Shown: positions 1-64,000 of the stretch, piece by piece
Position numbering within the stretch: position 1 is the first letter of the stretch
How the letters are laid out: each line of letters starts with the position of its first letter
Source of the DNA: Bythopirellula sp.
GTDB taxonomy: Bacteria > Planctomycetota > Planctomycetia > Pirellulales > Lacipirellulaceae
Direction: 5' to 3'
Assembly (NCBI GenBank): GCA_965216565.1
Contig: OZ244170.1
Location: forward strand, 3,360,001 to 3,424,000
DNA length: 64,000 nucleotides
Position numbers and translations under genes: made by a program
The notes under the pieces: generated by a model
What the model saw: only the letters and a program-made list of their open reading frames with translations
What the model was told of the DNA's origin: nothing
Databases searched by the model: none

Positions 1-74
1 CGTTCGTCTAATCACAATCATTGATAATATGAATCTACTCTTCTAAAGTTTGAAATGTTACGGAGCTCCTCGAT

Positions 75-3000
75 ATGGATTCGCTACAAGGAAGTCCAGA
101 GAACCAAGATACTATTCCTTTTGTTGTCGGAATTGGTGCATCAGCAGGTGGGCTAGAAGCCTTAGAAGAGTTCTTCCGAAACGTGAAGGAAGATTCCGGA
201 TTGTCATATGTTGTGGTCCAACATTTGTCACCCGATTTTGAAAGCTTAATGGACCAATTGCTTGCGCGGACGACTAACTTACCCATTAAGCTGATAGAAA
301 ATGAACAGGAAATCTTAGAGAACACCATCTACCTGCTGCCTCCCAAAAAGGAGGTCATCCTTTCCGAGGGCAAGCTCCTACTGACCGATCGCCCTAAGGG
401 ACGTGAACTGTCCTACCCCATCGACAACTTCTTTCGCTCCCTAGCCCAAGACATTGGACCGGCGGCAATCGCTGTTGTCCTTTCCGGCACAGGAAGTGAC
501 GGTTCGCGGGGTATCGTCGATGTGCACGAATCTGGAGGGTTCGTCCTTGTTCAGAGCGAAGCCTCTGCCCGCTTCGATGGCATGCCCCGAAGTGCGTGCG
601 ACACGGGAATTGTGGATGCCATACTATCTGCCTCAGAAATGGCGGAGGCAATTGAACGATACACGCAAAGCTCGATTGGACTGGGGCGCAGAGCCGATCT
701 ACTCGACCCACAGAGAACCAAAGGCCCTACGTTTGCGATTCTCAATTTATTGAAGAAGAGCTATGAAATCGACTTCAGCCACTACAAAACCAATACGATT
801 TCTCGGCGCATCGAGCGACGGGTTCTGCTCAGCGGTTCAGAGAATGTCAGCACGTATGCCAAACGCCTTCGGACCGATGACAAAGAACTTGATTCGCTCT
901 ATAAGGACTTGCTGATCGGCGTAACGGGATTCTTCAGAGATAGCGAAGTCTTTCAGAGCCTGGAATCCGAGGTCATCCCGAAGCTGATTGAAAATATCGA
1001 TAGCGAGCAGGAAATCAGGGTTTGGGTTGTTGCCACGGCTACCGGGGAGGAGGCCTACTCGATTGCAATCTTGCTAAATGAAGCCTACGAAAAAAGTGGC
1101 AAGGTACCTCGAGTCAAAATCTTTGCCTCGGACGTTCACCATGAGTCGCTGGAACATGCCAGCCGAGGCATTTATCAGGAAGAGAGCTTAGGGGGCCTCA
1201 CTCCCGAAAGGAGAGAGAGGTATTTTGAAGAAAGGCTTGATGGCTTTCACGCTTCGCCTGAGCTACGCAAGATGGTGGTCTTCGTGCCCCATAATGTCAT
1301 CTTCAATGCACCATTTACCAATCTAGATCTGATTACATGTCGCAACTTGTTCATCTATCTAACTCCCTCGACACAAAAAAAGGTTCTATCGCTGTTCCAC
1401 TTCGGCTTGAAGACCGGAGGTTGCCTATGCTTGGGTTCTAGTGAAACGCCCGGGGAGCTCTCGCACGAATTTGAAGCTATTGACGAAAAGAGTCGCATCT
1501 ATCGCAAGCATCGCGATGTAAATTTGCCTGCCAGTATGCGGATGCCATTCTCTAGTTCACCACTTTCACTGCCTCCAATCAGCACGACTGCAACTGAGAC
1601 TCAGCCTGCCGGCATGCGGAAGCTGATGGGAACCTATGACGTATTGCTAGACAAGTACTTACCGCCCTCCCTGCTTCTTTCGCAGGAACACGAGCTCTTG
1701 CATACTTTTGGAGATGCTTCGAGCTACATGCGAGTGCCGAGAGGTCGGCCTCCCCGCAATGCACTCGACCTGTTGAACCCAGCACTTAAGTCAGCCGCAT
1801 CGGCAGCAGTTCGGCGATCGAAACAAGAGGGTTCCGCTGCTTGCTATGCCAAGCTACCAATGGCTAACAGTGATACCGAGCAGCATCTCCGTATCTCCGC
1901 CGAGGTATTCACAGAGCAAGACAACCAAATACTGGTCTGCTTTTCACTAGAAGACGAAGTCACTATCGCAAACAGGCCTGCGGTAGAGATTGGGCATGCT
2001 GATATCACCTCAGAAGAGTACGACGCACTAGAAAGAGAATTAGCACGCACCCAAGCAAACCTCCAATCCACTGTAGAGGAAGCTCAAACCACCAACGAAG
2101 AACTCCAGGCCGCCAACGAGCAGCTCACTGCATCGAACGAAGAATTGCAGAGCACAAACGAGGAGCTTCACAGCGTTAACGAAGAGCTCTACACAGTCAA
2201 CGCAGAGCACCAGAGAAAAATCGATGAGCTAATCGAACTCACCGACGACATGGACAATCTGCTTAACAGCACAAACATCCACACAATTTTCCTAGACCGC
2301 CAGCTACGGATTCGTCGATTCACTCCCGGAATCCGTGAAACGTTCAACTTATTGAGTCAAGACGTAGGTCGACCTTTCGGTTCGTTCACACATAACATCA
2401 ATCACGACAATCTAGCCAGGCTTGCTGAAAGCGTGATCGACTCCAAGTCGTCCGTCGAGCAGGAAGTCCAAGATAAGAACGACCATTGGTACCTACTTCG
2501 AATTCTGCCCTATCAAACGAGAGGCCAGGTTGACGGGGCAGTCCTAACCCTCATCGATATCACTTCGTTGAAACAAGCAGAGTCGAAGCTGGCCGAATTG
2601 TCGGAAATCGTAGAGCATTCGGACGATGCGATTTTCCGACAGGACATTGACGGTACAATTCGCACTTGGAACCGTGGAGCAGAGCGGCTCTTTGCTATCA
2701 AAGCCCCTAAGGTTCTGGGAGGACACGTCGAAATGCTCGGCCTCGATTGCCGAGATATTGCATTCAATAAGATTCTAAAACTCACCGCCAGCGGCGAATC
2801 GCTCGACCACATCGAAGCCCGACACAAACGCCAAGATGGCGATTTCGTCGATATCGCGATCTCGGTTTCTCCAATTCGAGATGTCAACGGCAATGTCATC
2901 GGAGCGTCTACCATTGCCCGGGATGTCACTCGACAGAAGCAAGCAGAGGCAGAAGTCCGCGAAGCGGTTAAACGACGCGATGATTTCCTTGCGATGCTTT

Positions 3001-4070
3001 CGCACGAATTGCGTAATCCATTAGCTGCCGTTCTCAATGCTACCAATCTAATGACAGAAATCGGCCTTCAAGAAAAACCAATCGAAGAAGCCAAAGACGT
3101 GATCGAACACAATGTTCGGCACGTCGCTCGTATCCTTGATGATCTACTCGACGTGTCGCGAATAGCAAACGACAAGATCAACTTGCACAAAGAAGTCGTT
3201 GACCTGTGCTCCCTAACGATTGATGTTGTCGAATGCGTCCAGCACCGCATTGATGACAAAGGGCAGGAACTACACGTCCATCAGCCGCCCGAACCGTTGT
3301 ACGTGGAGGGAGATGTTGGTCGTTTGCAGCAGATGCAAGTCAATTTGTTGGTAAACGCATCGAAGTATACGGCTGAGGGAGGACGCATCGAATATGAAGT
3401 CTATCAAGACGGCGATGAAGCTATCATATCGGTCACGGACAATGGCGTTGGGATCCCAGAGAGCTTATTGAATACGATTTTTGAGCCGTTCGTACAGGCA
3501 GAACAAACAATCGACCGAGCACAAGGAGGCATGGGCCTGGGGCTTACCTTAGTTAGCAAAGTAGCCGAGGCACATGGTGGCAGTGTCTCTGCAAATAGTG
3601 ATGGAAATGGCATGGGAAGTTGTTTCTCCATCATTTTGCCTATCACCAGGAAGCGTCCAAAGTCTCAGGTGCAAACAGAGCTTACCGAGATCGATGGCTT
3701 GAAGCTGGTCATTGTCGAAGACAATGACGGCGTGCGAAACATGCTTGCGCGGACCCTCGAACTGAAAGGCTTTGTCGTTGCCACAGCAGCAACAGGCCGC
3801 GAAGGAATTGAGTTGATTCAGCAGATGCATCCCACCGTTGCGGTGATTGATATCGGTCTCCCCGACCTCAATGGCTATGAGGTAGCTAATGAGATTCGTG
3901 ATGATCCCGAACTTCAAAACGTGCTAAAGGTGGCTCTTACGGGCTACGGGCGGGATCGAGATCAACAGAAAGCAATGCAAGCTGGGTTTGACATTCACCT
4001 TGTAAAGCCGCTCGACCCCGACGAATTGCTTCGCGCCGTCGCCGAAAAGTATGTCGCCATTACAAGCTAG
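75..4070 (+). CDS. CheB methylesterase-CheR methyltransferase-coiled coil-PAS-histidine kinase-receiver hybrid
   Basis: GASAGG/VQHL/GSDG (CheB triad), IGVTGFFRD and ATATGEEAYS (CheR), EELQ heptads, PAS segments, LSHELRNPL H-box, GMGLGL G-box, C-terminal receiver (IDIGLP...VKP). Confidence 0.93.
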   Translation: MDSLQGSPENQDTIPFVVGIGASAGGLEALEEFFRNVKEDSGLSYVVVQHLSPDFESLMDQLLARTTNLPIKLIENEQEILENTIYLLPPKKEVILSEGKLLLTDRPKGRELSYPIDNFFRSLAQDIGPAAIAVVLSGTGSDGSRGIVDVHESGGFVLVQSEASARFDGMPRSACDTGIVDAILSASEMAEAIERYTQSSIGLGRRADLLDPQRTKGPTFAILNLLKKSYEIDFSHYKTNTISRRIERRVLLSGSENVSTYAKRLRTDDKELDSLYKDLLIGVTGFFRDSEVFQSLESEVIPKLIENIDSEQEIRVWVVATATGEEAYSIAILLNEAYEKSGKVPRVKIFASDVHHESLEHASRGIYQEESLGGLTPERRERYFEERLDGFHASPELRKMVVFVPHNVIFNAPFTNLDLITCRNLFIYLTPSTQKKVLSLFHFGLKTGGCLCLGSSETPGELSHEFEAIDEKSRIYRKHRDVNLPASMRMPFSSSPLSLPPISTTATETQPAGMRKLMGTYDVLLDKYLPPSLLLSQEHELLHTFGDASSYMRVPRGRPPRNALDLLNPALKSAASAAVRRSKQEGSAACYAKLPMANSDTEQHLRISAEVFTEQDNQILVCFSLEDEVTIANRPAVEIGHADITSEEYDALERELARTQANLQSTVEEAQTTNEELQAANEQLTASNEELQSTNEELHSVNEELYTVNAEHQRKIDELIELTDDMDNLLNSTNIHTIFLDRQLRIRRFTPGIRETFNLLSQDVGRPFGSFTHNINHDNLARLAESVIDSKSSVEQEVQDKNDHWYLLRILPYQTRGQVDGAVLTLIDITSLKQAESKLAELSEIVEHSDDAIFRQDIDGTIRTWNRGAERLFAIKAPKVLGGHVEMLGLDCRDIAFNKILKLTASGESLDHIEARHKRQDGDFVDIAISVSPIRDVNGNVIGASTIARDVTRQKQAEAEVREAVKRRDDFLAMLSHELRNPLAAVLNATNLMTEIGLQEKPIEEAKDVIEHNVRHVARILDDLLDVSRIANDKINLHKEVVDLCSLTIDVVECVQHRIDDKGQELHVHQPPEPLYVEGDVGRLQQMQVNLLVNASKYTAEGGRIEYEVYQDGDEAIISVTDNGVGIPESLLNTIFEPFVQAEQTIDRAQGGMGLGLTLVSKVAEAHGGSVSANSDGNGMGSCFSIILPITRKRPKSQVQTELTEIDGLKLVIVEDNDGVRNMLARTLELKGFVVATAATGREGIELIQQMHPTVAVIDIGLPDLNGYEVANEIRDDPELQNVLKVALTGYGRDRDQQKAMQAGFDIHLVKPLDPDELLRAVAEKYVAITS

Positions 4071-4170
4071 CTTTCCGAATTCTATTTGACAGGCTATTCT
4101 TCAGACGTCTTACCGGCTCAAGTTGCGTTGCCAACATCCTACACTCACAACATCCAACTGGTGCACACCT

Positions 4171-5427
4171 TTGAACACGACTCGTAGAACTGCGTTGAAA
4201 GGAATCATCGGTTCTGGTGTGACATTCGGAACCGCTCCCTATGCCTTCGCTAAACGAAAACACACGCTTCGAGTGTTGGGGACGCATGTCACACTGCAGG
4301 AGGCACTCCGCAAGCAGGCTGAAAAAGACTTAGGTATTTCTATCGAGTTTCAGCCCGGTGGTAGCGCCAGAGTCTTGCACCAGGCATCCACACAACCCGA
4401 ATCGTTCGACCTTTACGAACAATGGTCGAACAGCATCAAAGTGCTTTGGCAAGCGGGGGCCATTCAATCCATCGACGTAGAGCGTTTGACGTATTGGAAA
4501 GAGATAAACAATCTCACCAAAACAGGACAACTAACTCCTGCTGCAAACACTGGTGCCGGCGATGCTCCTAATAAACTACTATTCGTTCAAGAAAACAATG
4601 CGCTCGGCGATAACACAACCGGCAACATCAGCTTCCTGCCCTACGTTCACAATGTCGACTCGTTTGGTTACGATGCGGGCATTGTAGATCGTGGGGTCCC
4701 ATATGAAACCGAAAGTTGGGGCTGGCTCTTTGATGACCAGTGGCAAGGTCGTGTAGCACTGGTGAATGCTCCAACTATTGGACTCTTCGACGCAGCCCTC
4801 GGTGCGCAATCGAGGGGACTGGCTGAATTTGCAGACATCGGCAATATGACTAAGCCGGAAATTGATTCCCTGTTCCGGTTACTCGTCGACTTGCGGCGGC
4901 AAGGACACTTCCGTGGCATCTGGAGCAGCGTGCCACGCTCGGTAGAGCTTATGAAGCGAGGCGAAGTCGTCATCGAAAGCATGTTCTCGCCCGGCGTATT
5001 TGCCCTCAAAGGCGAAGGAATCGATTGCGTCTATGCATCGCCTAAAGAAGGCTATCGTGCCTGGCACGGCGTGATGTGCCTTTCCTCGCAGACCGAAGGC
5101 AGCGCCAAAGACATGGCCTACGAGTACATGAATTGGTGGCTTTCCGGCTGGCCTGGGGCGTTTATCGCTCGGCAAGGTTATTACATTTCCAATCCCGAAC
5201 GAGCCCGTACTCATTTAAGCAACGACGAATGGGATTATTGGTACGAAGGCAAACCTGCCCGCTCCGATCTTTTGGGCACCGATGGGAAGGTGGTCGTCAA
5301 ACAAAACGAAGTGCGCGATGGTGGGTCCTACACACGTCGGTTCAGTAATATCGCAGTGTGGAATACGGTGATGGACAACTACGAATACACGTTACAGGCG
5401 TGGAACGAATTTCTTTCCGCAGTATAA
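4171..5427 (+). CDS. PotD/PotF-like extracellular solute-binding protein with Tat-like signal
   Basis: TRRTALKG twin-arginine-like motif after TTG at 4171 (ORF extends to 4123); SWGWLFD, YASPKEGYRAW and AYEYMNWW segments resemble polyamine-type SBPs. Confidence 0.8.
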   Translation: MNTTRRTALKGIIGSGVTFGTAPYAFAKRKHTLRVLGTHVTLQEALRKQAEKDLGISIEFQPGGSARVLHQASTQPESFDLYEQWSNSIKVLWQAGAIQSIDVERLTYWKEINNLTKTGQLTPAANTGAGDAPNKLLFVQENNALGDNTTGNISFLPYVHNVDSFGYDAGIVDRGVPYETESWGWLFDDQWQGRVALVNAPTIGLFDAALGAQSRGLAEFADIGNMTKPEIDSLFRLLVDLRRQGHFRGIWSSVPRSVELMKRGEVVIESMFSPGVFALKGEGIDCVYASPKEGYRAWHGVMCLSSQTEGSAKDMAYEYMNWWLSGWPGAFIARQGYYISNPERARTHLSNDEWDYWYEGKPARSDLLGTDGKVVVKQNEVRDGGSYTRRFSNIAVWNTVMDNYEYTLQAWNEFLSAV

Positions 5428-5445
5428 TCTCTGCAATCTCAAGCT

Positions 5446-7290
5446 ATGCCAACTCAGTCTCTCAAATCGAAAATATTTGCTGGATTTGCAATCATTGTAC
5501 TATTGCTGATCGCTAATGGGATTGTTTCCTATTTGGGCCTTGAGCATGTTCGCTCTGACAACTCCCGTCTAAGTCAGGTCGAGGCAACCCGCAACACGAT
5601 CCAACGCATCGACCGAGACGTGCAGGAACTGAAACTACGCGTCGCGCGTTATGTTTCGACTGGATACGATTCCCAACGAGAGGAAGCGCACCTCCTCTAT
5701 CAGCGCTTGATCGATAACCTGGACGCTGCTAAGGAGAGGGAACTGGAACCTACGACGTTGCAATTACTCGATCAAATTGGCGGCCATTTGCAGGAATACT
5801 CGAAACAATTCGAATTGGTCACCCAGGAACGAAGCCTTCGCGAAAAACTCGTCAATGTAGAACTTTCCTCCCAAGCAGAAGATGTCGCTAAAGGATTCTC
5901 TCAATTAGCTTCCTTCTCGGATTTAAACGAATTGTCAGACTCTGCACTGCTGGAAATGCTGCAAGTCCAGGCCTTGTTTACAGAAGCTGAGCAATCTCTG
6001 CTGCGGTACTTTGAAACTCCCGATTCCCTGCATGCTAGTTCTTTCGTTCGCTCAATCAACGCCACCATCTCTGGAGTAGAGTCAACAGAAGGGCCCAAAG
6101 AGGCTCTGAACTCCCTAGTCGAGTCGGTTCAACAGTTTGAACGTCTCGGCATCCGTGCCATTCAGGCTACAAGAAGCTATATGTTTCTCTTAAATGTTGT
6201 GATGTCAGGAGAGGCCTCGGAGATTTCCTATTACTCCCGTGTGCTGAGTGATCGTGCTGAGCAAAGCCGCGACGAAATTTCTGCCCGCGTGGCTGCCACG
6301 AGTAGTCGCGTGAAAAGGACGACGGGCTTCACCGTTCTAGCCGCCATTATTCTTTCCAGCTTGATCGCAGGTCGACTGGGAATGCTTATCGTCCCCCCCA
6401 TTACCGCACTCACAAAGGCATTTGGCCAACTTTCCTCTGGCGAAACGCTACACGAAATTCCTGGCACCGAAAGACACGACGAAATTGGCCAAATGGCGCA
6501 GGCCGCGAAAGTCTTCAATAGCCAAAACCTAAAAACTCGCGAACTCCTGGCCGAATCCGAGCAGCTTAGTAACGAATTACAGGAACAAGCGTTGGAACTA
6601 GAGTTGATGAACCAAGACTTAGACAGTTTTGCGTACGTCGCATCGCACGATCTCAAATCTCCTTTACGAGGAATCCGACAGTTAGCCACCTGGATAGAGG
6701 AAGACGCCGGGCAACACCTGCCGGCAGAATCTGCCAAACACCTAGAGCTATTGAAGTCCCGCATCACAAAAATGGAAACACTCTTAGAAGACCTACTCGA
6801 GTTTTCGAGAGTGGGCCGTATTGAGCCAACCGCCGAGGAAGTCGATCTCTCTGAAATGATGCAGTCCCTGGTTGATTTGACCGACAACCCAAATCGCGTT
6901 GAAGTGCAGTGGGCCAATGATATGCCCACCTTCAACACATTGCGAGCACCTCTGGAACAAGTTCTATTAAACCTCATTGGCAATGCTATAAAACACAATC
7001 ACCGGGACTCACACGGACGCGTCGACATCGAGTGCCACGAAATTGGCGACCGGTACAGGTTTATGGTAAAAGACAATGGTCCAGGAATTCACAAGAATGA
7101 CCATGAACGCGTGTTCCAAATGTATCAGAGAGTCGGGGACACAAGTATCGAAGGCAGTGGTATGGGGCTGGCGATAGTGAAAAAACAGATTGAACATCTT
7201 GGCGGGGAAGTCACGCTCGACTCTCAGCTGGGAGAGGGAACAACTTTTGAATTCACCTGGCCTGCAACAATAGAAAACACTCAGGCGTAA
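5446..7290 (+). CDS. Membrane sensor histidine kinase with HAMP domain
   Basis: Two TM helices flanking a helical periplasmic domain, HAMP (RHDEIGQMA), ASHDLKSPL H-box, NLIGNA, DNGPG, GSGMGL. Confidence 0.93.
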   Translation: MPTQSLKSKIFAGFAIIVLLLIANGIVSYLGLEHVRSDNSRLSQVEATRNTIQRIDRDVQELKLRVARYVSTGYDSQREEAHLLYQRLIDNLDAAKERELEPTTLQLLDQIGGHLQEYSKQFELVTQERSLREKLVNVELSSQAEDVAKGFSQLASFSDLNELSDSALLEMLQVQALFTEAEQSLLRYFETPDSLHASSFVRSINATISGVESTEGPKEALNSLVESVQQFERLGIRAIQATRSYMFLLNVVMSGEASEISYYSRVLSDRAEQSRDEISARVAATSSRVKRTTGFTVLAAIILSSLIAGRLGMLIVPPITALTKAFGQLSSGETLHEIPGTERHDEIGQMAQAAKVFNSQNLKTRELLAESEQLSNELQEQALELELMNQDLDSFAYVASHDLKSPLRGIRQLATWIEEDAGQHLPAESAKHLELLKSRITKMETLLEDLLEFSRVGRIEPTAEEVDLSEMMQSLVDLTDNPNRVEVQWANDMPTFNTLRAPLEQVLLNLIGNAIKHNHRDSHGRVDIECHEIGDRYRFMVKDNGPGIHKNDHERVFQMYQRVGDTSIEGSGMGLAIVKKQIEHLGGEVTLDSQLGEGTTFEFTWPATIENTQA

Positions 7291-7296
7291 CGATTT

Positions 7297-7731
7297 ATGA
7301 ACCCTGGTACTCTCACAGTCTTAGTCGTGGACGATGACGTTGTTGACGTAGAAATCGTTGAGCGTGGGACAAGACAACGCAATTTGCCCTGCGAAATGAG
7401 GTCTATGCCAGATGGCCGGCATGCGCTGGAATTCTTGCGAAGTGACTCGTTGACGGAGGATCAGCGAGAACGATTAGCGATTGTTCTCGACATAAATATG
7501 CCAGGCATGAATGGCCATCAATTTCTAGAAGAGTTACGCAAAGACCCTCAGCTGCGTCGTACTCTCGTGTTTGTCCTATCCACATCAGACCACGTACGCG
7601 ACAAATCAAAGGCCTACGACATGAACGTTGCGGGTTACTTTACCAAGCCAAACATTGACTCGCTAATCGATACATTGGAACTCTATGCTCAGCACGCTGA
7701 GTTCCCTCCTTGGCCAGGCGGACTAAACTAG
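7297..7731 (+). CDS. Single-domain response regulator (Rcp-like)
   Basis: VVDDD, LDINMP, LSTS, TKP receiver motifs; 6 bp after the kinase. Confidence 0.92.
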   Translation: MNPGTLTVLVVDDDVVDVEIVERGTRQRNLPCEMRSMPDGRHALEFLRSDSLTEDQRERLAIVLDINMPGMNGHQFLEELRKDPQLRRTLVFVLSTSDHVRDKSKAYDMNVAGYFTKPNIDSLIDTLELYAQHAEFPPWPGGLN

Positions 7732-7783
7732 CAAAAAAACGAGGCGGCAGCAGGAGAACCAATGGCTCCCCCACTACCGCCTC
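7732..7783 (-). terminator. Intrinsic terminator of the csrA-receiver transcript
   Basis: GAGGCGG...CCGCCTC stem followed on the minus strand by T7. Confidence 0.7.
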
Positions 7784-7866
7784 TTAGACCGAGTTGCTTC
7801 CATGCGGTACGCGGCTTCCGTGCCTTCCAGCGATTTACGAATAAATCCTGGCCCACCTGAACCCAG
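7732..7866 (-). ncRNA. Candidate CsrB/RsmY-like GGA-repeat sRNA or 3' UTR sponge
   Basis: Minus strand reads CCAGGAUU, GCUGGAAGGC, GGCACGGAAGCC, GCAUGGAAGC within about 60 nt, then a terminator; lies directly behind a CsrA-domain gene. Confidence 0.4.
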
Positions 7867-8667
7867 TCAAGCTCCGATCATCTCTCCCCTGCAACGCGCA
7901 CTGTCTCCAGGCACGTTAGCGTCGAAGGCAAGACGAAATACCAAGGCCTCGGGGTCGAGCGGTTTTGGAAACCAGCCATCGACACCTTCCGGCCCTACTT
8001 CCACGCCGTAGTCGGTGGGATCACCACCACTAACGGCAAATACTTTTAACGTTCGCAAACGGTTGTTCGCTCTCATCCGACGGATGGCTGTTGCACCATC
8101 CATCTTGGGCATTTGCATATCGAGCAGCACAATATCGGGCGTGCGATTGACGTCCAAGTAATCGAGCGCTTCCTGGCCGTTGCTGGCGAGATCGACGTCA
8201 TAACGCTTCGTTCTCAAATAACTGGCCAACAGTCGCGATTCGTTGGCGTTATCATCGACCAGAAGTGCGCGGGGCGATTTGCAATCTTCCCTCGGGGCTG
8301 AGGGGTTTTGCGACTTGCCAGAGGGACCGGCAGCAATTTGATTGTCAATTCCTTTCAGGTGATGGAATATCTCTAGCATCAAATGCTCTGTCTTGGCATC
8401 CTGCGTAGCATTAGATAATTCTTGCAGCTCTTGAAGTGCTTGCGTAGCGTTCTTCAAATGTAGATTCCGCTGGGCGTCTGAACTCGGATGCGAGATAGAG
8501 AAAGGCTCATTCTCTTCTCCTGCCAGTTCGTGACGTAGTACGCGAACATCACGAGGAGCATCTATGCCGACGCGTACCTTGTTGCCGTCAACACGCAAGA
8601 TCTGCACACTGATTCCTAAGCTCGGGAAGAGAATTTTATCGTCTTCCCGACGAGACAAGACCAACAT
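7867..8667 (-). CDS. CsrA (carbon storage regulator) domain fused to a C-terminal receiver domain
   Basis: MLVLSRR...VRVGIDAPRDVRVLRHEL CsrA signature; LLVDDN, LLDMQMP, FPKP receiver motifs. Confidence 0.9.
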   Translation of the reverse strand: MLVLSRREDDKILFPSLGISVQILRVDGNKVRVGIDAPRDVRVLRHELAGEENEPFSISHPSSDAQRNLHLKNATQALQELQELSNATQDAKTEHLMLEIFHHLKGIDNQIAAGPSGKSQNPSAPREDCKSPRALLVDDNANESRLLASYLRTKRYDVDLASNGQEALDYLDVNRTPDIVLLDMQMPKMDGATAIRRMRANNRLRTLKVFAVSGGDPTDYGVEVGPEGVDGWFPKPLDPEALVFRLAFDANVPGDSARCRGEMIGA

Positions 8668-9196
8668 CGGCGGTTTCCTTTCCTAGAGAGCAGCGTCCCT
8701 TAGTGTCAAATGTTTCTGCTACTCTCGATTCCATATTGGGGACGAGCCCGCGTTAGGTGGGAGAACTGGTTTCGCGGGTGCTTTGCAGGACAAAGCGTGT
8801 CTGGTTCGATGTGCCCAATCTTAGGAACGGATAACCGTCGAAAATCATATTCGTACATCGTGTCCGATCGAACGTGCGTAGATTCTGCACAGAACCACCC
8901 ATTCGTTCAACACCATTTTCGATTTAGTTTCGAAAAAAAATTTGCAGTATTGCTAGCGTATGGCAATGCAGTTTTGGGGTTGATTCGACGGTGCCCTTGC
9001 GCAGGAAAACAGAGGCATCTAACCGTTCATGCGGCGCGACCAATCGAGAGATAGCTTCCATAGCTTGGGCCCGCTTCAATCTCATGAACATGAAATCGAG
9101 AACATTGCTTTTGCGATCCATGATCGTGAAGATACAATTCGGCAAGCTGGGTCCACATTGCTTCGAATCACCATTAACGCCTCCAGGAGGACTGTG

Positions 9197-9778
9197 ATGA
9201 AAACCTCGGTAGCCCTCACGCTGCTCTTAGCTTGTTCCGCAAGCGCTGCACCACCTGCACAGGTTTCAGTCCCTATTGAACTTGGTCCGAAAGCATACCG
9301 TAATGGAGATGCCATTGAGATCACTGAGGTGACGGCAACTTCCCCACTCCTCGAGCAAGGCGACTCGGTCACCGTTACTGGCAGATTCTATTTGAAGAGC
9401 CAAGAAACAGCGAATCTCAGCCTCAATCTGACAGCAACTGTTGGCGACGGTAGATCATTGGCCATTCCAGAGGCGTCGATGACTGTTAGCAAAGGACATG
9501 GCGAGTTTACCCTTTCAACGCTTATCCGTAGCACGGGGTATCTGCATCTCACGTTCTACGACCCAACCACGGGCAAACCTTTTGGCGGAACGTATTTTGG
9601 TACTCCACAACAAGTGAAATCTATTTCCAATTGGGATGTGAGCTATTACTTAGACTCGGAAAAGCCCTCGAAACGATTATCTCGAAGGCGAGATGAACTT
9701 GCAAAGCTGCAACAAAAGGTGCAAACGTTGGAGAAGCGATTTGAGGAGCTGAATCGCAAATTCAACGCCATCAAGTAG
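9197..9778 (+). CDS. Secreted hypothetical protein with C-terminal coiled coil
   Basis: AGGAGG RBS before ATG 9197; signal peptide MKTSVALTLLLACSASA; ORF extends to 9029. Confidence 0.7.
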   Translation: MKTSVALTLLLACSASAAPPAQVSVPIELGPKAYRNGDAIEITEVTATSPLLEQGDSVTVTGRFYLKSQETANLSLNLTATVGDGRSLAIPEASMTVSKGHGEFTLSTLIRSTGYLHLTFYDPTTGKPFGGTYFGTPQQVKSISNWDVSYYLDSEKPSKRLSRRRDELAKLQQKVQTLEKRFEELNRKFNAIK

Positions 9779-10038
9779 TTCGTTTCGCTGGAGGACTTAG
9801 AACCGCGTTCTCCCGCCCTGCCCTACAGACCTTGCTAGCAATACCAGCAAGCGGCAACTCCAAAATGTAAATCTGTAACGGTTAGCTTCAAACTTCTCAA
9901 TCAACCGCCAGTAACGGTTCGATCAATTCTCCGTAGCGGTGCGCCGTAATTCTTGGGCGTCCTCGCTCGTCGTGTACTTTGGGGGTGCGCGGCAACTCAT
10001 TGCTTCTACTCTTGCTGCTGAACAAGGACGTTCGCTGC

Positions 10039-12675
10039 ATGGTGCGAAATAGGTTGGGAAAACACAGAAATCCTGTGGTGTTGTTCGGCTCAGTGCTGCT
10101 ACTGAGCGCCGTGGTAGGCGTTTGGCACGCGGAACAGGTCGAGCAGGAGCGCCTTGCGCGGATTTCGGCTTCTAGTTCGTCTTCTGCCCTGTCCATCAAT
10201 GAAGCTGGACAGAACTTCGAGCAAGATATCGAAGAAGAGGCCTATCTGGTCGAAATGCAAAAAGCCCTGGCTCAGGCCGGTTGTCCAGGGTGGATGACGC
10301 TAGCCAGCGAAGGCGAAGCGGCGCTGCACCCTCCAGAATCTGGCGGCGACATCCAGCAAGTCGCGCATGCCCAACCGGTGACAGCAAGTGAACTCACTGA
10401 GAGAACGGTTCCGCGTGTTTCTTATCCCGTCCCGGTAAGAGTTGCCAGCAGGCCGCGGATCTCGGTAGCCTTGCGCGAAGCTCATCCCGTGGCAGGATCG
10501 CCAGAAGATCCCGATGACTTGCTCGATGGCCAACCTGACCTGCTGAGCACCCCTGCAGGAGATCATGCAGAAGAATCAGAACCGCAGGCACCACCGCAAC
10601 CGCCAGCGGAAAGTGCTAGCACGAACGAGAACGTTCCCGAGCAGCCGCAGTCAGCGCCCGCCAATCAGCCAGCACCAAGAGTGCAACCTCCCACCACACC
10701 AGCTCCGCCTGCCGTGGAAGTGCCTCCTTCGGCTACGCAAACTCCCACGATCACCGGGCCCGATCTTAGTTTGCCGTCTGTAGAAATGCCTACGAGTGAA
10801 CAGCCCGTCAATGTCCCGCTTGATTTGACTCCCCCGGCTAAAGAACCCGCGGAGCCGGTCCAGCCCAAGCCCGTCTTCAGCTCCCCGCCAGCTGCCAAAC
10901 AGACAAGCCCCAGTGTCCCGAGACAGGAAACCATCGAGGCGCCTGCGCCGTCTCCATTTTCGCCTCCACCCCGTCCCGCGGCCCCCCACTCGGTTTCTGC
11001 CCCGGCCAAGAAAGACAAGGCAACTTCGCATTGCGAATTCGTGGCACAGAACTGCTTTCCCACTGCCGAGGCATGTTCGAAGTGCCACGAGAAAATCTAT
11101 GACGAATGGCGCGGGTCGAGCCATGCCTACGCGGCCATCTCGCCAATGTTTCATAAATTCGAGCAGAAAATCAACGATCTCTCGCAGGGAACGATCGGCT
11201 ACTTCTGCTATCGCTGTCACATGCCCGTGGGCACCACGATGGGCGTCTCACGCGACGCACCGCTATGGGATTTGCCTCAGGTAGCTCGCGAAGGTGTCAC
11301 CTGTGTGGCCTGCCATCGAGTGAATCAGCGCTATAGCAAGGTCAACGGCGAACGTCGCATCGAGCCAGGCAACATCCACGCACCCGTTTATGGTTCCATC
11401 GGCGGTGGCGGCGTTGCCGAAGTGTTGGCACACAAGAATGAATTCAAGGTGAAGACGCATCCCAACGAGCCTGGCCCGGGACAAGACATTCACGTTGCCG
11501 GCTATTACTTCGATCAATTGCACAAGGCGGAGTTCTGTGTTTCGTGTCACCAGGTGGCCGTGCATCCAGGCATCAAGCTGGAGGTTGTGTGGGAGCAATA
11601 CCGCGCTTCGCCCGCTTGCAAGAAAGGCATCTCCTGTCAGGACTGCCACATGGGTCGGCTCCCGGGCGTGCCTAGCGGTTACGAGTATGATTCAGCCGCC
11701 GTAGTGAATGGCAAGAGTGTTAACAAACATCGCAAGCATGCCAATCACATGTTCTACGGACCGGGCTATTCGATTGCCCATCCCGGCATCTTCCCGCACA
11801 ACCCTAAAGCAAAACGCTGGTCGATGCGCGAGTGGCTGCTGTTCGATTACCGCAATGGCTGGGGAACAGAAGAATTTGAAGAACGAGTTGCCAACGGACA
11901 AATCCGCTTGAATTTCCCGCCAGTGTGGGCAGAAGCCGACGACCGCTACGATGCTCGCGAGATCGTCGAGGACAACCAAACGAAGCTATCCGAAAAGGCG
12001 TTGATGCGTCAGCAGCTGATGGAAAACGGATCGCATGTGGATGGACCCTTCTTCGATGGACCCCAAGCGCGCGGTCGCGATTTGGAATTTCACTACATCG
12101 TTACCAACACGAACGAAGGTCATAATCTGCCGAGTGGTTCCTTAGGTGCTCAGCCTCAACTTTGGGCCAACGTGGCCCTTATCGGTCCGCGAGGGAACCG
12201 ACTGTGGGAATCGGGATACACCGACCGGTGGGGGGATGTCGCGGACATCCACTCTGAGGACGTGCGTCATAAAAGAATTCCCTACGACTGGCAACTATTC
12301 AATCTACAAACGATGTTCCTCATTACCGGTGCCAAAGGTACCGACCGTGAGTTCCCCTTACCGGTGAATGTTGACTTCGATCAGCTCCCCTACCTGCGTC
12401 CCGGGGCCCAGCCAATTTCGGTATTGAACCATCCACCGTTTATTCGCATGGAAGGGCGCTCGCTGCCGCCGCTCGGCTCGCGGCAGGTGCCGTACAAAGT
12501 CCCCGGCCACTTGATGCAAGAGCCCGGTTGCTACCGGTTGTCGTTCCGAATGCGAAGCCGAGCCGAACCGATCTACTTCATGCGTTTTTGCGACGCGACC
12601 AAGGAAATGCAACGCGCCATGAATGAATGGATGGTCGACTTTCACCAATCGTCGGTGCAATTCATCGTTAAATAA
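10039..12675 (+). CDS. Pentaheme c-type cytochrome with N-terminal membrane anchor and Pro-rich stalk
   Basis: CSKCH, CYRCH, CVACH, CVSCH, CQDCH; hydrophobic N-terminus; long Pro/Ala/Glu linker; ATG 10039 preceded by AAGGA. Confidence 0.88.
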   Translation: MVRNRLGKHRNPVVLFGSVLLLSAVVGVWHAEQVEQERLARISASSSSSALSINEAGQNFEQDIEEEAYLVEMQKALAQAGCPGWMTLASEGEAALHPPESGGDIQQVAHAQPVTASELTERTVPRVSYPVPVRVASRPRISVALREAHPVAGSPEDPDDLLDGQPDLLSTPAGDHAEESEPQAPPQPPAESASTNENVPEQPQSAPANQPAPRVQPPTTPAPPAVEVPPSATQTPTITGPDLSLPSVEMPTSEQPVNVPLDLTPPAKEPAEPVQPKPVFSSPPAAKQTSPSVPRQETIEAPAPSPFSPPPRPAAPHSVSAPAKKDKATSHCEFVAQNCFPTAEACSKCHEKIYDEWRGSSHAYAAISPMFHKFEQKINDLSQGTIGYFCYRCHMPVGTTMGVSRDAPLWDLPQVAREGVTCVACHRVNQRYSKVNGERRIEPGNIHAPVYGSIGGGGVAEVLAHKNEFKVKTHPNEPGPGQDIHVAGYYFDQLHKAEFCVSCHQVAVHPGIKLEVVWEQYRASPACKKGISCQDCHMGRLPGVPSGYEYDSAAVVNGKSVNKHRKHANHMFYGPGYSIAHPGIFPHNPKAKRWSMREWLLFDYRNGWGTEEFEERVANGQIRLNFPPVWAEADDRYDAREIVEDNQTKLSEKALMRQQLMENGSHVDGPFFDGPQARGRDLEFHYIVTNTNEGHNLPSGSLGAQPQLWANVALIGPRGNRLWESGYTDRWGDVADIHSEDVRHKRIPYDWQLFNLQTMFLITGAKGTDREFPLPVNVDFDQLPYLRPGAQPISVLNHPPFIRMEGRSLPPLGSRQVPYKVPGHLMQEPGCYRLSFRMRSRAEPIYFMRFCDATKEMQRAMNEWMVDFHQSSVQFIVK

Positions 12676-12707
12676 GAACCATTGAATTAGCGACAAGCTC
12701 CCCAGAC

Positions 12708-14591
12708 ATGCCATCGCAATCCCATAGCTTCGAAGCAGCAATACTCAGGCGACTGATTTTGTCGACCCTGATCTTGCTGTCGATGTGTGGGCTAGCAAAG
12801 GCCGAGGCCTCAGGGCAACCTCTCTTTGAAGAGCCGGCAGCTCGCCTGGCTCAACGTTGCGGGCCCTACTCGAATTGTTGGCCGCGAGTTGAGGGACGCG
12901 ATTGCAAAACTTCGCTGCTGCCATCGACCACAACAGGCCCGTTGGAATCGCCCCTATTCGGACCGCCGCAGGTAACGCGTCCGCTAATCGGTCCGCCTCT
13001 ATTGCGACTTCCTCCCGTCCATGGCTGCCCACCCGATAAATGCCCGCCTCCATCTGCGCCGGGCTATATGGCCAGCCCGTTCCGGTTCGGGATCGCTTCG
13101 CCCGTTCCACCAGCAGTGGTTTCGGCGCACGCTCCGCCTTGGGAACAACTGCCCACGCAAGCGGAGCTCAAGGGCAAGGTGATGCGTGCCACGCCGCATC
13201 GTGCCGATTGTCGTAGTTCGCATGGGCAATATAGTAGCGGCGACTTCACGCCCGATCCCTTCTACAATGGCAATTGGGAAGTCTGTCAGGAGTTGGGCAT
13301 CTATGGCAACAAACGTCTCAATCCCGTCCAACGCCCGGCCATCGAATGGGGCTTGCCCTTCTATTTGAATGGCCCCATCCCGCGTTCCGAAACATGGCTT
13401 GGGAAAACCAACCTGGTGCAACCCAAGTTCTATGTCTACGGCGACTACCGGTCGGCGATGGCATACAACGACTTCAACGGCAATGACCAATCTATTTGGG
13501 CGAACCGTTTGAATTTGGATATCGATCTATGGATTACTTCTACAGAGCGATTCCATATGTTCTGGGGACCGCTCGACGAACGGCTCGAATTCACTAGCCT
13601 CGTCTACGACAATGGTGAGGTAAACAGAAACGATGCCTGGGATGGCTGGGACCAGCGTACCGATACGATGTTTTTCGAGGGCGATCTGGGCTACATCCTC
13701 GGCGGACTACAAGGCATCGAAGCCCCCTTCGACCTGCCGTTTGCCGTCGGCTTGATTCCGCTGGTTTATCAAAATGGTATTTGGATCGAAGACGCATTCG
13801 TCGGCGCGGCCATGACGATTCCCGCCAGAAACAACCCGACGCTAGATTGGTCCAACTTTGATACCACTGTGTTTGTTGGCTTTGACGAAGTCACAAACAA
13901 TCAAGCTTTTAACAATGACAACCGTGCCGCCAATATCGTAGGCGTCACGACGCAAATCGAACGTCGGGGCGGGTATTTCGAATTTGGCTACGCCTTTCTC
14001 GATGATGACGAGCAGCTAGGCCGCAGTTTCCATAGCATCGGTGCGTCCTACACCAGACGCTATTTGAATCTCCTTTCCAATTCAGTCCGCACCCTAGTGA
14101 ACACGGGCCAGGACGGGCCGCGCGATTTGCGGCCTGCAGATGGCGTGTTGGTGCTCGTCGAAAATAGCTTCCTCACTCGCAATCCTTACAACGTAATCCC
14201 CTATGCCAACTTCTTTGCCGGCTTCGGTACGCCCCGGTCAGCCGCTCGCCTGCAGGGGCCTCTGAAGAACACCGGCATCAATTTCGAGTCCGACTTGCTC
14301 ACCGGCTACCCTCTGTTGGACGACACAGGGAACAACACCTACGGCGGTGCGATCGGCGTCGATCTCCTGGGCTGGGATTTCGAGCAGCAGTTGATTCTGG
14401 AGTTTGCCTTCTTGCAAGCATTCGACGACGCCGCGAGCCGCGCTGCTCCGGGAGATCAGTATGCCGCCGGTATCCGCTACCAAAAGCCGCTGAGTCACAC
14501 GCTAATTTTCCGCGCCGACGCGATGCATGGCTGGCTGGAAAACGCCGAGGACATCAGCGGTGCCCGCATGGAACTGAGGCGGAAGTTCTAG
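12708..14591 (+). CDS. Putative outer-membrane beta-barrel (porin partner of the cytochrome)
   Basis: Signal peptide, alternating aromatic beta-strand patterns, C-terminal MELRRKF ending in Phe; 32 bp after the cytochrome. Confidence 0.65.
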   Translation: MPSQSHSFEAAILRRLILSTLILLSMCGLAKAEASGQPLFEEPAARLAQRCGPYSNCWPRVEGRDCKTSLLPSTTTGPLESPLFGPPQVTRPLIGPPLLRLPPVHGCPPDKCPPPSAPGYMASPFRFGIASPVPPAVVSAHAPPWEQLPTQAELKGKVMRATPHRADCRSSHGQYSSGDFTPDPFYNGNWEVCQELGIYGNKRLNPVQRPAIEWGLPFYLNGPIPRSETWLGKTNLVQPKFYVYGDYRSAMAYNDFNGNDQSIWANRLNLDIDLWITSTERFHMFWGPLDERLEFTSLVYDNGEVNRNDAWDGWDQRTDTMFFEGDLGYILGGLQGIEAPFDLPFAVGLIPLVYQNGIWIEDAFVGAAMTIPARNNPTLDWSNFDTTVFVGFDEVTNNQAFNNDNRAANIVGVTTQIERRGGYFEFGYAFLDDDEQLGRSFHSIGASYTRRYLNLLSNSVRTLVNTGQDGPRDLRPADGVLVLVENSFLTRNPYNVIPYANFFAGFGTPRSAARLQGPLKNTGINFESDLLTGYPLLDDTGNNTYGGAIGVDLLGWDFEQQLILEFAFLQAFDDAASRAAPGDQYAAGIRYQKPLSHTLIFRADAMHGWLENAEDISGARMELRRKF

Positions 14592-14621
14592 GGTGCACAG
14601 AGTCCACTGCGCGTGTCGTTG

Positions 14622-14918
14622 CTATTGAGATCCCAGATTGAACGGCTTGTCCCGAGCACCATGCACAACGGCAAGGATTTCCGATCTTTGTGATTCGACA
14701 CGGTAAATGATTCGATAAGAACCTTCAATTACTTGCCGTATGTTTGTGTCTTTGAACTCGGGTACGAGTTGGCCCAATTCCGGTGCCGTCGAAATCTGTT
14801 TCGTACGTGCGGTAATACGATCGACCATGCGTAAAGCATATCGTTCCGAATCACCAGCAATGTACTCGTAAATGTCTGTCAGGTGCGAGATAGCGGTAGC
14901 CGTCCATACCACTTTCAT
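14622..14918 (-). CDS. RelE/ParE-family toxin
   Basis: MKVVWTATA..LTDIYEYIA...YRIIYRV...ILAVVHGAR pattern. Confidence 0.9.
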   Translation of the reverse strand: MKVVWTATAISHLTDIYEYIAGDSERYALRMVDRITARTKQISTAPELGQLVPEFKDTNIRQVIEGSYRIIYRVESQRSEILAVVHGARDKPFNLGSQ

Positions 14919-15112
14919 AGCTTCAGACCAAACTGTAATCGCAATTGTTCAACATCCACGACGCGATCCTCTGCGGCGTCCTGCATGCCTGATTCAACGC
15001 ACTGTCGCACGTAAATTCGATACATGAGATCGTCCCAAGTCGCATCCTCAGGCAGCTCTTTGATTATTTCAAAAGCATCGGATCTGATGTTTGGCGAGTT
15101 GGCACTAGCCAT
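14915..15112 (-). CDS. Antitoxin of the RelE/ParE module
   Basis: 65 aa ORF (LPEDATWDDLMY...) overlapping the toxin start by 4 nt. Confidence 0.8.
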   Translation of the reverse strand: MASANSPNIRSDAFEIIKELPEDATWDDLMYRIYVRQCVESGMQDAAEDRVVDVEQLRLQFGLKL

Positions 15113-15442
15113 GACTGATTCCTCGAAAAGCCTAGAAAACCGTAGCCGTTAACCCGATTCATTCTACATAACATAGTGCTCCAGGGCGATTATGTTCCTA
15201 CATTCAACGGTTTGCGGTCTTTTGCTTGCACGGGGCTCAAAACCGGCTATCTTGGTAGGTAGAGTTCCATCGGTGAAGTAGCAAAAAATCTGGCAACGCT
15301 AATACAAATAGAATCAACAGTCGAAGGCGTTTGGACATTTCCCGCATAGCGGGGACAGTCCTAACGCCTTTTTCTATTGGCTCGCGAAAATCCTGGCCGG
15401 CGCGTAAGCAACGCGACTCATTTCTTGCCCAGGAACCACTAC

Positions 15443-15514
15443 ATTTACATTGGCAACACTATTTACATTGGCAACACTATTTACATTGGCAACACTACTT
15501 ACATTGGCAGCACT
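15443..15514 (+). repeat. Tandem repeat, 4 x 18 bp (ATTTACATTGGCAACACT)
   Basis: Three identical copies plus ACTTACATTGGCAGCACT, ending directly at the GAGGAG RBS of the next gene. Confidence 0.95.
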
Positions 15515-15531
15515 GAGGAGAAGAGATTCCT

Positions 15532-16134
15532 ATGATTCGAAAGCGTATTAGTCTGCACTTGGTAATCGCATCACTTGTTATCGCACCCGGCGCATCGGCA
15601 CTCGCTCAAACTATTTGGACAGGTCCAGATGTCGTGGTCGACCAGCCGGCCGGCGCGCCTCTCTCGGTCGTCGACGTCCTGATCCCGGGCGTAGCTTCGC
15701 TAACTCGCAATAGCACGGGATTATTGTGCAATACCTTGAATGGTGATACCTGTGCGTCATTTCAGGCGATCCCCTCTGATTTTGAGTTTGCGTTCTCCAA
15801 TCTCAATGGCAACGGTCCGATTGTGTATGGCTCGGCAGCGAACTTTGCGAATTTTACGTTTTCTAACATGGATAGTGCCTTCCCGAACCGGGTGGGCAAC
15901 GATCTGCCGAATCCGCAAAATGGCTTGCCCCCGGTGGCTGGAATTGGGCATCACCTCTCCAGCGATACCTACTTCGACATCGAGTTCTCGAATTGGGGCC
16001 AAGGTCCCCGTGGCAACAATCAGCCCGGTGCCTTCACCTACCGACGTTCTTCCGCCGTGCCGGAGCCGACTTCCATCGCACTTTGCACGCTACTTGGCAC
16101 CTGCGTCTTAGCGAGTGTCCGACAACGAAACTAG
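15532..16134 (+). CDS. PEP-CTERM sorting-domain surface protein
   Basis: Signal peptide; VPEPTS + TM helix + RQR tail. Confidence 0.85.
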   Translation: MIRKRISLHLVIASLVIAPGASALAQTIWTGPDVVVDQPAGAPLSVVDVLIPGVASLTRNSTGLLCNTLNGDTCASFQAIPSDFEFAFSNLNGNGPIVYGSAANFANFTFSNMDSAFPNRVGNDLPNPQNGLPPVAGIGHHLSSDTYFDIEFSNWGQGPRGNNQPGAFTYRRSSAVPEPTSIALCTLLGTCVLASVRQRN

Positions 16135-16288
16135 AAGCAGTTTCAGAATCAATGAGCCGAACGCGCTAGTTGAAAATCCGCCATGGCGGGCGTCGGGTGG
16201 CATCAGAACAACACCTAGACTTACGCTACCCGCGGCTAGCGCCGTCGGCTTACATAGAACTATTTTCGGTTCTTGAAACTGGTTCTAG
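16131..16288 (+). mobile_element. MITE-like element (family A, copy 1)
   Basis: Terminal inverted repeats CTAGAAGCAGTTTC...GAAACTGGTTCTAG; aligns to the reverse complement of 57675-57811. Confidence 0.75.
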
Positions 16289-16311
16289 TACTCCAGCACA
16301 GGATGAGCTTG

Positions 16312-16386
16312 AAAAGGGGACAGGCACGACGACCCGACGTTTGCTCAAACGCAGGTCGTTATCGTGCGTCGAGCCAGTCCCCTTTC
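16312..16386 (+). repeat. GGGGACAGGCAC...GAGCCAGTCCCC palindromic repeat (family B, copy 1)
   Basis: Matches the reverse complement of 62051-62130 at both ends. Confidence 0.75.
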
Positions 16387-16413
16387 TACGACTCCCGGAC
16401 CTGCGCAGTAGTA

Positions 16414-18444
16414 TTAATGTCCCCCCACATGATAGCGATGGCAGGTAAGGCAACTGTCGCCGGCCGCTTGTTGCGTGTGGCACTCCGCGCAGCTTGCACG
16501 GGTGATAGGCTCAAAGCCGTAGACTGCCTTGTGCGGAGAGTCGCCCTCATAGTTCGACTTGGTGATTGCCGTTGTGCTGATCGCATGACAAGCCTGGCAA
16601 TCGGCAAGGCTGGCTTGTGATAAATGGGGGCTGTGATTGAACACGGTGAAGTCGCGTCCACGATCGGTCGACTGTTTCGCCAGCCAATTGATTTCGAACT
16701 CACCGCTCTCTAGCCGATCGAGACTATGACAACTACCGCACTGCCCTGCCGCGGTCGGCACAAGCTGTTGTCGCAAGAGGGGCTCGGCAATCGCTGCGTG
16801 CGTGCCTTCAGCAGCTTCAGCCAACACATCGAGCCACGCAGTCAGAAACGGATCGGCGTGGCCCGTGGGTTGGTAGCGGATCGAAAGCGTCAAGTCGTCG
16901 CGGAACCAACCCCCGGCCGCTACCTTTTGTCGTGCTGCCGCCCGATCTTGGGCGCCTGCCGCAGAACTGTTCGCTGGCGTTGACTGCCGAGGTGGCATTT
17001 TCCGACGCGCCGCGATTTCGGCCGGCAAATCATTCAGCCATTGCGAACTGAGAGCGGCAACGTTCTCTGGCGCCAATCGCGCCGCAAGCCGCGAGAGTTC
17101 CGCCCCGCTGAGATCTCTCCCCAAAAGGGCTTGCAACCGTTCTTCAATCGCTTGCTGGCCGTGCGTTTCCAGATCGTAATATAGCTCCTTGGCTGCCCAG
17201 ACAATCTCAGCGGCAGCCGCTAGTAGCACTTCGTCGTCGGGATCGATGTCGAAAAAGTCGAAATCAACGCCCACTTGTTTCATCGCCGCGGCTGCCTTCG
17301 GATCGCTGGCGATCAGCAGCTTGGTGATTGGAGGCAGTGCTCCGTCGAACTCGTCGCCGGCCTCCGCGGGCCACTGCCCAATCCCATGGCCACTGTCGGC
17401 CAAAGTTTCCGTCTCGAGCATCGGCAATGTAAAGATCGGAACACCTGCCACCCAACTGTTCGCCAAGTCTTCGTCATGGCACTTCGCACACGATGCTTCG
17501 TAAGGCAAAGTTTGCTGGAATGCACCGGTCTCGTCGGTCGTGTGACACAGCGCGCAATCAAAATCTTGTTTCGATTCCACAAAGTGTTTCGCCTGATGCG
17601 AGCTATGATCGAACACAATGCGGGTTCGCCGTTGAGCGGGCCAGGCGGTAAACTCCGGATGATCGGTCGCAAAGCTCTCGTATTGCTCGGCATGACAAGA
17701 TTGGCAGGCCGAGTCGCTCATCCAGCTCAAATTGTGCTCGGCTCCGTGATGTTCGCGATGACACGTGCTGCACGCCAATGGCTCGGTGGGGTCGACATCG
17801 CGGTGAGTCGCAGGCATGACTGTCTCGGATTGGCCACTTGTTAGTAATACCTGCGGTTCGATATTGTGAGCCCACAGCTCGGTCCCCTGCTCGATTTGCT
17901 TGCGGTGGCACTCCATGCAGAGTTCCGACTGGGTGGGCTGCGCCAATTCAGGATGGGTCGCATGGCCGATCCATTCTCCAACCGTCTGATTGCCGGCCGC
18001 ATGACAAGTGGCACAGCGATCGGTCGCGTGCCCCTCGGCCAACAGTTGGGCATGGTGGGTGGTCAGTTCCCCCGGTGCCAGGAACTCGTTCCGCCAGTCG
18101 GCACTCAGAATGACAATCAGTGCCCCCAGCGAAAACAGCAAACACCCCCAAACAAACCGCCGACGCTGCAGACGCAGCGACATCAACGGCTGGCATTGGT
18201 AAATGTGCGAACAATGGCCCTCGGGCGAGGGACCATCGTCGCAAGGACCTCCTCGACCGGGCGAGCGGTTGCACTTCCAGCGCTCCCCTTCCAGCACGGG
18301 GTGGCAAGCCGCCGCTTGCGGACATCGACCCAGCCGCGACGGACCAACCGGGCACGACCCGTGCTCGTCGTCGAGCGCGCACATCCATGCCTGGTTCGGT
18401 CGTTCGTAGGAATCGCCCTGGAAGTCTTGTAATTTGTCTCTCAC
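16414..18444 (-). CDS. Decaheme c-type cytochrome, membrane anchored, with Cys-rich N-terminal domain
   Basis: Ten CxxCH (CATCH, CMECH, CSTCH, CQSCH, CALCH, CAKCH, CGSCH, CQACH, CAECH, CLTCH); likely GTG start at 18444 overlapping the upstream TGA. Confidence 0.88.
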   Translation of the reverse strand: MRDKLQDFQGDSYERPNQAWMCALDDEHGSCPVGPSRLGRCPQAAACHPVLEGERWKCNRSPGRGGPCDDGPSPEGHCSHIYQCQPLMSLRLQRRRFVWGCLLFSLGALIVILSADWRNEFLAPGELTTHHAQLLAEGHATDRCATCHAAGNQTVGEWIGHATHPELAQPTQSELCMECHRKQIEQGTELWAHNIEPQVLLTSGQSETVMPATHRDVDPTEPLACSTCHREHHGAEHNLSWMSDSACQSCHAEQYESFATDHPEFTAWPAQRRTRIVFDHSSHQAKHFVESKQDFDCALCHTTDETGAFQQTLPYEASCAKCHDEDLANSWVAGVPIFTLPMLETETLADSGHGIGQWPAEAGDEFDGALPPITKLLIASDPKAAAAMKQVGVDFDFFDIDPDDEVLLAAAAEIVWAAKELYYDLETHGQQAIEERLQALLGRDLSGAELSRLAARLAPENVAALSSQWLNDLPAEIAARRKMPPRQSTPANSSAAGAQDRAAARQKVAAGGWFRDDLTLSIRYQPTGHADPFLTAWLDVLAEAAEGTHAAIAEPLLRQQLVPTAAGQCGSCHSLDRLESGEFEINWLAKQSTDRGRDFTVFNHSPHLSQASLADCQACHAISTTAITKSNYEGDSPHKAVYGFEPITRASCAECHTQQAAGDSCLTCHRYHVGGH

Positions 18445-19265
18445 AGCACTCCCCCATCGAACAGGTGGGCGAGCACTCCGTGCAATGCCGCGAGTAACAA
18501 GAGTGGATAGGTAAGACCGATGTGCAAGAACAACCACATCTTCAACCGCCACTGCAAAGCGGAGTGAAAGTCGAGATCGTCGCGGCGGCGAATCAACGCG
18601 AACAACTGCTCGCAATACTGCTGTTCGGCGCTGGAAAGGTAACGACCGATTGAAGTGAGGCCTGCCAAATGAGACCGGCGCAATTCGCTGTTAGGCTTCA
18701 GATAGTATCCGAGCCGACGTGGCCGCTCGAAGTATGACTGCAAGTTCTCTGCGTAGTATTCGCCCAAGGTGGTCGCGCCTGAGGAGCGTACCGCCGCCAG
18801 CGCGACTTGCTGGGCCCGCTCCTGCAACTGGCTCCGCAGCATGGGGATGCGCTCGTAAATCACTTCCTCAGCAACGTTGGCCAGCTTGGGTGGCAACGTC
18901 CTGGTCCAATAGAGCCCTAGCAACCCACTGGCAAAGGTTAGCCCATAGAGCACGGCGAGAATCGTCTCCAAACTTCCATTGGGTAACCGCCAGGAAATAT
19001 GCATTCCAAAGACAGCCGCAGATGCCAGGCCGACATAAATATGTGTTTGCAACCAGGCGGCCGAGGACCCCCACGATGCCACCGGGATTTTTTTGCGCAG
19101 ATTATAAGCCGCCAAGAATAGCAGAGCGGCGAGGAGCAGATAGCCTGTCTGGAAATCGGTGCGTGCCAGCCGATAGTCCTGCCAGCGACACCAAATCGCA
19201 ACCGCTGCCACCGCGGCAATCGCAATGGCTGAATTTCGTAGTCTCCGACTGACGAATGATCTCAT
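18441..19265 (-). CDS. Integral membrane protein, ferric-reductase/di-heme cytochrome b-like
   Basis: Several TM helices; two His pairs each 14 residues apart (THIY...GMH and LHIG...ALH). Confidence 0.7.
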   Translation of the reverse strand: MRSFVSRRLRNSAIAIAAVAAVAIWCRWQDYRLARTDFQTGYLLLAALLFLAAYNLRKKIPVASWGSSAAWLQTHIYVGLASAAVFGMHISWRLPNGSLETILAVLYGLTFASGLLGLYWTRTLPPKLANVAEEVIYERIPMLRSQLQERAQQVALAAVRSSGATTLGEYYAENLQSYFERPRRLGYYLKPNSELRRSHLAGLTSIGRYLSSAEQQYCEQLFALIRRRDDLDFHSALQWRLKMWLFLHIGLTYPLLLLAALHGVLAHLFDGGVL

Positions 19266-19315
19266 ACCGATACAAGTGGACTTAGCTAATGGTTCATGTT
19301 GAACGACGACAAATA

Positions 19316-19499
19316 AGCCCGGAGGGCTGACACAACCTTAGCCGGTGCCGTCAGGCACGGGACTCATGGATGAATTAATGGTTAGGCCTGAAAGGCCGAC
19401 ACAGCGATTTTGTGTCGGCCCTTCAGGCCTAGCGTTTCCACGCCTAATACGCACCGGTGGCTCACGCCACCGGCTAAGGTTGTTATAACCCTCCGGGCT
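19316..19499. mobile_element. Non-autonomous palindromic element (REPIN-like) matching the ends of the IS200-type element
   Basis: Nested inverted repeats AGCCCGGAGGG...CCCTCCGGGCT; left and right halves align to 31221-31313 and 31786-31873. Confidence 0.8.
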
Positions 19500-19644
19500 T
19501 AGTGAAAACTGTTTGCTGACTACTCTCAAGTACCGGTAGGCGTTGGGGAATAATCATTTTCAAGACTCAAACTTGAATACTCGTCAACACAACCTAGCGT
19601 CTAGCAGTCTGCATGCGAAGTGCTGGGGGCGAACTGGCGGATTT

Positions 19645-21393
19645 CTACCGACTCACCCACTGGGAAAGTTCCCCCAGGTTACCCAAGTCCAAACGCACCA
19701 GTGCATCGTGGGGACAAGCATTCTGGCATGCAGGCCCCGCAGCGTGATCGGCGCACAGGTCGCATTTAGTTGCCTTGAGAATCGGCTGGCGAGAGGTTTC
19801 ATCGATTAGGATCGCACCCTGCCGGTCTCGGATCTCGACCATCCGAATGTTATCGTACGGACAACTATCCGCGCAGGTGCTACAGCCAATGCACGTCAGG
19901 TCGTTAATGCGGACGGTGCCATCGCCCGTGTCGCGGGCAATTGCCCCGGTCGGGCAACCGATCATACAGACGGGATCGACGCAATGCATGCAGGCATGGG
20001 TCACCATATACTGATTGTGTTGCATTCCGTGCCGTAGGAAACGCGGATTGTTGTCGTGCGTCGCAGCACACGCCCGCACACAATCGTCGCAGCGCGTGCA
20101 GCGATCTAAATCGATCACCATCGCCTCGCGACCGTTCATGAATCGCTTCTCGACGAGAAACTCAAGCAGCGCCGAGTCGACCTGCGGTTGCGGCACGTCG
20201 CTCGAGACTGAGGAATCAATCTCTGTTGTCTGCGGACAATAAAGCGTGTGCTTCTCGACCAAATCGTCTAGTACACTGGCCGAGATATGAGGCATGACAT
20301 GTTTGACGATCGTCTTTTGAGGGATCCGCAACACATCGACATAGCCAAGGGCCCGCAGAGAATTCGACAGTGGCACGGGCTGGCCCTCGCGAATCGAGCG
20401 AATCGTTTCCGCCAAGCCATGAACTTGCCCTTTTCCAAGATAGGCGATCGTTCGATGGCCATGGCCATGGCGATGGCTGAGCCGGGCGAAACCTGCGCGA
20501 ATGAGCGTTAGGCCATCGTTGGGCAGACCTTCCTCGACAATTAATGGCTCGTTCACAATGGCGTCAGCAGCAGGCGATTTGGTCGACGCATCAAACGCCG
20601 CCTGCCATTCAAAATTGCCATGCGTTTCGAACACCGTTGCCTCGGCCACCGCGCTCAGTTCCACTTCCGGCAATGAACCAAACAGCGGTGTTTCGCGCAA
20701 ATGAACCCGCAAGCTGCTTTCGCGGTAGAGACGCTCGATGTGGTTCCGCAGCGCCTCGGTACGGCGCATCAAATCTCTCAGTCCTTGCCAACGAATTTCC
20801 AAGAGCTGCGCGTCGCCATCGGCGAGCACCGTAGCCGCTCGGGGCATCCGCGTCATGGCAGCCAGCTCACCGAAGATTTCGCCCGCGTGCAAGCTCAGCG
20901 TGTGCGACCCGTACAACAATCGCGGCACATCCTGCAAGAAGATTCTCGGGTGCGTCGAATGGTCCGATGTAAATGTATCGGGTTGACCTGTGGCGCCCTG
21001 CGCCGACCATTGGCTGCGAACCTCCGGCAACTTGGGATTCTTCCAAAGCCGCATCATTGAACTGAGCAGACCCGGCTTTGGTTTTTCCGGACGCCCCAGC
21101 AGCAGGTCGTCTAGTCCATCCAGAACGACCTTCACACGCCCAGAGAGCACCAAGAACGCGCTATTTCCATAGTCGCCTTCTCGCACCACGATCGAACCAT
21201 CAGGAAAGTCGACCACCCGCGTGTCGTTACGCAAAATTCCTTCCAAAGGGACCGCCGCAGGAAATTCTTCGGGGTCCATACTCTCGAAAGGCTCGAACTT
21301 GAGCAATCGCTCCACGTCGGCATCGGTCATCGACTGGCCGAAGGGCGCATCCCAGCGCTGAGGTCGTGTGATGGCAATTTCGAGAGGCGCCAT
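19645..21393 (-). CDS. Two cyclic-nucleotide-binding domains fused to a DmsB/NrfC-type 4x[4Fe-4S] ferredoxin
   Basis: VREGDYG, GEIFGELA..PRAATV cNMP motifs; CTRCDDCVRAC, CMHCVDPVC, CIGCSTCADSCP, CDLC...CQNACP. Confidence 0.9.
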   Translation of the reverse strand: MAPLEIAITRPQRWDAPFGQSMTDADVERLLKFEPFESMDPEEFPAAVPLEGILRNDTRVVDFPDGSIVVREGDYGNSAFLVLSGRVKVVLDGLDDLLLGRPEKPKPGLLSSMMRLWKNPKLPEVRSQWSAQGATGQPDTFTSDHSTHPRIFLQDVPRLLYGSHTLSLHAGEIFGELAAMTRMPRAATVLADGDAQLLEIRWQGLRDLMRRTEALRNHIERLYRESSLRVHLRETPLFGSLPEVELSAVAEATVFETHGNFEWQAAFDASTKSPAADAIVNEPLIVEEGLPNDGLTLIRAGFARLSHRHGHGHRTIAYLGKGQVHGLAETIRSIREGQPVPLSNSLRALGYVDVLRIPQKTIVKHVMPHISASVLDDLVEKHTLYCPQTTEIDSSVSSDVPQPQVDSALLEFLVEKRFMNGREAMVIDLDRCTRCDDCVRACAATHDNNPRFLRHGMQHNQYMVTHACMHCVDPVCMIGCPTGAIARDTGDGTVRINDLTCIGCSTCADSCPYDNIRMVEIRDRQGAILIDETSRQPILKATKCDLCADHAAGPACQNACPHDALVRLDLGNLGELSQWVSR

Positions 21394-21408
21394 ATCTGAA
21401 GACTCTTT

Positions 21409-22425
21409 CTATTTGTAATCCTGCGGCGAAGGAAGGTAACTGTCGATCACAGCCAAGTCTTTCCCATTGGCCGTCTCGGCAAACTCACTTGCCGCGGCAC
21501 CAATCTCGTCGGCTGCGTTGACGAGTGCTTCGCTCTGCCCCAGCTTCAATGGCACCGAAAGCGCAGCGTCCACCGCATGGCTGAGATGCTCGTTCGGTAT
21601 CTGCTGAGAGATCTCATAGAGCTTGTGTTTCAACCTGGCAGCACGTTGAGCGGATGCGATGCCGTACACGTCTTTTGAGGTCGCCAACGCGGTGGCTCGA
21701 AAACTCGCTTCCAAGTCTGCCAGCATCCCCACCACATACATCACGCGGAGTCTTTCTATCGACGAGGGCACGTTGCTATTGTTGCCCGAGCGCAAAAAGT
21801 TGTGCCGCACCATTCCCTGCGACCAGGCGACCAATTCGAAATCTCCACTGCCGGTCGGATGGCCGCCGACGTTCACCAGTTGTTCGTCGGGAGCGGAATG
21901 ACAAGTCAGACATTGCCGCGCTATCAAATACAGATTGCTAGGATTATTCATGCCCGCTTCGATGCTGGCTTCAATTCTTTGCTGAGCATGCTCTGCCGAT
22001 TCCTGCGCCTTGGTCGCACTGGGCCCTCCGTAATCGTTGTGTAGTGGCACCCAATCCATTCCGGCACCATGGCACGACTCGCAGGAAATCCCCGAGACAA
22101 CCCTGACCCGCTCACCCTTCTGCTGCTGTGTGTAATGACACTTCACGCACACGTCGTTTCGCTTGACGCTGGAAAGATCGAGCCGCTTGGCGATTTCCTT
22201 CGCTTTTGGATTTCGATGCAGAGTTTCGAATGTCGCAAAGTGCGGAGTTTGCTGCCACTGCTGCACTTCCGACTCGTGGCACTTCGCGCACGATTCGGCT
22301 CCCAGGACCTTTGCGGGATCGCAGTCGATTTCCACACTATATTTACTCTCGGCACGAACGCTGCTCCCTGCGCACAGTGCCCAGCACGCGAGGAGAATAG
22401 CGATCGTTGTTTTACGCACTTTCAT
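21409..22425 (-). CDS. Periplasmic tetraheme c-type cytochrome (c554/c552-like)
   Basis: Signal peptide; CAKCH, CVKCH, CESCH, CLTCH. Confidence 0.88.
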   Translation of the reverse strand: MKVRKTTIAILLACWALCAGSSVRAESKYSVEIDCDPAKVLGAESCAKCHESEVQQWQQTPHFATFETLHRNPKAKEIAKRLDLSSVKRNDVCVKCHYTQQQKGERVRVVSGISCESCHGAGMDWVPLHNDYGGPSATKAQESAEHAQQRIEASIEAGMNNPSNLYLIARQCLTCHSAPDEQLVNVGGHPTGSGDFELVAWSQGMVRHNFLRSGNNSNVPSSIERLRVMYVVGMLADLEASFRATALATSKDVYGIASAQRAARLKHKLYEISQQIPNEHLSHAVDAALSVPLKLGQSEALVNAADEIGAAASEFAETANGKDLAVIDSYLPSPQDYK

Positions 22426-22483
22426 AACCTATTCCGTATTGGCATTTTGTTTCGCATCGAGGAAAAATATCTTCCATGTTTTT

Positions 22484-22523
22484 CCTCCCCTCACCTAACC
22501 TCTCCCCAAAGGGGCGAGGGACT
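22484..22523. repeat. REP-like hairpin
   Basis: CCCCTCACCTAACCTCTCCCCAAAGGGGCGAGGGG intergenic palindrome. Confidence 0.6.
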
Positions 22524-22550
22524 GTAGGAGTAGATATTTTTCCTTGATGC

Positions 22551-23804
22551 TCACGCCTCTAACACCAAGTCTTCTTCCGGCACGGCGATACAAGCCAAAC
22601 ATTCCTTTTCGCTCACCGTGATCCCAGGTTGTTTTATATGAGCAAACTTTCCAGACCGCACCGCCGTTACGCACTGCCCACAGTTCCCGGCTCGGCACCC
22701 GGACTCCAGCCGCACCCCGTTAGACTCCGCGAAATCGAGAAGTGTCGAATCACTTTCTGTCCACACGGCCGCTTTATTTGTCTTCGCAAAGTTGATATTC
22801 CGTGGACCGGTGTTGCGATTCTTGCGATAGCGTTTCACACTCGCTGGACCAAAGGCCTCGAAATATATGTGATCGTCCGGCACACCCCAATCGAGTAACG
22901 CTGGCACCAGGGCTTCCATCATCGCCGGTGGACCACAGATGTAGAAGCGAAAGTTGTTCGACGGTAACACCTCGCGCAGACGCTGCAAATCGATATAGCC
23001 TCGTTGGTCGAAATCGCGTCCATTTCGGTCCCCCGGCATGGGTCGCGAATAGCTCACGTCGAGCTTGATATTGTCGTGCCGACTACATAGGTCGCGCATC
23101 GGCTCAGCAAAGGGATGCTCACGGCTATTGCGAAACCCAGTGAATACATACACCTGTCGTTCGTTGCGGTCGTGCACGATCGAGTTGATCATGCTCATCA
23201 CCGGCGTCACGCCAATTCCGCCCCCAATCAGAACAACAGGCACCTCGTCCCGCGGATCGAGAAAGAAGGCTCCCTGCGGGGCTCGGACGTCGAGTTGCGA
23301 ACCGACCTCCACTTGTTGGTGAAAGTACGTGCTCCCCTGCCCCGGCGGCAATGTCGGATTGTCGGTGGGTGGCTGAGCATGCTTGATCGTTATGCGATAG
23401 TAGTCTTCACGTGGCCGATCGGAGAGGGAGTAACAACGCACCAGCGCCGCTTGTTCGGTGGCAACCGGTAATTCGAACGTCAGATATTGGCCTGGCTCGA
23501 AACGCGCCAAGGGTCGTCCGTCTTCGGGCAGTAGATAATACGACTTACAGTCAATGGCTTCGTCTACGATCGCTGCCACCTGCATGGGCCTGGTTCCTGT
23601 CCAGGCCTTAAGCATCGGCTTGACGGCCCGCGCCCAATTCAACACGGCCCGTAGTTGCTGATCGAATAGTAGTCGCTGATTTCGATAGCGAATTTGCGTC
23701 TGGCCATTTCGCCGACGGGCGCGCCACACCGCCCACAGCAACTGCATTCCAGCTACTCCTAACAGCGCGGTCCCTGCGATTGTGCCCATCGAATGCCAGT
23801 CCAC
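22551..23804 (-). CDS. FAD/NAD(P)-binding oxidoreductase with C-terminal 2Fe-2S ferredoxin and N-terminal TM helix
   Basis: RCYSL FAD motif, GGGIGVTP, YICGPPAMM, FEAFG, CRAGNCGQC...C; start GTG 23804 (alternatives 23789, 23822). Confidence 0.9.
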   Translation of the reverse strand: MDWHSMGTIAGTALLGVAGMQLLWAVWRARRRNGQTQIRYRNQRLLFDQQLRAVLNWARAVKPMLKAWTGTRPMQVAAIVDEAIDCKSYYLLPEDGRPLARFEPGQYLTFELPVATEQAALVRCYSLSDRPREDYYRITIKHAQPPTDNPTLPPGQGSTYFHQQVEVGSQLDVRAPQGAFFLDPRDEVPVVLIGGGIGVTPVMSMINSIVHDRNERQVYVFTGFRNSREHPFAEPMRDLCSRHDNIKLDVSYSRPMPGDRNGRDFDQRGYIDLQRLREVLPSNNFRFYICGPPAMMEALVPALLDWGVPDDHIYFEAFGPASVKRYRKNRNTGPRNINFAKTNKAAVWTESDSTLLDFAESNGVRLESGCRAGNCGQCVTAVRSGKFAHIKQPGITVSEKECLACIAVPEEDLVLEA

Positions 23805-23995
23805 TTCGCTTCCTTGCCTCAAGCCGCGATTCGCTGCGGAGTCGTAGATCTTTCCGCCAGCAATTTCGCACCCAAACCCGCCAACCCCCCAGAATGCTTG
23901 TCGTATGCTACTGACAGCATTGACATTATTTCTGAACCTACGATTGCTGTCGATAACAATCGCGATGCTAGCAAGTGGCGATCAATGGATACATC

Positions 23996-25300
23996 CTAGC
24001 GGGACTTCGAATCCTTAGGATGCGTGGCAATCTCTTGCTGGGCGTCCTCAGAGGGAACCGGCCCGACTCTCGGCAATGGCAATGAGCCCGCCATCTCGTT
24101 GGCTTCGCGAGAACCAGGAATCCAGCTTCGTGCAGGCTGGGAGAGCACTTGCACCATCAATGTCACCGGCAAATTAGAATACTCTGGCTCAACAAGAATT
24201 GGCTCCCCCCCCGCCGCCACCATACACCCGGGAGCACCGTCGTTGATGGATTGACAGCGACCTACGATCGTTAACCCTGCACTGGTGAGATGAAATCCGC
24301 AAGAGAGTTCGTCGAAAGCCACACTTGCTGCTTCAACTAGATTTGCTTTAGGTCCAACCTTGCAATACAGTCGCTCGGCAAACGCTTGGAGAAGCGAAGA
24401 ACTCATGCTCCCCGCACTGGCCACCAGGCTCCCATGGGCCACCTCGATTCGACCGCCGACCCAGCGCAGTTGTTCGAGTTCCATATCGATGGTGGCTTCG
24501 AGACGATGATCGGCGGTGGGCTCGAACCATGCTTGGGCATTCAGATCTTCGAAGCGGCCGTCCAAAGATCCATGCAGTTGGTCAAATTCGCTTTCAAGCT
24601 GCAGAACGCCCGAGTATGTCGAGCCTTCGCAAGTCGCAATGCCTGGCAACACACTTCGCAATAACCAACTCGGGAGTCGCTCTCCGCCCGTATCGAGAAT
24701 TGCCGAGGTCGTCGTGCCCGATCGCTCGGCAATGATCTTAATCGTGGACGATGCCGTGGCATCTTCCTCGACCGGCAACTCTGCCTGAGCGACTAATTTG
24801 CCCAGTGGCTGCGCTCCTCGTTCTGAAAAGCAACGCAATTTCATCAGCGAGATTCGTTCGGCATTCGCACCGATGATCTGCACGGCTTTTGCTTGCAATT
24901 GGCATGGTGGTAGATCGCTGGCCGATAGGGCCGTGGATAGTGTCTCAGCCAATGCCGGGAAACTCTTGGCGGCAATTTCTAGCTGATCTGTATCGAGTAC
25001 CAACCGCGGACCACGCCAATAGACGCGCACCTTGTCGATGGCACCGAGTGGATACCCGGTGTGCAGATCGGCCAGCGTCACTTGACGAAGATGCGTTGTG
25101 CCGGGGCGGGGCGAGTTGACCTCTCCCACCTCTACTTGCACATGCAGCTGTTGTGAGATGGCTTGCTGCCAATCGACTTCTCGCCAGGGACGCAATGAGT
25201 ACGCCATCCACAGCAGGGTCGCAATCGCAGGAATCAACGCGCACAGCAAGAAAAGCGCGCGACAAACAATCCGCTGAGTTGATTCGTGCATCGAGAACAT
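23996..25300 (-). CDS. Hypothetical membrane-anchored protein
   Basis: 434 aa ORF, N-terminal TM helix, GGAG RBS. Confidence 0.7.
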   Translation of the reverse strand: MFSMHESTQRIVCRALFLLCALIPAIATLLWMAYSLRPWREVDWQQAISQQLHVQVEVGEVNSPRPGTTHLRQVTLADLHTGYPLGAIDKVRVYWRGPRLVLDTDQLEIAAKSFPALAETLSTALSASDLPPCQLQAKAVQIIGANAERISLMKLRCFSERGAQPLGKLVAQAELPVEEDATASSTIKIIAERSGTTTSAILDTGGERLPSWLLRSVLPGIATCEGSTYSGVLQLESEFDQLHGSLDGRFEDLNAQAWFEPTADHRLEATIDMELEQLRWVGGRIEVAHGSLVASAGSMSSSLLQAFAERLYCKVGPKANLVEAASVAFDELSCGFHLTSAGLTIVGRCQSINDGAPGCMVAAGGEPILVEPEYSNLPVTLMVQVLSQPARSWIPGSREANEMAGSLPLPRVGPVPSEDAQQEIATHPKDSKSR

Positions 25301-25432
25301 CCATGTCTCCCGAAAAATCGAAAATGTAAGATCGAAGATTGTTGATGTGCTCGTTTAGGCACAGGCCTAAGCACTATCAACATGAATTACGTCTACAATC
25401 TCACATCAAACATCCAACTTCTACTGTTATCT

Positions 25433-26572
25433 CTATCTCTCTCGAGCCATTTGCAGAAATAGCTCGTAGCGGCCTAGCATTTCCGGCAAACTGTCGCTGC
25501 CAAACTTCTCGACCACCGCACAGGCAATCTCAAAGGCGACTACGTTTTCCACAATCACACTCGCTGCGGAAATCGCACACACGTCGCTTCGCTCGTAGCT
25601 AGCCGACTCTGACTCTTTTGTGTCTAGGTTGACTGACTCTAACGGCTTGGCCAACGTGCTAATCGGTTTCTTTGCAGCGCGAATTACAATCGGCTGGCCG
25701 TTGGTCATCCCTGCTTCAAGCCCGCCCGCGTTGTTGGTCGGTCGCTCGTAGCCCAGCGATGAAGTCTCTTTCTTGCTCTCATCATACTGAATAGGATCGT
25801 GTACCTGCGAACCGGGCCGCCGCGCGGCTTCGAAACCTAGTCCGATCTCCACGCCTTTGATGGCCTGCACCGCCATCACTGCCTGGGCGAGTCGGCCATC
25901 GAGTTTGCGATCCCACTGGGCATGGGTGCCCAGGCCGAACGGAATGCCGTCGACCCGCACCTCCACGATGCCGCCCAAGGTATCGCCCTGTTTGCCGGCT
26001 TCGTCAATCATCTTTTTAATCGCCGGATCCCGATCGAGATTGAGGCCGTACAGTTCGCTCTTGTCCCGGATGGCTTTGAGCTCGTCCACGGTGCCATCGA
26101 CCGGTTCAATTTTTTCGCCGCCCACTTCCACGACGTAGCCGAACACAGTCATGTCAAACGCCGCGAGCAGTTGCTTGGCGAGCGCACCGGCTGCAACCCG
26201 CACGGCGGTTTCGCGGGCCGAGGCTCGTTCGAGAATGCCGCGAATACTACCCAAAAACTTCACTGCCCCGGTCAAATCGCCATGCCCGGGCCGCGGCCGC
26301 GGCAGATCGTCGAGCCGCTCCAGTTTGTAATCGCGATTAATCACTTCCAGCGCGATGGGACTTCCCAGCGAAATACCTTTCCAAATCCCCGTGCGGACGT
26401 CGACCTTGTCGGTCTCAATCCGCTGGCGACCACCGCGGCCATAGCCTCCTTGACGACGCTTGAGTTCCACATCGATCAGGTCGGTATCAATCTCGACACC
26501 CGCAGGAAACCCATCGACCAAGGCCAGCAGGGTCTTGCCATGAGATTCTCCAGCGGTCAAATAACGCAACAT
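25433..26572 (-). CDS. aroC: Chorismate synthase
   Basis: TAGESHG, RPRPGHGD, ERASARETA, RSDVC. Confidence 0.97.
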   Translation of the reverse strand: MLRYLTAGESHGKTLLALVDGFPAGVEIDTDLIDVELKRRQGGYGRGGRQRIETDKVDVRTGIWKGISLGSPIALEVINRDYKLERLDDLPRPRPGHGDLTGAVKFLGSIRGILERASARETAVRVAAGALAKQLLAAFDMTVFGYVVEVGGEKIEPVDGTVDELKAIRDKSELYGLNLDRDPAIKKMIDEAGKQGDTLGGIVEVRVDGIPFGLGTHAQWDRKLDGRLAQAVMAVQAIKGVEIGLGFEAARRPGSQVHDPIQYDESKKETSSLGYERPTNNAGGLEAGMTNGQPIVIRAAKKPISTLAKPLESVNLDTKESESASYERSDVCAISAASVIVENVVAFEIACAVVEKFGSDSLPEMLGRYELFLQMARER

Positions 26573-26794
26573 CTTGTACCTGGTTGAGTTGGGCGATTCC
26601 GACGATTTTCCAGCGGAAGAGTAGGTTCCAGCCGTCGCGGTCGCAAGGCGAACAAACCATCGATTCTACACTGGCGAAGCTTGGCAGGATAGGCAGACAG
26701 ATTGACAAGCTAGCAGAAAACGTTTTGTCTTGAGCTCGAATAGAAGCTGAAAAAGATTAAGAGCGAGACGGGCTGAAGCAGGCTGGAAATACGA

Positions 26795-28198
26795 TCATCG
26801 TCTTCGCTTGTATTGTGAAAGCGCTTCTGCAATATCCTTGTCTGAAGGTTCGGGATCGATATTTGCATAATAACGCAAATAGCCATTGAGAATTTGTTTA
26901 CTACTTTTGTCGAACAATTCAAAATCTACGGAGAAACTTAACAGAGTTGAGTCATCAGACTCAAACGCAACTTCGTAGACCTTGAAATACCCCCGACCAG
27001 TAACTTTTGGAGAAGTGTTACTTGTTAACTGTAAGGCCGGCTGGCTTAGAACGTAATCACTGAGAGGAGAAGATAGTCGATACTCTTTTGGCCTTAAAGG
27101 TAAACCGTATGGAGTTCGAATTATTATCTGCCACCAGTTCTTGTCGCTCTCACTTGTATGATTAATAGTGAACCACATTGCACCAGCTTCGATACGTAAA
27201 ACCTTTATCTCTAGGCCATCATCGGGTTCAATGAATGATACCGCTAGTTCATCATCTTCAAGATTACTTCTCACCAACGCAAAGTAGGTCTTTGTTTTCG
27301 AATCATTTTTGAAAGAATTGCTGTCTTGTGAGATGTCAGCTGGCAACTCGGAAGATTCTTCTCTGAGAAATCCTGGAACACTGTCATCTCTCCTTCCCCG
27401 ACAATAGAGATACGGTCTCTTCTTAATCTCAGGCAACAGTGATTCTAGACCCAACACTCTGCCATCATTGCAGACATACATACCTTCGAGAGTACTAGAG
27501 TTAGTTTCTCTAGGCAGCAAATGGACGCTTGTATCAGCCAAAGCAAATAAAAAGTTGTTCTGTTCGCCTCTGACCCCAATGCCCTCATTAGGATTATCGC
27601 GATTCCAATTAAAGTCTTGAGGGGAGGTCCATACCATCGAATTCGCACGATCTACTTCTATGACACTGATAGTATTCGAGGTCCCATCGTTACAACTACC
27701 AACTCTACTTCTACCAGTGTGTCTGAAAAAGCTCTGCTCTCCACCAACTGCCAGATAATTAGTAAAGCCTCTTCTAGACTCATGCCTCGGAGATCGATAC
27801 ACCTCGGGCATCTCTGCAATCAATCGTTTGTTGGATTGACTATCCCAGGCTTCGTCCAACTTAAACTTTGAATAGAGTTGGTCTTCACCGAGCATCGGCA
27901 GTAGAGCCACCCGCCAACTTAGGCCCGGCTCTCCGTCTCTCGTCTTTAGGCAGTAGAGGGGTAAATTTGGTTTATTGTCCAATTGCCAGTATGCCAATGC
28001 TTTTGCAATGACGGCTAGATTTCCTGCCGAGTTCTTCATTGCTAACACAGTTTCAGATGAGGACTCGTTCTGCACTAAAGTATTTGCAGCATCTGCTTTA
28101 GTCACTTCTGCGCTTAAGAAACCAGAATCTATCACAAGCACAATCGTAGCGACAACGAAGTAGTATAATCTGAATATGATAAATCGTAGTGTGCTCAT
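26795..28198 (-). CDS. DUF1559-like secreted protein with extra C-terminal domain
   Basis: LSWRVALLPML, LDEAWDS, DGTSNTI motifs; visibly AT-rich. Confidence 0.7.
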   Translation of the reverse strand: MSTLRFIIFRLYYFVVATIVLVIDSGFLSAEVTKADAANTLVQNESSSETVLAMKNSAGNLAVIAKALAYWQLDNKPNLPLYCLKTRDGEPGLSWRVALLPMLGEDQLYSKFKLDEAWDSQSNKRLIAEMPEVYRSPRHESRRGFTNYLAVGGEQSFFRHTGRSRVGSCNDGTSNTISVIEVDRANSMVWTSPQDFNWNRDNPNEGIGVRGEQNNFLFALADTSVHLLPRETNSSTLEGMYVCNDGRVLGLESLLPEIKKRPYLYCRGRRDDSVPGFLREESSELPADISQDSNSFKNDSKTKTYFALVRSNLEDDELAVSFIEPDDGLEIKVLRIEAGAMWFTINHTSESDKNWWQIIIRTPYGLPLRPKEYRLSSPLSDYVLSQPALQLTSNTSPKVTGRGYFKVYEVAFESDDSTLLSFSVDFELFDKSSKQILNGYLRYYANIDPEPSDKDIAEALSQYKRRR

Positions 28199-28318
28199 TC
28201 TTCTATCGACTTGACAATTAAGAGATTCAATAACTACTAGCGATCCTGATCGATATTACTACCAATAGGGGATTAAGAATTGACACGCCAAAGAAATTTC
28301 TTGAATTCGCATAGTTAC

Positions 28319-29212
28319 TCACCCCCACCCAAACTGCTTACCCGTAATCCGCTCACACGCTTCGATATACTTCCCGCGGGTACCAGCAATCACATCAGCG
28401 GGCAACTCCGGAGGCGGACTGTTTTTGTCCCAGCCGCTGTTGGAAAGCCAATCGCGGACGAATTGTTTGTCGAACGATGCCTGCGCTCGCCCCGGCTCGT
28501 AATCGTCGGCGGGCCAGAATCGCGAGCTATCGGGCGTCATCACTTCGTCGATCAGAATCAATTCGCCATCGACCTGACCGAACTCGAACTTGGTGTCGGC
28601 AAGAATGATTCCCTGCGCGGCAGCGTGTGCGACACCCTGGTTGTAGATGGCTAGGCTCGTCTCGCGTAACTGCTCGGCTAGCTCGTTGCCGATGCGGCGT
28701 TTCATCTCCTCAAATGAAATGTTGATATCGTGTGCGCCCACTTCCTCTTTCGTGGCCGGTGTAAAAATTGGTTCGGGCAACTGCTCACTTTCCACCAGCC
28801 CCGCCGGTAGCTCGACTCCACAGACTTGACCATTCTGCTGATACTCCTGCCAACCGGAACCGGAAAGGTAGCCTCGCACCACGCACTCAATGGGCACCAC
28901 GTCTGTTTTGCGCACCAAGATCGTCCGCCCAGCTAGCGATTCGCGATCCGCCCCGTCGGGCAAATCCATCTTCTGCACGTCGGTCTCAATCAAATGGTGT
29001 GTCGTGCCGAGCCGGTCGAACCAAAAATTACTCACCTGCGTCAGCACGCGGCCTTTGTCCGGAACTGCGGAGGGAAGCACCCAGTCGAATGCGCTAATGC
29101 GATCGGTCGAAACGATCAGCAACCGATCGCCGAGATCATAGACGTCGCGGACCTTGCCCCTTTTCAGCGGCAGGTCGGGCAGATTGGTTTCCAACACAGG
29201 GGCTGCCGTCAT
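28319..29212 (-). CDS. purC: SAICAR synthetase
   Basis: [45 protein letters not shown]. Confidence 0.97.
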
Positions 29213-29509
29213 AGGAATTCCCACTAGAAATCTCAGGGCTTTGCCGCAAAGTTTGCGGATGGACATGAATATACCGAGTAACGCCAGCCGCCGTCAGCCC
29301 TCCCCCTTCCGCCTCCCCGATTCCGCCCCCGGAAGGCATCCCGCGCCGAGCATTTTGCTGCTAAACTAAGAGCCACAGATCAATTGTCCTTCGACACGTA
29401 ACGCATTCGAGAAGCTCGCAACTTCGCCTCAGCGAGTCTCCTAAGGAGACCTGCACCCCGAGGGTATGGCCAGGAAACATTGCGGGACTAGAGACACGGG
29501 ATATCCGCG

Positions 29510-30991
29510 ATGGGTCAGCTGCGATTCAACCTTGAAAATCGGGATCGCATTACCTCGGATGCCCTGCAGCGAATCTACGTGGCCGGCACCGAAGAGATTC
29601 CTTGGTCGACTCGATCCAAGTGGGAAGGCGACATCCTAGTTGTTGAGCGTGGCATCGACGACTCGGGCTCGGTCTATATCCCCTGGCGTGTCGATGGCAT
29701 GGGGCAGTGTATTCTGTCGACTTCCACACTCGTCGAGCGAACGCGTCCTTATCTCTTAGAAGTGGAATTGGCCCGCGGACTGCTTAATCGGATTCGCAAT
29801 CGCGTCTTTGTTTGGGAATGGCTGGGGCTTGAGACGCCGGCCAAAGTTCTCCAGCAATTAACGGATGCTACTCGCGACTTTTCCCGCGCGGCCACCACTC
29901 AAAGCAAACCTGCTGAGTCGGCGACCCTAGCCTTGAACGCAGTCGACCAGGCACTCGCTGCAGCCGACGAACTGGTCCGTTGCTACGCCCAACAAGCCAT
30001 CGTGTCGCGGCAGGAGCAAAGCCCTATTCCCGCGCTGCTGGGAGTAGCATTGCCGCCAGAAACTCCCAGCGTCGACACGCGTCGCGAACTATTGAGTGCC
30101 TGCAACTTGGTTCAGCTACCGGTTGCTTGGAAAAAAATCGAAGCACGCGAAGGCAATCGTGATTGGAAGGATACCGATGAAAAACTTGCCTGGTGCCAGA
30201 AGGCGGGACTGAAAGTCGCAGCCGGCCCGCTGCTATTCATGGACGATGCCGGTGTGCCCGACTGGATGTACCTTTGGGAAGACGATTTCGACAACCTCAC
30301 ACGCATGATGCTCGATCACGTGGAGGCGGTTGTTTCCCGATATGCGGGCCGTGTGCATTTATGGCATGTAGCATCGCGCGTGAACACGGGAAATCTACTG
30401 GGACTGGTCGAAGAGCAACGTTTGCAACTGGTCGCCCAAGTCTTAGAACTAGTTAAAAAAATAGATCCTCGCACGCCCACGGTGGTCTCCTTCGATCAAC
30501 CCTGGGGCGAATATCTGTCCGACCACGATGAGGACCTAGCCCCAGTTCACTATGCCGACGCGTTAGTCCGGGCGGGCTTAGGAATTTCTGGTTTTGGCCT
30601 GGAGCTGAATGTTGGCTACCAACCGGGTGGAAGTGCCGTGCGGCCCACCTTCGAAGTCGGTCGATTGCTCGATCAATGGAGTGTGTGGGGACTACCGTTG
30701 ATGCTTACGATCACCGCCCCCAGTGATTACTCGCAAGATCCCAACGCCAAGAAGGGGATCGAGACCCTCTTTCAAGAAGGGGACGTATCGGGCGATCTCG
30801 ATTATCAGCAGCAATGGGCCAGTTCTATCTTGCCACTGCTGATAGCCCGTTCGACGGTGCAGATTGTGCTGTGGAACCAACTGAGCGACGCCGTCCCCCA
30901 CGAGTTCCCCCACGGCGGCCTCTTCGATCAAAAAGACCAACCAAAGCCCACGCTAGATCTGATGCGCGACCTGCGAAAGAGTCTGTCTTAG
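29510..30991 (+). CDS. GH10-fold protein, catalytic glutamates apparently absent
   Basis: TIM-barrel-like pattern (VPDW, VVSRYAGRVHLWHV, GGLFD...PKP) resembling GH10. Confidence 0.65.
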   Translation: MGQLRFNLENRDRITSDALQRIYVAGTEEIPWSTRSKWEGDILVVERGIDDSGSVYIPWRVDGMGQCILSTSTLVERTRPYLLEVELARGLLNRIRNRVFVWEWLGLETPAKVLQQLTDATRDFSRAATTQSKPAESATLALNAVDQALAAADELVRCYAQQAIVSRQEQSPIPALLGVALPPETPSVDTRRELLSACNLVQLPVAWKKIEAREGNRDWKDTDEKLAWCQKAGLKVAAGPLLFMDDAGVPDWMYLWEDDFDNLTRMMLDHVEAVVSRYAGRVHLWHVASRVNTGNLLGLVEEQRLQLVAQVLELVKKIDPRTPTVVSFDQPWGEYLSDHDEDLAPVHYADALVRAGLGISGFGLELNVGYQPGGSAVRPTFEVGRLLDQWSVWGLPLMLTITAPSDYSQDPNAKKGIETLFQEGDVSGDLDYQQQWASSILPLLIARSTVQIVLWNQLSDAVPHEFPHGGLFDQKDQPKPTLDLMRDLRKSLS

Positions 30992-31139
30992 GGGAGACTT
31001 CGAGGCTGGGGGCTTTGAGGCTTCGAGACTGGTAAGATTCACGTTCGAGGTCGGAATTCTAACACTCCCGCCCATAGCCTTACCCTTCCAGTCTAGCGCG
31101 GCTTCTAAACCATGCCTGAAAAGACTATAGAGTGTAGGT

Positions 31140-31200
31140 GTAGCAGAATTCGCAAGAAATCAGCTAAATAGACTTCGGAATACTTGCCGAATCTCGTTAC
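31140..31200. repeat. Degenerate palindromic REP-like repeat
   Basis: GTAGCAGAATTCGCAAGAA...TACTTGCCGAATCTCGTTAC imperfect inverted repeat. Confidence 0.4.
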
Positions 31201-31220
31201 TTCGAAATGGGGCTCGCTCT

Positions 31221-31873
31221 AGGCCCAGAGGGCCGCAACAACCCTAGCCGGTGCCGTGAGGCACCTGTAACGTAGGCTTATCCTTCAGGTGAGCCCCGGA
31301 GGGGCGACACAATCGGAGCCAACCAATGCCCAGCACACACCAACAACTTCTCTACCATGTCGTGTTTAGCACAAAAAATCGCAAACCGTATCTTTCAAAT
31401 CAACAACAACGCGAAGCAATCTTTGCCTACATGGCTGGGGTGGTAAAGAATTTGGACGGCTTCGCACTGGAGATCGGTGGTTGGAGCGACCACGTCCACC
31501 TACTTGTGAGAATCCCCGCCAAGCACGCGGTCTCCGAGTTCATTGGTCGACTCAAAGCAAGTACTAGTCGCCACAACAATCAGTCCTGCGGACAGATCCA
31601 CAAGTTTGGCTGGCAAGATGGGTTTGGTGCATTCTCAGTAAGCATGTCGCAAAAAGACAAGGTCGCCCGATACATCCTCAATTAGGAATCGCATCATGCG
31701 TGCGAATCGTTTGAGGACGAGTACGTTGGACTCTTGAAAATAACACGGCGTGCAGTATGATGCTCGCTACGTTTGGGACTAATCAATTGTGCCGCCCTTG
31801 GGGCTTGTCTCTTGGCGTGCCCTATAACCGGGGCCTGACGGCCCCGTCTAAGGTTGCACAGGCCCTCCGGGCC
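31221..31873 (+). mobile_element. IS200/REP-associated tyrosine transposase element with palindromic ends
   Basis: Hairpin-rich ends flanking an HUH transposase gene. Confidence 0.8.
31326..31782 (+). pseudogene. tnpA: IS200/IS605-family Y1 transposase, disrupted
   Basis: YHVVFSTKNR, DHVHLL (HUH), WQDGFGAFSVS, ARYILN then TAG at 31683; ESHH...EDEY continues in frame and HGVQYDARYVWD* in a shifted frame. Confidence 0.88.
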
Positions 31874-32016
31874 AACCCTTGAAGAAGATTGCAGTGATTG
31901 TGAACTGCAGGACTGCTCAGAATCTGGCTCAAGAACAACTCATTGGGCTCCAGAGGCCTAAGCCCGATAGAGTGCTCCTTCAATACCTCGAAGCCCACAG
32001 CCCCAAAGCCTCCAGC

Positions 32017-32388
32017 CTAGCGCGGCTTCGCCACGTCGCTACCTTGAACGGCTTCTACACACGAGTGGAAGTGCAACAGCGTGTGATCGAGTCGGCAGAA
32101 ATGCAGAGCTTGCTCACACTCAGGACGCAAACCGCTCAGTCGCAACGAGCCTTCGTGCTGCAACAATCGCTTTTGCAACATCACCAGTTGCCCCATCAGC
32201 ACGCTCGGCATGAACTCGACGTCGTCCATTTCGAGGACCAGTCGGTAGATGAAGTGCTTTTCCATCAGCGCCCAAATGCGATCGGCAAAGTCTCCTGCTT
32301 CGTCAGGTTCGACATGAACACGAATGATTAGCCAATCGGGGCCCCGCGCGACTTCCATTTCTCTTGAACTTTGCACACTGCTCATCAT
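32017..32388 (-). CDS. STAS-domain (anti-sigma antagonist-like) protein
   Basis: LVLEMDDVEFMPSVLMGQLV...GSLRLSGL. Confidence 0.85.
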   Translation of the reverse strand: MMSSVQSSREMEVARGPDWLIIRVHVEPDEAGDFADRIWALMEKHFIYRLVLEMDDVEFMPSVLMGQLVMLQKRLLQHEGSLRLSGLRPECEQALHFCRLDHTLLHFHSCVEAVQGSDVAKPR

Positions 32389-32615
32389 ACGGCTCCTTTT
32401 CTTTGGCCGAGAAGAAGGCGGGAACTAGTGGAAGTTTCCGCAAGGAGAGTGTGACCTCTCTTAATGCATTCTACGCCTATCACCAGAAAACAGACAACGC
32501 GAATACTCAAATCTGCGCGCAGCCAATTGCCTGATTTTCATCCGACCTCGAGGTGCCGGGATCTCGTTGCTAGCGTCACTCTTTGGGAGCATCCGCTCGG
32601 GCATGCCCATTCAGA

Positions 32616-35438
32616 TTACGAAGAAAGCATTTCTGAAATTGTTTCTTTGGCAACTTGCAAAGCTTCGGGTAGCTTGGCTGGTTGGCGTCCGCCGGCCTGC
32701 GCCATATCGGGACGGCCGCCACCGCCGCCGCCCAGCGTTTGTGCTACCGGCTTTACCCAGTTTCCTGCGTGGGCACCCTGCTGCTGAAGGTCTTGGGAGA
32801 CTCCCGCCACCAGGGTCACTTTGTCGTCGCCTTCGCTGCTTGCCAAGAGCACGGCACTCGTGCCAACCTTTTGACGGATTTGGTCGATTAACTGCCGCAT
32901 CAGGTTCGGCTCCGCAGTGGGCGCTTCGGCCACCACAATGGTGGCTTCCCCTATTTTCTCTGCCGATTCAAGTAGCCCGTCAGCGGTAATCGGCCCCGCC
33001 GCAGCCCGCTCTTCAAGCCGTCCATGCAGCGTGCTGACCTCTTCAACCACTGCAGTCACCCGTTCGAGGACCGAAAGGGGTGCAACCGATAGCAAATGGG
33101 CCGTCTCGGTTAGAATTTGCTTCGCCTGTGACGAGGACACGGTCTCTTGGCCAACCACCGTCGACATCCCGCCGGCCTTAACCTCTGGGGCAGCACCGCC
33201 TGCTGCCAGCGTCTTGCGTAAATCGCGTTGTTGCTCCAGGAGTACTTGGACATTTCGGGGCACGGCCGACGGCGCACAACCCAGGAGCTGCGCCGTACCC
33301 TGCAATGCCTCGGTGATTTGACCGCTATGCTCCTCGGCTCGTTTTCCCGTCAATGCGGTAATGCGTCGAGTGCCGGCGGAAACCCCTTCTTCGCTCAGGA
33401 TTTCGAACGCCTGCACCTCGCGGGTGTTCTCCAAATGGGTGCCCCCACACAGCTCTTTGCTAAAGTCGCCCATCGACACCATCCGCACCGGGTCGGGGTA
33501 CTTCTCGCCAAATAGCATCATCGCTCCCTGGCTACGCGCTTCGGCCAGCGGCAAGGTCTCCCATTTGATGGCCTGCGCCGCCAAAACTTTCTCCTCCACG
33601 TCGCCACCGATCTTTGCCAGTTGCTCGCTCTCCACGGGGCTAAGATTCGTAAAGTCAAACCGCAGCCAATCCTCGTCGACTTTCGACCCTTGCTGTTGGG
33701 CATGTGTTCCCAGCAGTTGCTGCAAGGCGTGATGCAAGATGTGCGTGGCCGAGTGCGCTCGGCGAATGCCATCGCGACGCTCAACGTCGACGATCGCCTC
33801 GACCTTGGCCCCCTCGCTCATCGTGCCCTTGAGCAAATGGCCGATGTGGATCACCAGTTGGCCATCCTTTTGCGTATCGCTGACCTCGAATTCAAACCCC
33901 TCGCCAACCAACCGGCCCGTATCGCCCACCTGCCCGCCACTCTCGCCGTAAAACGGTGTGCGATCAAGCACCACACGGAGTGGATTCTCATGGCCAACTT
34001 CCTCCATGGTGTCGCACAGATGATCGTCCGGCGGCGTGCCGGCAATGATTCCCTTCACTACTGCCGGTGCTTTGGTGGTTTCGTAACCCAGGAACTCCGT
34101 GGAATGAAGTGCATGCTTCAGCGAATCGATCGGCCCCTTCGCGCCCATCACCGTGTGCTGCACTTTGCCGGAGACCTCGCCGTGCTCTTCCATCGACTTG
34201 GTGTAGCCTTCCCAATCGAAGGCCAAATTGTGCTCGGCAGCCAATGCCTCAAACAATTCTGGCGGGACGCCAAATGTTTGGTAAAGCTCCGCAGCCACTG
34301 CGCCTTCCACCTTCACACGATTGTCGGTGCGCATCTCCTCAAAAACCTTCTCTATCCGATGCAGGCCGTCATCGATGGTGCCGAAGAAGTTGGCCTCCTC
34401 TTTTTCAATGACACTAGCTACCCGCTCGACCGTTTCTGTTAGATCTGGATAAGGGGCCTTCATCGCCTCCACCACCGCTGGTACCAATTGATGCAGGAAC
34501 GGTTCACGCACGCCCATCTGATGACCGTCTAAAACCGCGCGACGCAGCAACCGTTTGATGACGTACTTCTCCTTGTTCGGCCCGGGGTACACATTCTCGT
34601 GCACGGCAAAGGTACAAGCCCGCACATGGTCGGTAATGCGGCGCAGGCGGCGACCTTCTTCGCTATCGAGCGAATACTGCTGGCCGCAGATTTCCGCTGC
34701 GGCCTGGACGATCGGCATTAGGTTATCAATATGGTAATTCGTCGGCACACCTTGGAGCGTCGCAACCGTACGCTCCAGGCCCATGCCAGTGTCAATATTC
34801 TTGGAGGGCAACGGCCGAAGGTTATCAGGAGGATCGCCTACCCGATTGAACTGCGTGAACACTAAATTCCAGATCTCAACCGACTGCCCTTCGTCGGGAT
34901 GAAAGTAAATTTCACTACACGGACCACACACCCCATCGGGCCCTTGACTCGGTGCGCTGGCGGGCCAAAAATTTTCGTCTTCTTCCAATCGCTCGATTCG
35001 CGCGGTTGGAAGCTTAATGTCGCTCGACCAAATCTCCGCCGCCTCGTCGTCGTCTTTATAGACCGTCACGCTCAGTCGCTCAGGATCGATCCCCAGCCAT
35101 TTCTTGTCCGTGAGAAACTCCCATGCCCAATTGATCGCTTCGCGTTTGAAGTAATCGCCAAAGCTAAAGTTGCCGAGCATTTCAAAGAACGTATGGTGGT
35201 ATGCCGTGCGGCCCACGTTGTCGATGTCGCCGGTGCGCAAACACTTTTGGCAGGTCGTTGCACGCGTGAAATCCAACTTCACCTTGCCCAGGAAATGATC
35301 TTTGAACTGGTTCATCCCCGCCGGGGTGAATAACACAGACGGATCCCAAGTGGGCACCAACACATCGCTATCGCAGCGACGATGGCCTTTGGATTCGTAA
35401 AAGGCAAGATACTTTTCGCGGAGTTCGTCGGTTTTCAT
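32616..35438 (-). CDS. alaS: Alanine--tRNA ligase
   Basis: TPAGMNQFK, HHTFFEMLGNFSFGDYFK, DTGMGLER, HSATH, ELCGGTH, GGGGRPDMAQAGG. Confidence 0.98.
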   Translation of the reverse strand: MKTDELREKYLAFYESKGHRRCDSDVLVPTWDPSVLFTPAGMNQFKDHFLGKVKLDFTRATTCQKCLRTGDIDNVGRTAYHHTFFEMLGNFSFGDYFKREAINWAWEFLTDKKWLGIDPERLSVTVYKDDDEAAEIWSSDIKLPTARIERLEEDENFWPASAPSQGPDGVCGPCSEIYFHPDEGQSVEIWNLVFTQFNRVGDPPDNLRPLPSKNIDTGMGLERTVATLQGVPTNYHIDNLMPIVQAAAEICGQQYSLDSEEGRRLRRITDHVRACTFAVHENVYPGPNKEKYVIKRLLRRAVLDGHQMGVREPFLHQLVPAVVEAMKAPYPDLTETVERVASVIEKEEANFFGTIDDGLHRIEKVFEEMRTDNRVKVEGAVAAELYQTFGVPPELFEALAAEHNLAFDWEGYTKSMEEHGEVSGKVQHTVMGAKGPIDSLKHALHSTEFLGYETTKAPAVVKGIIAGTPPDDHLCDTMEEVGHENPLRVVLDRTPFYGESGGQVGDTGRLVGEGFEFEVSDTQKDGQLVIHIGHLLKGTMSEGAKVEAIVDVERRDGIRRAHSATHILHHALQQLLGTHAQQQGSKVDEDWLRFDFTNLSPVESEQLAKIGGDVEEKVLAAQAIKWETLPLAEARSQGAMMLFGEKYPDPVRMVSMGDFSKELCGGTHLENTREVQAFEILSEEGVSAGTRRITALTGKRAEEHSGQITEALQGTAQLLGCAPSAVPRNVQVLLEQQRDLRKTLAAGGAAPEVKAGGMSTVVGQETVSSSQAKQILTETAHLLSVAPLSVLERVTAVVEEVSTLHGRLEERAAAGPITADGLLESAEKIGEATIVVAEAPTAEPNLMRQLIDQIRQKVGTSAVLLASSEGDDKVTLVAGVSQDLQQQGAHAGNWVKPVAQTLGGGGGGRPDMAQAGGRQPAKLPEALQVAKETISEMLSS

Positions 35439-35679
35439 CGGTGTGGGGCTAGGTGTTAGGGGCTAGAGGCTAGGGTTTTCTTCTCTTCGTTGTGGCACGA
35501 AATAGCCGCGATGCCACGTATCGCAAGGCACCCGACCAAGTCGCAGACACAAGCCCGTATGATATCGGTTCGGCGGAGAAGTGGCCACTGCCACTTCGAA
35601 GACAGGATGACTGGATCAGCAGAATCTAAAAGATGCAGAAGATGAGTACTCACCCAATTCATCCTGTTCGTTTCTTCAA

Positions 35680-36381
35680 TCACCCCTTGCTCACCACTTC
35701 CAAAATCAGCCGGGGCGGCACGCCAATCGACACCACGTGCAGTTGCCCCATATACTCCGCCGCGGTCTCCTCAAGAAACCCCCGCTTCGCTGCGACAAAC
35801 GTACACGTCGCGTCGGCTCGCACACAAACATTGCTAGCCGTGCCGGTGTCGCAGTCCAAGCCACTTGGCACATCCAAAGCAAGCCGCTTAGCCCGCTGAC
35901 CATTCATCCACCCAATTGCCGTGGCAAACGGCTCGCGCGGTTCACCCTGGGCGCCGGTTCCCAGCATCGCATCCACCAGCCAGGTGGCCTCGCCCGCGTT
36001 GGCGTTGAGTTCGGCGGGTAAGTCCTCGGTCTGCGAAAGATCAACAATCCGCACATTGGTTTTTTGCAGAATCTCAAAGTTCTGCTGTGCGTCGCCGCTG
36101 AGGTCGTTAGAGTCACAAAGCAAAACGACTCGGCAACGAACGCCGTGAATTTCCAGATGCCGGGCAATCACAAACCCATCTCCGGCATTGTTTCCTTTGC
36201 CGCAGAGGATGACGGCCAACTTGGCATCGTCACCCGCAAGAGTTGGGTCCCAACTTAGCAGCAGCTCGACCACACCGCGCCCAGCATTTTCCATCAGCAC
36301 CATGCTGGGAATGCCGTAGTCGTTGATGGCAATCGAATCGATCGAACGCGATTGCTCGCGAGTAAGTGCGATGCCGTCCAT
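35680..36381 (-). CDS. nnrE: NAD(P)H-hydrate epimerase (stand-alone YjeF-N)
   Basis: LMENAG, CGKGNNAGDG, VDAMLGTG, LDVPSG. Confidence 0.93.
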   Translation of the reverse strand: MDGIALTREQSRSIDSIAINDYGIPSMVLMENAGRGVVELLLSWDPTLAGDDAKLAVILCGKGNNAGDGFVIARHLEIHGVRCRVVLLCDSNDLSGDAQQNFEILQKTNVRIVDLSQTEDLPAELNANAGEATWLVDAMLGTGAQGEPREPFATAIGWMNGQRAKRLALDVPSGLDCDTGTASNVCVRADATCTFVAAKRGFLEETAAEYMGQLHVVSIGVPPRLILEVVSKG

Positions 36382-36508
36382 AGGAGATAGGCTATCGCTT
36401 GAAGGCTGCTGGCGGTAGTCCCGACGCTCCGGCGACTCCCACCACGGCGACTAAACTGCGAGTCGCGGCTATCTCAGAGCACCGTCGCTAAATGCCTCAA
36501 AGCCTCCC

Positions 36509-39332
<2,824 letters not shown>

Positions 39333-39539
39333 TTATCATGCTTCGAGGTGGCTCTGGCAAGTCGTTGTGTCCCAGAGGTTTACAGGGCAGTTTGTTTCGA
39401 TGCTATTCTGCAAACAATGCTGAACAGCTATTCGCCTGGGAGAGGTATCAAATCGTTTATTTGATGCCAAACAAGGACTATCGTAGACTTGATTGATCTA
39501 GCACCTCATCGCATTGGCACTCATGGCCAGAGGATACCC

Positions 39540-40193
39540 GTGACAAGAACTCTGAAGAATCCAATCCTCCAACTTGCAATTTTTTGTATCAGCACCCAGA
39601 CCTGTCAGGCGATGGTTGTGCTGGATCAGTCTGTAAATGCGACAAGAAACGGAGGCATAACTGTAGCAGACGGCAAACTTATTGGTCAAACGTTTATCGC
39701 TGGCAGGAACGGTTTGCTCTCTCAAGTTGGAATTCAATTAAGAAAATCGTCAGCAACCGAGGATGCGACGCTACTAATCTATAATGCGTCAAACAATGAA
39801 CCAACAACCTCCCTGGGGTCAGTTGCCATCCCAGTTAGTAGTATTGGCTTTGGAGGCTTGGTTCCCTTTCCATATGTTGATCTCGACGTCTCGAGTCTTG
39901 GCATTAATGTTACTGCCGAACAAGAACTGGCCATTGTAATTACCTACGATGGCAACGGGTCCTACTTTTGGCCCGACGCTCCTGCGACACCGGCGGATGT
40001 CTATCCGGACGGACGCTCAGTACTCCTCACCGAGCAACATGGGTGGTTGCCAGTCTTGATACCTAGGGATTATGGCTTTCGCACGTTTGTCGAATTAGTC
40101 CCGGAGCCTTCAACGCTTATTCTTGCCTTAACCGGTCTGCCTTTGACTCTCCGTCGGAAAAAAAGCTCTTCCTACCCCGGCCCCACGGTGTGA
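39540..40193 (+). CDS. PEP-CTERM sorting-domain surface protein
   Basis: Signal-like N-terminus; VPEPST + TM + RRKK. Confidence 0.8.
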   Translation: MTRTLKNPILQLAIFCISTQTCQAMVVLDQSVNATRNGGITVADGKLIGQTFIAGRNGLLSQVGIQLRKSSATEDATLLIYNASNNEPTTSLGSVAIPVSSIGFGGLVPFPYVDLDVSSLGINVTAEQELAIVITYDGNGSYFWPDAPATPADVYPDGRSVLLTEQHGWLPVLIPRDYGFRTFVELVPEPSTLILALTGLPLTLRRKKSSSYPGPTV

Positions 40194-40468
40194 AACACAT
40201 CCACCACCCACCACTCGATGTAGCGGCTCACGACGTTGCCATAGTCCAGCAAGCCCAATGGGTAGTACAAGAGGAAGACCGCATAGAATTGGTCGTAGCC
40301 GGTGGCTTCGCGGAGCCAGCATGCCAAGCCAATCACAGGCCCGCTGCTCAAGACATAGACGATCAGAATAACGAACACAGCATAGCTGTAGTCGGCGAGC
40401 CGTCTCTTCCGCTGGCGGTTCGGAGAAGAATCGTTCCCCACGTTGGACGAGCCAGGTTCACTCATCAT
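40172..40468 (-). CDS. Small membrane protein
   Basis: Two hydrophobic segments (YVLSSGP..., YYPL...YIEWW). Confidence 0.6.
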   Translation of the reverse strand: MMSEPGSSNVGNDSSPNRQRKRRLADYSYAVFVILIVYVLSSGPVIGLACWLREATGYDQFYAVFLLYYPLGLLDYGNVVSRYIEWWVVDVFHTVGPG

Positions 40469-40869
40469 CCACACACAGCCAAGAAACAAACAAGCAAATC
40501 GACAATTCCCCATTTCGCAAAGACGCGCAGGTCAAGACCCAAGAATTGAGCCGATTTGCGAGCGGCCGTCACACAAGAAATCGTGGCGGCTAATAAACTT
40601 TCACACAAGATAAGCGATCTCAATTTTCCCAATCTTGTGTGCTCCACCATCACGTGACACAAGATAGGGTTTCTCCCGCGTGGAGCAGTTGCCGCATTTG
40701 CCTGAAAAACAGGTACCGCCAACAAAAAAAGCCGAAACAATGGTTTTTCGGGGCATGCCAATTCGCTCTTGCTTCACTCTATCACAGGGCCAGGCAAAAT
40801 CTCAGCTACGATTCTTGGTCGTCTAACGTCACCCCGGCAGATTGGCACGTGGCGTCACCAACGCAGGCA

Positions 40870-40908
40870 TAAAAAAACGGAGGCCGATTCACTTAGAATC
40901 GGCCCCCG
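40870..40908 (-). terminator. Intrinsic terminator after the porin gene
   Basis: GGCCGATTC-loop-GAATCGGCC stem with T-tract on the minus strand. Confidence 0.8.
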
Positions 40909-40952
40909 CTGGGTATCACTCTCAAGTCACTTGATGTGACAAGATTCTGACC

Positions 40953-42320
40953 TTAGTAGGTAAGGATCATGTCGCAAGCAACGTTGTTAACGCTGAAGTC
41001 ACCGGCTGGAGCCCAGTCGGTACGAGCTTCAGGTCGTAGAATCAGGTTGTCGAGCAACTTGATGTTCGCACCAGTGGTGTAACCGTAGGTCGATACGCGG
41101 TCGCCAGCAGCAGTAAAGGGGCTACCGGTACCATCACGCCACCATTCAACACGCGAACCCAAGGACAGCCATTCGTTGAAATCGAAGAACAAGTAGTTCA
41201 CGATTCCTACGTCTTCGTCGTCGCTGCCATCGATGTTCTTGTAGTCCGTTTGGAATACATAGTTCACACGATCGCTGACGTTCACGTCCAGAACAACCGA
41301 CTGAGCGAAATCGTCGTCGCGATCCTGGGTGATGGAACCAAAGTTGCCGTAGGCGTTGGTCCAAGTCAGGGTAATGGCGTCAGACAGGCTAGCAGAGAAA
41401 CCACCAAGGAAGTTGTTACCTTCATTGACGTTATCGAAGCCAGTGTCCCAACCAAGAGTCCAACCACCGTACAGAGTCATGTTTTCAAGACCGTTGTACT
41501 GACCCAAAACACCGGTGTGGGTGAATGGCTCGCTGTTGAACATGGTGTAAGAGTGGCTGAAGAAGAAGTTTTGAGGCGACATTACGCTCTCGTAACCCAT
41601 GATCGTGTAGAAACGACCAATCTTCACCGACACGTCGCCAGTGGCGATCTCAGCGTACAACTGAGGAATAGCCCAGCCGTAAGTGCCGTGGTCGAGCGAA
41701 GCATCAAAAGTACCGAAACCAGGGGTTCCAGCACCAGGGTTGCCGAAGGCTTGAGTCTTCTGGGCGTCAACACCGTAAACGGTGTCAGCACGGAAACCGA
41801 TGTCCAAACCGTGACGACCGTCAGCCTTACGCTCAACGTAAGTGTACATCTGGTGCAGATTGAATCGGTCTGGGGAATCGAGGAACGATCCTAGCGTGCC
41901 ATTGCTTCCTTGCGGAGACAGAGGAGTGACATCGTCAGTCCAACCGAACTGAGTCCAACCACCAATATGGAAGTTGGAGAAGCCAAGACGATCCGAAAGG
42001 GAGAAATCTTCCAGGATGCCAGGACCCATTCCGCTCAAAAGCCCAACACCACAACAGCAGCATCCGCAACCGCAATCGCAGCCACAGCAGCTGTCGCCGC
42101 AGCAATCGTCGCCACAGCAGTTATCACCGCAGCAGCTATCGCCACAGCAGCCATCTCCACAACAGTTGTCGCCACAGCAACCATCGTCGCAGCAGCTGTC
42201 ACAACCCACAGGTACAACGTTTTGGTCGAATGACCACTGTCCCACTCCCGTTTCGGCAAACGCGGGTGCCGCCGAAAGGGTGAGAACAGCGATACCGACT
42301 GTCCATGTCTTGAAATTCAC
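40953..42320 (-). CDS. Outer-membrane beta-barrel porin (BBP2-like) with Cys-rich N-terminal repeat
   Basis: Signal peptide, GRFYTIMGYE, FFFSHSY, EPFTHTG, LRPEAR, terminal Tyr. Confidence 0.85.
   Translation of the reverse strand: MNFKTWTVGIAVLTLSAAPAFAETGVGQWSFDQNVVPVGCDSCCDDGCCGDNCCGDGCCGDSCCGDNCCGDDCCGDSCCGCDCGCGCCCCGVGLLSGMGPGILEDFSLSDRLGFSNFHIGGWTQFGWTDDVTPLSPQGSNGTLGSFLDSPDRFNLHQMYTYVERKADGRHGLDIGFRADTVYGVDAQKTQAFGNPGAGTPGFGTFDASLDHGTYGWAIPQLYAEIATGDVSVKIGRFYTIMGYESVMSPQNFFFSHSYTMFNSEPFTHTGVLGQYNGLENMTLYGGWTLGWDTGFDNVNEGNNFLGGFSASLSDAITLTWTNAYGNFGSITQDRDDDFAQSVVLDVNVSDRVNYVFQTDYKNIDGSDDEDVGIVNYLFFDFNEWLSLGSRVEWWRDGTGSPFTAAGDRVSTYGYTTGANIKLLDNLILRPEARTDWAPAGDFSVNNVACDMILTY
42051..42203 (-). 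repeat. 15-bp coding tandem repeat (CCGDx pentapeptide)
   Basis: CCDDG CCGDN CCGDG CCGDS CCGDN CCGDD CCGDS...CCCC; 24 Cys in 51 aa. Confidence 0.9.
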
Positions 42321-42695
42321 CGCAAAGCTCCTTCTGCTTTTGCCCGTTTGTAATGCTGGTTCCGACCAGCCAATCAGCAGGGCAAGATTTGTTTAGCGAA
42401 TCGCCGGTTCTTAACTCTTAGTCCGAAAGCACAACGCCATTCGCCGGGGGTTTCCATCCACCTCGCTATCAGGTATCGACCCAGTCGCGAGAACGAGTCG
42501 AGCCAGCAAATTCGCTTTCCTGAGAATTCTGCTAAGAATCGGTGCTTAATTGGTAGACCTTACCGATTGAATCGATTCGCCTGCGGAATACGCAGTTGCA
42601 CCGTGCTACCGCAGTTGATGTCACAACTAGAATCCATTGCCCAGGCCGCAAAGCTTCACACGACTGCCAGCAATTTCAACAGCTTTTGGCTGCCC

Positions 42696-43409
42696 TCACT
42701 CTGCTGCAGAAAGCAGCTTCCAGCTTTTCACGAGCCACACCATCTGGCCTTCAGGAGTAGGCTTTCGCTCGAGCAGCACCCAGCAATCGAGCGGTTCCGC
42801 GTCGCCCCGAGCCAGCATGACACTGCAGCCAGCCTCCACCTGTCGGGCATCCCAGTTGAATTCGCAGCCGTGTAGCGTGAGCTTTACGTCGCCTTCCTTG
42901 TCCCAGGCGGAAATCGTTTCGACGGTCTCGTCACGAGCCAATTGCTGAGTGGCAATTGCCCGGTCGAATGTTGGCGGCGGTGCATTTGGTGCGGGAGAGC
43001 GGGGCATCATGTCGTACAGCCTTCTGGGGGTCATCAGGCTGGCCGCTTGATTCCAGTCTTCCGAAGCGGTGGCCTTCAGCCAATCCTGAGCGGTCTGTTC
43101 CGCTGAGCCCAGGGCCGCGGCATCGCGGACATAGCTATGAGCAACTGGGGCCATCAGAAATGCCACGCTGAGGGCTAATCCCGCTTTCGCCAAGAATCTG
43201 CCCGTTAGGGCTCCGTCGGAGGCTGCAATTCTCAGCAGCGCCAAACAGGCAATCGCGATCCCACACACCGGAATCACAGAGAAAATGGGCGATGCAAACA
43301 GAAGCGGCGAGGCAGCTCCCATCAGAAGTGCCAAGACGGCCAAAGTACTGAGAGACTGGTATTGGCCTAGTTCATCGGCATTGTGTGCGGGGAGGGCAAT
43401 ATCGTTCAT
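42696..43409 (-). CDS. Membrane protein (DUF4190-like N-terminus)
   Basis: YQSLSTLAVLAL...LTGRFLAKAGL; 3 TM helices; ORF extends to 43451. Confidence 0.7.
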   Translation of the reverse strand: MNDIALPAHNADELGQYQSLSTLAVLALLMGAASPLLFASPIFSVIPVCGIAIACLALLRIAASDGALTGRFLAKAGLALSVAFLMAPVAHSYVRDAAALGSAEQTAQDWLKATASEDWNQAASLMTPRRLYDMMPRSPAPNAPPPTFDRAIATQQLARDETVETISAWDKEGDVKLTLHGCEFNWDARQVEAGCSVMLARGDAEPLDCWVLLERKPTPEGQMVWLVKSWKLLSAAE

Positions 43410-43459
43410 CACGGGGCTGGAACCATCTGGCGATCGGGGCGAGAACTGCAACTGCCATT

Positions 43460-43960
43460 CTAGGCAGTGGATTCCTCGCTTCCAAGCGGCTCGTTAAATA
43501 CCCGGGATTGAAGAATCAAGCCGCACAGAAACAACTGAATCAACGGAATATCCGTGGCCGTGATCACCGAAAACCCGCAGCGGTGCCAGAAAAACTGTTG
43601 TTGCCACTCACTCGCCTCGGCCCACCACGTAAATCTCTGAAAAATGACGATCGCCAGAATCCCAACGATGGACACGCCAACAAGCGACCACCCCAGCCAA
43701 CGCTTCGTACGGCTCGGCAGCGCCGAATTCCGTCCCACAAGGAGAACTACTGCGCCCAATAAGACGCACCAAGCCAGATGACAACCGACAATGGCTTGCA
43801 GCGGAGGCCCGCAGCCCCAGGCCCCACAAATCGCATGTCCCCAGTCACTCTTTAGATTGGCGATGGCCAGCGCCGCGTACAGCATTCCTGCCCAAACAAC
43901 GAGCCCCAGCACCCGGGGCACTGTAAGCAACTGCTGCGGTTGGGCAAGTGATTGACTCAT
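43460..43960 (-). CDS. Hypothetical membrane protein with HAICGAWGC loop
   Basis: 4 TM helices; His/Cys-rich loop. Confidence 0.7.
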   Translation of the reverse strand: MSQSLAQPQQLLTVPRVLGLVVWAGMLYAALAIANLKSDWGHAICGAWGCGPPLQAIVGCHLAWCVLLGAVVLLVGRNSALPSRTKRWLGWSLVGVSIVGILAIVIFQRFTWWAEASEWQQQFFWHRCGFSVITATDIPLIQLFLCGLILQSRVFNEPLGSEESTA

Positions 43961-44013
43961 CCAATTCGAGCCTTGGCCATGCTAAGACCTGAAACGGCAC
44001 GCAAGCTCGACAC

Positions 44014-44232
44014 CTAGACGATTCTCAATTCGCTCTCGTCATCATCGTCATCCTTGTCATCGTCCTTCTTTCCTGATTTGGCCAGAACTACCTCTTCATC
44101 ATCGTCTTGGTCCTCGTCCTTCTTGCCCGACTTCACCAAGACAGCTGCGTCGTCCGCGGTCTCGAAGTGGTAGGCGTCTGCAAACAGAAACGAAAACATC
44201 AAAGTGCAAAGAACAATCCAGCCAATTTTCAT
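44014..44232 (-). CDS. Small secreted acidic protein with duplicated KSGKKD-acidic motif
   Basis: GGAG RBS, signal peptide, LVKSGKKDEDQDDDEE / LAKSGKKDDDKDDDDE. Confidence 0.65.
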   Translation of the reverse strand: MKIGWIVLCTLMFSFLFADAYHFETADDAAVLVKSGKKDEDQDDDEEVVLAKSGKKDDDKDDDDDESELRIV

Positions 44233-44495
44233 CGGAATCTCCAAGTTTTAATTCGTACTATCATGTGTCATAGACAACCGCGTCAAAGGTGAACCGTGCA
44301 GTATAGTGCTTCACGGTTCCATTTTCCGCCCACTGAGCGGATTTCAAAGAATTTAGCTCACACAGATAATACTAACGTTCCCGGATCCCTAGCAATGTTT
44401 GCAAATTCACAGTTCACAGGCAGCGGTTCCATTTAAGCTAAGTCCGTTAGTCCCCGCAAATCCCTCCTGCAGGGCGACTTTCTGGAGAAGCTTGC

Positions 44496-45620
44496 ATGAT
44501 CTCAGCAGAAGATCACGAATCGGATCGATCCGATCCTACTATCCCAGCTAGCGACGCGGTCCATTCCGATTCCATGCCTAGGGCTCAGACGTTCTCTTTG
44601 TTGAGAATCACATTGACCGTGATCGGAGCGATGGCCATCATCGCGCCCCTCATCATTTACTTTGAGTCCGGGTACTTTGAATCCGGGAATGGACATTCTC
44701 CAGGACGAGGGCATCTCGGCGCTTCTTCTGGCGGATCGGGAATGAAAAACTCTCCGCCGTTCGATCTGTCGAACAGCACCGTGCCTGCGTCCCAGATTCG
44801 TCATGGCGGACCAGCCAAGGATGGGATCCCAGCGCTGTCCCGACCCAAATGGCTTACTGCCAGCGACGCCAGTTATCTAGGACCAGAAAATCGAGTAATT
44901 GGCGTCTCGGTCGGGGGCCAATCGCGTGCCTACCCCCTGCTGATCCTCAATTACCACGAAATCGTCAATGATCAGTTGGCGGATCAACCAGTGGCCGTGA
45001 CCTACTGCCCTCTGTGCGATTCAGCAGCAGCATTCGACCGCCGTACAGAACTTGGATTGCGCGAGTTCGGCGTTTCTGGGCTCCTGTTCAATAGCAATGT
45101 ACTGATGTACGACCGCACCAAGGATATTGAGAGCTTGTGGTCACAGGTTAAGGCAGAAGGCATATCAGGCCCCGGGGCAAATCGATCGCTCCGATCGATT
45201 CCCATAGAATTGACCACTTGGAAAGACTGGAAAACTCGACACCCGAATACAACGGTTCTTTCCCAAGAAACTGGTCACAATCGTCTTTATGCCCGGGATC
45301 CATATCATGGCTACCTCGAGAGATCTGAGTTGATGTTCCCCGCCGAGCCGCAAAGCGATCGATTGCCTGCGAAAGAGCGAGTCCTGGGAGTTTGGTCTGA
45401 GAACAAGTGGCGTGCCTATCCGCAATCGGAATTCAGTGCCAAGCACAAACGTGTGGAAGAAACTATCGAGGGCAGGCAACTAGTGGTCGAGTTTAATCCA
45501 GACGCGAATAGCCTGCGCGTCGCTAAGGCCGACAAGGGCATCCAGTGGATGTATTCGCTTTGGTTCGCCTGGTTTGCCATGCATCCGGAGACGGAGATCT
45601 ATCGAAGCGAATCCGATTGA
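44496..45620 (+). CDS. DUF3179-domain protein (CxxC)
   Basis: GGPAKDGIPAL, HEIVND, TYCPLC, FGVSGLL, SLWSQ, WFAWFAMHP. Confidence 0.88.
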   Translation: MISAEDHESDRSDPTIPASDAVHSDSMPRAQTFSLLRITLTVIGAMAIIAPLIIYFESGYFESGNGHSPGRGHLGASSGGSGMKNSPPFDLSNSTVPASQIRHGGPAKDGIPALSRPKWLTASDASYLGPENRVIGVSVGGQSRAYPLLILNYHEIVNDQLADQPVAVTYCPLCDSAAAFDRRTELGLREFGVSGLLFNSNVLMYDRTKDIESLWSQVKAEGISGPGANRSLRSIPIELTTWKDWKTRHPNTTVLSQETGHNRLYARDPYHGYLERSELMFPAEPQSDRLPAKERVLGVWSENKWRAYPQSEFSAKHKRVEETIEGRQLVVEFNPDANSLRVAKADKGIQWMYSLWFAWFAMHPETEIYRSESD

Positions 45621-47230
45621 GGTTTCTCTCTACTCTGCCAATAAGCGGTAAGCCCCAGCGCGACCAGCCACGGTCCGTACTCGAGCCAGGTCAGCACAAA
45701 ATCGAAGAACTGCGGACCGTTGTATCCGGTCGCAAAGATGAGTTGTGCGCCCATGTGATAACGAAGATAGAACCGCAAGTAGTACAACAACGCAAGCCCG
45801 GAGACAGCCCACCACACTCGGTTTCGGGCAAACGGCAAGAAAGGGAGTGCCCACGTCCAGTACCAGGGATTCTGGGTAGGCGCGAGTAGCCAAAACCATG
45901 CAAGGGTAAGAAAGACCCCCTCCAACAGTAGTTCGGCACTGCCATGCCGATAAATATTTCTGGCAATAGCCATGGCAACAATTAGGAACACGCAACCGGT
46001 GAGCGCCCTGGTCACCAAAAATGCTGCGGTCTTTCTGTTGGTCCCCAGAGCTCTCGCAATCGGCGCAATGCACGCCTGTCGCCAAGCGTTTGGGACAACG
46101 GCGAACCAGACATCCGGCCGAGAAGAATTCTCCGCGACCGGACGGATGTTTTCGTAAACCAGCATGAACAAAAAATCATTCATCTCCCATTCTGTGAGAA
46201 AAGCCTTTAAGCCGGTTGTGTGTTCCATCTCTGCCGTCAGATTCGCCGGCGGAGCAGGTTTTGTCAGAAACATCGGCGCTAAGCAGATGGCAGCGAGCAC
46301 CATGGAACAGCTGAGATAGGTGATTGCGGAGCGAGTAGATACCTTGGCTGCTATGGCAGCTACTAAAACCGGTAATAGTACCACGGGGTAGAGCTTCGCG
46401 CCGATTGCCAACGTGGTTGTGAGGATGGCGCCAAAAAGTAACCAGAAATTCGATTTCGCTTTTTCTCTCAGCATCAATCGAACTACACAAGTCGCCGCAG
46501 CGAGGGAGAAAAACACCGCGATGGAATCGAGATGCCCGCTATTGGCAAATTCCTTCAGCACCAAGGGGCACCAAGCATAGGCTATCAACCAGCCTCGATG
46601 TCGTCCGATAGTTCGTAACAAGATCCCTAGCAAGACGATGGTTGCCAGGTCGAACAAGACTAGCACACTCTTGAGGATAGTGACCCGCTGTTCAATGTCG
46701 GCATCCTCGGGCGTAAGCACATCTCCGAGGGCAAAGACGGCCTGACTCACGGGTGGATAACACGTGGGCAGCTCAGCGAAGTGAATTCGATCGAGTACTT
46801 CGCTCAAATCAGCTGAGCTTCCCCGCAAATCGAACAACTGCTGGAGGTTGGCTGAATCGTGGATGGTGGCAACCGGCTCGCGTACTTGCTTTGGAGCGTA
46901 GCGATACGGATTCCCTCCCTCCGCGACGACCGCCCCATCCCATAAGTAGCGATATAGATCAAGTTCCTGAATCATGTGGCTGGGTAGCAGAACAGCTCTC
47001 AGCACGATGGCAACGACCACGATTAACCCTGCCAGCCTTGCCGAATCGTCGCACTTGAGTGCCGCAATCAACGAAAAGATGTAAACCGCGAAGCAACTAA
47101 CGATTAAAGCGAGAAAGACCAACAGCGGCCGCTCTTGTTCCACGGTGCCGTAGGCGAAATCACCGCTGAGCCACGCCAGCGCTCCGTAAAGCATCCCTTG
47201 AATAACAGCGAGAAACAGCAGGCTACGCAT
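45599..47230 (-). CDS. Polytopic GT-C/GT87-like glycosyltransferase
   Basis: DLYRYLWDG, NPY, YPP, AWCPLV, SGHLD, PWY. Confidence 0.8.
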   Translation of the reverse strand: MRSLLFLAVIQGMLYGALAWLSGDFAYGTVEQERPLLVFLALIVSCFAVYIFSLIAALKCDDSARLAGLIVVVAIVLRAVLLPSHMIQELDLYRYLWDGAVVAEGGNPYRYAPKQVREPVATIHDSANLQQLFDLRGSSADLSEVLDRIHFAELPTCYPPVSQAVFALGDVLTPEDADIEQRVTILKSVLVLFDLATIVLLGILLRTIGRHRGWLIAYAWCPLVLKEFANSGHLDSIAVFFSLAAATCVVRLMLREKAKSNFWLLFGAILTTTLAIGAKLYPVVLLPVLVAAIAAKVSTRSAITYLSCSMVLAAICLAPMFLTKPAPPANLTAEMEHTTGLKAFLTEWEMNDFLFMLVYENIRPVAENSSRPDVWFAVVPNAWRQACIAPIARALGTNRKTAAFLVTRALTGCVFLIVAMAIARNIYRHGSAELLLEGVFLTLAWFWLLAPTQNPWYWTWALPFLPFARNRVWWAVSGLALLYYLRFYLRYHMGAQLIFATGYNGPQFFDFVLTWLEYGPWLVALGLTAYWQSREKPQSDSLR

Positions 47231-47238
47231 TGCAAAGA

Positions 47239-48081
47239 CTAGCTCTCAAGTTGCCGGGGCAGTGGAGAGTTCGGTTCACTTAGTCGTCGCAGCTCTTTTC
47301 GTCGTGGTCCGATTGCGTGCCTGGCGATGGTGTAGAGTATTTTGCCGCCCGCCTTAATCGTGCCCGAGAGCGTGCCACTGATCTTGCTTTGCCCGATGCG
47401 TTTTCGGTAAGGCACCGGGATCTCTTCAATTCGCAGCCCAGCCGCGACGGCCTTAATCTGCATCTCGATCGTCCAACCGAAATTGCGGTCGTCCATTCGC
47501 AGACGCTGGAGTGCGTCGTATCGAATCAGGCGAAAAGGCCCCAAGTCGGTGTAACGATGTCCCCAGATCCATCGCATGAGAAAACAGGCTAACCCGTTGC
47601 CTAGCACACTCTGCAGTGGCATCGCCCCTGGCTCGCGCTCACCCATCAATCGCGAGCCCAAGACCAGATCGGCACGGCCACGAAGAATTGGCTCGGCCAG
47701 CGAAGGCATCAAATGCACGTGATCGCTGTAGTCGGCATCGACAAACGCTACGATCTGCGGAGTTTCTAGTTTGCCCGATTCTATTGCACTTTCGATCGCA
47801 GCCAAACCGGCCAAACAAGCTGCTCCGTAACCCGCCTGCGGCTCATCGACCACCAGGGCCCCAGCCTCCCGGGCCAATTCTGCCGTGCGATCTGTAGAGC
47901 CATTGTTCGCAACAACCACTCGATCGACTACGGGCAAATCCCGCAGCACCAATGGCAACGAAGCTTGCTCATTACGTGCTGGAATGATGACCACCACACC
48001 AGCTAGATGGGGGGAGGCTGCGGTGGTTTCCGTACTGGAACACGCTGTAGATTCTGATCTGGTGTTCGACGTTACCGACAT
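47239..48081 (-). CDS. GT2 glycosyltransferase (polyprenol-phosphate sugar synthase-like)
   Basis: IIPARNE, NNGSTD, DADYSD, DLGPFR, GWTIEMQ. Confidence 0.9.
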   Translation of the reverse strand: MSVTSNTRSESTACSSTETTAASPHLAGVVVIIPARNEQASLPLVLRDLPVVDRVVVANNGSTDRTAELAREAGALVVDEPQAGYGAACLAGLAAIESAIESGKLETPQIVAFVDADYSDHVHLMPSLAEPILRGRADLVLGSRLMGEREPGAMPLQSVLGNGLACFLMRWIWGHRYTDLGPFRLIRYDALQRLRMDDRNFGWTIEMQIKAVAAGLRIEEIPVPYRKRIGQSKISGTLSGTIKAGGKILYTIARHAIGPRRKELRRLSEPNSPLPRQLES

Positions 48082-48125
48082 TCAATGCTCGCTGAGTAAT
48101 GAACGGCGGCTTCGTCGGTTCGCTT

Positions 48126-48365
48126 TTACCGCGTCCCCGAGCCACCATATCCGCCAGATGTTCCACTATAGGATGGCGTCGTACTGGAACCTTCGTAAGT
48201 GCCGGGAGCATAACTGGCTCCCGAGTACGTCGGTACGCTGCAGCTTCCGCCTGAACATCCACAACTTCCGTCGCGACATCCACGTGCTGAATAGCAGCCT
48301 GAAGTCCAAAGTGTCACAACCGCCAAACACGCCATTATTACACTAGAAGAAAAACCTCGCTTCAT
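48126..48365 (-). CDS. Small Cys/Gly/Ser-rich putative lipoprotein
   Basis: Lipobox-like TSGC followed by GCRDGSCGCSGGSC. Confidence 0.6.
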   Translation of the reverse strand: MKRGFSSSVIMACLAVVTLWTSGCYSARGCRDGSCGCSGGSCSVPTYSGASYAPGTYEGSSTTPSYSGTSGGYGGSGTR

Positions 48366-48447
48366 GCCTGCTTCCTTTCGATATTAAACGCATCGTCGTT
48401 GGAAAGATAGAGAACTCATCTCATCGAACATCCTAAGTCCGATACTC

Positions 48448-48463
48448 TGTGGACTGCGTCACA
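48448..48463. promoter_or_regulatory. CRP-like box
   Basis: TGTGG-actgcg-TCACA (9/10 to consensus) in a divergent intergenic region. Confidence 0.55.
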
Positions 48464-48668
48464 TTCGCACTGAAGATTACGGTTCCCACGGTCGAAAGTT
48501 CGCCAGCAGACACTAATCTTGTCAGAAGCCCAACGAACCGATCGCTAACAAGGGGCGGCTACGATAGTATTCAGTCGAAATGACGTCGGTGAGATTGACT
48601 ACACAAAGCCCCAAACCGATCATCTATGCTAGCGAACCGTAGGGTTCAAACCTAGTGAGAAGGGATTT

Positions 48669-49427
48669 ATGGGAAAGCTATTGCCAACAGAACATTGCGA
48701 AACTAGCCCGCTTAGCATCGATAGCAGTTGCCCATTGCTGGCAACAGTTTCAGTCGTCGTGCCGATCGGTCCGGGCGATGAATCGTGGCGTGAATTAATC
48801 GGCGATCTTCAACACTTACCCACCGATGCCGAAGTGATTCTTGTGGCCACTGCGGCGGAGCCAGAAGACTTTCAACGATTGGCTACGGTTCATAAATCAA
48901 CTTGCCCAGTGCATTGGATAGTGACCCAGGCAGGCCGTGCCCATCAGCTCAACGTGGGCGTGGACAGGGCCTTAGGCGACTTTGTTTGGCTGTTGCATGC
49001 CGATACTCGAGTTCCCATCGATGCCTTCCCGGCTTTGGAAGATGCACTCTCCTCCGGTGTCGAGGCGCTCTACTACTTCGATTTGCAATTCCGCCAAGAT
49101 GGGCCGTGGAACACGCGTTGGAATACGGGAGGGGTACGTTTTCGGTCTGAGTATTTGGGACTTCCTTTTGGAGATCAAGGTTTTTGCCTGAGTCGCGTTA
49201 TCCTGAATCGATTGGGCAACTTTGACGAGAGCGCCCCCTACGGCGAAGACCATCTACTGGTGTGGGCGGCGCGGAGAAACGGGGTGCCATTGCGACGTGT
49301 CGACGCAACGCTGACCACCAGCGCCCGCAAATACGCCAAGTCGGGTTGGGTGCGAACGACCCTCTTGCACCTCTGGCGAACCGCTCGGCAGGCGCTTCCC
49401 GAGTGGTGGAAGTACGTGCGGGGGTGA
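48669..49427 (+). CDS. GT2 glycosyltransferase, TIGR04283-like
   Basis: GRAHQLNVG, LLHADT, LPFGDQG, TTSARKY. Confidence 0.85.
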   Translation: MGKLLPTEHCETSPLSIDSSCPLLATVSVVVPIGPGDESWRELIGDLQHLPTDAEVILVATAAEPEDFQRLATVHKSTCPVHWIVTQAGRAHQLNVGVDRALGDFVWLLHADTRVPIDAFPALEDALSSGVEALYYFDLQFRQDGPWNTRWNTGGVRFRSEYLGLPFGDQGFCLSRVILNRLGNFDESAPYGEDHLLVWAARRNGVPLRRVDATLTTSARKYAKSGWVRTTLLHLWRTARQALPEWWKYVRG

Positions 49428-49428
49428 G

Positions 49429-50274
49429 TTACCAGTTGTAACGCACGAGATACCAGCCGTCGCCAAAAGACGTTTTACGCGATAGCATGTGGTCCCCGGA
49501 TAGTCCATTGTGAAATGAACTCGGCTGTGATTTATCTGGATGCCATTCGACATAATCTCCATATTCGCTCCCTGATAATAAGAAGCGGAGTGCACCCCCG
49601 TCAGAACGAATCACCTCGGTGAGTCTTACGTCACTTTCTGGTAACGAAGGTGAAATCAAAAGAATCAGAGTGTTAGGATTACTAATCGGATATGCCTTAT
49701 AGGGTCCGATTGTTGGCGACTTGCTATCCTGCGTCGGCCATTCGCTGTCCAACTCCTCGGCAATAGGCTTGAGGCGATCTACAAGCTTCTCAACTCTTGC
49801 TTGTTTCCCATACCAACTAATGCCGGGAAGACTTACCGTTAGACCTATGCTGAAGCATATTAGTGTCATGAATACGAATACTGACTTTAGGCTTCGATAT
49901 GGCTTGGGACCTCTCCAATATCCGTACACCAGCAGAAACAAGATGGTCAGTACTGCCCAGGTGACTGAATCAACTATAAGTCCGGGAGAGATTGCCGCTT
50001 GACTAGGATTGCGAGTATCGAGCTGGTCAAAAAGAATAGATTCTCCGGCCAATCTTCCTCCGAAATAGGCTTGTAGGTTTAGGCTAGCCAATTCGAACCT
50101 TGGATCGAGATAAGCCCAAATTGCAATGGCCACCAATAGGATAAACGCGATCGTCCACAAATGCCGCGGCCCACTGTCCAGCAAGAATCGCAATACTCCT
50201 CGCGGATAGCTAAGCCAGCGCGGAGTGCTTCCAGGGAGTTTTTTCGAATCAGTACTGTCGACAAGAACGGCCAT
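49429..50274 (-). CDS. Hypothetical membrane protein
   Basis: 3 TM helices; AT-richer ORF. Confidence 0.65.
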   Translation of the reverse strand: MAVLVDSTDSKKLPGSTPRWLSYPRGVLRFLLDSGPRHLWTIAFILLVAIAIWAYLDPRFELASLNLQAYFGGRLAGESILFDQLDTRNPSQAAISPGLIVDSVTWAVLTILFLLVYGYWRGPKPYRSLKSVFVFMTLICFSIGLTVSLPGISWYGKQARVEKLVDRLKPIAEELDSEWPTQDSKSPTIGPYKAYPISNPNTLILLISPSLPESDVRLTEVIRSDGGALRFLLSGSEYGDYVEWHPDKSQPSSFHNGLSGDHMLSRKTSFGDGWYLVRYNW

Positions 50275-50382
50275 CCCTCTATTCTAGGCGCTCAAGTTGG
50301 CCCAGACGACAGCTAGATTTTGAGTCACCCCGTAGCCGCGACTCTACGAGCCGCCGGGCCCCGGCTAGCCGTAGGCGAGCGG

Positions 50383-51219
50383 CTAATTCGTCGAACTCTT
50401 GGACTGGTCATTCAGCCCCCAGTCGTAGTCCAGGTATTCCACCTCCGCTTTGCCGCTGGCGACAAAGCCGCGAACATCCTCCGGAACATACGGCGCAATC
50501 GTCTGGAGTTGCTCGGCAGTCGTTTTGCCGAAGTCCTCGGCGAACCAATCCAGAATCGGCGACACAGAGACTACATTTTCAGCTCGATTGACGCGAAACT
50601 TCTCGCGATCGGCAAAAAAGTGCTTCGCATTCGTGGTCAGCTGCGCGTCGAGCTTGGCCGTCTCGTAGGCTTCATTGAGCAATCGTGGGCAGCCGATCGA
50701 TGCACAAACTATCGCAAAGTGAATCCGCGGTTCGCCCAGCTTGCGGAGCACTTTGTGCTCCATGTCATTGAGCGAGTACGGCTTGCCTGCCACCAGCAGT
50801 TGCAGGTCGTCCCAAATGTTGTAGCCCCAGACTTTGGCTGTGTGATTGCGAATGCTGCTGGTAGGATACTCTCGCAAAATGCCTTGGACCGTTACCGCAT
50901 TGTAGGCATTGATCCAAAAAGCCAGCTTTACCTTCTTCTCAGTCTTTTCTGTGAACGAAGCTGGGGATAGATGATCGAGGTACCGGTCAAGAAGTTGCAC
51001 GTCCGCGGGAGTAGCTTTCCACTTCTTGTAGTCGACCATTCCGACCTTGTCTACGTACCTGGACAACAGCGCGTTCCAGCTCGAATGGTCGATCTTCTCC
51101 GCCGCAATCAATTGCGAGCCGCTGACCATCTCTCCGACCGTAACGGTTGCGGCCGATGCAGAAAGGCCCTGGGCTCCAAGCAGAGTGAATAGCAGCAATT
51201 GACTATAGCAACGTCTCAT
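50383..51219 (-). CDS. DUF547-domain secreted protein
   Basis: LAFWINAYN, EPRIHFAIVCASIGCP, YDWGLN. Confidence 0.92.
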   Translation of the reverse strand: MRRCYSQLLLFTLLGAQGLSASAATVTVGEMVSGSQLIAAEKIDHSSWNALLSRYVDKVGMVDYKKWKATPADVQLLDRYLDHLSPASFTEKTEKKVKLAFWINAYNAVTVQGILREYPTSSIRNHTAKVWGYNIWDDLQLLVAGKPYSLNDMEHKVLRKLGEPRIHFAIVCASIGCPRLLNEAYETAKLDAQLTTNAKHFFADREKFRVNRAENVVSVSPILDWFAEDFGKTTAEQLQTIAPYVPEDVRGFVASGKAEVEYLDYDWGLNDQSKSSTN

Positions 51220-51418
51220 AGAACACTCTTTTCTCGATTGTTTCGGACGATTTTAGTTTCCTATTTCTCATAGGCCTACCCGTTTGTCGGGTCAGCCGCC
51301 TAAAACTTACAGAGAACTTTCGCCGGTAGAAATATCGGATCAGATGCACGTTCTTTGTTCCTCGGTGACTGTGATCCATTGCTATCAGCATAGGTTGCAA
51401 AAGGTTTCTGCGGTGTTG

Positions 51419-51434
51419 TGTGAGACACTTCACA
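51419..51434. promoter_or_regulatory. Consensus CRP box
   Basis: TGTGA-gacact-TCACA between the divergent DUF547 and Crp genes. Confidence 0.7.
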
Positions 51435-51557
51435 CTGCAGGCAACATTTTCACTTGTGGCTTGTAAGAATGCGGCGAGACTGTCGTCTAGCTAACAGTTC
51501 TCAAGCTCCGACCCTGACCCATCAGAAAAACTGAAACTTCGACAAGGAACAAAACCC

Positions 51558-52310
51558 ATGGCTGACAGACTTTGGCATCTAAAAAACTGCGAGCTATTCC
51601 GGAAGCTTTCACCCGAAGAAACTGCCTATATCGAGAGCAATAGTTTCTCCCGCACCTACCCGGCCCGCAGTTCAGTTTACTTGCCTAACGAGAACGCCGA
51701 CGCTGTTTTCCTGGTGGCTGACGGAATGGTGAAGGTTTCCAGCTTGGGGTCGGACGGCAAAGAGTCAATTCTTACTTTCATTGGCCAGGGCGAAGTTTTC
51801 GGTGAATTAGCATTAATAGACGTGGGGTGTCGTGACGAATTGGTCGAAGCGGTGTCCCGGACGACCGTTGTGATGATCCCTGCTGAAATTATTCACCGTG
51901 TGATTGCCAGGCGTAGCGACTTGGCCCTTGCCGTGACCAAGCTCGTAGGCCTGCGTCGGCAACGAATCGAGCGCCGGTTGAAAAACTTGCTGTTCCAATC
52001 AAGCCGCGAACGCTTGATACACTTGCTCCTCGACCTAGAAGAACAGTTTGGCCAAGAAACGACAGACGGGATTCAACTCCGCCTGAAACTCTCGCATCAA
52101 GACATGGCCAATCTCATCGGCACCACTCGCGAAACTGTCACTGGAATCCTGGGCGACCTTCGCAACGAGAAGCTGGTTCAGTGCCAACGCTGCAAGGTGG
52201 TGCTAACCCAACCGGCTCGACTGGCCAAATGCGTTCACCGCGTCCATACGCGGAGACCCGCTGCGGCAGCACCCGTCTCCTATACCCAATCGGCCTGGGC
52301 TACTTCCTAG
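51558..52310 (+). CDS. Crp/Fnr-family transcriptional regulator
   Basis: GEVFGELA cNMP-fold motif; HTH SHQDMANLIGTTRETVT. Confidence 0.93.
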   Translation: MADRLWHLKNCELFRKLSPEETAYIESNSFSRTYPARSSVYLPNENADAVFLVADGMVKVSSLGSDGKESILTFIGQGEVFGELALIDVGCRDELVEAVSRTTVVMIPAEIIHRVIARRSDLALAVTKLVGLRRQRIERRLKNLLFQSSRERLIHLLLDLEEQFGQETTDGIQLRLKLSHQDMANLIGTTRETVTGILGDLRNEKLVQCQRCKVVLTQPARLAKCVHRVHTRRPAAAAPVSYTQSAWATS

Positions 52311-53967
52311 ATCTAGTCCTGCTCGACCACAGGCTGCGGAGAATTCTGCCACATGGAATCCCGACAAGTGCAGTCATGACTAACCCGCACGAACAAGGCT
52401 CTGGAACAACCGCCGCGGCAGCCTGACTGGCGGGCGCATGAATTGCACGTTGCTGCCAATGGAGAAAGTCCAGCCCATCGACGTCGGTATCGCCATCGGC
52501 ATCGCCCGCAGTCATCGAGCTTCCACCACTCGAACCGTAGCCCGCTTCCCAGGCGGAGAGATCATTGCCGTCGACGTCACCGTCGTAGTCGAAGTCGCCG
52601 AGCTCAGGTAGTAAACTCCCATCGGGATTGTGAGCCACACCATCTAGATAGATGGTCGCATCTCCCTGGCCACTGAATTGGATGGAGTCGAGGGTAATTG
52701 CCGTGCCACCGATCGTTCCGTCGGCCAGCGATGTCCAAGCTTCCCACTGGGCATCGTCGCTGAGGTCCCACTGATAGAGGTGCCAATTACCATCAGCAAT
52801 GACGGCTTTGCTCAGACCGCGGTCACTAGTCTTCGCTGGATCGTCCACCGCCAACTGCACGGTGATCCCTGGGTCGTCGGTCTTCAACCAAAAGCCAAGG
52901 TACCCTTCCGCGTCAATCCACTCGTTCGAAGCTGGCCTAGAGGGCGGGCTGCCAATACCTGAGAGATGCCTCAAAAACCAACCTGATGGATCGCCATCAA
53001 TGACAATCTTCTGCGAGGCAGCGCCATCGTGGGCTTGCTCCGTAACGCGCGTTGCCGACGACCCACCAAATATTCCTTGGTTCGAACCCGAAAAGCTAGT
53101 CGGCCAATTGAAGTAGCCTTCGTCTAACTCAAAGTCTGTGAGCGTGTTCATATTTTCAAAAGGAGAAGCTGGAATTGTCGGCGGACCGATTAGAAGTTTT
53201 TCCAAGTCCGCCATGCTGCCATTGAACACGTCGCCATCAACGCCCCCAGCGATTCCCGGGACCGAAGAACTATCCGTCCATTGCCAAAATTTCCAATCGG
53301 TCCAGTTGGGCGTGTCTGAGGCTACCGGAGGATCGGTTGTGCCGGTGCCTTTCCACCACGCCAGCCACAAATCGTGCGTAGCCGCTTGCTCGGCTTCGTA
53401 CCGGTTGTTTGCCCTCCACAGCCCCGAGTAGATCATCGGGCGTACGCCCAACGAATCGTTGACCGTGTCTGAAAATATCTGAGCCCAACGGGAGACAAAT
53501 TCTCTTTCCAAAGCCAGGTTGCCAAAGTCGGGGTCCTTCTCCAAATCGAGTACTGGCAATAGATATGAGCCGGAATTGTAGTAGGGTGAGATGGCATCGA
53601 CAAAATCACTCGCTTCACTGACCGCGTCCAGATAGGGGTCGGTCCCCGGCAACAATGGCCCGCCGGCATACGAAGTGAATGGCACTCCGTTCTTACTTTC
53701 CGGTCGAGCAAAATGATAAGGCCCCACCAATACACCAGCAGCAGTTGCCCCCGCCATATTGGTATGGAACTTGGAGTCGGTAAAGTTCACACCCTCCGTG
53801 GCCTTAGTAAAGGCGAACTCGATCCCTGAGTTTTTTACTTGGGACCAATTGATGTTGCCTTGCCAATGCGAAACATCGATTCCCGAAATAAAAGGTTGCC
53901 CCCAAGCTGAGGAACCTAGCAGAAACAACACGAAGCATGCGTTGCCAAGACGAGGTCTACGCGACAT
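52300..53967 (-). CDS. GH25 muramidase-like protein with accessory beta-domain, dockerin-like repeat and PEP-CTERM
   Basis: GIDVSHWQG, KATEG, GPYHF, LDLE, VDGDVF; GDFDYDGDVDGND; VPEP + TM. Confidence 0.88.
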   Translation of the reverse strand: MSRRPRLGNACFVLFLLGSSAWGQPFISGIDVSHWQGNINWSQVKNSGIEFAFTKATEGVNFTDSKFHTNMAGATAAGVLVGPYHFARPESKNGVPFTSYAGGPLLPGTDPYLDAVSEASDFVDAISPYYNSGSYLLPVLDLEKDPDFGNLALEREFVSRWAQIFSDTVNDSLGVRPMIYSGLWRANNRYEAEQAATHDLWLAWWKGTGTTDPPVASDTPNWTDWKFWQWTDSSSVPGIAGGVDGDVFNGSMADLEKLLIGPPTIPASPFENMNTLTDFELDEGYFNWPTSFSGSNQGIFGGSSATRVTEQAHDGAASQKIVIDGDPSGWFLRHLSGIGSPPSRPASNEWIDAEGYLGFWLKTDDPGITVQLAVDDPAKTSDRGLSKAVIADGNWHLYQWDLSDDAQWEAWTSLADGTIGGTAITLDSIQFSGQGDATIYLDGVAHNPDGSLLPELGDFDYDGDVDGNDLSAWEAGYGSSGGSSMTAGDADGDTDVDGLDFLHWQQRAIHAPASQAAAAVVPEPCSCGLVMTALVGIPCGRILRSLWSSRTRSRK

Positions 53968-54158
53968 GGAAGGTACCTGAGATACGAATGCTGGACGGGT
54001 AAGGTCGAAGGTAAGAAGGTCCCTCCATCTTATGTTTTACCGTAAGTTCCTGGCAAACACGCAAATGCGTTTGCCAGTCGCGAAATAACGCAGCTATAAT
54101 GATAGATATCGTTATTTCTTCGGTACTTTATCAGGCACCCACTCAAGACAACGTCGCC

Positions 54159-54431
54159 ATGGAAAAAAAGCAACTACAAGAGAGTCTGAACTCGCTGCAT
54201 AGCGAACTGAGTGATCGTGACGCGATTGACGGTAAGACTCGCGATCTACTGAAGACTCTCTCCGAGGACATCGATCGACTGCTAGACGATAGCACTGAGA
54301 ACACCCCCGAGGATGTCGAGCCAATTTCCGACCAGGTCCAGGACCTCGTCTTGAAATTCGAAGCTGATCACCCCCAGCTAACCGCCGCTTTAAACCGAGT
54401 TGCGTTGGCGCTGGCAAACATGGGTATCTAG
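54159..54431 (+). CDS. DUF4404-like small helical protein
   Basis: FEADHP...LANMGI C-terminus. Confidence 0.8.
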   Translation: MEKKQLQESLNSLHSELSDRDAIDGKTRDLLKTLSEDIDRLLDDSTENTPEDVEPISDQVQDLVLKFEADHPQLTAALNRVALALANMGI

Positions 54432-54566
54432 GCGACTCCCTTTGCTAGTACCTGTCCCTCTTTTCCTCACCTAGTTGCCACGCGTTTCTTGACGTGGGAT
54501 ACTAGAGCTTGGGTCGCCTCGAACCATCAAACTTTTTTTGCCAGAATTGTTGCAGGGGATATTACC

Positions 54567-54893
54567 ATGAAATCGTTCGCCGTCTTGCTTTTGGGTTGCT
54601 CGCTATGGTTAGGTTCAGAAAGACTAGCTCAGGCACAGGTCGCCTATGTTTCTTACTACCATCCGGCACCCGTCTATAGCCAGCCTGTGGTATACACATC
54701 CAACTACGTGCCTTACACCACGAATTACGTACCCCATACGACTTACTATGCCCCGGCACCAGCGGTCTCGTACCAGCCTGTTGCCCGTGTGCGAACCCGA
54801 TATCGTCCCCTTTTGGGCGGCTCCGTGACCCGTGTGCGGTATGGTTATGCCCCTGTTTATCATCCCCCGGCACCGGTTGTGGTTGCCTATTGA
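54567..54893 (+). CDS. Secreted Tyr/Pro/Val-rich small protein
   Basis: GGGG RBS, signal peptide, TxYxP repeats. Confidence 0.7.
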   Translation: MKSFAVLLLGCSLWLGSERLAQAQVAYVSYYHPAPVYSQPVVYTSNYVPYTTNYVPHTTYYAPAPAVSYQPVARVRTRYRPLLGGSVTRVRYGYAPVYHPPAPVVVAY

Positions 54894-54978
54894 GGCTCAA
54901 AGGCCGAGACTAGGGGCTGCGTGGTGACAAGTAGGTCACCTCCAGCCTACCGCCTGACGTCCGACGCCTTCCTCAATT

Positions 54979-57678
54979 ATGGCCGAGCTAAAGACTTTTC
55001 TCTTTACCGACATCTGTCGCAGCGTTGATCTCAAGAACGAGATGATCGGTCGGAGCATGACCGAACGCGACGCGGCGTTTGTTTCTCAAATCCTCTCGCC
55101 CCATCGACTGTACATCGAGCAGGATCTTGCGGAGAACGGGGGACGCGTTGTCTCTACGGCAGGCGATGGACACTTTCTGGTTTTTCAAAATACGGTGCTT
55201 GCCGCCCAGTGGGCTGCCAGCGTCCAACGCCTTCATCACGAGAAACCAATTGAGACCCCCGGCGGCGGAAACGTCGAAGTCCGCATCAGCATGCACGTCG
55301 GCGTGCCACAAGTAGACCCTAACGACCCAGACAATTTTGTCGGCAAGACGGTCGACTACGCAGCACGGCTCAACGACTACGCCAATGGCAGTCAAATCCT
55401 TGTGTCGCGTAGTGTGATGGCCATTCTGGATGACATCGGGCTAGATGGCATCTCATTTCATAATCACGGTCGCCGTCACCTCAAGGGCATTGGACAGGTC
55501 GAAGTTCATGAGTTGCTTTACGATGAAGACGGCCCACGCACTCCCAGGCAACGGCCCCAAAGTCATTCCGACCGCCAGTGGACGGTCATTCCTACCGTCG
55601 GTTTCGAAGGTAGCGAAGGCTCTGGTGATGGGTCCGATGTTTCGCTTGCCGCGCCGCCCAGCTTGAAACGAGCGGGCAACTATCAGCTAGAAGAAGTCCT
55701 CGGCAGCGGCGGCATGGGCGATGTCTACAAGGGCCGACATTTGCAGTTTGGACGAGTGCGGGCCGTTAAGGTGATCAAGCCACAGTATGTGGCCTCCGGC
55801 AATAAAGAAATGATCCGCCGCTTCTATCAGGAAATCAAAGCGGTGGGGACACTGGAACATAAGAATATTGTGGTGGCGATTGACTCCTCCACGCCCGAGG
55901 ATCGATTGCATTATCTGGTGATGGAATACATCGACGGGGTGGCCCTCAACGACTTGGTCGATCAGGCGGGTCATTTTCGCGTTGCTGATGCTTGCGAAAT
56001 CATTCGACAAGCAGCACGAGGGTTGCAATATATTCATCGCAATAACATGGTGCACCGCGACATAAAGCCTTCGAACCTGATGATTTCGCTATTCGATAGC
56101 GATGGCGTGACGTCGAGCACAGCCGTGCCCCACGAGGGCGAGGAGATGGTGGGCGTCGTCAAGATTCTCGACCTGGGTTTGGCATTATTGAACGAGGAGC
56201 AGAACGAACGTCTGACGCGGTTTGATAACAAAGCGATGGGTACCGGCATGTATATGTCGCCCGAGCAATGGAAAACCACCAGCGTCGATATTCGTGCCGA
56301 TATCTACAGCCTGGGTTGTACGCTATATCATTTGTTGGCCGGTAATCCGCCGTTCTTCGATTCTGATCTTCGTCCAGAGAAAGCGCACGAGAAATCGGCG
56401 ATCCCGCCCATTAATACTGGCGACAACATTCCGCGTAAGTTATGGGATGTGTTGCGAAAAATGACCGCCAAGAAGCCCGAGGATCGCTACGCCACGCCAG
56501 CGGAAGTCTCGATGGCACTCACACCTTTTACCGAGGGCAGCGACCTCGTTTCCCTCGTGCGTCAATATGTCGATCCCAATAGTTCACCCAGTTCTATTCG
56601 ACATACCCGCGTCGACTCTGGTGCAGGTGTCGACACCTGGCTATCGCGGGCTACCCATCTTTATCCGACGCGTCGCTGGCTATTCGGTCGCGCCATCCCA
56701 CTACTCTTACTTGGTTTTGGACTAGCGAGTGTGTTTTATGTGATGCAGCAGAATCGCAAGAATACCATTGCCGAGGGAATGCTACGCGAGCGAAAGAGTC
56801 TGCTCAAAAGTGCTGACAATGGCGAAGAGTGGCTCGGCAAAGAGATCACAAAACGGTTTGACATTTTGCTCAAGGCAGCCAGCGACCCACAACTGGGCGA
56901 TTTAATAAAGAATTTCGACGCAGAAGAGGTTCGCAGCCAGGAAGCCGATCACCCGCTCATCGCATGGATCGAGAAACAGCGGAAAGATAATTACGACGAT
57001 GCGCACTCCAGCAGTTGGTTCATCAACGACTCCCAAGGCCGTCAAATCGCTCGACATCCCTTCTTCGAAGACGGGCATATCGTGAACAGTTTTATGGGCG
57101 ATTACTCGCATCGAGACTACTTTCATGGCGAGGACAATCAACGGGAGGAAGATAATACCGAGAGTGTCCGTCCGATCGAGGCACCCAATATCTCGGCGGT
57201 GTATATCAGCAGTAGCAGTGGCAAGCTGAAAGTGGCGTTTTCTGTACCCATCTGGTCGCAGCCCGAAGGAGACGATGAGCCTCAGGTGCTTGGGGTGCTC
57301 TCTTCTTCATTTAATCTAGGCGACTTCGAAGTCTCTGGCCTTCCGCATAGCGAAGGCGAGCAGATTGTGTTGGTCGATATGCGCGTCGACTATTTGGAAG
57401 GTGAAGCCAAGCGGGGATTGATCCTTAACCACGAGCATCAAAGCATCTGGAAAGAAAAAGTGCCGCCGCGAGTTTCCAAGCAGGTTCGCGAGGCAATGCT
57501 GGCCGGGGAGGATCGATTCATTCCCGGTTATCGCGATCCGCTTTCGATTGATGGGGAGAAAACATTCTGGGGTGCTTTCGCCCCGATCGATTACTCGCTC
57601 CGCGACCTAAAAACCGGCCGCATGAGAAAAGTCCCCTCAGGCTGGACGGTGCTGGTGCAGACCGAGGCGATTGAGTAG
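54979..57678 (+). CDS. Class III nucleotidyl cyclase-Ser/Thr kinase-TM-Cache-like receptor
   Basis: LFTD, TAGDG, VRISMHVG, AARL (cyclase); GSGGMG, AVK, HRDIKPSN, DLG, YMSPEQ (kinase); TM; DYSHRDYF, VAFSVPIW (Cache-like). Confidence 0.88.
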   Translation: MAELKTFLFTDICRSVDLKNEMIGRSMTERDAAFVSQILSPHRLYIEQDLAENGGRVVSTAGDGHFLVFQNTVLAAQWAASVQRLHHEKPIETPGGGNVEVRISMHVGVPQVDPNDPDNFVGKTVDYAARLNDYANGSQILVSRSVMAILDDIGLDGISFHNHGRRHLKGIGQVEVHELLYDEDGPRTPRQRPQSHSDRQWTVIPTVGFEGSEGSGDGSDVSLAAPPSLKRAGNYQLEEVLGSGGMGDVYKGRHLQFGRVRAVKVIKPQYVASGNKEMIRRFYQEIKAVGTLEHKNIVVAIDSSTPEDRLHYLVMEYIDGVALNDLVDQAGHFRVADACEIIRQAARGLQYIHRNNMVHRDIKPSNLMISLFDSDGVTSSTAVPHEGEEMVGVVKILDLGLALLNEEQNERLTRFDNKAMGTGMYMSPEQWKTTSVDIRADIYSLGCTLYHLLAGNPPFFDSDLRPEKAHEKSAIPPINTGDNIPRKLWDVLRKMTAKKPEDRYATPAEVSMALTPFTEGSDLVSLVRQYVDPNSSPSSIRHTRVDSGAGVDTWLSRATHLYPTRRWLFGRAIPLLLLGFGLASVFYVMQQNRKNTIAEGMLRERKSLLKSADNGEEWLGKEITKRFDILLKAASDPQLGDLIKNFDAEEVRSQEADHPLIAWIEKQRKDNYDDAHSSSWFINDSQGRQIARHPFFEDGHIVNSFMGDYSHRDYFHGEDNQREEDNTESVRPIEAPNISAVYISSSSGKLKVAFSVPIWSQPEGDDEPQVLGVLSSSFNLGDFEVSGLPHSEGEQIVLVDMRVDYLEGEAKRGLILNHEHQSIWKEKVPPRVSKQVREAMLAGEDRFIPGYRDPLSIDGEKTFWGAFAPIDYSLRDLKTGRMRKVPSGWTVLVQTEAIE

Positions 57679-57811
57679 AACCAGATTCAAAAATCGAATA
57701 AAGACCTATGTGAGCCGGCGGCGCTACCTGCTAGTAGCGTAAATCGAGGTGTTGTTTAGATGCCACCCGATGCTAGCGCGTTCGGCTCATTGATCTTCAA
57801 ACTGCTTCTAG
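57675..57811 (-). mobile_element. MITE-like element (family A, copy 2)
   Basis: Reverse complement aligns to 16131-16288 apart from a 21-bp indel. Confidence 0.75.
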
Positions 57812-57829
57812 CCAGAATTCAACATCCCA

Positions 57830-57870
57830 TAAAAAAGAAAAGCCGACGATTTCTCGCCGGCTTTTCTGTT
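57830..57870 (-). terminator. Intrinsic terminator after the cold-shock gene (possibly bidirectional)
   Basis: AGAAAAGCCG...CGGCTTTTCT stem with A/T tracts. Confidence 0.75.
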
Positions 57871-57888
57871 ATTTGGATTCGCTATGAA

Positions 57889-58086
57889 CTAAACAGGTGT
57901 TACCTGCTCAGCTCGCGGGCCCTTGGGACCTGTGCCTTCAACATAGGTCACTTTTTGGCCTTCCTTCAGGTCGTCAAAGTGAACACCTTCGACGTTCGAC
58001 ATGTGGAAAAACATGTCCTGATTTGTGCCGTTGTCAATGAATCCAAAACCTTTGTCCGTTAGTCGCTTAATAGTACCTTCAGCCAT
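57889..58086 (-). CDS. Cold-shock domain protein
   Basis: KGFGFI (RNP1), MFFHMS (RNP2), GPKGPRA. Confidence 0.95.
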   Translation of the reverse strand: MAEGTIKRLTDKGFGFIDNGTNQDMFFHMSNVEGVHFDDLKEGQKVTYVEGTGPKGPRAEQVTPV

Positions 58087-58358
58087 CTCAAAAAAACCTC
58101 AACAAAAAAAGCTCGATGCTGACCCAAGATCAACGCAAAAATGCGGCCGCATCGTTCTTTGAATATAGCGGATCGGCTCTAGATATCAATCGTCTATCGA
58201 GAGAATAATTCGCACCCAGAAGCTAGCTATTTCAGTGCTTTTACACTTCGGTCGCAGACCGAGAAAGCCCTATCTTAACTGGCTAGGGTTCCGCTCGTGT
58301 GGCTTCGATATTCGTGGAGAAACCCAATTTGTGTATCGAGTTTGCCAATTGGGGACGT

Positions 58359-59444
58359 CTATTTGCGTTCGCTAGTCGCAGGCTTGGCCACCAGTTCTAG
58401 GAGGCGATCCACAATGCCCGCCACAAAATGTTGAGTCAGCGTTGCCGCCAGGATCATCAGAATAGCACGCGGCTGATCTCTAAGCACCTCGCCCGCCAGC
58501 ACTAACGCTAATCCGTTGTGCTTCATACTGAATCCGAAAATGAGCGACACCAACGATGGGCGATCCAAGCGAAAAAGGCGTGATGTCACCCAGGCGGAAA
58601 GAACGCCTAAAGCCGATAGAGAGACTGCCAAGACGACGGCAAAGAGGATGGCCTTGAGGCTTTCGCTAGAGAAAATCTCCGAACTGTCAGTCACAGCCAG
58701 CGATGCGTTGGTGTAGTTGAGCGTCAGCAGGGACACAGAACTCACCAACCGAATCAAGCCCCGCTGCTTTTCGATGGCCTCGACGCCGACAATCCGATTG
58801 TAGGTGAGCCCTGCCGCAGAAGGCAGGATCACCCAGATAATGAAAAAGACCCCCGAGAATCGCACCACAAGTTCTTCCGTCTGCTTTGTCTCCTCGGGAG
58901 ATAGCAGAAAGCCCATCAGCTTGAGCATCTGCGGTGTGGCCAGCGGGCTCAATACGATCGTGACAATTATGAGCCCCAAACCAAGTGCTACATTGCCACG
59001 AGCACTTTGGGTCCAGGCCACCGAAGAGTTGGCCACCGGCATGGCCGCGATCAAGGCGAGACCTACCATCAATCCCACGGAAGCAGATTCGCCAATGGCA
59101 AACGGCAGTGCACGGCTGAGCAGACTGATATACAGCCCAGGCACCACCCAGACGAATAACAACGCCACCAGCAGGATGCCCGGTTTTTGCATGAGACTAC
59201 GCACTTGCGACCATTGGACCACCGAAGCAGCGCAAAACAATAGCAGCGCCAGCAGTATCATTGGGGCGGTGATATCGCTACCGGCTGATTGGCCGAACGT
59301 GAGCGAGCGAATCAGCCGTGCCGGTTCGGGCATGAACACAGCTAGTACATAGCTCAGCATCAATAGCCAAAGGAAGTTGCGATGCATCCAGCCCACAACG
59401 ACAGTAAACCAATGTCCATCCTTGTTGTTTTCCTCGAGCGCCAT
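58359..59444 (-). CDS. Bile acid:sodium symporter-family transporter
   Basis: MPVANSS, GNVAL, MKHNGLA motifs; many TM helices. Confidence 0.8.
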   Translation of the reverse strand: MALEENNKDGHWFTVVVGWMHRNFLWLLMLSYVLAVFMPEPARLIRSLTFGQSAGSDITAPMILLALLLFCAASVVQWSQVRSLMQKPGILLVALLFVWVVPGLYISLLSRALPFAIGESASVGLMVGLALIAAMPVANSSVAWTQSARGNVALGLGLIIVTIVLSPLATPQMLKLMGFLLSPEETKQTEELVVRFSGVFFIIWVILPSAAGLTYNRIVGVEAIEKQRGLIRLVSSVSLLTLNYTNASLAVTDSSEIFSSESLKAILFAVVLAVSLSALGVLSAWVTSRLFRLDRPSLVSLIFGFSMKHNGLALVLAGEVLRDQPRAILMILAATLTQHFVAGIVDRLLELVAKPATSERK

Positions 59445-59747
59445 ACAAACTCTGTGAAATGCTCAGATCAGTTGCGTTGATTTAAAGGCTCGAGTGACTG
59501 GCGCCGGAGTACAGCCTCAGACTTGAGGCACCGGAATAAATTGAGACGCCCTGTGCGAAATTTATCTTTCTCTAAGAATAGCAGATGCAACCGCATCTTT
59601 CATCGCCAGTATCGCCCTTGGGGAGAACCTCTTCGACAGCAGCAGTGTCCATAGGACCTGCGAACCCCTATAGTGTCATGTCGCGACTGCGATGCCGATC
59701 CCCGCCTGCCTTCCCCCTCAAAATTCCTCCCTATCCATTCTCGCCTT

Positions 59748-61082
59748 ATGTCGACTGCCCTGGAACCAGCTGAAGAACAATTGGAGTTGTCCATTCAGGG
59801 TGGCGACAGTGTGGCTGCAGTGCAAGTTGTCGAACCGCCAGAGGCTCGCATTTTCTACGGTTGGGTGATGTTGCCTCTGGCTACCCTGCTGATGCTCGCG
59901 ACGAGTCCTGGTCAAACATTTGGTGTGGCATTCTTTAATACCCATTTCCTGGCTGAGTTTGGATTGAGCAAGACAGGTCTCTCGACTATCTACCTCGCGG
60001 CTACATTGCTGGCTTCATTCTGCATTCCTATGATTGGCCATTTGGTCGACAAGTTTGGCCTGCGTCTCGCCGTGCTCTGTGCCCTGACAGGCATGACTCT
60101 TGCCTGCGTTGGTTGTTCACAAATCACAGGTAGCTTCACGATGTTCTTGGCATTTCTTGCGCTTCGTGTAACGGGCCCAGGCACGCTGACATTGCTCTCC
60201 ACCAATACTCTGGCTGCCTGGTTTGATCGTCGACTTGGCAGAGTCAGCAGCATTACGCAAATTGCCATGGCAGGCAGTTGGGCAATTGTACCCGTGTTGT
60301 TTGTAACACTGATTGATACGTTCGGTTGGCGCGATGCCTATTTGGCAATCGCAGGTGTGTTTGCCTTGGGCATACTCCCGCTGATGGCTGCCTTCTATCG
60401 TCAATCGCCGGCGGAGCTAGGACAAGAACCCGATGGGGTGCGCTTCGACTTAGATGGATCCAAAAACCCCACGTCGTTTCAATATCAGTTCACGGTAGGC
60501 GAAGCGGCGCGGCACCATGCTTACTGGATCCTGGTTGCTTCCACCGCGCTGTGGGCATTGATCGGAACGGGTTTGATTTTCCATTTGGCCCCGGTTTACG
60601 AATCGATAGGACTGACGGCCAAAGATGGCACAAACTCATTGACCAGCTTGGCGGTGGTGATGGCAACCATGCAGCTCGTTGGAGGAGTATTGGCAGACCG
60701 CATTGCGTTGCGCTGGATTCTTCTCACTTCGATGTCGCTGCTTACCTTTGCTTGTGTGCTGTTTGCCACCGCAGAGACACATCGGATTCTATTTTTGGGC
60801 TACGTCGTGTATGGAGCTTCGCAAGGTCTGATGACGATCATCGCCAACACGGCTTGGGCAAGATTCTTCGGTCGGCAACACCTCGGTAAGATCCGCGGAA
60901 CATCTCTCACGGCCGCAGTCGCAGGAAGTGCTGTCGGCCCAGTGATGATGGGCGTGAGTGCCGACTACCTGGGTGGTTTTGCACCATCTTTCTGGCTATT
61001 CGCCGCAGTTGCCGGAGTGGTCACCCTGGCCGCATTCTGGGCGACACCACCCGAGAGCACTAAGCTCCCAACTGACGCCTAA
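59748..61082 (+). CDS. MFS transporter
   Basis: GHLVDKFGLR motif A, about 12 TM helices, FFGRQHLGKIRG. Confidence 0.9.
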   Translation: MSTALEPAEEQLELSIQGGDSVAAVQVVEPPEARIFYGWVMLPLATLLMLATSPGQTFGVAFFNTHFLAEFGLSKTGLSTIYLAATLLASFCIPMIGHLVDKFGLRLAVLCALTGMTLACVGCSQITGSFTMFLAFLALRVTGPGTLTLLSTNTLAAWFDRRLGRVSSITQIAMAGSWAIVPVLFVTLIDTFGWRDAYLAIAGVFALGILPLMAAFYRQSPAELGQEPDGVRFDLDGSKNPTSFQYQFTVGEAARHHAYWILVASTALWALIGTGLIFHLAPVYESIGLTAKDGTNSLTSLAVVMATMQLVGGVLADRIALRWILLTSMSLLTFACVLFATAETHRILFLGYVVYGASQGLMTIIANTAWARFFGRQHLGKIRGTSLTAAVAGSAVGPVMMGVSADYLGGFAPSFWLFAAVAGVVTLAAFWATPPESTKLPTDA

Positions 61083-61857
61083 GGTCCGCGACTGTGTCGC
61101 GTACCTGATCGAAATCTGCCAGGCGTTCTTCAAGTTCAGTCAGTTGACGTCGCAACGCGGCCACTTCAGACTTCAACTCGCTAACATCTGAGGAACCCCC
61201 GGCTGGAGCGGAACCCGCAGGCTGGGTCGCCGACGCACTTATTGAAGTCGGAACGGACGCTGCAGCAGGCGCCGACGCGGAGACGTCCGGCGGGGATGAA
61301 TCCTGGGCTGACCCGAACTCGTTGCGAAGCTTTTCCAATTCACGCTCTTCGTACAAACAATGAGTAACCACACATCCACGTCCCGGGGGAGTCAGGTATT
61401 GCAGCAGCCCTTTGTGACGCAAAGTTTCGACGATCGGCTGTAGCTCTGATATACCCTTGATGGGCTCCATGCGAGCGGCACGGCCCCGCAACTCGCCGAG
61501 TGTTTGGGCACCACGGAGCAACAACTCGGCCATCACCGCAAGTTCCACTTTATCGACACCCAACCATTCGTACATCAAGTGACGGTACTTCTCGGCTCGA
61601 CCATCGCCCTGAATCTGCGAAACGGCCCCCTCTTTCCGCAACACTTCTAAAGCGTCGTAAACCTGCTCTTCGTCGAGCTGCATTTGGGGCGACCGATTGC
61701 TTTTTTGGTTGCAACCATTCACCAACGAATTGAGCGTGAGCGGATAGTTGTCGGGCGTCGTCTTCGCCTTCTCGATGAGCACTCCGACAGCTCGGCGCTC
61801 GATTCGCCCGAGCGGATGCCAGCGCTGAGGATCTTGCTGGATGGTTTCGCCGGCCAT
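61060..61857 (-). CDS. DUF480 (YceH-like) protein
   Basis: EKAKTTPDNYPLTLN, CNQKSNR, LLLRGAQTLGELR. Confidence 0.9.
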   Translation of the reverse strand: MAGETIQQDPQRWHPLGRIERRAVGVLIEKAKTTPDNYPLTLNSLVNGCNQKSNRSPQMQLDEEQVYDALEVLRKEGAVSQIQGDGRAEKYRHLMYEWLGVDKVELAVMAELLLRGAQTLGELRGRAARMEPIKGISELQPIVETLRHKGLLQYLTPPGRGCVVTHCLYEERELEKLRNEFGSAQDSSPPDVSASAPAAASVPTSISASATQPAGSAPAGGSSDVSELKSEVAALRRQLTELEERLADFDQVRDTVADLRRQLGA

Positions 61858-62050
61858 AATTTTTCTTTCTCTCGTTCCTGAAGTCGAATGAGCCGAATGC
61901 CTTGGATGAATTGTCAGTTTACCACTGAATCGCCCGTAGGTAAGGGTCCGGTAGGCCCGGGCTACGTTACAAACCTGTTACGCTTGGCACGTTGGTAGAA
62001 TCGTAGAATTGAAAGAGGGCTCCTAGCACTACAGCCCAGCATCGGGAGTT

Positions 62051-62171
62051 GAAAAAAGGGACTGGCTCGACGCTCGGATTCGGTAGGCCCCGCCAACGGA
62101 CGCAGTGTCGTCGTGCCTGTCCCTTTTTTCGACGGACCACTGTTAGCCCTGCTGGAAATGGGGACAGGCAC
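62051..62171 (-). repeat. Family B palindromic repeat (copy 2, plus a partial copy at 62156-62171)
   Basis: GGGACTGGCTCGACG...CGTCGTGCCTGTCCC, then GGGGACAGGCAC. Confidence 0.75.
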
Positions 62172-62373
62172 ATGATGACGTCTACGTGTAATCACTTACA
62201 ACGCTATGTTTCGCCATCACGAGCCAGTTCCCGTTTCAGGTTTACCCGGCGCTGGAGTATTAGCCGACCGTTGAGTGTGACTTAGATTGACAATGGGCAG
62301 TGACATTGGGAATCATTGCGCACGACTATAGAATCAGATATTAGCCGCGATCCGATGGGTCGCCGGAGCGAAC

Positions 62374-63072
62374 ATGCCAAATCAAACTATCCTCACCATC
62401 GAAGACGATGCAGCCATCCGCCGCGGTGTGGTCGATGCGCTTGCATTCGCTGGGTACCAGGTGATCGAAGCGGGCGACGGAGAACAAGGTTGCCAACTGG
62501 CGCTGAGTCGCGATTTTGATCTGCTACTGCTCGACCTAGTTCTGCCAGGGATGATGGGGCTCGATATCTTGCAGCAATTCCGCAACGTGCGGCCCACCGT
62601 GCCCGTGATTATCCTTAGCGCTCGCGGCGAAGAAAACGACCGCGTCTCTGGTTTGCGGTTGGGAGCCGACGATTATGTCGTGAAGCCGTTTAGCGTGAAC
62701 GAACTGTTGGCCCGGGTCGACGCGGTATTACGTCGCTCGCCCGGCAGGCCCAGCGAGATTGCTACCATGCAACTGGCCGGGGGCGAGGTCGATTTTAATC
62801 GTTGCGAAGTGCGATTCAGCGATGGGCAATGCGAAACTCTCTCGGAGCGCGAATCGGAACTGCTGAAGTACCTGGCACGGCATGCGGGTCGTGCGGTCGC
62901 GCGGGAAGAATTGCTCAACAATGTCTGGCAAATTGATGCCCGGGGTGTGAGTACGCGAACAGTCGATATGCACATTGCCCGACTGCGAGAGAAGCTCCGC
63001 GACGAATCGATCCTAGTTACCGTGCGGGGCAAGGGTTACATGCTGGCCAACAAGATTGCAAATTTACCATGA
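62374..63072 (+). CDS. OmpR-family DNA-binding response regulator
   Basis: LLDLVLP, GADDYVVKPF, RTVDMHIARLREKL, TVRGKGY. Confidence 0.95.
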   Translation: MPNQTILTIEDDAAIRRGVVDALAFAGYQVIEAGDGEQGCQLALSRDFDLLLLDLVLPGMMGLDILQQFRNVRPTVPVIILSARGEENDRVSGLRLGADDYVVKPFSVNELLARVDAVLRRSPGRPSEIATMQLAGGEVDFNRCEVRFSDGQCETLSERESELLKYLARHAGRAVAREELLNNVWQIDARGVSTRTVDMHIARLREKLRDESILVTVRGKGYMLANKIANLP

Positions 63073-64000
63073 ACCGTCCCTGGCAAACCTGGTTGGCGTT
63101 TGCACTGTGCGCGGGTTTAGCGCTTGCCGCCTTAGGATGGCTGACGCACATGGCGGTCCGCGCCGACTTGGCCCAAACCCGATCGAACCGCCTCGCACAG
63201 ATTGAACAGAACATCAGCCTGGTGCTTTGGCGGATGGATACGAAACTGGCCCCCCTCATTGCGGAGGAAGTCGCTCGGCCTGTTTCCTTCTTCAGGAGCG
63301 AGAACAACTTTGCCACGCCGGCAAATAGCCCGTTTGGCGACTTCGACGGCCCTTACGGTGATTTGTTGGAAACGTTACCGGAGAATGTGATTCTCAACTT
63401 TCGCTGTCCCAGCGAAGGGAAATGCGAATCGCCACAAGTGCCCAATTCTGGAGTCTTTGGGCGAACCGAAGAGTCTAAAGTGCGTGCGGAATCGCGGCTC
63501 GACCAACTATCCCAAGAAGTGAGTTTTTCCAAACTGGTCGAGAAACTCGAGGATTTCGCAGAGGAGGAACCTTTCTTCCGCTCCGAGAGTTCGTCTCAAG
63601 AAGTGCTGGATAACAGTTTCGTCGGCAACAAGTTAGCGGAGAAACAACTCAAATTGTCGCCCTCCAAAGGCAAGGCCAGCAGTTTTCAGCAACGGGCCCA
63701 GCGCTACGAAGACGTCACCAAACAACAGCTTCGTTCACGGGGATCAGGACGCGGTGATTACCGAGGCACGGAATCCGGAAGAGGTGGTGGTGAACTTTTT
63801 GGAGGAGAAAGCCGTGAATTTGAAAATGCTCCTGAGCAAGCGCAGCAAGACGCGTCTGCTCCAGTTTCACGTCCGACCATCGTCGAAGGTGTGAGCCGAC
63901 CCATTTGGGTAGACGACAAGCTCTTGCTGGTGCGTCGGGTGGTTGTCGATGGAAACAGCGAGGTCCAAGGGAGTTGGCTCGATTGGGACGGCATCCGCAA
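63069..64000 (+). CDS. Probable cognate sensor histidine kinase (5' part, truncated by window end)
   Basis: ATGA overlap with the regulator stop; MNRPWQTWLAFALCAGLALAALGWL TM helix; frame open to the window end; kinase core not visible. Confidence 0.7.
   Translation, partial: MNRPWQTWLAFALCAGLALAALGWLTHMAVRADLAQTRSNRLAQIEQNISLVLWRMDTKLAPLIAEEVARPVSFFRSENNFATPANSPFGDFDGPYGDLLETLPENVILNFRCPSEGKCESPQVPNSGVFGRTEESKVRAESRLDQLSQEVSFSKLVEKLEDFAEEEPFFRSESSSQEVLDNSFVGNKLAEKQLKLSPSKGKASSFQQRAQRYEDVTKQQLRSRGSGRGDYRGTESGRGGGELFGGESREFENAPEQAQQDASAPVSRPTIVEGVSRPIWVDDKLLLVRRVVVDGNSEVQGSWLDWDGIR

What the first reader, a model, noticed from the sequence alone, without database searches (positions are those of the whole stretch)
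7732..7866. Candidate CsrB/Rsm-like sponge RNA in the 3' UTR of a CsrA-receiver gene
Seen on the minus strand between the stop codon and the terminator: CCAGGAUU, GCUGGAAGGC, GGC-ACGGAA-GCC and GC-AUGGAA-GC, i.e. four GGA motifs, two of them ANGGA loops on short stems. Known: this is the architecture of CsrA-sequestering sRNAs in Gammaproteobacteria. Inference: a cis-encoded titrating RNA for the adjacent CsrA fusion; I know of none described in this phylum.
Basis: partly seen in the sequence, partly recalled or inferred. Interest (0 to 1): 0.75.

Follow-up and report, generated by a model that had tools for sequence, protein, structure and literature searches.

The report
Two-site CsrA-binding RNA behind its gene
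Right behind a planctomycete gene for an unusual RNA-binding regulator lies a small folded RNA, kept in many relatives, with two docking sites spaced to hold one pair of that regulator, which suggests these bacteria make the regulator together with its own RNA brake.

Summary
The element is real, but it is not a multi-site CsrB/RsmZ sponge. All four GGAs exist; two are base-paired or not conserved. The other two form a conserved module: closing stem, variable hairpin, an ANGGAN hairpin loop, a second ANGGA 18 nt downstream, then a 20-bp terminator. All 7 genes of the window gene's clade carry it. Among 116 CsrA-receiver genes, 25 have two ANGGA 17-24 nt apart behind the stop, against 1 on the reverse strand. 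The first site's stem changes sequence between lineages yet stays paired in 24 of 25. It is single-copy and has no Rfam match. Spacing and consensus fit one CsrA dimer, and the protein keeps the RNA-binding arginine. Best reading: a co-transcribed one-dimer decoy, RsmW-like in position and flaA-leader-like in anatomy (0.5). Main rival: cis control of the mRNA's stability (0.28). Binding and a separate transcript are untested. Most family genes lack the module. I found no planctomycete CsrA-binding RNA in the papers searched. This scan earlier noted the fusion protein, and a GGA-loop RNA, at a paralogue in the same genome.

The parts
7867..8667 (-). Host gene, 266 aa: CsrA domain (1-50), two-helix linker (63-112), receiver domain (135-244) with Asp183 and Lys235
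   Evidence: Pfam; alignment; AlphaFold model; PDB CsrA/RsmE matches
7860..7868 (-). P1 closing stem, 5' strand; overlaps the stop codon
   Evidence: folds; 88.9% of cells paired in 7 clade sequences
7853..7856 (-). P2, 5' strand (GUGG; GYGG/GCG in relatives)
   Evidence: 85.7% paired
7827..7851 (-).
7813..7824 (-). Site 1: GGC-ACGGAA-GCC hairpin with ANGGAN hexaloop
   Evidence: stem invariant in 7 of 7 clade members with both N positions varying; other stems in other lineages
7804..7807 (-). P2, 3' strand (CCGC), directly before site 2
7798..7803 (-). Site 2: AUGGAA (C-ANGGAN-G context), 18 nt after site 1
   Evidence: GCA-N-GGA invariant in 7 of 7; spacing peak 18-24 nt in the family
7787..7795 (-). 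P1 closing stem, 3' strand
7733..7783 (-). Intrinsic terminator: 20-pair hairpin 7783-7741 and 7-U tract ending 2 nt from the stop of the convergent receiver gene (7297-7731, +)
   Evidence: a terminator follows in all 7 clade members
8676..8700 (-). Leader of the host gene: ANGGA at 8700-8696 and ANGGA over the Shine-Dalgarno region at 8680-8676; candidate autoregulatory target
   Evidence: SD-overlapping ANGGA is family-wide, the 20-nt pair is not (1 of 24)

Best explanation
A structured RNA module in the 3' UTR of the csrA-receiver mRNA that binds one CsrA-type dimer through two ANGGA sites 18 nt apart, and serves as a co-transcribed decoy. Shown by comparison: conservation, structure, spacing, single copy, link to this gene family, intact RNA-binding arginine. 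Inferred: (1) it is made from the host gene's promoter and ends at the terminator; (2) the dimer docks on the hairpin-loop site and bridges to site 2; (3) P1 overlaps the stop codon, so it can close only on RNA that ribosomes have left; once closed, P1 and the terminator cap both ends, so the module would outlast the mRNA as a stable ~130-nt fragment; (4) the fragment holds part of the CsrA-receiver pool away from ANGGA-containing ribosome-binding sites, including its own, and so sets a threshold on a regulator that neighbouring CheB/CheR hybrid kinases probably phosphorylate.
For: 7 of 7 clade members keep both GGAs while flanking N positions vary. 25 of 116 family genes have an ANGGA pair 17-24 nt apart within 200 nt of the stop, 1 of 116 on the reverse strand. 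Among 43 genes with a detected terminator, ANGGA ranks first of 256 like patterns for two or more copies (19 of 43), against 21 of 431 control UTRs in this genome; pairs 14-30 nt apart 16 of 43 against 4 of 431, one of which is this element. Site-1 stem of 3 or more pairs in 24 of 25, background 16%, with at least five unrelated stem sequences. In 32 hand-picked elements ANGGA is unpaired (mean 0.77, n=63) and other GGA paired (0.21, n=84). Fresh set from another family of the class: 2 of 10 loci show the pair at 19 and 20 nt. The model finds one copy per genome, behind the orthologue, including held-out L052 at E 4e-8. Arg45 (= R44) in 116 of 116, not selected for. A CsrA dimer bridges sites best at about 18 nt or more (PMC7652899); the two-hexaloop, 21-nt flaA leader titrates CsrA (PMC4894983); RsmW is cut from the 3' UTR of a csrA-like gene and is more stable than its mRNA (bioRxiv 10.64898/2026.09.03.749296, abstract). 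In L054 P1 lies inside the extended reading frame and is kept with another sequence. Of 14 genomes with two or more fusion genes fetched, 10 have exactly one gene with the pair and none has two (my tally), and the carrier belongs to different protein clades; this suits a shared, trans-acting RNA.
Against: 91 of 116 family genes lack the pair, so it is optional. One dimer per transcript is a weak sponge unless the fragment accumulates. Within the 7-member clade covariation does not exceed shuffles (1 pair changed on both sides; 73-363 of 500 shuffles as high). The window element alone folds only modestly better than shuffles (z -1.3 to -1.8). The clade model scores the distant elements only weakly (E 0.06-0.7), so their homology rests on layout. 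Kin are not independent, so the counts overstate significance. The genome has 12 CsrA-domain genes, so the partner need not be the adjacent protein. CsrA homologues can fail on GGA targets despite conserved residues (PMC13443453, abstract passage).
Confidence: 0.5

Rival explanations
1. Cis-acting 3'-UTR control: the protein binds the two sites on its own mRNA and shields or exposes a nuclease entry point just before the terminator, a feedback on mRNA half-life with no free sRNA.
For: CsrA binds two GGA sites directly upstream of the CsrB terminator and blocks RNase E there (PMC5027483, passages): the same two-sites-then-terminator layout. The module is always at the 3' end of a fusion gene. 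No sigma-70-like promoter in 7000-9000, and no shared non-coding motif seen by eye upstream of P1.
Against: Only one paralogue per genome carries it, whichever clade it belongs to. In CsrB the cleavage site is unstructured, whereas here P1 pairs the stretch before the terminator.
Confidence: 0.28
2. An independent two-site sRNA from a promoter inside the end of the coding sequence, for example switched on by the neighbouring two-component genes as CsrB is by BarA-UvrY.
For: Self-contained fold with its own terminator; starts 45-100 nt after the stop in L052, L058, L060; histidine-kinase and receiver genes surround it.
Against: P1 overlaps the stop codon or lies in the reading frame in 6 of 7 clade members; no promoter-like site (alternative sigma factors not covered).
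Confidence: 0.12
3. Not a CsrA ligand: a ligand-sensing or other protein-binding RNA, a DNA site for a response regulator, or chance GGAs beside a terminator.
For: Three-way junction before a terminator resembles a riboswitch; CCGC of P2 could pair with the first bases of the terminator; spacing near 22 bp is about two DNA turns.
Against: No Rfam match; the gene past the terminator is convergent in the window; spacing varies 18-23; stems change while staying paired; strand-specific; the conserved letters are exactly the CsrA consensus, behind a csrA gene.
Confidence: 0.1

Closest known systems
RsmW of Pseudomonas aeruginosa (PMC4950607, passages; bioRxiv 10.64898/2026.09.03.749296, abstract and outline)
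   Same: GGA RNA of about 120-130 nt in the 3' UTR of a csrA-like gene, no terminator between gene and RNA
   Different: RsmW has 7 GGAs; PA4570 is only 16-17% identical to RsmA/RsmN and did not complement. Here the host has a clear CsrA domain fused to a receiver, and the RNA has two conserved sites inside a closing stem; different phylum
Campylobacter jejuni flaA leader (PMC4894983, passages)
   Same: Two CANGGANG-type sites about 20 nt apart, probably one dimer, mRNA-borne, titrates CsrA
   Different: flaA sites are in a 5' leader of a very abundant target mRNA; here they are 3' of the regulator's own gene and do not cover a ribosome-binding site
CsrB/CsrC, RsmX/Y/Z (PMC5027483, PMC7652899 passages; PMC13287468 abstract passage)
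   Same: ANGGA in loops, intrinsic terminator; the last two sites of CsrB also precede the terminator
   Different: Stand-alone genes with many sites and several dimers; no Rfam match here
FliW-CsrA partner switch
   Same: Control of CsrA outside gammaproteobacteria; this genome has fliW next to one stand-alone csrA
   Different: Protein antagonist; the single fliW lies about 3 Mb from the fusion gene

Membership tests
CsrB/RsmY/RsmZ sponge sRNAs | Many repeated GGA sites binding several dimers | tested here: not met
   Two conserved sites; the other two paired or not conserved
CsrB/RsmY/RsmZ sponge sRNAs | ANGGA exposed in loops or single strands | tested here: met
   Predicted unpaired 0.84 and 0.58 here; 0.77 against 0.21 over 32 elements; prediction only
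CsrB/RsmY/RsmZ sponge sRNAs | Match to an Rfam Csr/Rsm model | tested here: not met
   None at gathering score or among weak hits
CsrB/RsmY/RsmZ sponge sRNAs | Own promoter activated by BarA-UvrY / GacS-GacA | tested here: inconclusive
   No sigma-70-like site; no shared upstream motif by eye; GacA box and other sigma factors not searched
CsrB/RsmY/RsmZ sponge sRNAs | Intrinsic terminator | tested here: met
CsrB/RsmY/RsmZ sponge sRNAs | Binds CsrA and relieves repression of targets | not testable with these tools
   needs EMSA and reporters
RsmW-type 3'-UTR-derived Rsm RNA | Lies in the 3' UTR of a csrA-like gene with no terminator in between | tested here: met
RsmW-type 3'-UTR-derived Rsm RNA | Processed out as a stable discrete RNA | not testable with these tools
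   needs northern blot or dRNA-seq of a carrier
RsmW-type 3'-UTR-derived Rsm RNA | Sequence homology to RsmW | not tested
   no direct alignment made; 7 GGAs there against 2 conserved here
One-dimer CsrA site (flaA / hag / glgC leader type) | Two ANGGA about 18-21 nt apart, at least one in a hairpin loop, CANGGANG context | tested here: met
   18 nt here, 18-24 in the family; site-1 stem in 24 of 25
CsrA/RsmA protein family (host gene) | PF02599 domain with the RNA-binding arginine (R44) | tested here: met

The most novel reading that the evidence does not exclude
Planctomycetes run a self-contained Csr switch unlike the gammaproteobacterial one: one transcript makes both a phosphorylatable CsrA-receiver dimer and a dedicated one-dimer RNA partner. 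The RNA folds only after ribosomes clear the stop codon, loads one dimer, and phosphorylation by the adjacent CheB/CheR hybrid kinases shifts the dimer between this RNA and target leaders. Signal input would act on the protein-RNA complex itself rather than on sRNA transcription.
Probability: 0.2. Interest if true: 0.85.

Novelty: new variant of a known kind. Interest (0 to 1): 0.62.

Why it matters
Planctomycete genomes carry many CsrA paralogues (12 here), and in the papers searched nothing says how they are held in check beyond FliW, which here sits beside only one of them. This is a concrete, conserved, non-Rfam RNA candidate for that role, and comparative evidence that the fused CsrA-receiver proteins still read ANGGA. 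It gives a ready ligand (an 87-nt core with two mutable sites) for testing whether phosphorylation of the receiver gates RNA binding. It also extends the RsmW layout (csrA-like gene plus 3' RNA) to a distant phylum, in a minimal two-site form.

Tried and rejected
Bare two-site DNA pattern in metagenome contigs (92 matches) and viral contigs (120 matches, scan stopped at its limit): none lay near a CsrA-type gene; many metagenome hits looked like coding sequence by eye. The pattern without P1 and terminator is unspecific, and this scan added no members. Expression: no RNA holder listed; four guessed-RNA runs with the same species label gave only one 37-nt piece inside the gene; no evidence either way. 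Repeat or mobile element: one copy in the genome by BLAST and by model. Small ORF from the AUG in site 2: other members have ACG, AAG or AGG there. Two-site leader as a family trait: 1 of 24 element-bearing genes and 13 of 92 others. Pair counts on alignment A5 looked strong but were discarded: that alignment is fitted to the model and holds spurious hits. One search used a mis-registered structure string; one search is the valid count. Stand-alone csrA genes of this genome show no such 3' module (by eye). A paper search for a recalled Legionella CsrK/RsmK system gave nothing, so it is not used. The tree is the quick version, not the finished search.

Full report
Observation. The gene is a CsrA domain fused through two helices to a receiver domain. 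The genome has 12 CsrA-domain genes, three of them such fusions. Named relatives of the protein are planctomycetes. Four GGAs in 86 nt occur in 3.6-3.8% of genome windows and 2% of shuffles; two CANGGANG sites occur in 0.025% of 20,000 shuffles. Folding buries GGA1 (unpaired 0.00) and most of GGA2 (0.40) in a hairpin; GGA3 (0.84) and GGA4 (0.58) are open. No Rfam family matches the window or 11 related loci.

Conservation in the clade. I collected 116 distinct CsrA-receiver genes from the window's order (one locus had no full reading frame, and nine listed matches were not fetched). In a quick tree the window gene falls in a clade of 7 (SH-aLRT 91; 53-64% identity). All 7 carry the same 3' layout: closing stem P1, short helix P2, a hairpin of free sequence and length, GGC-ANGGAN-GCC, a linker, (C)GC-ANGGAN, the P1 3' strand, a terminator. 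In L052 the 3' strand of P1 is partly changed. Both GGAs and the preceding A are invariant while the N positions vary. On the unfitted alignment 90.5% of cells pair, but covariation does not exceed shuffles, since most columns are invariant or wobble. The sister rows L056 and L073 lack the pair. P1 overlaps the stop codon in five members. In L054 the reading frame runs through P1, P2 and P3, yet an equivalent P1 of different sequence still forms. A covariance model from five members finds one copy per genome, always behind the orthologue: 6 strong hits in 120 genomes of the family, one of them held out (E 4e-8), plus one marginal hit at E 0.049 that I did not inspect.

The wider family. Within 200 nt of the stop, 25 of 116 genes have two ANGGA 17-24 nt apart; the reverse strand gives 1 of 116; spacings peak at 18 and 22. 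One of the 25 (L219) looks accidental and is left out where I count 24. Of 43 genes with a detected terminator, 19 have two or more ANGGA in the UTR, the top rank among 256 patterns of that shape; 21 of 431 terminator-bounded UTRs of this genome do. Site 1 has a stem of three or more pairs in 24 of 25 (background 16%), built from unrelated sequences in different lineages: GGC/GCC, UCCC/GGGA, UUCC/GGAA, CCGC/GCGG, GAGA/UCUC. This is the best structural evidence. In 32 hand-picked elements ANGGA sites are unpaired and other GGAs paired. In ten fresh loci from another family of the class, two show the pair at 19 and 20 nt, and none on the reverse strand. Kin are not independent, but the module occurs in at least six separate protein clades. 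Against this, 91 of 116 genes lack the pair, some have one-site or wider-spaced versions (L011, L015, L016, L067, L070), and the clade model scores the distant elements only weakly. The fusion gene was found in 83 of 401 genomes of the order and 11 of 401 of a phylum-wide draw.

Context. The gene closes a signalling island: two CheB/CheR-kinase hybrids, further kinases and receivers, and a second CsrA-receiver paralogue 13 kb away (island labels are motif-based). Of 14 genomes with two or more fusion genes fetched, 10 have the pair behind exactly one and none behind two (my tally). The carrier belongs to one protein clade in the window's family and to another in family f24. The proteins keep the RNA-binding arginine in 116 of 116 (R44 essential per PMC7366521, passage). 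Their Shine-Dalgarno regions contain ANGGA in 104 of 111 against 373 of 1107 control genes, and GGAAAGGA in 36 of 111 against 2 of 1107. That suggests autoregulation, but strong Shine-Dalgarno sequences also read AAGGAG, and the control starts are crude.

Mechanism. A CsrA dimer bridges two sites 10-63 nt apart, best at about 18 nt or more (PMC7652899, passages). The Campylobacter flaA leader has two CANGGANG-like hexaloops 21 nt apart, probably binds one dimer, and titrates CsrA (PMC4894983, passages). The module matches that anatomy. [quoted passage not shown] I infer a co-transcribed one-dimer decoy whose closing stem forms once ribosomes leave the stop codon (0.5). The main rival is cis control of mRNA decay, as CsrA protects CsrB by binding two GGAs just before its terminator (PMC5027483, passages) (0.28). 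An internally promoted sRNA (0.12) and a non-CsrA function (0.10) remain. That the RNA binds a CsrA-type protein at all I put near 0.85-0.9. None of binding, transcript or processing is shown.

Novelty. Full-text searches combining CsrA with Planctomycetes, small RNA, GGA, receiver or output domain, and sponge terms (listings only) showed no paper on a planctomycete CsrA-binding RNA. A 2026 survey of CsrA homologues names Planctomycetota only for prevalence (PMC13443453, passages). Most subscription papers are outside the library, and I read no supplements; large RNA-motif screens could list this motif there. It is not a member of CsrB/RsmY/RsmZ by site number or model match. It works like a one-dimer CsrA site placed as RsmW is placed: a new variant of a known kind. 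I saw the HisKA-like helix there and two AAGGA 36 nt apart before a terminator. That note is not independent support.

Noticed in passing
window 8332-8481 (-), residues 63-112: The linker is a two-helix hairpin; paralogues L011 and L012 match HisKA weakly and keep an H-box histidine (86 of 116 family members by motif), which all 7 members of the window gene's clade have lost.
   Followed up: partly
G000:C1:1502990-1503088 (+): Leader of a stand-alone csrA with a dense cluster of about seven GGAs, more CsrB-like in density than the finding itself.
   Followed up: no
G000:C1:302768-303384 (+): fliW directly upstream of one csrA: the flagellar FliW-CsrA pair; the other 11 CsrA-domain genes have no fliW beside them.
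   Followed up: partly
G000:C1 near 3434159 (+), 4439813 (+), 2524410 (-): Intergenic stretches rich in ACGGA/CAGGA/AUGGA, some palindromic; could be repeats or further CsrA-binding RNAs.
   Followed up: no
G000:C1:3350000-3369900 (L447), incl. window 75-7731: Conserved island of two CheB/CheR-kinase hybrids flanked by two CsrA-receiver paralogues; in this genome a solute-binding protein, kinase and receiver are inserted before the convergent fusion gene.
   Followed up: partly
G000:C1:2179800-2180830 (L011): Third fusion paralogue has several ANGGA in its leader and a variant 3' element with two AAGGA 36 nt apart and a terminator.
   Followed up: partly
L448:8396 (+): An ANGGA pair near the start of a CheB/CheR hybrid kinase in a relative; possible target site.
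   Followed up: no
G000:C1 near 313600 (+): Tandem array of about 15 copies of a 7-nt unit containing AUGGA.
   Followed up: no

Follow-up and report, generated by a model that had tools for sequence, protein, structure and literature searches.

What does a run of flavoprotein, iron-sulfur, multiheme cytochrome and barrel genes in the planctomycete Bythopirellula sp. do, and where does its electron path end? The initial annotation of the window (the whole stretch of 64,000 nucleotides analysed, from contig OZ244170.1) had proposed a cyclic-nucleotide-gated conduit that leads from NAD(P)H in the cytoplasm out to the surface of the cell. The reading that we prefer, with somewhat less than even confidence, is that of an NAD(P)H-fed chain crossing the inner membrane and ending at a porin-docked periplasmic enzyme, the direction of flow and a small substrate being proposals.

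All seven open reading frames were found intact where they had been placed. The plus strand carries PtdA (10039..12675), a pentaheme cytochrome c by motif count and profile matches, with five CxxCH and a C-terminal Ig-like domain, and PtdB (12708..14591), modelled as an 18-stranded outer-membrane barrel of OprD/AlgE/MOMP-like fold. The minus strand carries PtdC (22551..23804), an FNR-type FAD/NAD(P)H reductase that has an N-terminal anchor and ends in a [2Fe-2S] domain; PtdD (21409..22425), an exported cytochrome with four hemes, related to c554; PtdE (19645..21393), which combines two cNMP-binding-fold domains with a DmsB/NrfC-type four-cluster ferredoxin; PtdF, the inner-membrane protein of the PCC4 type (18441..19265), with five predicted TM helices; and PtdG (16414..18444), a decaheme cytochrome c anchored by a single transmembrane segment. 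The start of PtdG is most likely the GTG at 18444, overlapping the upstream stop, and the Cys-rich N-terminal segment that precedes its anchor would lie in the cytoplasm. Recounting gave the same 19 CxxCH in total (5 in PtdA, 10 in PtdG, 4 in PtdD). The two halves do converge, but they do not abut: 1.8 kb separates them, occupied by a ParE/RelE-type toxin gene (14622-14918) with a 65-aa probable antitoxin (14915-15112; the pair spans 14622..15112, minus strand) and a PEP-CTERM-like gene with a weak family match (15532..16134, plus strand). These genes are insertions outside the ptd system. With its halves convergent, the cluster is no single co-directional operon. The split convergent layout recurs in 4/9 same-family genomes and in loci L100 and L101. 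A promoter and terminator scan of the cluster stayed at chance level (10 vs 7.3; 15 vs 16.9). As annotated initially, no molybdopterin or NrfD family was matched among the 16 window proteins scanned; with no such partner in these proteins, an alternative-complex-III or DMSO-reductase-type reading was ruled out.

The initial annotation recognised no named system here. This was wrong, since the seven genes fit both PCC4 subgroup II (He et al. 2017, PMC5566968) and ptdABCDEFG (bioRxiv 10.1101/2023.11.21.568154). For PCC4 subgroup II, we found a porin gene with multiheme cytochromes of 4, 5 and 10 hemes; a five-TM protein whose TM4 carries SGXXG and whose TM3 and TM5 each carry WX3HX13H; a PF13247 Fe-S gene (Fer4_11, E 2.7e-9) upstream of that membrane protein; and a FAD/NAD/2Fe-2S gene upstream of the tetraheme gene. 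For ptd, all seven components are present as published: penta-heme protein with beta-sandwich, porin, FAD/NAD(P) oxidoreductase and tetraheme (A-D), then cNMP-4Fe-4S protein, ferric-reductase-like TM protein and decaheme (E-G; bioRxiv 10.1101/2023.11.21.568154). Both sets were described from genomes and proposed as electron conduits (PMC5566968; bioRxiv 10.1101/2023.11.21.568154); in the preprint the function is stated as unknown and the operon as not previously described. The two names are now linked, and the literature found under either one held no experimental work on the cluster. The Fe-S-less PCC4 subgroup I was also met among our metagenome loci.

At the cytoplasmic end of the chain, all three domains announced for PtdC (FAD, NAD(P) and 2Fe-2S) were found; its membrane anchor is less certain, since an N-terminal hydrophobic then basic stretch is present in 11/11 aligned homologs but was not called by the hydropathy cut-off. 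In relatives the same slot is filled by different flavoproteins: beside the FNR-2Fe-2S order of PtdC, we found a 2Fe-2S-FNR module in 8/18 fully flanked metagenome loci, a fused NuoEF-like FMN protein around divergent PtdE (by Pfam in 8/8 scanned, by BLAST in 13/15 loci), and, in L179, a fusion of PtdE itself with a thioredoxin-reductase-like domain. Because four different modules occupy the slot, the proposed coupling to NAD(P)H is well supported. The four [4Fe-4S] clusters predicted for PtdE are matched by 16 Cys, invariant in 17/17, and no TM or signal was seen in this protein.

PtdF (274 aa) carries the two His pairs 14 residues apart noticed initially, His75/His89 and His248/His262, invariant in 21/21 and 78/78 aligned homologs. 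The complete motifs (W71/H75/H89, W244/H248/H262 and the SGXXG at S113-G117) are present in 78/78, as is the NOX/ferric-reductase-type layout of HX13H pairs on TM3 and TM5, which makes PtdF a putative di-heme b protein. For the PtdF of the window, Pfam and NCBIfam matches did not rise above chance; among homologs, PF01794 matched weakly in 3/21 and PF01292 in 9/21, below cut-off. Foldseek returned nothing at E<=0.001, and a profile search of solved sequences returned only unrelated helical proteins. By fold score, superoxide oxidase CybB (Z 8.2) and STEAP4 (Z 7.6) come below unrelated helical bundles (Z 11.5). PtdF also has a helical cytoplasmic insertion of 120 residues.

With such components electrons might also flow the other way. 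He et al. (PMC5566968) draw them inward to quinone via a Mto/Pio-like conduit, unlike the reading preferred here; PtdA would then oxidise a small donor (Fe(II), Mn(II) or a reduced N/S compound) and deliver to quinone or NAD(P)+, and the same authors report PCC4 in genomes of Fe(II)-oxidisers and Hyphomicrobium. A constant NAD(P)H flavoprotein would be needless on a quinone-only route. PtdD resembles c554, the acceptor of hydroxylamine oxidoreductase, and NuoEF-type and FNR modules can in principle run in both directions; characterised NOX/ferric-reductase-type proteins, however, carry electrons outward from NAD(P)H. Taken together, we consider reverse flow unlikely.

At the outer membrane, the 12708 protein was predicted to be a barrel, and the PtdB model indeed shows 18 strands (residues 237-626) with a C-terminal Phe, after a disordered, Pro-rich N-terminus. 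Its closest folds are MOMP (Z 26.3, rmsd 3.6, 340 aligned) and OpdQ (Z 26.2, rmsd 3.0, 325 aligned), vs Z 12.1 (rmsd 8.6, 275 aligned) for MtrB. Pfam and NCBIfam gave no family for PtdB, and the MtrB/PioB-family barrel (PF11854) was matched neither in PtdB nor in the genome (94% complete). Loops L3 and L7 are the best conserved (0.78 each; other loops 0.51-0.70). The Atlas held no model of PtdA or PtdB; feature matches there were multiheme cytochromes and alginate-export-like barrels. The expected binding of barrel and cytochrome was predicted with a complex score of 0.85, the best of 3 controls reaching 0.00; the score mark used is reached by 116/157 solved pairs and 2/215 mismatched pairs. 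Between runs, at least 66% of the contacts recur, and partner pLDDT is at least 84. In this model, built without hemes, the listed interface residues of PtdB come from its periplasmic segment and turns, from loops L3 and L7 and from the periplasmic half of the lumen; those of PtdA surround heme 2 or belong to the heme-free stretch 440-496. No outer loop takes part, and docking is periplasmic only.

PtdA is related to a periplasmic enzyme family. It matches 5ZE8 (E 9e-18) and, at 98% probability in the profile search, a MccSep-family protein; against the family profile it scores 19 bits, the family cut-off being 250 bits. Like MccSep/ExtKL, it has five CxxCH and a C-terminal Ig-like domain with a GHxxPxG motif. 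MccSep is described as a periplasmic enzyme whose heme 2 is catalytic (10.1101/2025.11.18.688581; PMC13510729, PMC5877670, PMC6148476, PMC11976967), and its cluster includes the substrate porin ExtI (10.1101/2025.11.18.688581 and related papers). The Cys ligand of that heme (C239) is absent from PtdA; depending on register, Leu514 or Glu515 aligns there, the Glu being invariant in 19/19 and 82/82 PtdA homologs. The Sec/Cys after PxG (U325) is absent as well, with Ser in 82/82 close homologs and Phe in 8 distant rows. Judged by profile and motif, PtdA belongs to the fold family of the MccSep/ExtKL periplasmic enzyme, with the Cys/Sec site replaced. Because PtdA has neither the Cys nor the Sec used for catalysis by MccSep, catalysis by PtdA is put forward as a proposal and its substrate cannot be named.

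In the chain that we favour, NAD(P)H would reduce PtdC (FAD, 2Fe-2S), and electrons would then pass through the four 4Fe-4S clusters of PtdE, the two b hemes of PtdF, the 10 hemes of PtdG and the 4 hemes of PtdD to PtdA, where heme 2 would be the catalytic site. PtdA would dock beneath PtdB and likely reduce a small solute that this porin admits, with cNMP on the first PtdE domain as an optional regulatory layer. A bolder version, possible though on balance improbable, would make PtdAB a new kind of porin-docked periplasmic enzyme, in which a MccSep-fold pentaheme has exchanged Cys/Sec at its catalytic heme for an invariant Glu/Ser/His pocket and is inserted into a substrate-feeding 18-strand channel, powered by NAD(P)H independently of quinone and switchable by cyclic nucleotides.

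The same proteins were initially read as an MtrAB-type wire, and Elbon et al. likewise consider a continuous path from NAD(P)H to the surface, which would reduce solid Fe(III) or Mn(IV), an electrode or a partner cell. The predicted A-B binding speaks for it, as do the linkage of barrel and multiheme genes in 16/18 fully flanked metagenome loci, the heme density of PtdG (about 56 residues per heme) and the divergent loci L082, L083, L190 and L191, which adjoin another barrel and a large decaheme. Metal reduction is compatible with the ptd architecture, since Geobacter with extHIJKL alone is reported to reduce Fe(III)/Mn(IV) oxide partially. The step to the surface is nevertheless weak, given a barrel of OprD/AlgE-like fold (Z 26 vs 12 for MtrB), the relation of PtdA to periplasmic enzymes and an interface that is periplasmic in the model. 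Also against the wire are the lack of an MtrB-family match in the genome, the sparse hemes of PtdA (about 112 residues each) and the statement of He et al. (PMC5566968) that PCC4 has no extracellular cytochrome. It seems to us quite unlikely.

As anticipated initially, the two halves belong together across genomes: all seven genes are present in 9/10 same-family genomes, and the cultured Bythopirellula, Adhaeretor and Pirellulimonas are named among close homologs. Relatives with collinear D-E-F-G-A-B-C clusters exist. PtdF is present in all 35 other PtdE-bearing genomes; a scan of the genome collection with a single-sequence PtdF query found only 2 loci. The association is not obligate, because 16/28 genomes with the PtdA-PtdB pair are without full-length PtdE and 21/23 genomes with the divergent PtdE type are without the pair. 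These counts, and the 24-195 kb lying between the halves in 5/9 same-family genomes, would suit two separable modules, PtdCDEFG being a general supply of periplasmic reductant and PtdAB an independent porin-enzyme pair open to other donors. Yet A+B are present in 12/12 genomes with full-length PtdE, and in 16/18 fully flanked metagenome loci the halves adjoin, in several gene orders, which leaves this explanation little probability.

Cyclic-nucleotide control had been part of the original proposal. Both cNMP folds are present in PtdE and the first has a GE...R phosphate-binding cassette (G175-E176...R185, with Arg in 27/28 scored PtdE), but the second is degenerate, with Leu at the cassette Arg position in the window; its cassette is intact only in the divergent type. 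Gating through domain 1 is possible, judging from these residues, but 8/18 fully flanked loci have no PtdE. A tight cyclase link was ruled out: cyclase-like genes stand beside a minority of loci (L076, L101, L107, L141, L180, L080, L084, L088, L092), and the nearest of the six class III cyclase matches in the Bythopirellula sp. genome is 31 kb from the cluster. That the locus is mainly a signalling or redox-poising device, in which a cNMP-controlled low-flux flow senses or sets the redox state of the envelope or generates reactive oxygen, is very improbable: it could draw on the domain 1 cassette, the cyclase-like neighbours and the cyclases of the genome, but PtdE is absent from 8/18 fully flanked loci, the second domain is degenerate, 19 hemes are a large investment and high transcription of ptdAB is reported for MAGs from oxygen-deficient zones (bioRxiv 10.1101/2023.11.21.568154).

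In the papers found, PCC4 and ptd are taken for candidate extracellular electron-transfer genes, be it in iron oxidisers, in planctomycetes or in bacteria of oxygen-deficient zones. Should PtdAB instead pair a substrate porin with an enzyme docked to it, this interpretation would be mistaken, and a redox enzyme of wide distribution would still await discovery. Specific sites to probe are PtdA Glu515, Ser701 and His738, the A-B interface and PtdE Arg185.

Compared with known systems, the locus is closest to PCC4 subgroup II, also known from Planctomycetes (PMC5566968), and differs in that its genes form two convergent units, with inserted genes between them; barrel type, enzyme family of PtdA and cNMP domains are not given in the available part of that description. 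With ptdABCDEFG as presented by Elbon, Stewart and Glass, it shares the C-D-E-F-G order and the identical c552 homolog (5ZE8) for PtdA, whereas their order is ABCDEFG rather than convergent halves, and their number of 4Fe-4S clusters for PtdE is two, where 16 invariant Cys indicate four. The Ferrigenium NHC cluster is described with a related three-gene core and is distinct from PCC4/ptd. With MtrAB, MtoAB and PioAB the locus shares a barrel gene beside multiheme cytochrome genes and a barrel-cytochrome complex, which for ptd is predicted; PtdB is smaller and of another family, and its pentaheme partner is periplasmic in the model. MccSep/ExtKL with ExtI (Geobacter extHIJKLMNOPQS) is, as published, also a periplasmic pentaheme with an Ig-like domain encoded with a porin, from which PtdA departs by lacking the heme-2 Cys and the Sec and by extra insertions. 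The ext cluster further resembles ptd in its additional multihemes and inner-membrane cytochrome b, but is described with a Rieske/cytochrome b pair where ptd has a NAD(P)H flavoprotein. Finally, PtdF shares with the NOX/STEAP/MsrQ domain two HX13H pairs on TM3 and TM5 and a nearby FNR-type donor, and is set apart by its five helices, the cytoplasmic insertion, a separate reductase and the Fe-S relay.

All seven open reading frames listed in the initial annotation are present and intact, and its count of 19 CxxCH motifs was recovered as 5 + 10 + 4 across the three cytochromes. The genes form two convergent halves: PtdA (pentaheme cytochrome, 10039..12675) and PtdB (barrel protein, 12708..14591) on the forward strand, and PtdC to PtdG on the reverse strand. 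Pfam identified the FAD/NAD/2Fe-2S reductase PtdC (22551-23804), the c554-like tetraheme PtdD (21409-22425) and the cNMP plus 4Fe-4S protein PtdE (19645-21393), and returned no family for the membrane protein PtdF (18441..19265) or for PtdB. Between the halves lie a toxin-antitoxin pair of the ParE type and a PEP-CTERM-like gene, the latter immediately preceded by four tandem copies of an 18-nt repeat (15443-15514). A nested, REP-like inverted repeat separates ptdE from ptdF (19314-19501; two genome sites), and small inverted-repeat elements occur at 22454-22550 and 16313-16385 (about 32 and 13 genome sites, respectively). The window also carries a Ser/Thr kinase fused to a class III cyclase-like domain (54979-57678); in one relative, a DDE transposase (L062:5708-7063) sits between ptdD and ptdE. 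Distant domain matches aside, the 5.2-Mb genome has one copy of each cluster gene. It also encodes NrfA, cytochrome c assembly proteins and a heme-copper oxidase, and a search of it gave no MtrB-family match. The named homologs indicate Lacipirellulaceae planctomycetes.

We tentatively favour a chain in which electrons would run outward from NAD(P)H and end at a porin-docked periplasmic enzyme. At its start, 11/11 PtdC sequences retain the motifs of FNR and of 2Fe-2S domains, together with an N-terminal stretch that is hydrophobic and then basic; the catalytic domain would accordingly lie on the cytoplasmic side. PtdE has 16 invariant Cys, and its first cNMP domain retains GE...R in 27/28 scored copies (29 collected, one truncated), the second being degenerate, so that cNMP gating of the chain is possible.

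A divergent cluster type (L080-L090, L092, L094, L189; e.g. L081:4588-14458), of which a literature search by domain terms found no description, comprises a PtdF-like protein, a decaheme, a fused NuoEF-like FMN protein in PtdC's place (Pfam, 8/8 scanned; BLAST, 13/15 loci), a PtdE that has gained NuoG-like Fe-S domains and keeps both cNMP sites intact, and finally tetra- and pentaheme cytochromes; PtdAB is mostly absent. One such PtdE carries an extra C-terminal NUDIX domain (L090:8173-11349), and several of these clusters adjoin a different barrel-like protein (760-880 aa) and a ~1350-aa decaheme with LVIVD repeats (L082:1-6301, L083:2515-9312, L190, L191). From the best 80 of 510 metagenomic PtdA matches, we counted the 18 loci with at least 7 kb on either side, the other 62 being too short: PtdC, PtdE and PtdF were found in 7, PtdF and a 2Fe-2S-FNR reductase without PtdE in 8, a thioredoxin-reductase-like domain fused to PtdE in one, and PtdA and PtdB alone in 2. 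The eight share the pattern of subgroup I in the available passages of He et al., and PtdE is dispensable in that subgroup. The strongest sign that the chain is coupled to pyridine nucleotides is the occurrence of four different NAD(P)H modules in a single slot; this does not tell its direction, and the same parts carrying electrons inward are an unlikely alternative.

In subgroup I loci, a CcmH-TPR-like gene follows ptdB (L114:13755-16064; similar ORFs in L120, L125, L128, L169), and L114 also has a class I/II aminotransferase gene there that may encode ALA synthase, which suggests a co-located heme supply. Elsewhere (L096-L099) PtdA/PtdB pairs stand alone, ptdCDEFG being absent from the region examined; their PtdA has a sixth heme, with a PSCyt1 domain in both copies scanned.

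The PtdF model (pLDDT 89.7) shows five helices in the membrane plus a helical insertion. A fold search with it listed three di-heme proteins, CybB (Z 8.2, rmsd 3.5, 132 aligned), 4D2 (7.9, 2.6, 101) and STEAP4 (7.6, 4.2, 150), but ranked unrelated bundles above them; the assignment of PtdF as a putative di-heme b protein is based on the His motif, whose four His are invariant (78/78). The decaheme PtdG (16414..18444) has 7-10 Cys ahead of its first heme in 9/9 close copies and 0-2 in three divergent ones; these Cys may form a cytoplasmic metal site, unmentioned in the available passages of the PCC4 and ptd papers.

The initial annotation had staked its conduit on the 12708 protein being a barrel. 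PtdB models with 18 strands across residues 237-626 (pLDDT near 90; N-terminus disordered), and this objection thus falls away. The best fold matches are MOMP, Occ/OprD and AlgE channels (Z 23-26), MtrB matching far more poorly (Z 12.1, rmsd 8.6). L3 and L7, the loops that narrow the pore in OprD-type channels, are the most conserved.

The match of PtdA to c552 (5ZE8; E 9e-18) spans all five hemes, and a further match, at 98%, is to an MccSep homolog of the Sec type. The source passages available describe MccSep as a polysulfide reductase of the periplasm. Its His/Cys-ligated heme 2 lies next to a catalytic Sec, and among the genes of its cluster is one for a porin implicated in the uptake of selenite. 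PtdA instead has Leu514-Glu515 and Ser701 at the Cys and Sec positions, in a register uncertain by one residue, with the Glu and Ser kept in 82/82. PtdA is not an MccSep. To within that residue, the altered but strictly conserved heme-2 pocket would be more in keeping with an enzyme than with a bis-His wire. A search of 250 further Planctomycetota genomes found one with an MccSep/ExtKL gene of the Sec type, which contains an in-frame TGA (L102:1364-2572).

Complex prediction with PtdB 205-627 and the PtdA heme and sandwich domains, modelled free of hemes, scored 0.85 against 0.00 for the best control, with at least 66% of contacts in agreement between runs and partner pLDDT of at least 84; the score mark is reached by 116/157 solved and 2/215 mismatched pairs, counts only roughly valid with the alignments used here. 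Both termini of a barrel are periplasmic, and the interface was mapped by hand onto the modelled strands on that basis. It involves PtdB segment 205-236, periplasmic turns, lumen residues of the periplasmic half, L3 and L7, with no residue named from L1, L2, L4, L5, L6, L8 or L9 (unnamed residues being uncertain rather than excluded), and, on PtdA, the surroundings of heme 2 and a heme-free stretch (440-496, alignment numbering). The simplest reading of the model is that PtdA would be an enzyme docked beneath the PtdB pore rather than a heme chain through it. This geometry and the channel-like fold speak against a wire to the cell surface, which we consider unlikely.

The claim that the halves belong together was surveyed across 150 further genomes from the order, which are kin and not independent. 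PtdE was matched in 35/150, PtdF in 39/150 (including 35/35 PtdE genomes), PtdA in 28/150 and PtdB in the same 28; by coordinates, PtdA directly precedes PtdB at 30/30 places. Within the family, 9/10 genomes have all seven genes (four with the halves tail to tail as in the window, five with them 24-195 kb apart). Across the survey, PtdA and PtdB accompany full-length PtdE (45-64% identity) in 12/12 genomes. The link is not obligate, however: full-length PtdE is absent from 16/28 genomes with PtdA and PtdB, and this pair occurs in only 2/23 genomes that carry the divergent PtdE type. These last counts favour two separable modules, a reading we nevertheless find improbable. A signalling role is very improbable.

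The initial annotation held that the cluster matches no named system. Its features fit PCC4, and in particular its subgroup II. The available passages of He et al. (2017, PMC5566968) define PCC4 by a porin, three periplasmic cytochromes (4, 5 and 10 hemes) and a protein of five TM helices that bears SGXXG and two WX3HX13H motifs; in subgroup II, found in Planctomycetes among others, an Fe-S gene is present as well. They also fit ptdABCDEFG, the name given to the same seven components, without known function, in the passages seen of Elbon, Stewart and Glass (bioRxiv 10.1101/2023.11.21.568154); both matches are by the components as described in the papers. Literature searches found no experiments on the PCC4/ptd cluster. 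The window thus holds a further member of a known cluster, so far described from genomes, with a convergent layout typical of its lineage; both the cluster and the idea of a conduit have already been published. A testable alternative to the conduit comes from three points that we did not find in the available passages of these papers: the type of barrel, the changes at the PtdA active site and the geometry of docking.
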